Shown piece after piece: positions 1-64,000 of a stretch of DNA of 64,000 bases. This stretch comes from Azolla caroliniana (lineage: Eukaryota; Plantae; Polypodiophyta), in NCBI GenBank assembly GCA_043228905.1, contig JBHGNT010000030.1, positions 273,773-337,772 of the forward strand, given 5' to 3'. Both the position numbers and the translations under genes were made by a program. Position 1 is the first letter of the stretch. Each line of letters begins with the position of its first letter. The notes under the pieces are model-generated. The model was not told where the DNA came from. It saw only the letters and a list, made by a program, of their open reading frames with translations, and did not search any database.

Positions 1-2
1 TT

Positions 3-467
3 GACTCTCGACGCACTGTCCTCCGGTAAGGGTGCCGCGACTGGCCTTACCTTCCGGTCCACAGTCTTGTACTTGGTGCTTACGTGGGCCGTCCGAACTG
101 ACTCGAGCCCTCGACCGAAGTCCGCGATGACTTCGTACATCTCCTCGGAACACACCGGTATCGTCCGGTCTTCGTTAAGGCCTTCTTCGACTACCTTTCC
201 CAGCATTCCCAAGGTGTCGCCGAATGAGACCGCCTCCACGGCCCCGTTGATTTCCTCGTCCGGGCCGAGAACTCCGCACGCTCGAAGTCTCCCCTCCGCC
301 TTTGTCTTCTCTCGGCCGCCGATGCCGACTATCTTACACGCTCCGCTGTCGGAGAACAAAAATTCCCTACCTATGGTACAAGGTTTCTTCGGTTTTATCG
401 TACAGGTGTGGGGTTTTCCCAGGGTGTCCGGACTGTCGCGGCCCCACGCCTTGGCAGCCCTCTCTAA
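3..467 (-). CDS. pol: Start of pol (ORF2) of element A in the -1 frame, partial; absent from the ORF track
   Basis: Manual translation shows no stop from 467 to the edge: LERAAKAWGRDSPDTLGKP...HVSTKYKTVDRKVRPVAAPLPEDSASRV; begins at the G GAT TTT slippery site overlapping the ORF1 stop. Confidence 0.7.
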
Positions 468-2590
468 AAATCCTCTCGGTTATCGGAACCGAGGGAGTCG
501 CAGTTACGCTCATGGTTCGGCCTAACCGTCAAAAACTGGACCGAATGGCGCCCGTCCTGGCTCTTGACCCGCGCATAGGCCGAACCGTTGTCCAGCACCT
601 TGGTCTCCATTCGAGCCGCCGTGATGTACGGCTCTCCCAGTATGACGGGGTGCGATGACGACTCCTGCACGAAGAAGTGCTGGTCTATCTCGACATCGCC
701 GATCTTGACCCGTACATTCGGGCAGGCCCCGTGAAGTTCCTCGGTGGCGCGCGTCGCTGCCCTTATCTTCCACCCGTGCTTGGTGTTGATCGGCCATTTG
801 CCCTTCTTATAGAAGTCCATGGACATCAGGTTGATTTCCGATCCGTGGTCCACCAAAGCTACTACCGGTTCCTGGACATCGCCGATCTTTACCGGGGTTT
901 CCGTGGTCGCTCGGGCCCAGTGTGGCCGCGAATAGTGGCTCTCCGCCCACTCGTCTTCCAGCGCCATGTCGTCCAGGTGCGTCGTCCGCACTTCCACCGG
1001 TCTTTCCGGTTCTGCCTCCGTTGACAGCCTCTTCCGTTTCACCAAGTCCACGATGGAGTCGTGGAACTCCTTCTTGGCGATTCCCAGCACCTCCCGTAGC
1101 GACAGCTCCACCTTGCTGTCGAGAATCCGTTCCTCCAGGACCTTTCGTAAGTCCGTGGTTCTTTCTATCTCCGTCCCCAGACGGTATCCGCCCTTCTGGG
1201 GTTTATCTTGCGTACCGGCCCCGCCGGCTTCGTCCCGTCGTGGCCCGGACCGGGTCTCGTATCGTTGTGAGGGCCCGGTCGTCCCGGGTTTCCCCACCCG
1301 CTTCTCTTCTACTAGAGCCTCGTAGTTCCGGCAAGCGGCTTCCACGAAGCCCGTCTTTTCCTCGACCGGGTCGCTCCACCCGGTCATCTCCCGTACCCGT
1401 TTCTCCGCACGGTCCGATTCCTCCCTTTTAAGCCCTGCACCGGCAAGGCCTTCCAGCATCGTCGGCCAGAATCCGGCTTTGCTTTCCTTTCGGGCCTCGC
1501 CGCCCCCGACTCGAATACCGGCCGACGCCGAGTAGTGGACGGTTTCCGCATGTCGGGCCGCCGCCTCTTCCATCAACCTCTTCATTCCGCCTCGCCCGTC
1601 GTTTCGGTTTAGGGCCCTCCTCGTGTCGTTGGCGTGAACCCGGCCTTCCCATAGGTACACCACCCGGTTCCTCAGCGCCTCTGCGAAATCGCCGCAGTCT
1701 TTCCGGATGTGGCCGACCCCGTCGCACCACATGCACCTGTTCCCTGCCGCCGGCCGTCGGTCACGAGCAGGACCTCCGCCTTCTCTGCGGGCTTGTGCGA
1801 TTTGGAGGTCTTTTATCGCCCTCGTCAGTTCCTCCAACGCAGCCCCTCCAGTCGAGCCTCTGATCACACCGGTCGGAGCTGAACCGGATTCCAGCCACTC
1901 CCGAGTCTCTTCCCTTCGCACCGGCTGCGCCGGCTCGAGTTTCCTCGCCGCGACTGAGCCCGACCCGGTTGCTCTGTCATCCTCCCATTCTCGCCGTTTG
2001 TCGAAACGGCCGCAGGCTCTCTTGACCGCCGCCCAGTCGGCCGTCAGCCCGTCTTCGGTTTCTAGCAGGGCGCCCACGTGACTCCGATCCCTCTCGTCAA
2101 CCGATTTGACGAACAGCAGGACCCGGCTTGTATCCAGGACCATCCTGTCAAGCGCCGAAAGGCGCGCGAAGTTCTCCTCGAACTCCCGGAGGAGAGCCGA
2201 CGCATTCCTTCCTTTCCCGGGAGACTCCACCCACTCCATGAAGCTTCGCTTCGAAAGCCGGAGCACGTCGTCCAGTCCGTATTTTTCCAGGAGCCGACCT
2301 TCGAACTCCTCCCAGGTACGGCTCTCCGCCCGCACCTCGAGCACCTCCGCGTGGATGCTCGGCATCGCCACTCGGGGAAAACCGGCAAGACGCCTGTCTT
2401 CCGGAATGTCCCGCATTAACATTTCCGCACCGTAGGACGCCAGGTACTTCGTGGCATCCTTTCCGGTGAATCGACCGATCGTTCCGACGACCGCCTCAAT
2501 AGCTCTATCGAGGGCGCCGGTGCCCTCGCGCGCGCTTACTATCCGATCCACGGCCGAAGCCATGGCCTCTGCAAGATCCGCCCCTTTCAT
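464..2590 (-). CDS. gag: Gag-aspartic protease polyprotein (ORF1) of element A, 708 aa, intact
   Basis: CCHC zinc knuckle CMWCDGVGHIRKDC; retropepsin-like motifs ALVDHGSEINLM and VILGEPY; ATG about 22 nt downstream of the PBS. Confidence 0.85.
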   Translation of the reverse strand: MKGADLAEAMASAVDRIVSAREGTGALDRAIEAVVGTIGRFTGKDATKYLASYGAEMLMRDIPEDRRLAGFPRVAMPSIHAEVLEVRAESRTWEEFEGRLLEKYGLDDVLRLSKRSFMEWVESPGKGRNASALLREFEENFARLSALDRMVLDTSRVLLFVKSVDERDRSHVGALLETEDGLTADWAAVKRACGRFDKRREWEDDRATGSGSVAARKLEPAQPVRREETREWLESGSAPTGVIRGSTGGAALEELTRAIKDLQIAQARREGGGPARDRRPAAGNRCMWCDGVGHIRKDCGDFAEALRNRVVYLWEGRVHANDTRRALNRNDGRGGMKRLMEEAAARHAETVHYSASAGIRVGGGEARKESKAGFWPTMLEGLAGAGLKREESDRAEKRVREMTGWSDPVEEKTGFVEAACRNYEALVEEKRVGKPGTTGPSQRYETRSGPRRDEAGGAGTQDKPQKGGYRLGTEIERTTDLRKVLEERILDSKVELSLREVLGIAKKEFHDSIVDLVKRKRLSTEAEPERPVEVRTTHLDDMALEDEWAESHYSRPHWARATTETPVKIGDVQEPVVALVDHGSEINLMSMDFYKKGKWPINTKHGWKIRAATRATEELHGACPNVRVKIGDVEIDQHFFVQESSSHPVILGEPYITAARMETKVLDNGSAYARVKSQDGRHSVQFLTVRPNHERNCDSLGSDNREDF

Positions 2591-2612
2591 TTCCTACTCT
2601 TCTGCCGCCTCT

Positions 2613-2630
2613 TTCACGTCGGGTTCACCA
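2613..2630 (-). other. Primer-binding site complementary to the tRNA-Trp 3' end (element A)
   Basis: Minus strand TGGTGAACCCGACGTGAA; + strand TTCACGTCGGGTTCACCA matches the 3' end of plant cytosolic tRNA-Trp(CCA) including CCA, as recalled; lies 3 nt inside the LTR end. Confidence 0.85.
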
Positions 2631-3358
2631 AGATGTCGGGGTTGCTACGCCCTTGCGTGTAGAAAGGAGGAGGGACCACGGGGGTCTCGAACCGAAGAGC
2701 AAGAGAGAGAGGAGTAAGAGAGAGAGACCCGATTACACAGAACCGAAGATCCGATTGCGCAGAACCGACAATTGCACAGGGACACGGCCCAACAAACAGA
2801 GATCACAAATAAACGCCGACGCAGATGGACGCAACAACGAGAGATATGTACTTATGAATGCAAGAAAATAACAGACTAAAGCATTACAACCCACAGTGGG
2901 GCACAAAAAAAAAATAGATACTAACGAAACGAACAGGGCGGCGAACAGCTGCCGACCCCTGTATGTCGCGACGCACAGAAAGGGAAAACAGGTCGGAGGT
3001 GCTGCAGGACGCACTCGGGGCGTTCCACGGAACCGCGCAGGCCTCCTCGAAACCTGCACAGGTACGCGATGGAGCAGAAGACAGAGAGAGAGCAGGAGTG
3101 AGAGAGAAGCTCCGAAATCGGTTCGGCAGCACTTCGTCCTCTCCGCGGGAGATACCCCCACTTCTATTCTTCCTCTTCCTTTTATAGCCCGTCAAGGGGC
3201 CGTTTGGCATTAACTGCATACCAACCGAATCTTCCCACCTAGGATCCTCGTATGTACCTACTTCGTCCTTAGGTACTTCCTGGCGCGCGTGTGTGTGTAG
3301 AGCCGTTTCCCACGCCTTGTTCCTCCGATTCCTCTTGTGGGCGGTTTTCTTCACGACA

Positions 3359-5355
3359 CCGTCCGCCTTCACGCACCGGGTACCCGTTCCGATAGCCTCG
3401 TCCGTTCCGATCTCCGACTCCTCGCCGCCTTCCGTCGTCTCTTTGGTCTTACGTCGATCCGCAACCGCCAAAGTCTCAAGAATAGGTGAGGAGGGTCCCT
3501 CTCGCTCTCGGCCTCCCACCGAGTCGTAATCAGCGTGCCCGGTTAGCTTCCTTCTCGCGCTCACCGGCTCCCACCGGGTGTTGTGGCCCGTTCTCCTCGA
3601 CCTCCAACCGTGCCAACTTAGCCTTCGCCCGGATCGGTCTCGGACGATCGAGTTCCGGTTAGGTCGGCTCCCTTCTGTAATCGTAACCGGCCGGTAGATG
3701 TTTGTCCGAACAAATCCGACCTTGCCAGCTCTTCTTCGGTTCGGGCCCGGTTGACCAGACCCCGCTCCAATGTTCTTCTGCGTCGTCTTCCGGTCATGTC
3801 GGATTATCGACCGGTCCATCTTCCGGTCGGGTCGGTTCCCGACTCTCTCCCCTTTGCCGCTCCCGACCTCTCCATCGATCCTCTCGTATATGCCCGTTCC
3901 GGGCCTCGCGTCCTCATCTTCGTACGTGTTCGCTCCGGGCCACACCTCCTCACGGCCACCGCCCTTCTCTCCGGTCTTATGTTGGCATTCGAGCGCAACC
4001 GTCGTAGTGTCCGGTCTCGGTGTCGAGAGGTCTCGCCTCCGTCCGCTATGACCTTCGTCGTCGTCGTTTCGATCGTCCGCTTTGCCGCCACCTTCCGTCT
4101 CTCCGGTCTCACGTGGGCTCTCGGGGCCGACTGCCGAAGTCTCTAGAATAGGTGTGGGAAAAGTCCCGATACCGTTACTCGTCGATGCCATGATTGTAGC
4201 CACCTTCGTTCGGACGCCGTGGTCCGTGGCTATCTCTTCCTCGTTCTCTTCGTCGCCGTGGTAGGCCGCCTTGCCGCCACCACCACCCGTCGCTCTAGGT
4301 CTCACGCCGGCACTCGGGCCGGCCGTTGGAGCCTCTAGGACCGGTGTGGGTAAGGACCCGGCACCGCCACTCGTCGTGTCAGTAGCCGCTTCCGACCGGT
4401 CGTCGTTGTCCGCGGCTACCCCATCTCCAATTCCGCAAGCCTCGATTACGCTTGCCACCATCTCTCCCATGCCGTCGTCTCGGTTGCCCGCCTTGCCGCC
4501 GCCATCGTCCGTCACTCTAGGTCTCACACCGGCTCTCGGGCCGGATGCCAAAGTCTCTAGGACCGGTGTGTGTAAGGTCGCGGCACCGCCGCTTGTCCGC
4601 TCCTCACTCAATGTTTCGGGCTGCCATGTCCCGAACCCGTAGTTATCGGCCTCCATGGCCGTCCCTTCACCGCAAGGCAAGAGGGTCGCTTGCTCCGCAC
4701 CCTCTCCTATCTCACCGTCGTACGCTCTCCCGGCCTCCATATAGGCCCCGTCTTCTACGTCTAGGGAGGCTTCTTCCTCCGCATCCTCCGATCGCCCCCG
4801 GCCCGTCTCCGTAACAAGCCCTTCTTCGGCTCCGATTTTCGCCTTCACAAGCTCGCATGCCTCTCGTATTAGCGCTTCTAGGTCGAGCTCCTCCGAACCG
4901 TTTTGCGTTGAGCTCTCTTCCGGCGGTAGTGCGTACTCACTCGCCGCTCTCTCTTCTCTGCCGCTCGCGGGCCACGTTGTTGCCGACCGCTCCCCATCGG
5001 GTTGCCGGCATACCCACTCCGGTTTCGCGTATCCGCACGCTTCCAATAGGGCTACCTCCAAGGACACCCACGTCTCGTGAGCTTCTCGTAGCTCCTTGAC
5101 CTCCTTGTGCACCGATGCGGCCGCCACTCGAGGAAAATACTCTAGTTGCATCTCCTCGTCCACGCCCCCTTTCGCCATCTCGGCCTCGTACGCCTCCAAG
5201 AACCTCGGGACATCGTCCCCGTTGAATCGGCCGACTCGATCGACCACCCTTTCGACGACTTGTTGAGCCGCATCTCGCTTCGCCATTTTCCGTCCGGCTT
5301 CCATCACGATTTTTGCCATCATCTCCTCGAAGTCCAAGTCTTCTTCCATCTCCAT
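3359..5355 (-). CDS. Gag N-terminal domain followed by a long acidic/Gly-rich repeat region (element B ORF, cut by element A)
   Basis: VGRFNGDDVPRFLEAYEAEM...YFPRVAAASVHKEVKELREAHETW aligns with element A IGRFTGKDATKYLASYGAEM...GFPRVAMPSIHAEVLEVRAESRTW; then repeated TP(V/I)LE(T/A)xxxGP motifs. Confidence 0.6.
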
Positions 5356-5933
5356 GCTCCCTTGCCGCCCTTCACGTCGGGTTCACCAAAGATGTCGCGT
5401 TGTTACGCGCGTGCGTGTAGAAGGGGCGGGACCGCGGGGGTCTTGGACTAGGGAGTGGAGGAGAAAGAATAGGACATGATATGGAGGCTTAGTTCAAGAG
5501 GAGAAGAGGAAAGAATAAGACCACGACATCGAAGGAGGGATCAGCAGAGGCAAGATGCTCAACAAGCTATATTAAAACAACGAATGGTTACAACAATGGT
5601 GGCCGCCATGGCCGCACCAAAATGACTATCCGAAAACCCTAAAGGGAAACCCCAGGAGAAACCCTAATCGAAACCCTAACCCTAAAACGAAATGGGAAGA
5701 GGGAGAACCCTAGACTAAGTGGTATACCTTACTCGCACAAAATAGGCAACCCCTTCATAAGTGACCCCTCCCTTCCTTTTATAGCCCAAGGAGGGAGGGA
5801 CCTTACAATGTGGGACAAAAATTTCCCCTCTCTTTCTATACACCATATCCTAGTATACATGTGCACATGTTGCACAACATCGACTTGCCCCTTCCACCCT
5901 GGTTTCCGCCTATGGACGAAAATCTTCACGACA
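3359..5933 (-). mobile_element. tRNA-Trp-primed family, element B (5' LTR 5393-5933, PBS 5371-5388, atypical gag-derived ORF), interrupted by element A
   Basis: Same LTR termini, TATA near 5777-5787 and identical 18-nt PBS; inserted into the element C gag at CCGT (5934-5937). Confidence 0.85.
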
Positions 5934-6350
5934 CCGTACTTCTCGAGGAGCCGCAACTCGAACTCCTCCCAAGTCTGGCATCCGGCCAACACCTCGAGCA
6001 CCTCCGCGTGGATGCTCGGCGTCACCACCTGAGGGAATCCGGACAGCCGCCTGTCCACCGGGATGTCCCTCATGATCAATTCGGCCCGGTAAGCCTCCAA
6101 ATAACTTGTGGCATCTTACCCTCCGAACCGGCCTATAGTGCCGACGATCGATTCAACGGCTCTGTCAAGGGTACCCGTCCCCTCACGAGCGCTTACCAGC
6201 CGGCCGACGGCTACCGCCATTGCCTCCACTAGCTCTGATCCCCTCATCTTTTGACTCCTTTGCCGCCTGTTCACGTCGGGTTCACCAAATATGTCGCATT
6301 GTTACACGCGTGCGTGTAGAAAGAGGCGGGACCACAGGGGTCTCGGACCA

Positions 6351-6404
<54 letters not shown>

Positions 6405-6969
6405 TGCAAGTACGCAGAGAGAGGTTAAGAGCAAGCAAAATAGGAGTCCGATTACTATAGTCAATAGCTTACAACCGGCAACCCGGCAATGGACCCGACA
6501 CGGGTCCTACTCACGCACACCGACGACAGCCACACGACTCGAAGAAACAAACGGGGGAGAGGGGAAGGAGAGAGACTCTGCTGGAAGCACACGAGCTGTC
6601 CACGAAGCAGAGGCAGCGAACTCTCGACACCCGCAGAGAACGACGAATTGAGGAGAGAGAGCCCGACACTCGGTTCTGCAGCAGCACTTCGTCCTCGCCA
6701 ACGCGTGATCCCCTTTCCTCCTTCTTTCCTCTCCTTAAATAGTTCCCAAAAGGGCGGTGCCCTTTTTCCCTAGTCAAATCGCCTTATTCCTTGTCCCTTC
6801 TGACAGAGATACGCACAATCCCTTAATAAATGTGTACTACTTGGTATTTACATCAGCTGATCCATTTATGAATCAATATCAAAATATCAATTCATGCGTC
6901 CATCCATGTAAGAGCCGGTTCATGCGCCTTTTTGTCCGATTCCGCCTATGGCCGGTTTTCTTCACGACA
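5934..6969 (-). mobile_element. tRNA-Trp-primed family, element C (5' LTR 6292-6969, PBS 6270-6287, gag start 6247 to 5934), interrupted by element B
   Basis: gag MRGSELVEAMAVAVGRLVSAREGTGTLDRAVE...LLEKYG closely resembles element A gag and has one in-frame stop; LTR contains an (AG)n tract; inserted into a chromovirus protease region at CCGT (6970-6973). Confidence 0.85.
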
Positions 6970-7414
6970 CCGTGTAGGTGTGATCACTTATGGTGGGTTG
7001 GATTCCCCATATCTGAACCAAACGATCATTCACAAAATTGTGTGAGCTTCCCGAATCAAATAAAAATTGTACGGGAGATCCATTGATATACCTGTTTGCA
7101 CGTAGTAAATCATTGGGACCCAATACATAGTGAGGGAAAGAACATTGACAATTACTTAAATGATGTGTATAGACCTGAAGGACCTTAGGAATCTGACCTT
7201 TATGGTCTGCAACTTTAGTTTTGTTGTCGTGCTCTTTTCGTTGGAGCTTTCGACATCGATCTTTTGTATGACCTTTCTTTTTGCAGAATACGCAAAAAGG
7301 ATGTTGTTGCTTACAATCGTGATCCATGAATTCATTGGGTGTCTTACATTTCCCAACGAATTGCGACTGCTTAGTCCCGGGTGCTTTGTTGGGTTTATTA
7401 TGGTCCTTCTTCGA
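6970..7414 (-). pseudogene. Chromovirus gag (zinc knuckle)/protease fragment, same family as 26659-39046
   Basis: [19 protein letters not shown]...[14 protein letters not shown]...SDHTYT is nearly identical to 34890-35335 in reverse orientation. Confidence 0.9.
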
Positions 7415-8001
7415 ATGTATCTAGATATCTTAGTCGTGTAATAAAACCTAACTGAGAGAAGTGCAAGAAGTGTTCCTTATAGTACAACATTTTAGATGGG
7501 AGTGGCTCTCGTGGGGTGATCCATTTATATCATGTGTAAATTTGCCATATTTCTTGGCGTATCACTTTATTACAATCTTCATGAGATATTAGAGTTTGGT
7601 TAGTCCCATGGTTGTACTTAAGGGGGGGTAGGTTATTTTTTAGCGGCAAGCTCAACCGGATCCGGATTGGCTGAATAAGCCTGAGCCGGATCGGCATTTG
7701 GAAGGATGAGCCAGATCGGTGAGCCGGTGAGCCGGTTAGCCGGATCCATCAGTAACCGGAAGCCTAGTAGCAGCCTAGACTACTAGGAAGTTAATGTCTC
7801 ATAGTTAGTGTCAGACGCTTGTGTGAGCATTGAAGTACACCGTACTTCTGTCAGTCCGGATGGACTTGTATAAAAGTGTTCACTAAACACATACGATGTA
7901 CAGAGTGTTACAGATTGAGTATTATTTTTTAATAGAGTTTCTGTGTGCTCTCTCTCACTCTCTGTCTCTCCCGTGTACTGTGTATATCCTAAGCTCTCCA
8001 T

Positions 8002-9814
<1,813 letters not shown>

Positions 9815-9950
9815 TCCATTAAACCTGCGTTTCTGTGTTCTGTTTTCTATTGCTTCTACACAACGTATTCTTTTACATGGTATCAGAGCGCGAGGGTTGA
9901 GAACCTCTGCAGCCAACATAGCTTGAAAAAAAAAACCAACCAAGAGGAAC

Positions 9951-12900
9951 ATGAAAAACAAAATGGATAGAGGCATGGCTAGCTCGCTTCCTACCGAGAA
10001 GCTCGACAGAAACAACTACGCATCTTGGTCCTACAAGATGCACCAGTACCTGCTCGGGCACGGTTACTGGAGCTATGTCGACGGAGCAAATGACACAACA
10101 CCCGAATCGACACACAGAGATTTCCCGGTGTGGGAACAGTCGGCAAGCAGAGTATTGTACTGCTTCGCATCTTGTGTGGGCGAACAACTTCTGAGCTATA
10201 TTCGGGATGTGAAAACGCCAAAAGATGCTTGGGGAAATTTGAAGAAGATTTTCGCCACAAGCACCATAGCGAGGAAGCTTCAACTCTGACAAGAGCTGAG
10301 CAACTTATGACAACGCAATTTGTCAGTGGCTTATTACACCTCGAAGATCAAAGAGATATGCGACTCCTTAGCCTCTATTGATGTGAACGTCGAGGAAGGC
10401 GAGATGGTGCAAATCTGTCTCGGGGGACTGGCATCAAAGTTCGGAGCATTCCGAACTGCTATGTGTACACGGGAGAATACGCCGTCATTTTTCGACTTAT
10501 AGTCGATGCTTCTTGTGGAGGAGAACCACGTTGGTGCGTCAACAAGTGCACCCACCAACATCCGGATGTTGTACACGAAGGTGGATCGGCCCCGTGGGCG
10601 TGGTGGACGAGGCGGGTCGGCTCGCAATGGTAGCGGCCGGCAAGAGCATGAACGAAGGCAAAGAGAAAGTGCCGACAATAGTTCCGGACCCTCCACAAGC
10701 AGGGGGAGTCAAGGCGGCGCCGGAGGCCGGCAAGCAAAGGTTGATACAGAATGCTAGTACTGTGGCAAAAAGGGCCACAGAGAAAGCGAGTGTTGGAAGA
10801 AACGCGCCGATTCGGACAAATCTGGATCCGGCAAGGCCGGCAGAGAGAACCAGCAATACTCACACTACGCAGAAGGATCGGGGGGATCCAAAACCAGAAA
10901 AGCCAGTAAAGGGCTAGCCTTGGTGATGAAACACGAGGCTAACTCGATGAAGAAGACCACTTCCGAATCGAAGGAAGTGTGGTACATTGATTCCGGTGCG
11001 TCGAATCACATGACGAGCCACAAAGAGTGGTTCTCCTTCTTGGAGAAACCCGAACAACCACGAGTTGTCGAAACCGGAGACGACACTCCACACCCAATCG
11101 TGCATGTCGAAGAAGTCCCTTTGAGCCACATCGGACAGAGGGGGAAGTTGATGAACGTTGTCGTGTTGTTACGCGCGTGTGTATAGAACGAGGCAGGACC
11201 ACGGGGGTCTTGGACTGAGGAATAACCGAACAGGAGTAGGAGCAAGAAAGACAATGACCGTGCTTCCACACACACACGCAGATACACAGAAACCGCAACT
11301 AAATGAAACAATGGAAACAAGACGAATGCATATATGTATGTATATATTCTAATGAAAAAGGGTTACAACCGGCAAGCCGGTGAGCAACAAATCTCCTACG
11401 CCTACGCACACACACACAGAAGAGCGAGATGGAGACTTTGCCGGAAGCACTCAGGCGTTCCGCGAAGCAGAGTCAGCCTCCCAAAAACCTGCACAGAGCA
11501 AATACAGAGAAAGACAGAGGAGAAGAGCTTGGTCCTAGTCCGACAGCACTTTGTCCTCGACAAAAGCGATCCCTTTTACGGTTCCTCTCCCTCTCTTTTA
11601 TAGCCCAAGGAGGGAAGCCGTTACAACTTGTTACATCATCTTTATTCCATGTCCTTTAGGACAGAGATATGCCTCGATTTCCTACCTATCAAATCCGTGC
11701 GACCTAAGATATTCACATCAGCCGACTTGTACCTAAATATGTACATTACAACAAAACTTGTGCCCGCGTGTAAGGGCCGGTTCGCGCGCATCATTCTCCA
11801 ATTCCGCCGAGGGACGGTTTTCTCCACGACAACATATTACACATTCCGACCATCACGAAGAACCTGGTGTCGATTGGACAGATAGTCGACCAGGGGATGC
11901 AAGTGCGGTTTACGCACCTCGGGTGCTTCATCGAGGAAGAGGGCCAGATTATTGCGCAAGGGCGCAAAGACGGGAGGATGTTCATCCTCGACGCCAATGA
12001 CGTAGGCACCACTTTGTTCGCCAAAGGTCAGAAGATTGAATTGGATATTGATCTCTGGCACAAGCGGATTGGCCACATCAATTACCGGAGGCTTCAAGAC
12101 CTGCAAACGAAACAAGTAGTTTCCGGTTTGCCGAAGTTCAGTGCCCGGAAGGCCCAAATATGTGAAGCTTGCCAACTCGGGAAGCAACACCGGCTTCCAT
12201 TCCCCACCGAACGAAACCGGAGTCGTAACAAGCTCGACCTTATTCATTCGGATGTATGGGGACCGGCACAAAACGTTAGTCTTGGCGGGAGTCGATATTT
12301 CGTCTCCTTCATCGACGACCACAGCCGGCATACATGGATCTACCTCATTGAGCGGAAGAGTGAAGTCTTCGAGTGTTTCTGGAACCTGCAAAGCCTAGTT
12401 GAACAAGAAACAGAGAGGAAGATCAAGTGTCTGCGGTTGGATGGCAGAAAAGAATATTTTTCCGGCCAATTCAACAGTTATCTACAGCAAAAAGGAATTC
12501 GAAGAGAGTTCAGCTGCAAATACACACCGGAGCAAAACGGTGTGGCCGAAAGGAAGAACCGGTCGATTGTCGACGCGGCAAGGGCAATGCTGGAGGAGAA
12601 GAGCATGCCCCATTTCTACTGGGCCGAGGCGGTCCAGATGGCCGTCTATATCCAAAACCGTATCGGTGACAAGGTGTCCACGCACGAGCTATGTCCGCGC
12701 ACGAGCTATATTTCGGACGCGAGCCGAATTTGAGACACCTTCGGATATTCGGTAGCATTGCATATGTGCATGTGCGGGATGAGAAGATGAGGAAGTTGGA
12801 TGCAAAGTCGGAGAAATGCATCCTGGTCGGTTACTCGCATGAGCAAAAGGGGTATAAATGTTATAACCCCCAGACGAAGCAGGTCCGAGTTAGCTAAGAT

Positions 12901-14911
12901 GTTGAGTTTGATGAGATGGCATCATGGTATGCCTTACCAGCTCCGACTTCCGACCCCAACCCGATACAGGAGGATGAGGCTAGTGAGCCTGAACAGGTCC
13001 AGGTAGAAGATGAAGACTTCGGCACTCTAGAAGAGAGTCTGATCTCATTTCGATTAAGTGGACCGAATGAGCGGCTGAGTCAAGATGACCAGTCGGATGA
13101 CGAACCGGCGAGTAATGGAGACTCTACCGTGCTCTCCCCACGCAAGGAACCGAGAAGACGGTTCACGCGCAAAGAGAACGGGAAGAAGAAGATGCCGGAA
13201 TACGAAACCGGCAATGTTGAGTTGAATCGGGGCGAATCCGACTCCGGAAAGGATGAAGGCGGATCTTCGGCAACAAAGACCGCACCAGCCAAGAAGGGCC
13301 TCAAACCGGGTAACGATAAGTTACGCCGATCTTCCCATCAGAAGAACCCCATAAAGCGGTACGGGTATAATGAGTACATGGTGCATCACTATGCGTACAT
13401 GACCAAGGTGGCGGAAGTGCATGAGCCGGAGAGCTACGCAGAAGCGGCAAAGGACACCAATTGGCGTGCCGCTATGGAGGAAGAAGTGCGGGCACTTGAT
13501 GCCAACGACACATGGGACCTAATTGACCCTCCCCGTCACTGTAAACCGATCGGATGTAAGTGGGTGTACAAGGTAAAGTACAATGCCGACAATTTGGTTA
13601 ACCGGTACAAGGCCTAGTTAGTGGCAAAGGGATACGCGCAGACCCACGGAATCGACTACGACGAAACCTTCGCTCCGGTAGCAAAGATGACGATGGTTCG
13701 TGTGGTGCTGGCAGTTGCTGCGGCAAGGGGGTGGCATCTTCACCAAATGGACGTGAAGAATGCATTTTTTCAAGGCAATCTTGAAGAAGAGGCCTTTATG
13801 ACCCAAACCCCCCGATTTCCAGTCGAAGATGAACAAGTCGGCGGTATGCCAGCTGAATAAGTCACTTTATGGCTTGAAGCAAGCCCCCCAAGCTTGGAAT
13901 GCAAAGATCGCGCACCGGTTGCGTAAGATGGGGTTTGCGGTCTCCAAGTCCGACTCTTCGTTGTTCACCCGGCAAGGTCCGGACAGTCCGGTTTGCATTT
14001 TGTTGTATGTTGATGATCTAGTCATCACCGGACCCAAGCTCGATGAAATCAGTCGAGTCAAGTCCCAACTGTCAGATGCATTTGAGATGAAGGACATGGG
14101 GGACCTTCACTATTTCCTTGGGATCGAGGTGATCCGAACCCCCGACGGCATACTGCTCTCACAAAGACACTATGTGTTGAGTATGTTGTACAAGTTCGGC
14201 ATGACAGAATGTTGACCGATCTCCACACCCCTTGACCGGAACCAGAAGCTCTGTCTCGACTCCAGACCGGCCTGCGATGAGAAACGGTTTCGACAAATCG
14301 TCGGAAGCCTTATATATTTGATAATCACCCAACCCGACATCAGTTATCCGGTCGGTGTGATCAACCAATATATGCAGAAGCCGACCATGGAGCACCTTCA
14401 GTGCGTGCATCGAAATTTGCGATATGTGAGCATCACGAAGGAACGGGGATTGTTATACCGGCATGGTATAACCGAAGAGCTAGTCGGCTACACCTATGCC
14501 GACTAGGCCGGCGATGCATCGCATCGCCAATCCACCTCCGGCTATATGTTTTCCCTTGGTAGCGCGGTTGTTGCGTGGAGCAGCAAAAAGCAGCCAATAG
14601 TGGCCCTTTCAAGCACTGAGGCTGAATATCGGGGCGCTACCATTGCCACCTGTGAAGCCATTTGGCTTCCACGACTGCTGCACGACCTGCGAATCGAGGT
14701 GCCGACCCCGATCCTGATCTACTGTGACAACCTAAGCAGCATGCAGCTCGCCAAAAACCCTGTATTCCATGCTCGCACAAAGCATATAGAACTACACTAC
14801 CACTTCGTGCGTGAGCATGTCTTGAGCGGTGAAGTCGAACTTCGGTATGTTCATACGAATCAGCAAGTTGCCGACATCTTCACCAAACCACTCGGATCGG
14901 ACAAGTTGTAG
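9951..14911 (+). pseudogene. Copia W gag-pol with multiple stops and frameshifts and a solo-LTR insertion
   Basis: Gag KLDRNNYASW, protease WYIDSGASNHM, integrase LWHKRIGH/HSDVWGP/TPEQNGVAER, RT LLYVDDL, RNase H SSTEAEY/CDN/ADIFTKPL in copia domain order. Confidence 0.92.
11159..11831 (-). mobile_element. Solo LTR of the tRNA-Trp-primed family inserted in Copia W pol
   Basis: Terminal inverted repeats TGTCGTG...CACGACA; shared motif gttacgcgcgtg...ggaccacgggggtct; 4-bp TSD ACGT (11155-11158) / ACAT (11832-11835); excision restores GKLMNVLHIPTITKNLVS. Confidence 0.9.
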
Positions 14912-17439
14912 CACTTCACCGAAATGCTTGGTGTCAGCATCTCAACGTGCCACACTTGAGGGGGAGAACAGGCAAAGACACCGGAACAGGCAAAGGCAAA
15001 GAGACTGTCGGTTGCGCCGATAAGGGAAGAACCGACAAAGGGGGAGACAAGAAGAAGAAAGGAGCCGAGTCGACAAAGGAAGTTGACACATTCGAACAAG
15101 TCGGAACAGGCGGCAGCGACGGCAGAGTCAAGAAGGACAGAGTCGACCGGAAGAAGGAGGCCAAGACTCGGACATGGTCCGATGTGGTGAAGGGCTGGAA
15201 CCGGAAAACGAATCGAGAGCGACCGATTCGGACAAGAGCTGGAACGTATCGGAGACAACCGATTCAGTTCAACAAACAAATTCGGAAGAACCGGATCAAT
15301 TCAAGGCCAAGATGACGAGAAGGCAGCGAAAGTCGACGCCAACACGAAGGAATCGGCGAATCGGCAAGCACCGAAGTCACAACAATGAGGGAGCTGAATT
15401 GGGCCTGTTGAACAAACAAGCCGACCAAGGAGGTCGAGGTGCGCAGAAACAGAACGGTTGTGAAAAACGGGACCGGACCGGACGAGGAGCACGAGCGAGG
15501 CAGAGTGACGCCAGAAGGAGCCAAGTCGAAGGACCGGCTGCCATGAAGACTAACACTACGATCCGACCTCAAGTTGAGCTTGAGGGGGAGTGTTCAGCGG
15601 CAAGCTCAACCAAATCCGGATCGGCTAAATAAGCCTGAGTCAGATCGGCATCCGGAAGGATGAGCCGGATCGATGAGCCAGTGAGCACGTGAGCCGGTGA
15701 GTTGGGGAGCCGGTTAGCCGGATCCATCAGTAACCGGAAGCCTAGTAGCAGCCTAGACTACTAGGAAGTTAATGTCTCATAGTTAGTGTCAGACGCTTGT
15801 GTGAGCATTGAAGTACACCGTACTTCTGCCAGTCCAGATGGACTTGTATAAAAGTGTTCACTAAACACATACGATGTACAGAGTGTTACAGATTGAGTAT
15901 TATTTTTTAATAGAGTTTCTGTGTGCTCTCTCTCTCTCACTCTGTCTCTCCCGCGTACTGTGTATATCCTAAGCTCTCCATTAAACCTGCGTTTTTGTGT
16001 TCTGTTTTCTATTGTTTCCGCACAACGTATTCTTTTACAGTTATTAATGTCTATGCCGTTTGCAAGTAACCAACTCACCACAGTGCTATACCAAGAGCTA
16101 GTGTCTCTAGATGCATGTAGGGATCAAGATGCCTCAAAGGATGGACGGGATATCTTATCTTGTGGTTGGCTATGTATCTGATGAATAAAAACTACCACTT
16201 GAAACTGTGCTTCTACTAACATCGGGGGCAAACTGAACTCTGCCCTAATAATGTCATGTGGTACTGTCGATTTGCTTCGGAGTTGACGTGATAACATCGT
16301 CACCAAAGGTCTCTCTAATTGCCTCCACATGAAAGATGGTAGACTTGGAGCCCATACTACTTATGCATACATGAGGGAAGGGGTCACTAATGAGTCGAAG
16401 AGTCATCCCTTAGTACGTGGCTCTTGAAAGTATGCCTGGTGGCATTGTCTCTCTAAGAGTGAGAGGGATGCATACCCTCTCGTTAGCCTATCTTTGGTTG
16501 TCTGGGTCATCGAGAATTTACCTAAGCGAGCACTAAAAGTGACTCCCAAGTATACATATGATCCAACTACCTCAAGTAGTTTATGAGAGAGGATTAGGTG
16601 ACATTTACTCCTAACTCGGGACGATGTATGAAATATAAGGACTTTAGTTTTCGCTAGATTCACTACCAATCCTCGTTGTGTACAAAAGTCATCTAGGGCA
16701 TTAAGATGCTTTTGTAGGTCGTGTTCCGACTCCGAGAGCAAGACAATGTTGTCTGCGTAGAGTAAGAGACTAACTTGTGTATCCCCAATAGCGCCTCCCT
16801 TACAAGCAATAAAATCAATGATCTCATCAATGTAGATCCCAAAAAGAGTCGGTGATAGGGGGCAACCCTATTTTACCCCAATGGTGATAGTGAAACAATC
16901 GGATAGGCCACCTGGGCATCTTACGCACCCAGAGACTTGCTCATATAGGGCATAAATGGCCCAGATCGTGTCATTTGGTATCTCCAAGCTCTTAAGTCTA
17001 TCAAACAACTTCTCCCTAGGAACTGTGTCAAAGGCTTTGCAGAAGTCCACAAAACAACGATATAGTTTCTTCTTACGAGCCTTCATCTGGTCAATTAAGC
17101 ACCTAAGTGTGAAGATATGGTCAATAGTGGAGAAGGCTTGTCTAAAGCCAGCCTGCTCAAGTGCTCGAAGACTTAATGTTTCCATATAATCCCTGAGCTC
17201 CGCTTCCATTATCGCACCATATAGTTTAGCGAGCAAATGACCTATCATAATGGTCCTATATGTATTTGGGTCCATTGGGTCCCCTCCTTTATGTATAGGG
17301 GCCACTGTGTTCATGGTCCATTGTGGTGGAAAACCCTTGGCGAGTGCGCAGTTGAAGATTAGAGTGAGAAAGGGGGCTAAGCACTCTCGAGCATATATGA
17401 TGTGCTCGGCTCTCAATCCTGTGTGATCCATGGATTTCC

Positions 17440-17719
17440 TAAGAGAGAGCGTGAGAGTAGTAACTCAACAGCCGTCTGTCAGAGAAGAAGATTTCGAGGT
17501 CGTTGCCTCCGAGTATCTTATTGTACCTCTCCTCATCATTAGTGATCTAGTTCGGAGTTCGAGGACTCCCGTGGTTTTTCCCTTTTCGGGTTTTCCACGT
17601 TAAACTTTGTTTCAATGTTTTTCGTTTTCTGCCCCTCGTTTTGTCTGTGTATCTATCTCACTCGTTTCTTTGCACCCAAACGTAAACTTCTAACCGGTTG
17701 TGGCCGGTCGATTCTAACA
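17440..17719 (+). repeat. Truncated Copia LTR 3' fragment (R/U5-like)
   Basis: Motifs gaggtcgttgcctc, gaggactcccgtggttttt, ttttccacgt and ggttgtggc...aaca shared with the Copia X/Y LTRs. Confidence 0.65.
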
Positions 17720-20700
17720 GTATGATGCAAGTAGGGTTCCCCTTTGTATTTTCCCTCTTCCCATAGTGAACAGTTTGTAGTTCTATGAACTCCCATGGTT
17801 TTCCCCTATTAGGATTTCCATGTTAAAATTCCTTGTCTTTGTATTTGTGTTCTGTTTTTTGTCGGTTTAAATCTTTGCAACTCTCATACGTGAGTCTAGA
17901 ACCGGTTGTGGCCAGCTTCAATCTTAACAAACTGGTATCAGACTGATGGAAGACTCATTTGGCAGCATGTTCAAACTTACCAACTCCAACTATTCTATGT
18001 GGAAGTCGAAGACAAGGGATATGTTGGTATGCAAAGATCGTTGGTTGCCGGTACAATATGGGAATACCAAGCCCGACAAGATCGATGCATCGACTTGGGA
18101 AATCATGCATCTAAAGGCCGCAACATATATAAGGTGTTTTATAGACATGAGTCTATACAACAACTTTGATGATGAGAACAAGGCGATGTCCTCTAGGAGA
18201 AGATCGACATTATGTTTGAGAACAAAAATGTTGTTAATAGAGTCTCAGTGTTTCGGAAAACAGTAAGACTCTAGTATCAAGATGGCTCCAGCATGGCGGC
18301 GCATCTGAATGTCTTCCAAGGGCTCATCAACCAAACCACCTCTCTAGAAGTACCTCTAGTTGGCGAGATACTAGCACTACTACTGTTGGGATCCCTTCTA
18401 GAAAGTTCGGAGACACTTGTTGTCACACTGTGACTTGTCGGACCAGAAGAAAAGCATTTATTAACGGGAACTACAACGCTCCTTATGCACAACACTCAGC
18501 CACAACCGAGCTTAGAACCATACACAGAAAATGGGAAATAAAGAGTGCACGACACGAAGAAGAGAAGAGTACACAGGGTGTTTACGTGGAAAACCCAAAC
18601 AAAGGAAAAAAAACCACGGCAACCCACAGGCTGCAAACTATCACTATGTTAGAATGTACAACAATGAGTTCACGAAGGCAACGACCTCGTGCTCACGATC
18701 TTTGCCACAAGCGGCGGTTACAACTGAGGCAACGACCTCTTCCTTTCTCTCACTCTCTCTGTACACAGTTACGCGCTCTAATCTCGCGCAGACAAGAATA
18801 ACAACGACCTCATCAAAAGGTTTTCCCTAAGTCATATTTATACTAATATGACTTTTCGGCTATTTACAAATACAGCCATGATGGACTCTCAGAAAACATA
18901 TTTACAAATATGTCTCTTCATCCGGTGAGCACTCCTCACCGGGTCTGCACCATCCAGCTCTCCGTAGCCGGGTACTCCTCATCCGGTACTCACCGGGTCT
19001 GCACCATCCGGCTCTCCGTAGTCGGGTACTCCTCATCCGGTTCTCACCGGGTCTACACCATCTGGCTCTCCGTAGCCGGGTACTCCTCATCCGGTTCTCA
19101 CCAGGTTTGCACCATCCGGCTCTCCGTAGCCGGGTACTCGTCATACGGTTTCGGCCTCGGCCGAGTATGTTCATCAGCATTGTTCTTCTCTCTTCCCATC
19201 CGGAGGGACCTGTCTCCCAACAAACTCCCCCTTCACTCCGGCATGGGGTGTCTTACTAGTCCGATCCTCTTCCGGCATGCATCCAGCTTGTCGGGTATCA
19301 ACACTTTGGTCAGCATATCTGACCCGTTCTCGGCCGTGTGGATCTTCGTCAGCGCGACCTCCTGGTCATCTACTCTTTCCCGGATCCAGTGATACCTTCG
19401 TTGGATATGCTTCGTCCGGGAATGGTAGGCTGCATTCTTAGCAAGGTGGATGGCACTTTGACTGTCGCAATAGAGCCGGTATTCATTTTGCCGGATACTG
19501 AGCTCTCCGATGAAGTCCTTCATCCATAATATTTCCTTGTCGGCTTCCACAACCGCCATGTACTCCGCCTCTGTGGTTGACAAAGCAACCGTCTTCTGCA
19601 GCCTCGACTGCCACGAAACAGCTCCCCCTGCATATGTCATTACATATCCGGATGTAGACTGGCTGGTATCCACATCAGCCGACATGTCCGAATCGGTGAA
19701 ACCGTCAAGTTGAGGTTTTCCGGAGCCGAATCAGAGACACATATTTGAAGTGCCCTTCAAATACCGGAGTATCCATTTGACCGCGTTCCAGTGCTCCTTG
19801 CCGGGATTGCTCATAAACCGGCTCACCACTCCGACTGCGTAGCCTATATCTGGTCGAGTACACACCATTGCGTACATCAAGCTCCCTACAGCAGAGGCAT
19901 ATGGAATCTTCATCATATCCGCCTTCTCTACTTTCGTCTTCGGGCTTTGCTTACCGGATAGCCTGCAGTTTGCCGGAAGTGTCGATCCGACCGGTTTTGC
20001 ATCTGACATGTTGAACCGGTGAAGCACCTTTGTCACGTACTTCTCCTGTGACAGCCATAATTGCTTCACTGACCGGTTCCGGATAATATGCATCCCCAAC
20101 ATCTGTCTTGCCGAACCCAAGTCTTTCATTGAGAAGGTCCGGTTGAGAGCCTTCTTCAGCATTTGTATTTTGACTTGGTCTCGTCCGACGATCAATATGT
20201 CATCCACTTACAGAAGGAGTATCAGGAAGTCGCCTCCTTCGAACTTCTTCACAAACACGCAATGATCGGCCTGCGTCTTGTGGTACCCTTGATCGGCCAT
20301 GAAGGAATCGAACTTCCGGTAGCATTGCCGGGGGGCCTGTTTCAACCCGTAGAGGCTCTTCTTCAACCGGCAAACCAGGTGCTCCTTCCCTTTCTCCACG
20401 AATCCTTCCGGTTGCTGCATGTAGATCTCCTCTTCGAGGTCGCCGTGAAGGAATGTCGTCTTCACGTCTAGCTGCTCTACCTCGAGGTCCATGCTTGCCG
20501 CTATACTCAGTACCGTCCGGATGGAGGTCATCTTTACTACCGGGGCAAATATCTCGTCAAAGTCCACGCCCTTCTTCTGTTGGATCCCCTTGACCACGAT
20601 CCTGGCTTTGTATCTCGGGGGGTTGCCGGCATCTCCCGGTTTCAACTTGTACACCCACTTGTTTCGGAGTGCCCGCTTTCCTTTCGGCAACTCCACCAAT

Positions 20701-22833
20701 TCGTACGTATGGTTCTCATGCAGGGAATCCATCTCATCTTGCATGGCACTTAACCATTTGCGGTTGTGGGTGTCATCCTTCGCTTCTTCGAAGCTTTCCA
20801 GCTCCCCCTCATCGGTCAACAGAACATGCTCTGCATCCGGAAATCTCCGGGGTGCCCTTCTCTCTCTGAGAGGATATCTCTGTCTTCGGGCTTCGGTAAC
20901 CGGCTCCTCCATTTGCTCTTCATCCGAATCTGATTCGGGGTCTAGGCCGGTTCCGGTTTCAGCTTCCTCTACTTCTTCTTCTGCCGGTTCGGTATCCTCA
21001 CCGTAACCGGCTGGTTCCTCAAGTGCTAACCGGTCTCTTGCCGGTTGGGTCTGCACATCGTAGAATCGATCATTACCGGTCGACTCGGAGTTCATTATCT
21101 TCTTCTCCGACTCCCAGTCGGCGAGCGTCTTGTTCTCCATGAAGATAATATCTCGACTCCAGAATACCTTCTTGTCGACCAAGTTCCACACTCGGTAGCC
21201 AAACTCATCGTCACCGTAACCGAGGAATATGCATGGCCGGGTCTTTGGATCCAACTTTCCTCTCCGGTCCTTAGCTACATGCACGTACGCGAGACACCCG
21301 AATACCTTCAGATGCCGGTAGGACACTTCCTTACCGGTTCAGACTCTCTGTGGCATGTCTCCGTCCAAGGGTACTGAGGGTGATCTGTTTATCATATATG
21401 TCGCCGTCGACAGTGCCTCAGCCCAAAACTTCTTGGGTAGTTTTGCATGCGCCAGCATACTCCGGACCCTCTCCATTATGGTCTGGTTCATCCTCTCGGC
21501 CAGCCCGTTTAGTTCTGGCGTCTTCGGCACAGTAAATTCGAGCCGGATTCCCTTTGAGCAACAGTACTCCTCGAACTGCCCCCGATATTCACCTCCGTTA
21601 TCAGCTCAAACCGCCTTCAGCTTCCGGCCGGTTTCTCTTTCCACTCTCGCGTGGAGCTCTTTGAAGACAGATAACACCTGATCCTTCATCTTCAACAGTG
21701 TGGCCCACAGCTTCCGGTTGTGGTCATCTATGAACGTCACGAAGTACTGCGATCCTGCATGTGACTTCGTGTCCACTTGACACACATCAGTATGCACCAA
21801 CTCCAGTGGTGCATTACGTCTCATCGGTGGCCTTGGTCGGAAGGAGGTCCGGTTTTGTTTACCGGCCAGACAGTCAGTACACTTCTCCAAGTGCACGTTC
21901 TTCACTGGAATGAGGTTGTCGTCTGCAAGCCTCTTCATCCCCTTCTCGCTCATGTGACACAGCCTTTTGTGCCACAACTCACCGATAGTGTCAAATGCCA
22001 CGTTCACTTCCTTCGGACATAACCGGGCATTCATCACGTACAACGTGTTTACCTTCCAGGCCAGAGCCACAATCAGGCTCCCTTTGTTGAACTTCATAAC
22101 ACCGTTCCGGATGCTACCCGTGTAGCCTTCATCATCTAGCCGACCGGTTGATATCAGGTTCAGACGAACCTCTGGAACGTGTCGAACATCCTTCATCAGC
22201 ATCTTGCATCCAGTTGGTGTTGACAGCCATACTTCTCCTATGCCGACAATTCGGCATGTACCTTCATTCCCCATCCGGACACAGCCGTGATCAACGACTG
22301 AGTAGGATGAGAAGCATTTCTGGTCCGGGGTAAGGTGGAACGACGCTCCGGAGTCGACCACCCAGGTCATCTCGTCGCCGGCAAGGTTTATCTCACTCTC
22401 CTCGGTGATGAGCATCAACTCTTCTTCACTTGCCGCGATTGTCGTCGTCCCCTTCCGGTCCGTTCCCCTCCGGTCTTTACCGTTCCGGTCCGGTATCCGC
22501 TTCGAATCGGTACCGTCGGTTTCCTTGTCCTTTCGGAAATGCCGACAGTTCTTCTGGAAGTGTCCTAGCTTGCCACAATAGAAGCAAGTAGGTCTCCCCC
22601 TTGACTTTGACCGTGTCCCCGACTTTTCCTGGTTCTGGGGACTACGGTTTCTTTGTCTTCCGCATTCCAATTCGGTAAGTAGCGCTTTGGAGTCGGAGCT
22701 CGTATCTTTATCTTTCCGACGCGCCTCCTCGTCTAGCAAGCTCGACTTTCCTCTTGCTAGGGATAATCGTTTCCCTTCCGGCCCGGCGTTGCCCAAGGTG
22801 ACAACCAACGTCTCCCAGCTATCTGGGAGGGAA

Positions 22834-22855
22834 GGGTTTAGGGTTTAGGGTTTAG
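22834..22855 (+). repeat. Interstitial telomeric filler GGGTTTAGGGTTTAGGGTTTAG
   Basis: Plant-type TTTAGGG x3 replaces CCGAGC found at the homologous gag position of sister copy X2 (about 24149-24154, opposite strand). Confidence 0.85.
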
Positions 22856-25800
22856 AGGAGTAGTGTTGGGAGACAGGTCCCTCCGGATGGGAAGGGAGAA
22901 GAACAGTGCCGATGAACAAACTCGGCCGAGGCCGATAGGCCGAGGTGAAGACCGGATAAGAAGTACCCGCCTACGGAGAGCCGGATGATACAGACCCGGT
23001 GAAGACCGGATGAGGAGTACCCGGCTACGGAGAGCCGGATGATACAGACCCGGTGAAGACCGGATGAGGAGTATCGGCTACGGAGAGCCGGATGATACAG
23101 ACCCAGTGAAGACCGGATGAGGAGTACCCGACTACGGAGAGCCAGATGATACAGACCCGGTGAAGACCGGATGAGGAGTACCCGGCTACGGAGAGCCGGA
23201 TGGTGCAGACCTAGTATGAACCGGATCAAGAGACATATTCGTAAATATGTTTTCTGAGAGTTCATCGAGGCTATATTTGTAAATAGCCGAAAAGTCCTCT
23301 TAGTATAAATATGACTTAGGGCAAACTTTTAGTGGTGGTTGTCATTTTTTGTTTTGCACGAGATTAGTGTGTGTAACTATACAGAGAGAGAGAGAGAGAG
23401 AGAAAGAGGTCGTTGCCTCTGTTGTAACCGCCGCCTATGGCAAAGATCTGTGAGCACGAGGTCGTTGCCTCAGTGAACTCACTGTTGTACATTCTAACAT
23501 AGTGACAGTTTGCAGCCTGTGGGCTGCCGTGGTTTTTCCCCTAGTTTGGGGTTTTCCACGTAAACCTCCTGTGTATCTTCCTCCTCTTTGTGTCGTGTTT
23601 TATTTCCCATTTTTCTGTGTATCATTCTAAGCTCGGTTGTGGCTGAGCGTTGTGCATAAGGAACATTGGGTTCCCGTCAAGTGGTATCAGAGCAAAACGA
23701 CACAGAAAATGGACAAATCGTTTGGCGGCATGTTCAAGCTCACCGGCTCCAACTATTCAATGTGGAAGTCGAAGATGAGAGACATGCTCATGGTTAAAGA
23801 TCTTTGGCTACCGGTTCAGTTCAGGGACAAGAGACCGGACAAGATCGACGCCACAATATGGGAGGTGATGCACATGAAGACAACGGCGTACATACGGTGC
23901 TTCATCGACATGAGCCTATACAACAACTTCAATGAAGAGAGCAAGGCTCATGAGCTCTGAGAGAAGATCGGCATAATGTTTCAAAACAAAAATGTTGTCA
24001 ATCAGGTGTCGGTATTCCGGAAGCTAGTAAGACTCCGGTACCAAGATGGCTCCAGCATGGTGGAGCACATGAATGCCTTCCAGGGGCTGATCCACCAGGC
24101 AACTTCATTGGAAGTACCTCTCGCCGATGAGGTACTAGCGCTACTCCTGCTCGGTTCCCTCCCGGATAGCTGGGAGACGTTGGTTGTCACTTTGGGCAAC
24201 GCCGGGCCGGAAGGAAAGCGGTTATCCCTAGCAAGAGTAAAGTCGAGCTTGTTAGATGAGGAGGCGCGTCAGAAAGATAAGGATACGAGCTCCGACTCCA
24301 AAGCGCTCATTACCGAATCGGAACGTGGAAGACATAGAAACCGTAGTCCCCAGAACCGGGAGAAGTCGGGGACACGGTCAAAGTCAAAGGGGAGGCCTAC
24401 TTGCTTCTATTGCGGCAAGTCGGGACACTTCCAGAAGAATTGTCGGCACTTCCGTAAAGACAAGGAAACCGACGGTGCCGATTCGAAGCGGACCCCGGAC
24501 CGGAACGGAAAAGACCAGAGGGGGCCGGACCGGAAGGGAACGACGGCAATCGCGGCAAGTGAAGAAGAGTTGATGCTCATCACCGAGGAGAGTGAGATAA
24601 ACCTTGCCAGCGACGAGATGACCTAGGTGGTAGACTCCGGAGCGTCGTTCCACCTTACCCCGGACCGGAAATGCTTCCCATCCTACTCAGCCGGTGACCA
24701 CGGCTGTGTCCGGATGGGGAATGAAGGTACGTGCCAAATTGTCGGCATAGGAGACGTGTGGCTGTCAACACCAACCAAATGCAAGTTGCTGTTGAAGGAT
24801 GTCTGACACGTTCCAGAGGTTCGTCTGAACCTGATAACAGCCGGTCGGCTAGATGATGAAGGCTACACGAGTAGCATTCAAAACGGGGTCATGAAGTTCA
24901 GCAAAGGGAGCCTGATTGTGGCTCGGGCCTGGAATGTCAACACGTTGTACCTGATGAATGCCCGGTTATGTCCGGAAGAAGTGAACGTGGCATCCGACAC
25001 TGCCGGTGAGCTGTGGCACAAGAGGTTGTGTCATATGAGCGAGAAGGGGATGAAGAGGCTTGTAGACGACAACCTCATTCCAGTGAAGAACGTGCACTTA
25101 CAGAAGTGCACTGATTGTCTGGCCGGTAAGCAGAACCGGACCTCCTTCCGACCAAGGCCACCGATGAGACGTAATGCACCACTGGAGTTGGTGCATACGG
25201 ATGTGTGTCAAGTAGACACGAAGTCACATGCCGAAGCGCAGTACTTCGTGACATTCATAGATGACCACAGCCGGAAGTTGTGGGCCACACCGTTGATGTC
25301 GAAGGATCATGTGTTATCCATCTTCAAAGAGCTCCACGCGAGAGTGGAAAGAGAAACCGGCCGGAAGCTGAAGGCGGTTCAAGCAGATAACGGAGGAGAG
25401 TACCGGGGGCAGTTCGAGGAGTACTGCTGCTCGAAGGGAATCCGGCTCGAATTTACCATGCCGAAGACGCCGAAACTAAACGGACTGGCCGAGAGGATGA
25501 ACCGGACCATAATGGAGAGGGTCCGGAGTATGCTAGCGCATGCAAAACTACCCAAGAAGTTTTGGGTTGAGGCATTGTCGACAGCGACATACGTGATAAA
25601 CAGATCACCCTCAATACCCTTGGACGGAGACACGCCACAGAGAGTGTGGACCGGTAAGGAAGTGTCCTACGAGCATTTGAAGGTGTTCAGGTGTCTCGCG
25701 TACATGCATGTAGCAAAGGACCGGAGAGGAAAGTTAGATCCAAAGACCCGGCCATGCATATTCCTTGGTTACGGTGACGATGAGTTCGGCTACCGAGTGT

Positions 25801-28800
25801 GGGACCCGGTCGACAAGAAGGTACTCCGGAGTCGAGATATTATCTTCATGGAGAACAAGACGCTCGCCGACTGGGAGTCGAAGAAGAAGATAATGAACTC
25901 CGAGTCGACCGGTAAGGATTAGCAGACCCAACTGGCGAGAGACCGGTTAGCACTCGAAGAACCAGCCGGATACGATGAGGATACCGAACCGGCAGAAGAA
26001 GAAGTAGAGGAAGCTGAGACCGGAACCGGCCTAGACCCCGAATCGGATTCGGATGAAGAGCAAATGGAGGAGCCGGCTACCGAAGCCCAAAGACGGAGAT
26101 ATCCTCTCAGAGAGAGAAGGGCCCCCCGGAGATTTCTGGATGTAGAGCATGTTCTGCTGACCGATGAGGGGGAGCCGGAAAGCTTCGAAGAAGCGAAGGA
26201 TAACACCCACAGCCGAAAATGGTTAAGTGCCATGCAGGACGAGATGGATTCCCTGCATGAGAACCATACGTACGAATTGGTGGAGTTGCCGAAAGGAAAG
26301 CGGGCACTCCGAAACAAGTGGGTGTACAAGTTGAAACCGGGAGATGCCGGCAAAACCCCGAGATACAAAGCCAGGATCGTGGTGAAGGGGTTCCAGCAGA
26401 AGAAGGGCGTGGACTTCGACGAGATATTTGCCGCGGTAGTAAAGATGACCTCCATCCGGACGGTGCTGAGTATAGCAGCAAGCATGGACCTCGAGGTAGA
26501 GCAGCTAGACGTGAAGACGACATTCCTTCACGGTGACCTCGAAGAAGAGATATACATGCAGCAACCGGAAGGTTTCGTGGAGAAAGGGAAGGAGCACCTG
26601 GTATGCCGGTTGAAGAAGAGCTTGTACGGACTGAAGTAGGCTCCCCGACAATGGTACCTATTACGGGCATGACCATATAATATCCCGTGGTAAGAATTTA
26701 CCGTAGTATTCTATACACGTGGATAAGTGTGAGGGTTAAATGAGAGTGTAAAGAAGGGGAGGATTACTTTTAATCCTCGGGATTGAGACAACCCATTAGG
26801 TCAAGTGTGAACTTGCCTGGGGGCCTTGGGTATCGCTATAAATAAGAGGCCTAGCTACCCTCATTTGAGCATCTTTTGACTACATCGAGACTCTGCTCGT
26901 GTGGTGGGTCAACTCTCGTAGCGAGCGCGCCAGCACCAGGTACGACTCGACGCCACGGCGGTGGTATGGGACGCCGATCGAGGCTCGAGTCCGTCTCGAT
27001 CCCTTCGCTCGGGGGTGGTCGGGTGGATCGGCACCCTTCTTTCTCTTTCTCCTTTCTATCTTTCATTCTTTATCCTTATCTTATGCTTACTTTAGTACCT
27101 AGATCTATAATATTTGGTATCAGATTTTTGTACTAATGTTTCTTTGTTTTTCATTTGTCTTTTGATTGATGATGATCGATCGTTGTGCGGTTGGCCTTTA
27201 TCCAGACAACGATCAACAAAGAACTTCGGTAACTCTTTCCATAATTTTTCTTTCTATTCTCTCTTCTCCCATCTAATCATGTGTTTAGTTTATATGTAAT
27301 TTTTTTCATTAAGTCAAGGATGTTGTAGTGGTCTTTAATTGATTATCTAAAACGTTTACATATGTGCACGAGGTCAATACCTCGTTTGACATATTAATAA
27401 TATGTGATGAGTGTCGTATGCGTACGAGGTTAATACCTCAATTACGTATTACGATCACAAACATATGTTACGTTTGCGTATGAGTTTAATACCTTGATTT
27501 GTTGTAAACGATATGCGTTTGGTCTCGTATGCGTAAGAGGTCAATACCTCCATTGCGTATTACGATGATCTCTTATTTGTGGATGTTCCGTGTGCGTAGA
27601 GGTATATACCTCGATTACGTATCTCGATCACATCATTTGTGGCTATTTAATATAACGATATGTTTAATATAGGCATATGTGGTCACATATATACGTATTT
27701 GATCATATATATGTGATAAGTAAACATATGTGTATATTCGTTATTACGTGATTATATCGAAAGTTGTCCTTGTCGGGAAAAGGATGTTGGTGGCCGTCCT
27801 CACATTTTTGTGAGAATGGCGTTGTCACCATCCCTTTTTCAACATTTTTTTATTGTTGATAACCCCGTTGACGACCTCGATTTCGTTACGTAAAGAAACG
27901 CGAATAGCCAAAATGATGTTGAGTACGTAGGGCTTGACCCACTTCAAGTGAGGTCGCTCCAATGACGCACGTATCCAACATCCCTCCCTCGTTACATGGA
28001 TACGATGCCACCATGAGCTCGTTCTTACGAGAGGCATTCGTAATGACGTGACCATGTGATGGCCCACGTGAGCCTACTACGAAACGAGGGCTCATTTGGC
28101 TTGACCATTAGGTTGCCCTTTGGCATATGCCATCGTAATTACGAGACTTGAGGTTAGGTAACGTACCAACATAGTTTTGGTAAATGAGGGCGAAATAAGG
28201 ACCTTGACATATATGTTCTTTTAAAAAAACATATATGATCAATTGCCTCGCATATCTCTTATAGGCATCAAACATTAAGCTTACTTGGTTGGCTCAAGTG
28301 TTTAATGTATTTGTTCTCGAGGTCTCGAGTTCAAATATGACCAAGACCATACAACATCCTTGATACATATGACTATAACACATGTTTAGACTTAAGGTCT
28401 AAGTGCACCTCGGGGTCCTCGTAATAGGACTTAAAGAGCCGAAACCACTTATGTGGGCACCGAAACATAGTTTATTGTTAACATTTTTTTTCGTGTATAA
28501 ACTATTCATGACGCGAACATACATGGTTGAGCCTCGGGGAGCCACCATGAAAAAATTGATATAGAGATCAGGGAAAGACATTTATTTGTCACCCCCATGG
28601 TTTTTAAAACACCTTTGTGTTACCATAGTAACCTGATCTTGAACCTCATCTCATACGTCTAGAGGGGTATTGACGTGAGATAATGATATCAATTAATGCT
28701 CGCCCATGATATGTTTACATCACGACATGATGTTATGACTATATCTCTGACCTTATCCTATTTCTTTTCCAGAAATAATCTTTAATGGCTCAAATTAACG

Positions 28801-29008
28801 ACCCGATGTCATCCGCTCAAGCGGAAGGAACTCAAGGGAATCCTCCTTGACAAATGTCCACTGAGATGTATTTGGCACAAATAACCCAATACCTTAGTTT
28901 CACCGCTCAACAGATGACCGAACTTCGGCAATCTCAGAGTGCTCTTGAGGCACGTGTCATTAGTCTACAACGTGAGACTAATAGACCTGATGAGCGACAA
29001 GGTGAACC

Positions 29009-32000
29009 TGTTGGGATTACGGTCCCTCCGGATGGGATGGTCGGATGTCCGGAGCCGGATGATGAAGACCCCGGCTACGGAGCCGAATGACGAAGACCCC
29101 GGCTACGGAGCCGGATGATGAAGGTACCCGGAGAGAGATCCGGATGCGGGGACATATTTGTGAATATGTTTGCCAAGGGCCCTTGAGGCTATATTTGTGA
29201 ATAGCCCGAAAGTCATATGTGTATAAATATGACTTAGGGCAAACTGTTTAGGGTTGTTGGCTGTATGTTGTTGCCTATGGTGTATTGCCACTCATATATG
29301 TGTGCAAGAGTGAAGAGAGCAGCCGAGAGAGAGAGAGAGAGAGAGAGAGAGTGAGAGAGTGACGAAGAGGTCGTTGCCTCTGTGTATTACCGCCGCCTGT
29401 GGCGAAGACAGTGAGCTCAAGGTTGTTGCCTTGTAGCTTCACTACTGTACATCTCTGTTTATAGTGATAGTTGGAGTTTGAGGACTCCCGTGGTTTTTTC
29501 CCATTTAGGGTTTTCCACGTAAAACATCCTGTGTACTCTCCTCTCTATTGTCTTCGTGCATTTTGTATTTCCTGTTTTCGGAAGAGTTGATCCTATTCCT
29601 TGGTTGTGGCTGAGCACTGTTTTTTAACAAACTGGTATCAGAGCGAGGTTAACACAGAAAATGGAAGGCGGCGGTAGTGGGCCTCCGGGCATGATGGTGT
29701 TGAACTCACAGAACTACGCCGACTGGAAGATAAAGATGGAAGACCTTCTCATCGTCCGAGACCTGTACGAACCGATCGACAATGCCGAGATACCCAAGGG
29801 GGTAATAGAGTCGGAGTGGAAGCTCCTGAACCGGAAAGCCGTAGCGACGATCCGGCAATATGTCGATGTAAGTGTTCTGCAACATGTGGCGAACGATACG
29901 AACGCCTATGAGATGTGGCAGAAGCTGTCCGGACTGTATGAGAGGAAGAATGCTCTGACCCGGACCTCCCTGATGAGGAAGATAGTGAATCTTAAGTACC
30001 GGGACGGCGAGAGCATGGTCGAACACGTCAGCACGTTCATGGGATTCGTGAACCAGCTTGCGGCGATCAAGTTCCCGTTGGATGACGCAATGCAAGCCAT
30101 CATGCTGATGTGTACCCTTCCGGAGAGCTGGGAGAACTTGGTAGTTACTCTCAGCACCTCCTGTAAGGAAGAGAACTTGTCTTTGCTAACGGTAAAGACA
30201 AGTATTCTAAATGAAGAAGCGCGTCGGAGAGATAAAGAACCGGCCTCCGACTCGAAGGCGCTGCTTACCGAATCGGAACGGGGAAGACAACGGAACCGGA
30301 GTCCGCAAAGACGGGAGAAGTCGGGGACACGGTCGCAGTCGAGGGGAAGACCTACATGCTTCTACTGTGGGAAGCCGGGGCACTTCCAGAAGAACTGTCG
30401 GCATTTCCGGAAAGACAACGGAACCGACGGTACCGATTCGAAGAAGTCACCGGAGCGAAACGGTGCATACCGGGGAGCCACGGACCGGAGAGGTCCGGAT
30501 CGGCGAGGGCAGGACCGGAAAGGAACGACGGCACTCGCGGCAAGTGAAGAAGAGATAATGCTCATTACTGAAGAGAGGGAGCTGAACCTTGCCGGTGAAG
30601 AGATGACCTGGGTGGTCGATTCCGGAGCGTCGTTCCACCTGACCCCGGAAAGAAGATACTTCTCATCCTACACAGCCGGTGAGCATGGTTGTGTTCGGAT
30701 GGGAAATGAAGGTACGTGCCGGATTGCCGGCATAGGAGACGTGTGGTTGACAACCTCGACCGGATGCAAAATGTTGCTGAAGGATGTCCGACACGTTCCG
30801 GAGGTTCGATTGAACCTGATTTCGGCCGGGAGGCTAGACGATGAAGGCTACACAGGTAGCATCCGGAACGGCGTAATGAAGTTCAGCAAGGGGAGCCTGA
30901 TAGTGGCTCGGGCCCGGAAAGTCAACACATTGTACCTTATGAATGCCTGGTTGTGTCCGGAAGAGTTGAACGTGGCAGCCGACACTGCCGGTGAGCTGTG
31001 GCACAAGAGACTGTGCCACATGAGTGAGAAGGGGATGAAGAGGCTTGCAGAAGACAACCTTATTCCAGTGAAGCATGTGCACCTGGAGAAGTGCACCGAT
31101 TGCCTGGCCGGTAAGCAGAACCGAACCTCCTTCCACTCAAGGCCACCGACGAGACGTAGCGCACCATTGGAGTTGGTGCACACTGACATGTGTCAAGTAG
31201 AAACGAAGTCCCATGGCGGAGCCCAGTACTTCGTGACATTCATTGATGACCACAGCCGGAAGCTGTGGACGGCACCGTTGAAGACAAAGGACCAAGTGTT
31301 GTGCGTCTTCAAAGAACTCCACGCGAGAGTGGAAAGGGAATCCGGCAAGAAGCTGAAAGCACTACGAGCGGATAACGGAGGAGAATACCGAGGGCAATTT
31401 GAGGAGTATTGCCGTTCGATGGGAATCCGGCTCGAGTTTACTGTGCCGAAGACGCCGGAACTGAACGGGCTGGCCGAGAGGATGAACCGGACCATAATGG
31501 AGAGGGTCCGGAGTATGCTAGCACATGCGAAATTACCCAAGGGATTTTGGGCTGAGCCAATGTCGACGGCGACATATGTGATAAATAGATCACCCTCAGT
31601 ACCCCTGGATGGAGACACGCCACAGAGAGTGTGGACCGGTAAGGAAGTGTCCTACCGGCATTTGAAGGTGTTCGGGTGTCTCGCATACGTGCATGTGGCA
31701 AAGGACCGGAGAGGAAAGTTAGATCCAAAGACCCGGCCATGCATATTCCTCGATTACGGCGACGACGAGTTCGGCTACCGAGTATGGGACCCGGTCGACA
31801 AGAAGATATTCAGGAGTCGTGATATCATCTTCATGGAGGACAAGACACTCGCCGACTGGGAGTCGGAGAAGAAGATGAAGAGCTCCAAGCCGACCGGTGA
31901 GGATCAAATCTACGAGGAGCAGTCCCGACCGGCAAGGGACCGGTTAGCACTCGAGGATCCGGCCGAAGACGGTGAAGAAACAGAACCGGCCGAGGAAGAT

Positions 32001-34391
32001 GAAACTGATACCGGAACCGGCCCCGATCCCGAAATGGACTCGGATGAAGAGGAAACAGAGGAGCCGGTTACCAAAGCTCCGGAACGGAGATATCCTCTAA
32101 GAGAGAGAAGGCCCCCCCGGAGATTTCCGAAACCAGAGCACGTGTTGCTAACCGACGAGGGGGAGCCGGAGAGTTTTGAAGAAGCAAAGCTCGACACCCA
32201 TAGCCGCAGGTGGTTAAGTGCCATGCAGGAGGAGATGGATTCCCTGCATGAGAACCACACATATGAACTTGTGGAGTTGCCGAAAGGAAAGCGGGCACTT
32301 CGAAACAAGTGGGTGTTCAAGCTGAAACCGGGAGATGCCGGAAACCCCCCGAGATACAAAGCCAGGATCGTGGTGAAGGGGTTCCAGCAGAAGAAGGTCG
32401 TCGACTTCGATGAGATATTTGCCCCGGTAGTGAAGATGACCTCCATCCGGACGGTGCTGAGCATAGCGGCAAGCATGGACCTCGAGGTAGAACAGATGGA
32501 CGTGAAGACGGCATTCCTTCACGGTGACCTCGAAGAAGAGATCTACATGCAGCAACCGGAAGGATTCGAGAAGAAAGGGAAGGAGCACCTGGTATGCCGG
32601 TTGAAGAAGAGCCTTTACGGACTGAAGCAGGCTCCCCGGTAATGGTACCGGAAGTTCGACTCTTTCATGACCGACGAAGGGTACCACAAAACGCAGTCCG
32701 ACCACTGCATGTTTGTGAAGAAGTTCGAAGGAGGAGACTTCCTAATACTCCTCCTGTACGTGGACGACATGTTGATCGTCTGACGGGACCAGGTCAAGAT
32801 ACGGATGCTGAAGAAAGCGCTTCACCGAACCTTCTCAATGAAGGACCTGGGTCCGGCGAGGCAAATACTAGGGATGCACATCATCCGGGACCGGAGGAAG
32901 AAGCAGTTGTGGCTGTCACAGGAGAAGTACGTGACAAAGGTGCTTCAACGGTTCAACATGTTGGACGCAAGACCGGTCGGGTCAACCCTCCCGGCAAACT
33001 GCAAGTTGTCCAGCAAGCAAAGCCCCAAGACAAAGGCTGAGAAGGAGGACATGATGAAAGTACCATATGCCTCTGCCGTCGGAAGCTTGATGTACGCAAT
33101 GGTGTGTACAAGACCGGACATAGGATATGCAGTCGGAGTGGTGAGCCGGTACATGAGCAATCCCGGCAAAGAGCACTGGAACGCGGTCAAGTGGATACTC
33201 CGATACGTGAAGGGCACGGCAAACGTGTGCCTCCGATTCGGCTCCGGTAAGCCCGAACTCGACGGCTTTACTGATTCGGATATGTCGGCTGATGCAGATA
33301 CCAGCCGGTCCACATCAGGGTATGTGATCACGTATGCAGGGGGAGCCGTGTCGTGGCAGTCGAGGCTGCAGAAGACGGTTGCGTTGTCAACCACGGAGGC
33401 GGAGTACATGGCGGCTGTTGAAGCCGGCAAGGAAATGATATGGATGAAGGACTTCATTAGAGAGCTCGGTATCCGGCAGGAGGAGTACCGACTCTACTGC
33501 GACAGTCAGAGTGCCATCCACCTTGCGAAGAACGCGGCCTATCACTCCCGGACGAAGCACATCCAGCGAAGATATCACTGGATCCGGGAAAGGATAGAAG
33601 ACCAGGAGTTCGTGCTGACGAAGATCCACACGGACGAGAACGGGTCAGATATGCTGACCAAAGTGCTCACACCCGACAAGCTTGAAGCGTGCCGGAAGAG
33701 GATCGGATTGGAGAGACATCCCATGCCGAAGTGAAGGGGGAGTTTGTTGGGATTACGGTCCCTCCAGATGGGATGGTCGGATGTCCGGAGCCGGATGATG
33801 AAGACCCCGGCTACGGAGCCGGATGACGAAGACCCCGGCTACGGAGCCGAATGACGAAGACCCCGGCTACGGAGCCGGATGATGAAGGTACCCGGAGAGA
33901 GATCCGGATGCGGGGACATATTTGTGAATATGTTTGCCAAGGGCCCTTGAGGCTATATTTGTGAATAGCCCGAAAGTCATATGTGTATAAATATGACTTA
34001 GGGCAAACTGTTTAGGGTTGTTGGCTGTATGTTGTTGCCTATGGTGTATTGCCACTCATATATGTGTGCAAGAGTGAAGAGAGCAGCCGAGAGAGAGAGA
34101 GAGAGAGAGAGAGTGAGAGAGTGACGAAGAGGTCGTTGCCTCTGTGTATTACCGCCGCCTGTGGCGAAGACAGTGAGCTCAAGGTTGTTGCCTTGTAGCT
34201 TCACTACTGTACATCTCTGTTTATAGTGATAGTTGGAGTTTGAGGACTCCCGTGGTTTTTTCCCATTTAGGGTTTTCCACGTAAAACATCCTGTGTACTC
34301 TCCTCTCTATTGTCTTCGTGCATTTTGTATTTCCTGTTTTCGGAAGAGTTGATCCTATTCCTTGGTTGTGGCTGAGCACTGTTTTTTAACA
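29009..34391 (+). mobile_element. Ty1/copia element Y, youngest layer of the nest, nearly intact
   Basis: LTRs 29009-29629 and 33745-34391 nearly identical, TSD GAACC (29004-29008 / 34392-34396), PBS 29633-29644, PPT about 33731-33744. Confidence 0.96.
29661..33734 (+). pseudogene. Copia Y gag-pol, single frame with two nonsense changes (about 32640 and 32781)
   Basis: 993-aa ORF plus 309-aa ORF in the same frame; all copia domains present. Confidence 0.92.
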
Positions 34392-37300
34392 GAACCATCA
34401 TTTGTCGTTAAGCCATTTACAGGAGACAAAAAGGAAAGAACCGAAGAAGCAATCTGCACATGGCTGGGACGATGGGAGTCTCATTTTGAGCTCTATCCCA
34501 CGCCAGATAGTACGAAGATTGCATATGTCGGTCGAGAACTCGGGGGTAAGGCCGCCGCCTGGTGGCGTGGCCTCCGTACTATGGGGAAATTGCCCGATAC
34601 CTGGACAGATTTTGTCACGGTTTTTAAGGGCCAATTTCTGCAACCTCCCTCTCGAACCGAGGCAGCACAAGCTTTAATGAACCTCTCTAGCAGGAAATTT
34701 TCCTCGCTAGAAGACTATGTTCACCATGCTAGAACCCAAATCCAAAAATCGGGTCTAGAAGGGGACAATTGGTTGATAGCTTGTTTTGTCAATGGCATCC
34801 CCAATTCGGACTATCACTGGATAGTGCACGATAAGGATCCAAAATCCTTCGAAGAGGCCGTTGAAATAGTTCTTCGCTATCAACGCACTTCGAAGAAGGA
34901 CCATAACAAACACAACGAAGCGCCCGGGACTAAGCAGTCGCAATTTGTTGGGAAACGCAAGACACCCAACGAATTCCTGGATCGCGATTGTAAGCGACAA
35001 CATCCTTTTTGTGTATTCTGCAAAAAGAAGGGTCATACAAAAGATCAATGTCGAAAGCTCCAACGGAAAGAGCACGACAACAAAGCTAAAGCTGCAGACC
35101 ATAAAGGTCAGATTCCTAATGTCCTTCAGGTCTATACACATCATTTAAGTAATTGTCAATGTCCTTTCCCTCACTATATATTGGGTCCCAATGATTTACT
35201 ACGTGCAAACGGGTATATCAATGGATCTCCCGTACAGTTTTTATTTGATTCGGGAAGCTCACACAATTTTGTGAATGATCGTTTGGTTCAGATATGGGGA
35301 ATCCAACCCACCGTAAGTGATCACACCTACACGGTGCACTTGGCTGATGGAAGAGTACAATACATCAACGGGGCGATTCATTCATTAGGAATTTCTATTG
35401 ATACTTATATAGAGGAAGTAGACTTCCATGTAATGAATCTTTGTACCACCGATGTAATACTGGGTTATCCCTGGTTTTATAATAAAAACTCTTCTTTATT
35501 TATTGATTGGGTTCGTCATTCCATTTCTTTTGTACTGAACGATTGTACGCATTTTATTCAATGTGTAAAAAAACAATCCCTCTCGATTGTTTCCTCGTGT
35601 CCATCAATATCCGAGTTGTCTTGTTCTACGTTATATTATTGTGTACTTGATCCGGACATTCACGTTTACAATATCGATAATGTCCCGATTCAATTAACAT
35701 ATTTTGAACAACAACAACTTGATGAAATCTTAAATGATTTTCATGATGTTTTTCCAAGTGAACTACCTGATGGGTTACCTCCTAAACGTAATATAGACCA
35801 TCGTATAGATATTGTACCTGGTGTTGCACCAATAAGTATACCTCCGTATCGCTTAAGTCGATCCGAAGAAGATGAGGTATCTAAGCAACTCAAGGATTAT
35901 TTACGAATGGGTTATATACGTTATAGTAAATCTCCATGGGGTGCACCAGTTCTCTTGGTTAAAAAGAAAGAGGGCACATGGCGTATGTGTATTAATTACC
36001 GACGCTTGAATAAAGTGACGATCAAGAATTCGTATCCATTGCCCCGGGCTGACGATCTAATTGACCGTCTCCAGGGAGCTCGATATTTTACGAAACTTGA
36101 TCTCCATACTGGCTACCATCAAATACGAATAAGTGAGGACAATGTTCCTAAAACGGCATTTCGTACGCGCTATGGCCATTACGAGTTTTTGGTTATGCCT
36201 TTTGGTTTGACCAATGCTTCGGCTACTTTTCAACAAGAAATGAATGACATTTTCCGAGAACAACTTGGAAAATTTGTCGTTATTTTCTTGGATGATATTT
36301 TAGTTTATAGCCGTACATTACAAGAACATGCTAGACATGTCCGCTTTGTTTTACAAACATTGCGTGACAAACAGTTTTATGCGAAGATCTCAAAATGTGA
36401 GTTCTTCAAGAAATCAATTACTTATCTAGGACATCTCATAACCGAACGAGGAGTTGAAATTGATCCTTCTCGCATTGAGAAAATCAAGCTTTGGCCCACT
36501 CTTCGGAATATTCGAGAAGTTCGATCATTCCTTGGTTTTGTGGGGTTTTTGCGAAAGTCTCTTCGTAATTACTCCCAATTGACGACGCCGTTTACTGATC
36601 TTTTAAAAGGTCAAACGCGTAAGTCTACAAAACCTATTGTGTGGAATGCTACACTAGACCTTGCCTTTAAGGAACTCAAGGACCTGGTTCGCAAGGCTCC
36701 TTCACTTCTTTTACCCGATCCTTCAAAACCTTTTGAGGTTGAAACCGATGCAAGCGATTATGCTATAGGTGCTGTCTTGTATCAAGATGGTAAACCAATA
36801 GCATTCGAGAGTAAGAAACTTGATTCTGCTCAATGTCGCTATACCGTTCAAGAAAAGGAATTATTTGCAGTTATACATGCGCTCAAAACATGGCGCCATT
36901 ATCTTTATGGAAATCACTTTGTGGTAACTACGGACCACGAGTCCTTGAAATATTTTTGTGACCAACAAGACCTGAAAGGTCGTAAGGCACGATGGGCTGA
37001 TCTCATCCAGGACTTTGATTTTTCCATACGATATCGTAAAGGTTCCATGAACACTGTCGTTGATGCACTAAGTCGCATCCGTGAAGTTAACATGCTTAGC
37101 TTCACTGCAATATCATCAGATCTTTATGATCACCTTCGAGGAAAGTATCCTGATGACAGTTATTTCGCAAAATATTGGGCAAGAGTTGAGTCTGGAACAG
37201 ACACCACCACATCCTCGAAGGAATACTTCCACATTGCTAACGGTTTGCTCTACCGTAATGGGAAGGTTTGTGTTCCAGATTTACCCGAGGTCAAAAAGAG

Positions 37301-38606
37301 GATTCTTTTTGAATGCCATGATGCACCCTCAGCAGGGCACCCTGGAATACATCGTACACTCGTTCTCATCTCCACTCAATTTTATTGGCCTAAGATGCGT
37401 CCTGACATACATAGCTATGTGACTAAATGTCACCAGTGCCAGGTTAACAAAGCCGAGCGACTTAAAGCCGCAGGACTTTTACATCCCTTGGACATTCCCA
37501 ATAATAAGTGGGAAAGTATATCCATGGATTTTATTGTTAGCCTTCCTCGCACCCAAAAAGGTCACGATGCCATCTGGGTTGTCGTTGATCGACTAACTAA
37601 AATGGCCAGATTTATTGCTACTAAAACCACGGTAACAGCTCCTGAATTGGCTTACCAATTCGTTGACGAATTGTTTCGTTTTTATGGGTTACCGATGGAT
37701 ATCGTGAGTGATCGAGATCCAAAGTTTACTAGTGACTTCTGGACACAAGTCTTTAAGAAGTTAGAAACTACGTTGAGCATGAGCTCCACGGATCATCCTC
37801 AATCCGATGGACAGACAGAACGAGTAAATCAAATTATTGAGGACATGCTTCGAGCATACGTTGGTGCAAAACCAACAAAATGGGAACGTTATCTCCCAAT
37901 TTTGGAGTTTGCTTATAACAGCTCCAAGCATACGTCGACGGGATATAGTCCTTTTATGTTGATGTATGGTTTTCAGCCACGAGCCCCGATTGATGTTAAT
38001 ATACATCATGATGAGTTGCAAAGTACGCAAAACTTTCTTCGGGATATGCAAGATATGTTGCATATTGCACGAGATAATATAAAAACAGCTCAAGATAGAG
38101 CGCGTTTTTATGCCGATCATCATAGGCAACCTCGTGTATTCAACCTTGGACAGAAGGTATTTTTACGTGTACCTCACAATTCTAAGACATTGTCTACGGG
38201 TAAGTGCGCTAAGTTAGCCCCACGGTTTTGTGGACCTTTTACAGTCCTCAAACGCATTGGGTCATCAGCCTATCGTCTCGCTCTTCCCAATGGTGTCGGA
38301 ATTCATCCAGTCTTTCATGTGAGTCGTCTAAAAGAACTTCTAGGTTCTGGCGACAATACAGTTACGACTGAAACTCTGGTTACTTCTGAAGAATTATCTT
38401 CTAAACCACATGTGCCAGAAAGAATTCTCGATGTTAAAACAAAAAAATTACGTACTAAAGAAATCCGAGAATTCAAAATAAAATGGATGGATAAATCAAT
38501 AAAAGATGTCACATGGGAACGCGAAAATACACTTAGAACTAACTTCCCTAACTTTCCATTGCAAGAGTGCAATGTTTTAAAGAGGGGGAGTATGTTACGG
38601 GCATGA
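34392..38606 (+). CDS. Chromovirus Gag-PR-RT-RH-IN-chromodomain polyprotein (N-terminus at about 28785-29008, separated by Copia Y)
   Basis: [55 protein letters not shown]...[11 protein letters not shown]-terminal PERILDVK...FKIKW...VTWE; open for about 1400 codons. Confidence 0.92.
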
Positions 38607-39546
38607 CCATATAATATCCCGTGGTAAGAATTTACTGTAGTATTCTATACACGTGGATAAGTGTGAGGGTTAAATGAGAGTGTAAAGAAGGGGAGGATTA
38701 CTTTTAATCCTCGGGATTGAGACAACCCATTAGGTCAAGTGTGAACTTGCCTGGGGGCCTTGGGTATCGCTATAAATAAGAGGCCTAGCTACCCTCATTT
38801 GAGCATCTTTTGACTACATCGAGACTCTGCTCATGTGGTGGGTCAACTCTCGTAGCGAGCGCGCCAGCACCAGGTACGACTCGACGCCACGGCGGTGGTA
38901 TGGGACGCCGATCGAGGCTCGAGTCCGTCTCGATCCCTTCGCTCGGGGGTGGTCGGGTGGATCGGCACCCTTCTTTCTCTTTCTCCTTTCTATCTTTCAT
39001 TCTTTATCCTTATCTTATGCTTACTTTAGTACCTAGATCTATAATAGTACCGGAAGTTCGACTCCTTCATGACCGATCAAGGGTACCACAAGACGCAGGC
39101 AGATCACTGCGTGTTTGTGAAGAAGTTCGAAGGAGGAGACTTCCTGATACTCCTTCTGTACGTGGATGACATGTTGATCGTCGGACGGGACCAAGTCAAA
39201 ATACAAATGCTGAAGAAGGCTCTCAACCGGACCTTCTCAATGAAAGACTTGAGTCCGGCAAGGCAGATGCTGGGGATGCACATCATCCGGAACCGGTCAG
39301 CGAAGCAACTATGGTTGTCACAGGAGAAGTACGTGACAAAGGTGCTTCACCGGTTCAACATGTCAGATGCGAAACCGGTCGGATCGACACTTCCGGCAAA
39401 CTACAAGCTATCTGGTAAGCAAAGCCCGAAGACGAAAGCAGAGAAGACGGATATGATGAAGATTCCATATGCCTCTGCCGTCGGGAGCTTGATGTACGCT
39501 ATGGTGTGTACCCGACCGGATATAGGATACGCAATCGGAGTGGTGA

Positions 39547-40015
39547 GCCGGTTTATGAGCAATCCTGGCAAGGAGCACTGGAACGCGGTCAAATGGATAC
39601 TCCGGTATTTGAAGGGCACTTCAAATATGTGTCTCCGATTCGGCTCCAGAAAACCTCAACTTGACGGTTTCACCGATTCGGACATGTCGGCTGATGTGGA
39701 TACCAACCGGTTTATGAGCAATCCTGGCAAGGAGCACTGGAACGCGGTCAAATGGATACTCCGGTATTTGAAGGGCACTTCAAATATGTGTCTCCGATTC
39801 GGCTCCGGAAAACCTCAACTTGACGGTTTCACCGATTCGGACATGTCGGCTGATGTGGATACCAACCGGTTTATGAGCAATCCTGGCAAGGAGCACTGGA
39901 ACGCAGTCAAATGGATACTCCGGTATTTGAAGGGCACTTCAAATATGTGTCTCCGATTCGGCTCCGGAAAACCTCAACTTGACGGTTTCACCGATTTGGA
40001 CATGTCGGCTGATCC
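39547..40015 (+). repeat. 159-bp (53-codon) tandem triplication at the X2 RT/RNase H boundary
   Basis: FMSNPGKEHWNAVKW...SDMSAD appears three times; ATG codons at 39555, 39714 and 39873. Confidence 0.95.
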
Positions 40016-40733
40016 GGATATGTAATGACATATGCAGGGGGGGTTGTTTCGTGGCAGTCGAGGCTGCAGAAGACGGTTGCTTTGTCAACCACAGAGGCGG
40101 AGTACATGGCGGTTGTGGAAGCCGGCAAGGAAATATTATGGATGAAGGACTTCATCGGAGAGCTCGGTATCCGGCAAGATGAATACCGACTCTATTGCGA
40201 CAGTCAAAGTGCCATCCACCTTGCTAAGAATGCGACAGACCCGGTGAAGACCAGATGAGGAGTACCCGGCTTCGGAGAGCCGGATGGTACAGACCCGATG
40301 AAGACCGGATGAGGAGTACCCGGCTTCGGAGAGCCGGATGGTATAGACCCGGTGAAGACCGGATGAGGAGTACCCGGCTACGGAGAGCCGGATGATACAG
40401 ACCCGATGAAGGCCGGATGAGGAGTACCCGGCTACGGGGAGCCGGATGATACAGACCCGGTGAAGACCGGATGAGGAGTACCCGACTACGGAGAGCCGGA
40501 TGATACAGACCCGGTGAAGACCGGATGAGGAGTACCCGGCTACGAAGAGCCGGATGGTGCAGACCCGGTATGAACCGGATGAAGAGACATATTCGTAAAT
40601 ATGTTTTCTGAGAGTTCATCGAGGCTATATTTGTAAATAGCCGAAAAGTCCTCTTAGTATAAATATGACTTAGGGCAAACTTTTAGTGGTTGTTGTCATT
40701 TTCTGTTTTGCACGAGATTAGTGTGCGTAACTG

Positions 40734-40765
<32 letters not shown>

Positions 40766-42583
40766 TCGTTGCCTCTGTTGTAACCGCCGCCTGTGGCGAA
40801 GATCTGTGAGCACGAGGTCGTTGCCTCAGTGAACTCACTGTTGTACATTCTTACATAGTGACAGTTTGCAGCCTGTGGGCTGCCGTGGTTTTTCCCCTAG
40901 TTTGGGGTTTTCCACGTAAACCTCCTGTGTATCTTCCTCCTCTTTGTGTTGTGTTTTATTTCCCGTTTTTCTGTGTATCATTCTAAGTTCGGTTGTGGCC
41001 GAGCGTTGTGCATAAGGAACGTTGGGTTCCCGTCAAGTAGTGCTAGTACCTCATTGGCGAGAGGTACCTACAATGATGTTGCCTGGTGGATCAGCCCCTG
41101 GAAGGCATTCATGTGCTCCGCCATGCTGGAGCCATCTAGTTACCGGAGTCTTACTAGTTTCCGGAATACCGAAACCTGATTAACAGCATTTTTGTTTTGA
41201 AACATAATGTTGATCTTCTCCCAGAGCTCATGAGCCTTGCTCTCTTCATTGAAGTTGTTGTACATGCTCATGTTGATGAAGCACCGTATGTACGCCGTTG
41301 TCTTCATGTGCATCACCTCCCATATCGCGGCGTCGATTTTGTCCGATCTCTTGTCCCCGAACTGAACCAGTAGCCAGAGGTCTTTAACCACGAGCATGTC
41401 CCTCATCTTCGACTTCCACATTGAATAGTTGGAGCCGGTGAGCTTGAACATGCCTCCCAACGAATCGTCCATTTTTTGTGTCGTTTTGCTCTGATACCAC
41501 TTGACGGGAACTACAATGCTCCTTATGCGCAACGCTCAGCCACAACCGAGCTTAGAACCATACACAGAAAATGGGAAATAAAGAATGCACGACACGAAGA
41601 AGAGAAGAGTACACAGGGTGTTTACGTGGAAAACTCAAACTAAGGGAAAAAAACCACGACAGCCCACAGGCTGCAAACTATCACTATGTTAGAATGTACA
41701 ACAGTGAGTTCACGGAGGCAACGACCTCGTGCTCACGATCTTCGCCACATGCGGCGGTTACAACTGAGGCAACGACCTCTTCCTCTCTCTCACTCTCTCT
41801 GTACACAGTTACGCGCTCTGATCTCGCGCAGACAAGAATAACAACGACCTCATCAAAAGGTTTGCCCTAAGTCATATTTATACTAATATGACTTTTCGGC
41901 TATTTACAAATACAGCCATGATGGACTCTCAGAAAACATATTTACGAATATGTCTCTTCATCCGGTGAGCACTCCTCACCGGGTCTGCACCATCCGGCTC
42001 TCCGTAGTCGGGTACTCCTCATCCGGTTCTCACCGAGTCTGCACCATCCGGCTCTCCGTAGCCGGGTACTCCTCATCCGGTTCTCACCGGGTCTGCACCA
42101 TCCGGCTCTCCGTAGCCGGGTACTCCTCATCCGGTTCTCACCGAGTCTGCACCATCCGGCTCTCCGTAGCCGGGTACTCCTCATCCGGTTCTCACCGGGT
42201 CTGCACCATCCGGCTCTCCGTAGCCGAGTACTCGTCATACGGTTTCTTCAGCACTGTTCTTCTCTCTTCCCATCCGGAGGAACCTATCTCCCAACATTTA
42301 TCCCTAGAGAAGGTGAGGTCAAGCTTGTTGAACGAGGAAGCTCGTCAGAAGGCTAAAGAGGCAATTTCCGCCCCGAAGGCCTTAGTCACAGAAGGTGATA
42401 TGAATCGGGGAAGAGGCTGGAATAGAAGTCCCCAAAACCGAGAAAAGTCGGGGATGAGGTTGAAGTCAAGGGGAAGGCCCACATGCTTATACTGTGGGAA
42501 GCCGGGGCACTTCCAAAAGAATTGCCAACACTTTCGAAAGGAGAAATGGGGAGATGTCGGTACAAATCCAAAGAAAAAATTGG

Positions 42584-43250
42584 TGTTGTAGTGTACTTTG
42601 AACCTTGTACCTCCATGTTACTACTTTCAAGCCTTACCATTGTACCCGATTGACTAAGTATAAAGAAATAAGAGAAAATACTAAAATAATTATGTTACAT
42701 GCATAGGGCAAGATTTGAACCTTGTACCTCCATGTTACTACTTTCAAGCCTTACCATTGTACTAGCACATTATGAGTTTTAAAGTTACAGTAAATTTTAC
42801 CCCATGTAAATATTCTAGATAAGCATGCTAGAAAAAGTTATTCATGCATACACACTTGAGTTAAAAGAAAAGCATGATAGGAAAAGTTAATCATGGACAT
42901 GTAGTGTGCATGCACACTAGAGTTAGAAAAGGCATAATGCTTGAATGTGGTAAACTTAGTCTCTCCCATCACTATATAAGGGTGGGGAGCAAATTGTAAT
43001 GGGGGTTGATTCTTGGGTTTTTTATTACGATCTAAATATTGATTAATATAATACTTGTAGGATTCACAAATTTTGATCTCTTTTCTCAATTTACTCTAAA
43101 CTATTTCATTTACTAAGTCTATGATTTTAAATATGAAGTTAAACTAATTCACTATATTCGTGGGATTCACGAATTTCTATCTTTTTCTTCAATCTATTCA
43201 TATTATTATCTTCCTTAGAATTCTCCTCCTCATAGTCTAAAACCCCAACG
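42584..43250 (+). mobile_element. AT-rich insertion in Z gag, probable solo LTR of another family
   Basis: Starts TGTTG and ends CCAACG; TATA-like ctatataag near 42972; internal duplication of about 46 bp (42598 / 42715); no clear TSD. Confidence 0.5.
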
Positions 43251-46200
43251 GTTCTCACCCGACTCACGCAACGATCTGGCATCGAAAGGCACGACGGCAA
43301 TCGCGACAAGTGAAGAGGAATTTTTGCTCATCAATGAGCAAAGCGAACTAAATCTTGTCGACGATGAATCGACATGGGTGGTTGATTTGGGTGTGTCGTT
43401 TCATCTACCCCCGACCGAAAGTGCTTCTCATCATACAAGGCCAGAGACCACGGTCTTGTAAAGATGGGAAATGAAGGAGCATGTCGAATTGTTGGCATAG
43501 GTGATGTGTGTCTGGTGACATCGACTGGATGCATACTAGTGTTGAAGGATGTTCGACATATTCCAGAAGTCCGATTGAATCTAATAACAATCGGTCAACT
43601 GGATGATGAAGGCTACACAGGTAGCATCCGGAATGGTGTCATGAAGTTCTGCAAAGGGAGCCTGATTGTGGCTCGAGTATGTAAAACCAACATGTTGTAT
43701 CTTATGCATGCTCAAATATGTCGGGAAGAAGCGAATGTGGCAGCTGACACTATCTGTGGGATGTGGCACAACCTCTTGTGCCACATGAGCAAGAAGGGGA
43801 TGCGGAGACTTGCCAATGATGACCTCATTCTGGAGGTGAAGAACGTGCAACTCGAGAAGTGCACTGATTGCTTGGCTGGCAAGTAGAATAGAACCACCTT
43901 CCGAACTAGGGCCCCTACAAGGAAGAGAATGTTGTTGAAACTCGTGCATACCGACGTATGCTACTTAGATACTAAGTCGAATGCCATCTCACAATACTTT
44001 GTGACCTTCATTGATGATTGTAGTCGGAAGTTGTGAGCTTTCATCCTGAAGACCAAGGACCAAGTATTGTCGGTCTTCAAAGAGTTCCAAGTGAGAGTCG
44101 AACGAGAAACCGACTGACAACTTAAAGCATTCTGAGCAGATAACAATGAAGAATACCAAGGATAGGTCGAACAATATTGTCGGTCGAAGGGAATTCGACT
44201 CGTGTATATCATGCCAAAAACACCAGAACTAAACGGGCTAGTCGAGAGAATGAACCAGACCATTATGGAGAGGGTCCGAAGTATGTTAGCACACACCAAG
44301 TTGTCCAAGACATTCTGGGTTGAAGCACTGATGACAATAGTGTACTTGATAAATAGATCACCCTCAGCACCCTTTGACGGAGATGTTCCACAGAGAGTGT
44401 GGACCATCAAAGACGTGTCATACCGACATCTGAAGGTGTTTGATTGTCTTGCTTATGTGCATGTGGCTAAGGATCAAAGGGCAAAACTAGATCCGAAATC
44501 TCGGCCATGCATATTTCTGGGATTCAACGACGACGAATTTGGCTACCGACTATGGGACTTAGTCGACAATAAGGTCATTCAGAGCCGAGACATAGTCTTC
44601 ATGGAGGAGAAGACTATTGTCAACTGGGAGAAGGAGAAGTCAGATACATCTTCCCGAACATTTGGAAGTCAAAAGCCGACTAAAGAACATGAAGATCCTA
44701 GCAAGCCGGTTGAGGAAAACAAAGGAAGACGATACCCTCTGAGAGAGAGACGTGCCCCCCCAAAGTTTTCCAGATAAAGAATATGTGCTTCTAACCGATG
44801 AGGGGGATTCGGAAAACTTTGAGGAAGCAAAGAGGGACACCCACAACAGAGAGTGGTTGAGTGCTATGCAGGACGAGATGGATTCATTGCATGAGAACCA
44901 CACATACGAGGTGACGGAGCTACCGAAAGGAAAGAGAGCACTCCGAAACAAGTGGATGTATAAACTAAAACAGAGAGATGGTGGAAATCCACCCAGATAC
45001 AAAGCACAAATTGTCATAAATGGCTTTCAACAGAAGAAGGGTGTCTATTTCGACGAAATATTTGCCCCGGTAGTGAAGATGACATTCATCCAAACGGTGT
45101 TGAGCATAGCGACCAACATAGACCTTGAAGTCGAACAGTTGGATGTCAAGACAACTTTCCTGCATGTAGACCTTGAAGAGGAAATCTATATTATGCAGCA
45201 ACCAGAAGTATTCATCAAGAAAGGAAAGGGCCACCTGGTATGCCTGTTGATGAAGAGTTTGTACGGACTGAACAGGCTCCCCAACAATGGTACCAGAACT
45301 TCGAATCCTTCATGGTCGACAAAGGGTACCACAAAACGCAAGCCAACCATTGCATGTTTGTGAAGAAGTTCAACGGAGGAGACTTCCTAATCCTCTTGTT
45401 GTACGTGGACGACATGTTGATTGTCGGACGAGACCGTATGAAGATCGGAATGTTGAAGAACACCTTGAGCAGGTCATTCTCAGTGAAAGATATGGGTCCG
45501 GCAAGACAAATCTTGGGGATGCACATTACCGAGGACTAGACAAAGAAGTTATTATGGCTGTCACAAGAAAAATACGTTACGAAAGTGCTCCAAAGATTCG
45601 ACATGGAAAGCATGAAACCGGTCTGTTCAACACTCTCGACAAACAGTAAGCTATCAAACACATAAAGTCTGAAGACGAAGATAGAGAAAGCTGAGATGAC
45701 GAAGGTGCCCTATGCCTCAACAGTCGGAAGCCTAATGTACGCAATAATTTGCACCAAGCTGGACATTGGATATGCAGTCAGAGTCGTTCGCCGATTCGTG
45801 AGCAATCCTGGCAAAGAACATTTGGCAACAGTCAAGTGGATACTCCAAAACATGTGCTTCTGATTTGGTTCAGGTAAACCCCTTATTGGAAGGTTTTACC
45901 GACTCGGACGTGTCAATTGATGTAGATACCAGCCGGTCCACGTTCGGGTATATAATGACTTATGTAGGGGGGAGCCATCTCATGGCAGTCGAGGCTGCAG
46001 AAGGCCGCGGCGCTATCGACCACGAAAGATGAGAATATGGCAGTTGTAGAAGCCGGCAAGGAGATAATCTGGATGAAGGAGTTTATCAAAGAGTTGAGAG
46101 TTCGGCAAGATGAATTCAGACTCTACTGCAACACCCAAAGTGCCATCCATCTTTGCAAAGAATGTGACCTACCATTTAAGGACCAAGCACATCCAAAGCG

Positions 46201-47942
46201 GATATCATTGGCTACAAGAACAAGTAGAAGAAAATGAGTTTGCTTTGATGAAGATCCATACAGCAGAGAATGGATCCGACATGCTGACGAAGGTGTTGTC
46301 GGCAAAGAGGCATGATGCATGTCGGAGTCGAGTCGGACTGATGAAGTCCCAGTCCGGAGTGAAGGGGGAGTTTGTTGAGAAATAGGTCCCTCACAGGATG
46401 GGTGTAGCTCCGGATAAGAGAGAGGAAGCAGATGCCAGAGATGCAAGGAACATTGACACTTCCAGGTTAGTTTGTTCCTCTGTTTTTATTTGATTATGGC
46501 TGCTTTCACTCTCTCTTTCTGTAGCAAGAAGCATCTCACAGACTTGACATGGCGGTTAGGGTGAATGGGCCCTTTGATTCCCACATTAATTCGTGCATAA
46601 ATTTCCTGTCTTGAAAACGCATAGCTACAACAACTCTAGGTCATAGGAAGGTTTGAGATATGGCTTTTTGCCAGGAGATTTGATAGAGATATACATTAAT
46701 GATCATCTGAATATGTTTATGTTTATATATGGTTTTGCCTTTCTTTTGGTACTCATTGATGTAAGAGTTTTCTTTTGAAGAGTTTGCTTTCATTACACTC
46801 ATTGATGTTTGAATAAGCTCTTTTTTGGGATTTTGCATTGTACGTGACTAAGATTCTAGAGAACCCTTAACATCCATGATCCTTTCAATGGTTCATATTT
46901 GATGTGAAAGACAAATTGTAATCAGAGGAGATGATGCAGAGACAAGGATCCGTTTGCAGTTTGAATGGTCTCAAAAAGTGTGTGTGAAACAGCATGGTTT
47001 GATTGATTAAATTTGTTGGAAGTAACGGTTTTCTTTTTCTTTTTTGGTATCCCCTCTACTATTAGTCACATCCATCTCAGCCTGATTTTTGTCACCGCAG
47101 ATGTTCATCCTAGTAGATGATGCATTATAGAAGATGGGCATCCCTGCAGAGATGTGAGAACATGAATTTGATAATGAGGGTAATAGCATTTTGGATGAAG
47201 AGGATTTGGAAGGAATCCACAGTCTTAGCTGAACTTTGAAGCCCCCTAATGGACAGAAGATTTTCAGCATTTCATTTGGATTTTCTTTATCAAGAATTTA
47301 CTTAGGTATCAAAATTTATGTCTGAACTGCCTTGTGCAGCTATGTGCTACTTTTATATTATTCTTTGATTTAGGAAATTCAACTATTGATGTAGAATTTT
47401 GTTTAACAAATGTAAAACCCTGCTTCTTAAACAAAAAACTAACTCCTCGTGTGAGAAATAATCCTCACTGATTCGAACTGGAAAGCTTTTTCAAGTTTTT
47501 GGTTAATACAACTACTGCTATGAAGTGTTGCTTTTCATCCTTTGGAGTCACCTTGTTCTTCTGCCAAAACAAACGCATGTTCTCAAATGATTATCTCCTT
47601 GCTAATCATAACTGAGGCAGGAAATCAAACGGATTGTAGAACAATATGCTTTACTCTAAAGGTGTGAGGAGGCTAGAAATTTCTAGATTGTCAATTGTCA
47701 AAGGTGTTTGGAATCTTCCAGAAAGTTAATGGCAGTAAAAATCTTCTAGAAATACTTAACGTGGCAATATCATATTTTCATAGTCTTGAGAATCCTTGAT
47801 ATTTGCAATACTTGTAATTTTCATGACTTCATTGCCAGCAATTGAAATCTGGATTAGATTGACATAAGATTTGTTTTGTATGCATTTTCTATATGTACAT
47901 TTACAATGGTATTGTGGTTTACACGCAGATTGATCTAGAATA

Positions 47943-49458
47943 ATGGTTTCGTCCACACCAGATAATCAATTAGGCATACGGCTAATACTTACATCGGCTT
48001 CAGCCATTGTAGCCGAGGCTTCAACCTTTCCTATTGACATTACAAAAACTCGGTTACAATTACAAGATCTACATTGTGGAGTGAGAAAGGGAGCCATTAG
48101 AACAGCCATAGGTATCACACAAGAAGAAGGTTTTAGAGGTCTATATAAAGGTCTTCCACCTGCCTTATTGAGGCATGTCTTCTATACAAGTACTCGCATT
48201 GCCACCTATGAGCAACTCAGAACTATGATGGGCACCCAAGAAAGCAAGCATAATCAATCAATGGCTCATCATGCTTTACTTGGTGGCATATCTGGAATGG
48301 TTGGACAGGTACTTACATTTATTCATGCATCGCTATATGTCTATAGTTGGTCCAAATGCCCGTTTGTTACTAGTGTTGTCAGTAAGTGTATGTCTTGTGT
48401 TCAAATAATAATTTATCCAAATGCACATTTTTTGCCAGCATTGCCTTATATGCCTTATAATAGTTAGTCCAAACTCTTGGGCTGTGGAATTCTATGAAGC
48501 ATAAAAATGTTAGTTAACTGTTATTATTGTGATGATGTCAAAGTAAAAATAATAAAGTTTTTTTCCTGTAATGCGATGTTAATGTAAAAATATGCCTGCT
48601 TCTTCCAATAAAATAGAATTAGACTTGAAAAGTGTAATCTCAAAGTAAAAATATGATTGCTTATTCAAAGAAGTCTATTCCCAAAAGTATTAGACTTATT
48701 GCTTCAAATTTGGTTTGAAAAATGTTACCTCAAAGTAAACATATGAGCAATTTTTACAATTAATGCAGCATTATTACAGGCATCGTGTAAGATTAGACTT
48801 GAACCAGTTCTACCACTGCACCCGCACTTTAATATTTAATTGTAACTGATCTTATGCTTTAGAATGTAATGACTTGTATTTGCAATGCGTTTGAGATTCT
48901 ATTTGGTTGGTACAGGTAATTGCTAGTCCTGCTGATTTAGTGAAAGTGAGAATGCAATCGGACGGGCGCCTTGCATCACAAGGTCTTCCTGCCCGATACG
49001 TTGGCATCAGGCATGCATTCACTAAGATTGTAAAAGATGAAGGTTTTTTGGGTCTTTGGAAAGGTTTGGGTCCGAACGTCCAACGAGCTTTTCTTGTCAA
49101 TATGGGTGAGCTTGCATGCTATGATAAGTCAAAGCACTTCTTGATAAGCAACAAAGTTTGTCATGATAATGTTTATGCCCACACTTTGGCCTCCATGATG
49201 TCTGGACTCTGTGCTACAACACTAAGTTGTCCGGCTGATGTTATCAAGACGAGGATCATGAATCAAGCCTCTAGTGTGAATGATATTGCTCCATATAGAA
49301 ACTCTATTGATTGTTTATTTAAAACAGTTCAGAAAGAGGGTATTATGGCATTGTGGAAGGGTTTTTTCCCAACATGGGCTAGACTTGGACCATGGCAACT
49401 CATCTTTTGGGTTTCATACGAGCAGATGCGACAAGTTGCCGGAATGACATCCTTTTGA
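47943..49458 (+). CDS. UCP3: Mitochondrial uncoupling protein 3-like carrier (SLC25 family); exons 47943-48308 and 48916-49458; 302 aa
   Basis: Three PX[D/E]XX[K/R]X[R/K] motifs (PIDITKTR, PADLVKVR, PADVIKTR); GPNVQRAFLVNMGELACYD and KGFFPTWARLGPWQLIFWVSYE typical of plant PUMP3/UCP3; GT-AG phase-0 intron. Confidence 0.9.
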
Positions 49459-52400
49459 ATCATGAAGAAGTGAATCTAGAGAAATTCTCGATGCTCATCG
49501 TCACCTAATTTAATGATTGGTTTGCCAATGTTTACATGTGTATTATATCAGGTTACAAGGTTGGCCCCGTGGTTTATTTTCTTGCCCTCTGTGACAAACA
49601 ACAAGACTTGTTCGAGTTATGGGTTTGCTAGTGTTAACCACTAGTACGAAGATTGATCACTAAATTATTTTAGTCCTCCCTATTCCCAACAAACAATATC
49701 ATAGTCTTCTTATCTTTTCGTTAGGAAGCCAAGTGTCCATCCTTACCATGTTTAAAGGCATAACCTATGTGGTTTGCAACAATTTTAAGCATCTAAGGAA
49801 CAACAATTTTCGTGCCTTAAGATGTCGCTAACATTTGTGACCCTCATCATGATTCACTAAAGTCTTGCTATTTTTTGAATGATTGCTTACATTAAGAGGA
49901 TTGAAATTTGTTTGTCTACCATTTACAGGGGGAGCATTAAAAGTAAACATTTTTGTATGACATACTAGTCCAACAACCTCCTCATGACATTTTCTTTGTT
50001 TTCTCAAATGTGTGGCCTTGAAAAGAGATGGGATCCATATACTTTCTCAAATACTATATGTTTCTATGACCAAAGGAATTTTGGAATAAAAGTGTTTCCA
50101 TATTTTTGGAGCAAAGGAGCCTGTATTGTATTTTTTGATAACCTTTTATGTGTATCATCATTTTTCTATCAACAATCTCAATTTATGAAAAGAGCCCAGA
50201 ATAAATTTTGGACCACAACACAATCTTTTTTATATCAATGTTCATTGTTGTGAGAGATGCTACACTTTATTTTCCATCATTTTGCATTGTGTTGTACTTT
50301 GTCTACAAATAATTTGAATTCAATCACCATTGTGTATCGTGCGAAATGTTTGAGAAAAACTATGCTCATCCACTATACCACATGTCACATTTTCTTTATG
50401 AAGGGAATACAATATTCCCATAATTGCTTGTTATTCTTTAGTCATTGTTCAAAGCTTGTCATGCTTGTTCTTCCACTAGGTAAGCATTTGTGTCAATCCT
50501 CTTTCCTTTATTGACCATCTCCTTTTGATAATTTACATAAACCTAACTTTTCATTTGCCATCATTCTAGATGGATGGGGAGTTACTTTTCAATTTGACTT
50601 ATAATTGTTTGCTTCATATCATCTCCTTTAAATGCTAAGTTGGAAATGAGCATTGCAAAATGTAAAGAGCATAAGATCCAATGTTAGGATGAACAACTAG
50701 CAACAAATAAATTTGGAGAAGGAAATGTGATATCGTTGAGGAAAACACTTCATGTTCATGGCACTCATCCACCAATTAGCACATATCAACACAAATAATT
50801 TGGGAAGAAGAAGTGATTTCATTGTCTCTACAAAGGCAGTTGTAGGAGAAACATATAGTTTTTACATCCATGACATTCATTAGGTGATCACCTTATGGAG
50901 CTAGTTGACCTAGAATCAATGTTTTATATACATGTGAAGGGGGAGACATTATAGAATAAGGATGTGTTGTGTATTTACTAGAATATGTACATCGATATTT
51001 TAAAAAGTAAGCAACAAGAATATAACATGCTAGAAATTTCGTAGCATAGAGGAAGGCTTTCCAAGCTCTATAAAACAAGTAGTATGGAGAAGTATTTGAT
51101 GATTTGTGAAAAGTTTGGGGTTTTGAATATTGAGGCGTTTTTCCCGAAACGAATGTGACCAAATCAAGTTTTGAGTGCTTATTTCAAAACAGAAAAGGGG
51201 CAACAATAACAGATATTTTGAGTGTTTAAATTTCAGTGGAAAGTGAAGAGGGAAAAACCCCTCAAATGTTAAATTTTAAATGAGGAATTATATGCTAAAA
51301 GCACAAAGTGAAATTGTTGCTTTGTAGATCATGTAAAGGGCTTCAAAGTTCAAACATCCACAAATATATAAAACTCCAATATTGAAATTGCTATTAAAAT
51401 AAAGCTCGTGGTTTTTGCAACCTTAAAACAAATTATAAAAAAACTTGAATAGATTGCCTCTAGAGATCACAATAGTGTTGGCTTAACATATCAATTTCAT
51501 TGAGCCTTGCAAAGGTTGAAAAGAGTAGCAAGCCATATATTCAATGTATGTTTTCTCATTCTTCACTCAAATTGTTATTTTTTTAGAGAGAGTCTCTCTC
51601 GATATGAAGAAATGGAAAGGCATTCTTATGTGGAATTCCTGGGTGTTAGAGAATGTGGGAATCATTCCCTCAAACTTTCAAGTGCACTTTCAAGTTTTCT
51701 AATGGCTTTACAAGATGTCTCTCTAAGTTGTAACAAGTGGATTTTACGGACAATTAATATATTTGTGCACTTTTTGCAGATAGAGGGAGGGAGAGAGTTG
51801 TGTCATAGTTGAGACTGATGTTTCAAATAATATTTGTAGATTGTGAGATCATTACTTTGATACACTAAGGTGGTTGTAGTCCATGAGAGGTGAGATTGGT
51901 GTGACAATATATTACCTTTCTTATGTGTTTTCTCTTAGTGCAACAATATGTTCTACAATAGTATGCCCTTTCACTACTCTTTCCTTGTTCCTTACCATTC
52001 ACTCAAGTCATGCACAAATATATGCTTGGCCAAAGTGTGCCCTAATGTGATGATCTTGTTGTGAATAGGGACGTTTGTTTGTCTAGTTCAATATATGGAT
52101 AGGATGGTATCATTGATTCCACCTTTTTGGGAAGCCCTCAAATTGCTCTAGTAGTGAATGATATAATGAATAGGAAATCCGTACAAAAGTACAATGGAAT
52201 CATAAAACAAAGTTATGCGCAATGTTGGTTCAAGGATATAATATATAACTTACGACTATAATCATTTTCAAATGAGAGAGACGTTATCCATGTCATGAGC
52301 TTCACATTGAAAGGTTCTCGTCTGTGCACATTCGAAATGTAGTGTTGCTATTAAAAACAAATTGCCAACACGATGATGCGTAGATAGAAACTATTAAAGT

Positions 52401-52827
52401 AGCAACTAACATAGTACCAATAAGTGAATTTCCAAGGAATTCTAGATGTGACATATGAAGAGAATATTGAAAATATAATAAATAAAGACCAAGCACTTTT
52501 ATATTTCATCCTGTAAGTAATAAGTATACCAATACTAGCATGGAGTAGTAACTCAAAACAGTAACAAAAATGTTACTATTGTAACAGATACTATTAACAT
52601 ACATAGCATGAAACAATACCAACGGAACAATACCAACGGAACATACATACATTGCAATTGCATGCACAATGCATGGGGCATAAGAATGAGATAACATGAA
52701 CAAAATCGGATAAACGAAACAAACACGAGACCGGAACATGCAGACAAACACGCATTCGGGGTGTAAGAAAACGTTGGGTTTTTTTCCGAGAAGTAGCTTT
52801 GCGTTTTGTTCACTGAAAGGTGAGGCA

Positions 52828-52906
52828 AACCCTAAACCCTATAAAGTAAATCCTAAAGTACACCCTAAAGTAAACCCTAACCCCCGAACTAAACCCTAAA
52901 CCCAAA
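52828..52906 (+). repeat. Degenerate telomere-like (AAACCCT)n cluster upstream of DRP1
   Basis: aaaccctaaaccctata...aaaccctaac...aaaccctaaaccc. Confidence 0.7.
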
Positions 52907-53039
52907 AGTAAATTTGGCCGGCTTTCCAGGTGTGAAACGAGTTTGGGCACGTTGGTAAAGAAAATGAACGGCTTTTGGACACAATACCTGCTGAGCTGGA
53001 GGCCACCACTCCATCTCAGCATTTTTCCTCTCTTTGTCT

Positions 53040-53940
53040 TTTTTTCAAAAATAACGAGAAAACAAAGAAAATAAATAAAACAAGACGTGAAACAATAACT
53101 AAAACGAAATGCATAACGAGAAAAAGATTCAAAAAACAGGGAAATAATAAATAATAAATAAACGTACAAAAAAATCAAAACGAGATAAACCAAAAACAAT
53201 CATAGGTCCAAAAAAAAGCAAAAAAGCAAAAAAGCAACAAATCAAAAGCCAATAAATTAAAAATGAAAACAAAAATAAAAATGAAGATAAAAAGGAAAAT
53301 ATAAAAATGAAAAAATGAAAACAAAAAAATGAAAATGAAAATAAATAAACGTAAAAAATCAAAATGAGATAAACAAAACAACATTAACAAAACACAAGTC
53401 AAAATAAAAGCAAAAAAACAAAAGCCAATAAATTTAAAAATAAAACAGAAATAAAAATGAAGATAAAAATGAAAATGAAAAATGAAAAATAAAATAAAAA
53501 TGAAATAATAAAATAAAAATGAAGATAAAAATGAAAATGAAAATAGTAAAATAAAAAACGAAAAAAAAAATAAGCGTGAAAAAGAAGAAGAATCAAAACA
53601 GAAAATAAATATAATTCGATCATCAAAAAGAAAATAAAAATTCGAAAACTGTGAAGGAAAACGAGAGAGGAAATGCAAAGTTTGAATTCTGAGCTTCTAT
53701 CGTCTGCAGCGATTCTCTCCTTCTCTTTCTTCTTCTTCTTCTTCTTCTTCATCTTCTGCTTCGATCTCTCCATCTCCTCCGCTCTGTTGTTCATTCCTGC
53801 TCTCTTCCTTCTTCGAGAAGCTCCAGAACACGACTTATCTTTACTGTTAGTAGAAGAAGAAGAAGAAGAAGAAGAAACAGAAGAAGAAGAAACAGAAGAA
53901 GGAACAGAAGAAGAAGAAGAAGAAGAAACAGAAGAGGTTG
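53040..53940 (+). repeat. A-rich low-complexity tract followed by (TTC)n and (GAA)n microsatellites in the DRP1 promoter/5' UTR region
   Basis: AAAATG/AAAATA-like repeats 53040-53640; TTC run about 53725-53750; GAA run about 53852-53935. Confidence 0.85.
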
Positions 53941-54476
53941 TTTGTGTGTCGCAGAAGGCTTGCTTGCAGACAGAAATTCCTGCTGTCCATTGCCATCACT
54001 TTCAGGTACCGTTTGCTTGAATAAGTGGATGGAATAGGTTAAGAAATGTTTAGTCTGCACACACGCACACGCACACGCACACACACAGACCGATTTACTC
54101 GAAATCTCATCCTTTCTGCAAATTCTGCGTTCTTTCTGTCATCGTCTACAGACTCATTGGTTTCATGCTTTCCACTTTCATTTTATCACGTTCTTCCTCT
54201 AGATTCTAGGCACAGTCTTGTTAGACTCTCATATACTGCGTCAGAGAACAGTTTGTGTGAATTCTACAGTTTTGAGTGTCTGTCGAGATAATCTTTGTAT
54301 ACATTTCTACTTTCAAAGCTACTTTCATTTCGCGATAGTCTCTTCTTGGTATCATCGAGCTAGTTTCATTACATTTTTCCCTCTGTAAAAGCATCATTGA
54401 ATCACTTTCAGTCTCGTAGCATCACCTAGGTTTGACGCACAGTCTTCTTTACATGTGTTTTCCCCACTGCATGCAG

Positions 54477-57400
54477 ATGGAGAATCTGATCGGACTCGTG
54501 AACCGTATACAAAGGGCATGCACAGCTCTTGGAGACTATGGAGGTGACAATGCACTGCCTACACTCTGGGAATCCCTACCTTCGGTTGTGGTCGTTGGCG
54601 GTCAGGTATTCTCCAGAGTATTTAAATCGTTTTGAAATGTTTCTGTTTTCTTGCATGTTTTGTTCTTCTCCACTCTATGTATGGTAAAACGTGGAAAAAC
54701 AAGTGTTTCCTCAGCAGTAATCTCAAATTACAAATCTTATTGAATCGACTACTTCATTGTATGAAATTTGAATAAGTGCTTTTTCTATCTGTTCATTTTA
54801 GGTACAAAATAAGCACTTGTGGCTAAAGTAAAAAATAAAAAAAGCTTAACATTGCAGATTGCTGTAAAATAAGAACGCGCTGTCTCCTGTGTAGGCGGGA
54901 AATAGAACCAAAATATGCTCATTCTATTCAATAAGTATGCGTTTGAATGATGAAATGTCTGCTAATTGCATGTACAAAGCTAAAATATGGGCGAAAATTT
55001 CTTTATTCTGTTGATATTGTACGTTGGTTTTTTTGTTTAGATATGTGTAGAGCCAACAAAAAGGACACTGTTCTTGGATGCGTATGTAATGAAAATAATG
55101 AAAATTTACTGCTCTTATTCATGTTGTAGAGTTCTGGGAAGTCTTCTGTACTGGAAAGCATTGTTGGAAGAGATTTTCTACCTCGTGGCTCAGGTCAATA
55201 ATAAGTGACCAAACTGTCATGTATTACAATAATGTTATGAATTCTGAACTTCCCATTGATATCGCATTTACGTTTAGGAATTGTCACAAGAAGGCCTCTT
55301 GTTTTGCAACTGCATAAGCAAGATGGGACGGAATATGCTGAGTTCCTACATATTCCGAAGAAAAGATTTACAGATTATGGTATGTGTTTCAAAATTTTCC
55401 TTAGGAGCTGAATTCTCTATGAGCATCATGAAAACTTGTGCTTTTCTTGGCAGCTTCTGTGAGAAAAGAGATTCAAGATGAAACTGATAGAATCACAGGT
55501 CGCAGTAAGCAAATTTCACCGGTTCCAATCCATCTGAGCATTTACTCACCACATGGTAGGTTCAAGGTTGGCATTGTCTATGAATCGCATACTTATTGTT
55601 TTATTTACTCTATGCGGACGAAATGCATTTAGCCTGTATAATTCTCTATTTAAAGTTGTGCTTATATATGCAGTTGTCGACTTGACATTAATTGATTTGC
55701 CTGGTCTGACAAAAGTGGCTGTTGGTATGTATTTAAATTGTTGCATACATCATTGATCAGTAAACTTTGAGCTTCATGATTACAAACTATGTGTTTTATT
55801 TCAGAGGGTCAACCTGAAAGCATTGTTGCTGATATTGAGAATATGGTTCGTTCTTATGTTGAAAAGGTATGCATCCTGCTATTTGAGCCTTTTTTTATGC
55901 AAATAAAAGAAAAGGTTTGTCATGCTTTGAGATGGAAAATCTTGATATTGATATTTGTCATGTGGTTGTATTTCAATCTTATGATTTGCCTTTGCCTCTA
56001 TTTTCTTTATTTTCTTCTTCTTCGGTTAGTTTTGAGAAATAGTAGACACTTGGTTAGACTAGAGCAACAATTTAAGCTCTCTATTCATTTAAGTTTCCAC
56101 TTAAATCACCTCAATATTCTATTACTGATGGTGAATTTTGTAGCCAAATACAATTATTCTTGCTATTTCTCCTGCGAATCAAGATATTGCAACTTCAGAT
56201 GCCATCAAACTAGCCCGGGAGGTTGACCCAAGTGGTGAGAGCTTTTGTATCTTCTCAACTGCCTGTTGCAATATGAAATTATCACCTCTTATGCAGAATA
56301 ACAATCTTAAGTTTTGGTAATAAAAGAAGATATACCCAAATACTACTTCTGTGATTAGAAAATGAGTTCTATTACAGAGCTTGCCTACAGTAATGCTTCT
56401 ATAGTTTTGTCTAGGTGAACGCACATTGTAGAAAAAGAATGTATAACCAATTATTTCTGTGGATGAAAAATATGTTCTATTGCAGAGCTTGCCATGGCAA
56501 TTGACGATGTTTTTCTATATGAAGGTTTAACAATAACATTGTATAGGTGAACGCACATGGGGAGTCTTAACAAAGCTAGATTTGATGGATAAAGGCACTG
56601 ATGCTGTGGATGTAAGATTATGTTTACAAATTGTGTTGTCTGCTGCAAATGTGCATATTTGCAGCTACTCACTATGTATGTGGTATAGTTGGGATTATAG
56701 ACACTCTACTTTTTCAGGTTTTGGAAGGTCGCTCTTATCGTTTGCAACGACCCTGGATTGGGATTGTGAATAGATCACAGGCAGATATTAATCGCAATGT
56801 TGATATGTTAGCTGCAAGGCGTAAGGAGCGTGAATATTTTGCCACTAGCCCAGATTATTCACATCTGTCTAGCAGGATGGGTTCTGAATATTTGGGGAAA
56901 ATGCTTTCAAAGGTATGTTTGTAAATTGACTTTGCGAAACTAGTGTTCTCTGTTTGGAATAGACACCTGTTTGGATGAAACTTATATGATCTTATTTTTA
57001 TGCCAGCATCTTGAATCAGTTATCAAGGCACGCCTGCCAAGCATTTTAACTTTGGTGAACAAAACAATTGATGAGTTAGAAAATGAAATGAATCTACTGG
57101 GGAAGCCTGTTGCCCTTGATGCTGGGGTAAGAAATTCTTTGTATTTAACTAACAGCGTGTTATAATTAAGCTGATTGAGAATTCTTCTTAATGGCATGTT
57201 TTTTGTCTGTAGGCACAACTTTATACTATATTGGAACTTTGTAGAGCTTTTGACCGGGTGTTCAAGGAGCATCTTGATGGCGGGTACATTCACTTCTATC
57301 TTAAAGATAAAAGTTTTCTTTAATAATTGACAGCAAACTATCCTGTTACTGACTGAAAATGCTTTTATATTCTTTTGATTTAGGCGATCAGGAGGTGACC

Positions 57401-59013
57401 GGTTATATGGAATTTTTGACAATCAGCTTCCACAAGCTCTCAAGAAGTTGCCTTTTGATAGGCATTTGTCTTTGCAAAATGTTCGGAAAATTGTCTCTGA
57501 AGCAGATGGTTACCAGCCTCATCTCCTAGCTCCAGAGCAAGGTTATAGAAGACTGATAGAAGGTTCAATTTCATTCTTCCGAGGTCCAGCTGAAGCCACC
57601 GTTGATGCAGTAAGTGAAAGGGATAAATTCAGATTTATTCCTGAGAGTTTCTTTATCTTAAATTGATTGTTCTATGCCCAAACTCAACCCCCTCTCAAGC
57701 ACATTACATATACTATTTGAGGAAGCAAATGCTCGTGTTTGATTATCTAAATTCACATGTTCATCCCCTTTTTCTCTCTATCGGGGGTTGAACCTGGGGT
57801 ATGTGGGAATATAACCAAAACCTTAAGGCATTGAGGGACAGATAGAAAGCTTAGGTGTATTTTAGCTTTTTTCCCATGTGAGTTTACAGTATTAGAAAGA
57901 GGGTCCAGGGAGCTTAAGAGACACTTTTGGCAGGTACATTTTGTTCTAAGAGATCTTGTACGCAAATCTATTGCTGAAACTCAAGTAAGTTGTGCACATT
58001 TCTTATTTTTAATGAGCTAATTTTTCTTAAATAATTGAATTGTGATGGAAATATTTAAGTTGTATTGTCATTTTCTGCATTTTCTTTAAAGGAATTGAAA
58101 CGATTCCCTACCCTTCAAGCTGAGCTAGCAGCAGCATCAACAGAAGCATTAGAGATGTTCCGTGATGAAGGCCGTAAAACTGCTCTAAGGCTTGTTGAGA
58201 TGGAGGGAAGTTATTTAACGGCTGATTTCTTCAGACGGCTTCCACAAGAGTTGGATAAATCTGGGAATGCACATGCCACTGCAACTGATCGCTATACAGA
58301 GGCTCATTTGAGAAGAATCGGTAGGTAGTCAAAAGTATTAATATACTTTTTCTTTGGTTGGTCAATGTAATTTTAGGGGAATTATTAGCAGAACATACGA
58401 GTGTAAATTTTTTCTAATATCCATATTTCACCCTTTGTATGATTATGCACCATTCGAAGCCAATTTTTATGACTAATGTAGTTTGCTTTTGTGGTTCATT
58501 ATGTATAGATATCTTATCAGCATATGTATGTTTAATGTTTTTAAATTTCATAGTTTCTCTGGTTTTTGTAACGTCACTAATAGAACCTGGGATTGCAGGT
58601 TCTAATGTGTCAGCATACATTGGTATGGTATCTGAAACCCTTCGAATTTCATTACCTAAAGCTGTTGTTCACTGCCAAGTTGTTGAAGCGAAGCGCGCAT
58701 TACTGAATCATTTCTATGTTCAAATTGGCAAGAGAGAGGTATATTAATCTTGTTAATATGCCAATTTGTGTATGCTAGTTACATCTATACCATGATGCTA
58801 TTGTTTTTGTATTTATAGAATTTGGATAAATATTAATTTGCTGAATTATATATGCTGTTGTGATGATCTACTTCCACATAATAGGGAAAGCAACTCTCAA
58901 TGCTTCTTGATGAAGATTCTGCATTGATGGAACGGCGATCAGCTTGTTTGAAGAGGCTCGAACTATACAAACACGCTCGGGATGAAATTGATGCTGTTAC
59001 TTGGGCAAGGTAG
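54477..59013 (+). CDS. DRP1: Dynamin-related protein 1 (phragmoplastin-type GTPase), 16 coding exons, 608 aa: 54477-54605, 55130-55193, 55278-55379, 55454-55555, 55674-55724, 55805-55866, 56144-56234, 56547-56611, 56718-56912, 57007-57126, 57213-57283, 57384-57609, 57934-57984, 58092-58320, 58599-58738, 58885-59013
   Basis: [17 protein letters not shown]1 [23 protein letters not shown]3 DLPG, G4 TKLD, C-terminus [12 protein letters not shown]; all introns GT-AG; exon lengths sum to 1827 nt; a 5'-UTR intron (donor about 54007, acceptor 54476) is likely. Confidence 0.95.
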
Positions 59014-60767
59014 AAGAAAAGAATCCAGTGCCTTCCTTTACAGAGTATTATTGTGCATGTCCCATGCTCTGCTGGGAGAGAAATGAGATAAACAGATATA
59101 TGTTACATGGGCAAGGTTGAATCCAGTGTATTATCTCTTTCAATGTACTGTGATTGTGCATTGCCCTTGCTCTTTCTTCTACACCAGTGACTTGCTGGTG
59201 ATGGATTTTTCCACTGTACCCTAGCTATCAAGGAGTATTATAGATTTCTTGCTAATTTTGATTGCTTTTCATAGATTTTTATTTGTTCCGTATTTGTTTC
59301 TTTGTAAATATAAGAATATTTCCTGTGCAATTTAATCATTTGATTTCACTGTATTTTGCATTAAAGGTTTCCCAAAACAATTTACGGAAAACGATTCTTT
59401 ATTTAGTTGAGATGATTATAAGAAGGCTAATGACTCATTTGAGTTATGTGTAGTTTATCACACTCTTGATGTCCAATGATACCGACTTTTGCAAATAACA
59501 AGTAAATATAAATCTCTATCCGTACATGCATTCTGTGTTTGTTGGACCAAATATACTTTCTTGTGATGAGTGTACTTTAGTGTGATTCATCCCTGCTGTT
59601 GTGGCAATGTGTAGCCAATTTGTTTTCATATTGAAAACTAGGAATGGTCTCTGAAATCATTTAAAATGCGTTCACCTCTTCAAATTGTATTTTGATTTCT
59701 CTTGTCCAATCTCTTACCAGCAATAGTGTCTCAATCATTTAAAACGTTTTGACCAGGTCCTGATCAGCATCACCTCCTCAAGTGTTTGAGTATAGTTACA
59801 AATTTGCATTGTTCATGCAATTCATTGGGACTAGCATAATGCTGAATTGTTAATTTAGTGTGTATTCTATGTGCATGACATTGAGATCTCGTTTATGCAC
59901 TCAACCAAGAGTGAGGATAAGGCTTATGTTTATGTTTTATTGTATTGAATAGACAAGTTATGGTTTGAAAAATTGTGCTTGTTCAATGTATACGTCAAAC
60001 TTAGTTTGTTTGCACTAGCAAGCCTTTACTATACATTACTCTCTTCAGCAAATAGGACGATGCATTAAATTACTATTGCCCAATAAACTTCAATATATGA
60101 AGTTCAAGTTCTTGGCATGTAATACTATTTTCATTTTTGGATGGCATTTAAAGCTTTCCAAGTGTCAAATGGTGCATTATTGTACATAATGCATTGTTTA
60201 TACTTATTTTGGTTCTTCACAAATGTAGTCTTTGTTTTAGAGCTATTTGCACTCACATATGTAGTCTTTGTTTTCTTAAGCCTCATTCTCAACAATAATA
60301 ACTTGTTTCACATTCTCCTTCGTCATTCACATGGTCTCTTCACTTTGCTTCTTTATGGTTCCTTGTACAAAAACCAAATAACCCATACGCATTGTTTTCA
60401 TGATTGTTGAAGTTGTTGCATTGATATCGAAAATCTTCAACGATATCAACTCGTTACCAATCATACTCCCAAACTTTGTGGCCTCTTTGCAAGTGTTTGC
60501 CATTTTAAGGCCAAACCCTAGAAAAAGTATAGTATTGAAATCATTATACCTTTAGTTAATTAAAATTTATCTTCCTCCATTATATCGTAGATCTTGTTAT
60601 GGATTTTGATTCAAACCATAGTTTGCCAATCAAACCCATATAATAGAGTTATGGTGAAAATAATGGGATGAGAGAGAGAGAGAGGGTATGTTTAGGAAAT
60701 TAAAACTCTAGTTAAAAGGGAGGAGATGGGTGCCTTCACAATAGAGGCACTCAAGGTTCCTACATGT

Positions 60768-60906
60768 TGCTTTTTCAAGGGTGCCAATGCTAATACTTAT
60801 GGAGCTTTGTGTGTCACACAAGAAATGTGAGAATGTAAATGCTTTTTCAAGGGTGCCAATGCTAATACTTATGGAGCTTGGTGTGTTAACACAAGAAATG
60901 TGAGAA
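60768..60906 (+). repeat. Tandem duplication, period about 72 bp
   Basis: tgctttttcaagggtgccaatgctaatacttatggagctt...cacaagaaatgtgagaat occurs twice. Confidence 0.85.
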
Positions 60907-61471
60907 TATAAATGATACATAGTAGGAAGTGTGGGAAAGTATGCATACCTCCCCATATTGGTAATGAACTTATATATATATGTGTTGCATAAAGTCTATG
61001 AACAATATTGAAACATATTTACACAGAAGATAAAATACAAGATATGATGTTGAATGTTGAGTTGTATAAGCACTTTCTTTTCTTTCATTTGGATGTGAAA
61101 ATCTTGAGCATTTCTAAATAATATCTTCAAGGGGTTTCTCAAACACAATCAACTCCAAGTTAAAGCTTATTGGATGATAAAAACATATCTCAAGCAACAT
61201 TGACTTCATTTTTCACATTCCCGCATTGTGTCCATGTAGTATTGCCATGAACAATAGGTAGACTAAGGTTATACAATTGTGGTGGTCATGTTACAACATT
61301 AAGGTGAGTGCAGGAGGCCATTTGTATGTTGCACGTGATAGTGGAGTTTACATGATATTTTTATGCATGACTATCTAAGTTATCACTCCCTTAAGATGAA
61401 CCTCTTGATAAAATTGATGCAATATGTTTTTCATATTTGACAAAATGTTAGTCCATCTGATGACACATGAG

Positions 61472-61823
61472 ACTAGGGTTTAAAAGCCTAGATGGCCCAT
61501 TTGACTATTGTTTTACTTCATTGAAGATGAGCCATCAAGATAAATGTTGCCTAATAATGTTAATAACAAAGTTAGGTTTGGGAATGGAGCCATCATTTCG
61601 TAAACCAAACTTTGTTGGTAACATCTCTTGTGAATGCCACGTTATTCACTAGGGTTTAAAAGCCTAGATGACCCATTTGACTATTGTTTTACTCATTGAA
61701 GATGAGCCATCAAGATAAAGGTTGCCTAATAATGTTAATAACAAAGTTAGGTTTGGGAATTGAGCCATCATTTCCTAAACCAAACTTTGTTGGTAACATA
61801 TCTTGTGAATGCTACATTATTCA
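61472..61823 (+). repeat. Tandem duplication, period about 176 bp
   Basis: actagggtttaaaagcctagatg...ttgtgaatgc...ttattca starts at 61472 and 61648. Confidence 0.9.
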
Positions 61824-62756
61824 TTTTGAGAGTTGGGTTGTGAAAATGAATTTATGAAGCCATCATCTTAGGATAAGCAATTGGTTTTCGTGCACTTGAA
61901 CAAGAATGTGAAATATATCCTCATTGCAATGAACCTCGCGATTTATCCATTTTTCCACGAACAAGTGATTGATATGATGGTAAGAAACGATTCTAATACA
62001 TCACATTACAAATATTCTTTGTGGTGGGAGAAGTTTCGCCTAAGTTTGAGGTTTCCCACTAATAATATAAATGGATTGCTGGAAAGTTTGTTAGCATGCG
62101 GTTTCACATGGAAGTTTAGGATGTACCCTTCCCTTTGCGCATGGTTTTCAGAAGATTGTCACTTGGCCATTAATTGAGTTAAAAGAAAGATCCGATATTC
62201 TCCATGATTATTGACACCATACAAGTATGTGGCCTGAACAAGTAATAATCCATTGCAATAGGTTCCACAACGATGACATTGTAGTAAGTAGGGATGCTAA
62301 TACACTTATTTTCTGAATGTAAGGCACAATGTGATGAATGGAGGATTCATGATTCATAACATGATCAACCTAAAACATACACAAAGCAAACAAAAATGCA
62401 TGAGTTTTTTTTAAATTTCCTATATGTATAGATAATTTGGTTTTCATTTGAATTTGTTTTTTCAATTATTTATTTAATTAATGTTTTTATTTTACATTTC
62501 TCTTTTGACCTTCCCTTCCCCACTCTTTTCATATAACACTCAATGCAAATATAGTGTGTTTTATGCAAAGATAAAAACAGAGTATATTTAATGCAGCAAA
62601 AACAGAGTATGTTTCATGTATCATAAAAACAGAGTATATTTGGTGTACCAACAAGAAACAGAGGATGTTTTATTATGCAACAGGCATAAAAACAGAGTAG
62701 AATTCTCTACTGTATTTGATTAACAACTAGCAAACAGAAAGACACAACAGATTAGA

Positions 62757-63945
62757 ATGTGTCCTCTTCGATTCCTCTTGGTTTTTGCTTCCCTCATTGT
62801 GGCTGCCTATGTTGCTTTCAAGTCTTTGTGGATTCTTAACACAGAAGTGGAGAAAGAAGGAGAAGAAGTGGCAATATTGGAGGAATCAACTGAAGATCCT
62901 CCCACGGATTTAAACAGAGAAGTTGAAGGGGATCTGAGATTGGTAAGTGTCTTCTTTGCATCTCTGATTGCTTTGAGATTTAATGAAGGGAGTTCTGCAC
63001 AACAAATATTCACATACACATCCACTCACAGCTTGACTATTCACATATGGATGCATGTTGGTAAGTGTGTGCTCATTATGTATGTGTGTATTCAATATGT
63101 ATGTATACATGTATGGGTGTATGTATATATATATGTATACATGCACATCTATGCAGGTATATGTACATGTATATCACATATATTGGTCTCTCTCCATATG
63201 TATTACCTACAGATATGTGTATGTATGGCATGCATATTCCCTCTCTGTTTCAGCTTCTTTTTATCCTCAGATTTCACATGATCTTATGCATGTGGGCACT
63301 TTTTGTCGGTGGTCCTCCAAATGTATGGAGAGAAACTCAGAAAACTGCTCTTTGTTGTTTGTTAATTTTCTCCAAATGCCTTCAATCATCCCTCAAGATA
63401 GCAATCACATGAGATAATTGAGAAACTATATATATATATAATGTACAATGCTGTCTCCTTTGTCTCTCCTTCTGAGGGTTGAGTGAAGGGATATGTATCA
63501 CGGAGAATTTTTTTCACCGTGTTGCGGGCGATTCAGATTCTCTGATCATTTTTTAAGCTTGTCTTTCCTCAGATTTTGCATGATCAGATGCAAAATCTAC
63601 ACCTTTGACACACTTCATGGGAGAGACATTATGCGTAGACCATGGGTTTCAAATTTCATCACATATCTGTTTGTCATTGAACAAGCAAAGAAGGACTTGA
63701 TGTGTAGAACATGGGTTTTTCAAATTTCATTGGATGTTTGTTTGTCATTGGACAAACAGATATGCAATGGAATTTGAAATCAGAATGGAATTCAATTCAA
63801 TTCATTGAACATCACTGTTCTATTTCCGCAGGGTTATAGGAAGTTTGCATCTGGTATTTGGCATTTGATCGACATGGCAAGTGGTCGATACCTATGGCAA
63901 ACCTTCACATGCCATAAGGACCGCTTGAAGCAAAAAGTTGTATAG
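62757..63945 (+). CDS. Small conserved plant membrane protein of unknown function (MCPLR...DMASGRYLW family); exons 62757-62942 and 63832-63945; 99 aa
   Basis: N-terminal hydrophobic helix MCPLRFLLVFASLIVAAYVAFK, acidic linker, C-terminal IWHLIDMASGRYLWQ; GT-AG phase-0 intron; total 300 nt. Confidence 0.85.
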
Positions 63946-64000
63946 GTCTCAATGTTAGAAAGTGACAAGGAATGAAGGTAGATGAGAAACATCGCAACTT

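What the first reader, a model, noticed from the sequence alone, without database searches (positions are those of the whole stretch)
1..11835. tRNA-Trp-primed LTR retrotransposon family with apparent sequence-specific targeting of (C/A)CGT
Seen: four independent insertions (A, B, C and the solo LTR) are flanked on the + strand by CCGT (3359), CCGT (5934), CCGT (6970) and ACGT/ACAT (11155/11832), all with the element on the minus strand. The flank is host DNA in at least three cases: the intact chromovirus at about 35333 has the same ACGG, element A gag has CCGT at the homologous KYG codons, and excising the solo LTR restores Copia W. The solo LTR gives a 4-bp TSD, whereas the other resolved elements here have 5-bp TSDs. 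Known: most plant LTR elements make 5-bp TSDs with weak sequence preference. Inference: an integrase with oriented preference for a CpG-centred tetramer, which could steer it into CpG-rich or methylated transposon DNA. Only four sites are visible.
Basis: partly seen in the sequence, partly recalled or inferred. Interest (0 to 1): 0.85.

Follow-up and report, generated by a model that had tools for sequence, protein, structure and literature searches.

The report
CpG-targeting Phygy-like retrotransposons, already described
These nested jumping genes land almost always on a four-letter site with CG in its middle, facing either way, and are likely members of the moss 'Phygy' lineage, for which this CG-centred target was already published in 2019.

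Summary
Four LTRs (TGTCG...CGACA) lie on the minus strand with the flanks stated. The flanks are host DNA, and the solo LTR has a 4-bp TSD: uninterrupted Copia copies skip 677 = 673 + 4 bases in 4 of 4 runs. In metagenome contigs, 72 of 80 host-flanked LTR starts follow NCGN (background 3.8%) and 7 more follow NCAN/NTGN. The target is symmetric, not oriented: ACGG 12 versus CCGT 11 on the element strand, consensus ACGT, with TCGA never used (0 seen, 9.8 expected). A relative 93% identical to element A has a Gypsy Pol without chromodomain or archaeal RNase H. Neumann et al. 2019 list Phygy as 4-bp TSD (100%, NCGN), tRNA-Trp primer (81%), no extra domain. So the sequence preference is known for this lineage; membership is likely but could not be tested by RT phylogeny. 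Small additions: a refined palindromic motif, (C)-V-CG-B, and a Pol-less subfamily (element B type) with the same termini and target. The oriented-preference idea is not supported; steering by methylation is untested. Five of 6 contigs with host DNA on both sides of one LTR had unequal flanks, probably assembly joins.

The parts
1..479 (-). Element A: start of the Pol frame, cut by the window end; -1 frame relative to gag-PR
   Evidence: 87% identical to L065 Pol N-terminus
464..2590 (-). Element A gag-protease ORF (708 aa; CCHC knuckle, DUF4100, DHGS protease motif)
   Evidence: weak aspartyl-protease hits on L065 counterpart
2613..2630 (-). PBS of element A, 18 nt (tRNA-Trp type; Trp assignment recalled)
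   Evidence: complement equals the CCA-ended small RNA 'miR894' in PMC5846777 Table 3
2634..3358 (-). 5' LTR of element A, 725 bp
3359..3362 (.). Target tetramer CCGT of A, inside element B's ORF
   Evidence: L025 has TCGT here
3359..5382 (-). Element B ORF, interrupted by A: about 105 aa gag-like N-terminus, then acidic low-complexity repeats; B type appears Pol-less
   Evidence: 39% to A gag over 105 aa, E 6e-15; L023 and L025 reach the PPT without Pol
5371..5388 (-). PBS of element B
5393..5933 (-). 5' LTR of element B, 541 bp
5934..5937 (.). Target tetramer CCGT of B, inside gag of element C
5934..6269 (-). 5' part of element C gag, interrupted by B
   Evidence: 75% DNA identity to A 2277-2727 region
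6270..6287 (-). PBS of element C
6292..6969 (-). 5' LTR of element C, 678 bp
6970..6973 (.). Target tetramer CCGT of C, inside a chromovirus fragment (6970-7415, 95% like 34889-35336)
11155..11158 (.). TSD copy ACGT of the solo LTR, in Copia W pol
11159..11831 (-). Solo LTR, 673 bp
11832..11835 (.). TSD copy ACAT (ACGT with a G>A change, as CpG deamination gives)

Best explanation
A, B, C and the solo LTR are Gypsy LTR retrotransposons without a chromodomain, likely of the bryophyte Phygy lineage, that insert at a palindromic CpG-centred 4-bp site in either orientation; their integrase is inferred to make that choice by cutting both strands 4 bases apart around the CpG. Shown: the 4-bp TSD; NCGN at 90% of sites; a symmetric profile (A>C>G at the first base, T>G>C at the last, C enriched one base upstream); Pol layout RT-RH-INT with no chromodomain and no second RNase H in a 93%-identical relative. 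Inferred: reverse transcription is primed by host tRNA-Trp on the 18-nt PBS; a two-fold symmetric intasome reads C and G of the CpG and disfavours T at the first and A at the last base; B-type elements, lacking Pol, are moved in trans by A-type Pol; rare NCAN/NTGN flanks are mostly NCGN sites deaminated after insertion. The nest reads, oldest first: chromovirus, then C in it, B in C gag, A in B; the solo LTR arose by LTR-LTR recombination of a fourth copy in Copia W.
For: Flanks: 120 metagenome loci from a pattern holding only LTR letters. After removing 37 3' LTRs preceded by the PPT, 2 duplicates and L060 (no LTR similarity), 72 of 80 are NCGN, 7 NCAN/NTGN, 1 other; background NCGN 3.8%. Right ends: 12 of 14 NCGN, with CG at +2/+3 while left ends have it at -3/-2, which fixes the TSD at 4. 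Direct pairs: window solo LTR (677 = 673 + 4 skip, 4 of 4 runs) and L064 ACGG/ACGG. Symmetry. Enrichment within NCGN: ACGT 4.4x, ACGG/CCGT 4.0x, ACGC/GCGT 2.9x; TCGA 0 vs 9.8, ACGA/TCGT 0 vs 12.3 expected. Pol: L065 is 93% identical to A over 1607 bp, Pol 1172 aa with RVT_1, RT_RNaseH, Integrase_H2C2, rve and no Chromo or second RNase H family, ending 72 bp before the 3' LTR. Literature: Phygy n=186, 4 bp (100%) (NCGN), tRNA-Trp 81%, no extra domain (PMC6317226 supplement 3). Palindromic target motifs are the rule for LTR elements in Drosophila (PMC3276498).
Against: No labelled Phygy sequence could be compared (reference fasta too large to read), so clade membership rests on features. Estimated length of A is about 7.2 kb (coordinates of two different copies), just under the 7.66-9.97 kb range given for Phygy. 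Five of 6 contigs with host DNA on both sides of one LTR have unequal flanks; for L077 the left flank is Copia gag and the right does not continue it, which points to assembly joins or inter-element recombination, but this was not shown for all five. Right flanks show ACGG 4, CCGT 0 and no C at +1 in 14 (versus 19 of 80 at -4 on the left), so a weak orientation bias is not excluded. The Trp identity of the primer is recalled; no tRNA gene was found to confirm it. The 119 loci come from 11 assemblies with neighbouring accession numbers, probably one campaign, so they are not independent hosts.
Confidence: 0.88

Rival explanations
1. Same target behaviour, but the family is an unnamed sister lineage of Phygy (or close to TatI without aRH) spread across bryophytes, not Phygy proper.
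For: No direct comparison with Phygy references was possible. Estimated size is slightly below the Phygy range. Named relatives are from the liverwort Riccia sorocarpa at 66-69% RT-RH identity, and none named from Physcomitrium appeared among the 120 listed. TatI also has 4-bp TSD and tRNA-Trp.
Against: TSD length, NCGN motif, PBS type, no extra domain and compact internal region all match the Phygy row; Neumann names Phygy as the only lineage with a TSD sequence preference. TatI has aRH in 100%, and none was found here. P. patens TE proteins may simply be absent from gene annotations (inference).
Confidence: 0.08
2. One reading: the integrase has an oriented preference, ACG(G/T) on the element strand.
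For: 3 of 3 full elements in the window have ACGG on their own strand; from the measured frequencies three ACGG or three CCGT has p about 0.006, any three alike p about 0.03 (post hoc). Right flanks ACGG 4, CCGT 0.
Against: Left flanks ACGG 12 vs CCGT 11, ACGC 7 vs GCGT 9; ACGG+ACGT 35 vs mirror 34; -4 versus complement of -1 p=0.52. No orientation bias relative to host frames (11 vs 7).
Confidence: 0.03
3. The NCGN flank is part of the element's own termini or a product of co-mobilised nested structures, not a host target.
For: Phygy-in-Tcn1 nested pairs recur at like positions in P. patens (PMC6911290, passage).
Against: 3' LTR starts are preceded by the PPT, not NCGN (37 loci). The tetramer varies over 17 forms, matches uninterrupted host paralogs at all four window sites (one with a mismatch), and the 80 flanks are distinct sequences.
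Confidence: 0.01

Closest known systems
Phygy clade, Ty3/gypsy non-chromovirus of Physcomitrella patens (Neumann et al. 2019, PMC6317226; seen: passages, section 9, supplement 3; supplements 1 and 3 of the publisher's numbering too large to read)
   Same: 4-bp TSD, NCGN preference, Trp-type PBS, no chromodomain, no aRH, coding region filling almost the whole internal part.
   Different: A type about 7.2 kb by estimate (Phygy 7.66-9.97 kb). The motif is resolved here as palindromic V-CG-B with ACGT consensus and C at -5. A Pol-less subfamily is present. Host species not determined.
TatI clade (same paper, supplement 3)
   Same: 4-bp TSD and tRNA-Trp PBS (75% of 4 elements).
   Different: TatI has aRH in 100%; none found in L065 Pol. 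No NCGN preference is listed for it.
Selgy clade (same paper)
   Same: Compact non-chromovirus with 4-bp TSD.
   Different: tRNA-Ala PBS, about 5 kb, no sequence preference listed.
Drosophila gypsy-group elements (Linheiro and Bergman 2012, PMC3276498; seen: passages)
   Same: 4-bp TSD and palindromic target motifs that extend beyond the TSD.
   Different: Their motifs are mostly AT-rich; here the centre is CpG.

Membership tests
Phygy | RT/RH/INT cluster in the Phygy clade of non-chromovirus Ty3/gypsy | not testable with these tools
   Reference fasta too large to read; no labelled Phygy protein among hits. Indirect: RT-RH 27% to the window's chromovirus, 66-69% to Riccia sorocarpa proteins.
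Phygy | No chromodomain | tested here: met
   No Chromo hit in L065 Pol, P0052, P0188, P0189 or P0023/25/26; the window's chromovirus does hit it. Tested on relatives, since A's Pol runs off the window.
Phygy | No archaeal RNase H | tested here: met
   Only one RNase H stretch (528-657) in L065 Pol at max E 10 (HMMER filters drop most above 0.1).
Phygy | 4-bp TSD | tested here: met
   solo LTR; L064; CG offsets. 5 of 6 both-flank contigs mismatch, read as assembly joins.
Phygy | NCGN insertion preference | tested here: met
   72 of 80 left and 12 of 14 right flanks; background 3.8%.
Phygy | PBS for tRNA-Trp | tested here: inconclusive
   18-nt PBS is the exact complement of a CCA-ended plant small RNA mapped to gypsy elements. 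That this is the 3' end of tRNA-Trp is recalled; no tRNA gene with it was found.
Phygy | Short element, polyprotein fills the internal part, no extra ORF | tested here: met
   ATG 23 bp after the PBS in A; Pol stop 72 bp before the 3' LTR in L065.
Phygy | Observed size 7.66-9.97 kb (descriptive range) | tested here: inconclusive
   About 7.2 kb estimated from coordinates of two different copies; no full-length copy held.
Phygy | Host is Physcomitrella patens (clade first described as species-specific) | not tested
   Host not determined. Phygy domains are also reported in the liverwort Apopellia (PMC12885004, passage).
TatI | aRH domain | tested here: not met
Tcn1 chromovirus | Chromodomain, 5-bp TSD, self-priming | tested here: not met

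The most novel reading that the evidence does not exclude
The integrase reads methylated CpG itself within a C-A-CG-T-G palindrome, giving a chromodomain-free route into silenced transposon DNA, and a Pol-less partner subfamily (about half of the LTRs sampled) rides on it. Allowed by: near-obligate CpG centre with no TA-centred site in 80, CA/TG at 7 of 8 exceptions, and at least 29 of 77 flanks in TE-like DNA. Not distinguished from plain sequence read-out plus survival of insertions in TE DNA.
Probability: 0.1. Interest if true: 0.6.

Novelty: new member of a known kind. Interest (0 to 1): 0.2.

Why it matters
The core claim is in print: Phygy is named as the one plant LTR lineage with a TSD sequence preference (NCGN). 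What this adds is modest: a quantified, symmetric motif, and a likely non-autonomous subfamily. A plant integrase with a 90% CpG-centred target is still a clean system for asking how integrases read DNA and whether methylation changes the choice.

Tried and rejected
No whole genome is held, so the far ends of A, B and C could not be read. The LTR pattern found nothing in genome contigs. A tRNA gene bearing the PBS complement was not found in viral contigs, genome contigs, the window or the 120 loci, and a paper search on miR894/tRNA-Trp listed nothing that settles it (listing only). Searches of the paper library: 'NCGN'+'retrotransposon' gave only Neumann 2019 and an unrelated paper; 'DUF4100' gave 0; moss/gypsy/CpG/insertion site preference/4 bp TSD, 4 of 5 terms, gave 0. 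I saw no finer Phygy motif in these, but the two large supplements of Neumann 2019 could not be read and list TSD sequences per element. PMC7466625 (passages) gave no TSD data and no link of RLG2/RLG3 to Phygy. The ESM Atlas gave only generic Gypsy Pol clusters. Cluster look-up gave no organism names. The second read laying showed B-type internal sequence is covered throughout in 4 runs but gave only low-agreement loose ends at 3358, so no further TSD data. An apparent same-orientation nesting bias vanished when frames were scored properly (16 vs 10 of 94 flanks examined; 11 vs 7 within 60 bp). No earlier findings of this scan matched.

Full report
Observation. The first 12 kb is a nest of LTR retrotransposons. 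Four LTRs of one family lie on the minus strand: A 2634-3358, B 5393-5933, C 6292-6969 and a solo LTR 11159-11831. They share termini TGTCG...CGACA and are 70-73% alike. A, B and C are 5' LTRs, each followed by the same 18-nt PBS. That PBS is the exact complement of a CCA-ended small RNA listed as miR894 and mapped to gypsy elements (PMC5846777, passages). That it is the 3' end of tRNA-Trp is recalled, not shown here.

The flanks are host DNA. The intact chromovirus has ACGG at 35331-35334. Uninterrupted gag copies have CCGT at B's site, and the B-type copy L025 has TCGT at A's site. For the solo LTR only a 4-bp duplication fits. Contigs of uninterrupted Copia copies skip 677 bases, 673 of LTR plus 4, in 4 of 4 runs, and mostly read G at 11834, so ACAT is a changed ACGT. 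Four other elements in the window have 5-bp TSDs. No genome is held, so the far ends of A, B and C were not seen.

More sites. A pattern made only of LTR letters found 120 metagenome loci (of about 280 estimated). Of these, 37 are 3' LTRs preceded by the polypurine tract, 2 are duplicates and 1 (L060) has no LTR similarity. Of the remaining 80, 72 follow NCGN, 7 follow NCAN or NTGN and 1 neither; background NCGN in the same flanks is 3.8%. Of 31 right-end matches, 8 were followed by the PBS, 8 were false matches to another LTR motif and 1 had no flank. Of the 14 left, 12 start with NCGN. CG sits at -3/-2 on the left and +2/+3 on the right, which gives a 4-bp TSD without needing pairs. L064, a 93-bp deleted solo LTR, has ACGG on both sides. 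The other 5 of 6 contigs with host DNA on both sides have unequal flanks. For L077 the left flank is Copia gag and the right does not continue it; I read these as short-read joins across a repeated LTR or inter-element recombinants, which is not proven. These loci come from 11 assemblies with neighbouring accession numbers, so they likely sample one or few hosts.

The motif is symmetric. First base A47 C19 G13 T1; complement of the last base 49, 20, 8, 3 (p=0.52). ACGG 12 versus CCGT 11; ACGC 7 versus GCGT 9. Within NCGN, ACGT is 4.4x enriched, ACGG/CCGT 4.0x and ACGC/GCGT 2.9x; TCGA (0 vs 9.8) and ACGA/TCGT (0 vs 12.3) are avoided. C is enriched one base upstream (36 of 80, p=2e-6). All three LTR subtypes share the preference (29 of 29, 35 of 41, 8 of 10). 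No site is TA-centred, so a flexible pyrimidine-purine step alone does not explain it; CA/TG make up 7 of 8 exceptions against 14% expected, as deamination of methylated CpG would give. There is no orientation bias relative to host TE frames (11 vs 7). The three CCGT in the window partly reflect supply (host B has 27 CCGT and 1 ACGG on +). A weak bias is not excluded: right flanks are ACGG 4, CCGT 0.

Anatomy. A encodes a 708-aa gag-protease (DUF4100) and then, in the -1 frame, the start of Pol. L065 is 93% identical to A over 1607 bp and carries the whole Pol: RT, RNase H and integrase, no chromodomain, no second RNase H, stop 72 bp before the 3' LTR. A is about 7.2 kb by estimate. Its RT-RH is 27% identical to the window's chromovirus and 66-69% to Riccia sorocarpa proteins, the only organism named among the 120 hits listed. 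B has only about 105 gag-like residues (39% to A), then low-complexity repeats with no Pfam hit. Its relatives L023 and L025 run to the PPT with no Pol match, so B is likely a non-autonomous subfamily; 41 of 80 sampled LTR starts carry its terminal variant, though LTR type and internal type need not go together.

Mechanism. Shown: TSD length, target motif, symmetry, domain layout. Inferred from established integrase biology: a two-fold symmetric intasome cuts 4 bases apart about the CpG, and palindromic target motifs are the rule for LTR elements (PMC3276498, passages). Whether methylation guides it is untested. At least 29 of 77 flanks resemble window TEs and flank CpG o/e is 0.81 against 0.44 in the gene-bearing 47-64 kb, but survival of insertions in TE DNA would give the same.

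What is known. Neumann et al. [quoted passage not shown] Jedlicka et al. 2019 (PMC6911290, passages) report GC-rich centres in 4-bp TSDs and Phygy nested in Tcn1, as C is here in a chromovirus. TatI shares the 4-bp TSD and Trp primer but has aRH, not found here. The clade test by RT phylogeny could not be run, so 'works like Phygy' is shown and 'is Phygy' is likely.

Verdict. A real feature, already described for this lineage. New member of a known kind; interest 0.2. The additions are the refined palindromic motif, the removal of the oriented reading and the Pol-less subfamily. The unread large supplements of Neumann 2019 hold per-element TSDs and may already contain the finer motif.

Noticed in passing
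window 3359-5392; L023 9916-12123; L025 3876-5332: B-type elements carry a long open frame of gag N-terminus plus acidic repeats with no Pfam match and no Pol before the PPT. The frame stays open over 670+ codons, and the region is covered throughout in 4 runs.
   Followed up: partly
L078 (element strand 1070-1150): An LTR end, then ACGT, then another LTR start: head-to-tail copies separated by one target tetramer, as a second insertion into an existing TSD would give. An assembly join is also possible.
   Followed up: no
L064 (element strand 913-1006): A 93-bp internally deleted solo LTR with both termini and a perfect ACGG/ACGG duplication.
   Followed up: partly
window 2613-2630, 5371-5388, 6270-6287: The PBS is fully complementary to the abundant plant small RNA annotated as miR894, probably a tRNA 3' fragment that could silence these elements.
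   Followed up: no
window 26659-39046: Chromovirus with an open 1417-codon frame, 99.6% identical LTRs and a GTACC TSD, but both outer termini read TA instead of TG/CA; a Copia (29009-34391, TSD GAACC) is nested in it.
   Followed up: partly
window 18881-19206, 22877-23253, 40176-40607, 41921-42300: Copia LTRs that contain arrays of a 54-bp tandem repeat.
   Followed up: no
window 47934-49455: Exons of a mitochondrial carrier family host gene right beside the TE nest.
   Followed up: no
P0188-P0284: Many Riccia sorocarpa annotated proteins have RT-RH relatives of this family, several with DUF4100, so the lineage extends to liverworts; their TSDs were not examined.
   Followed up: no
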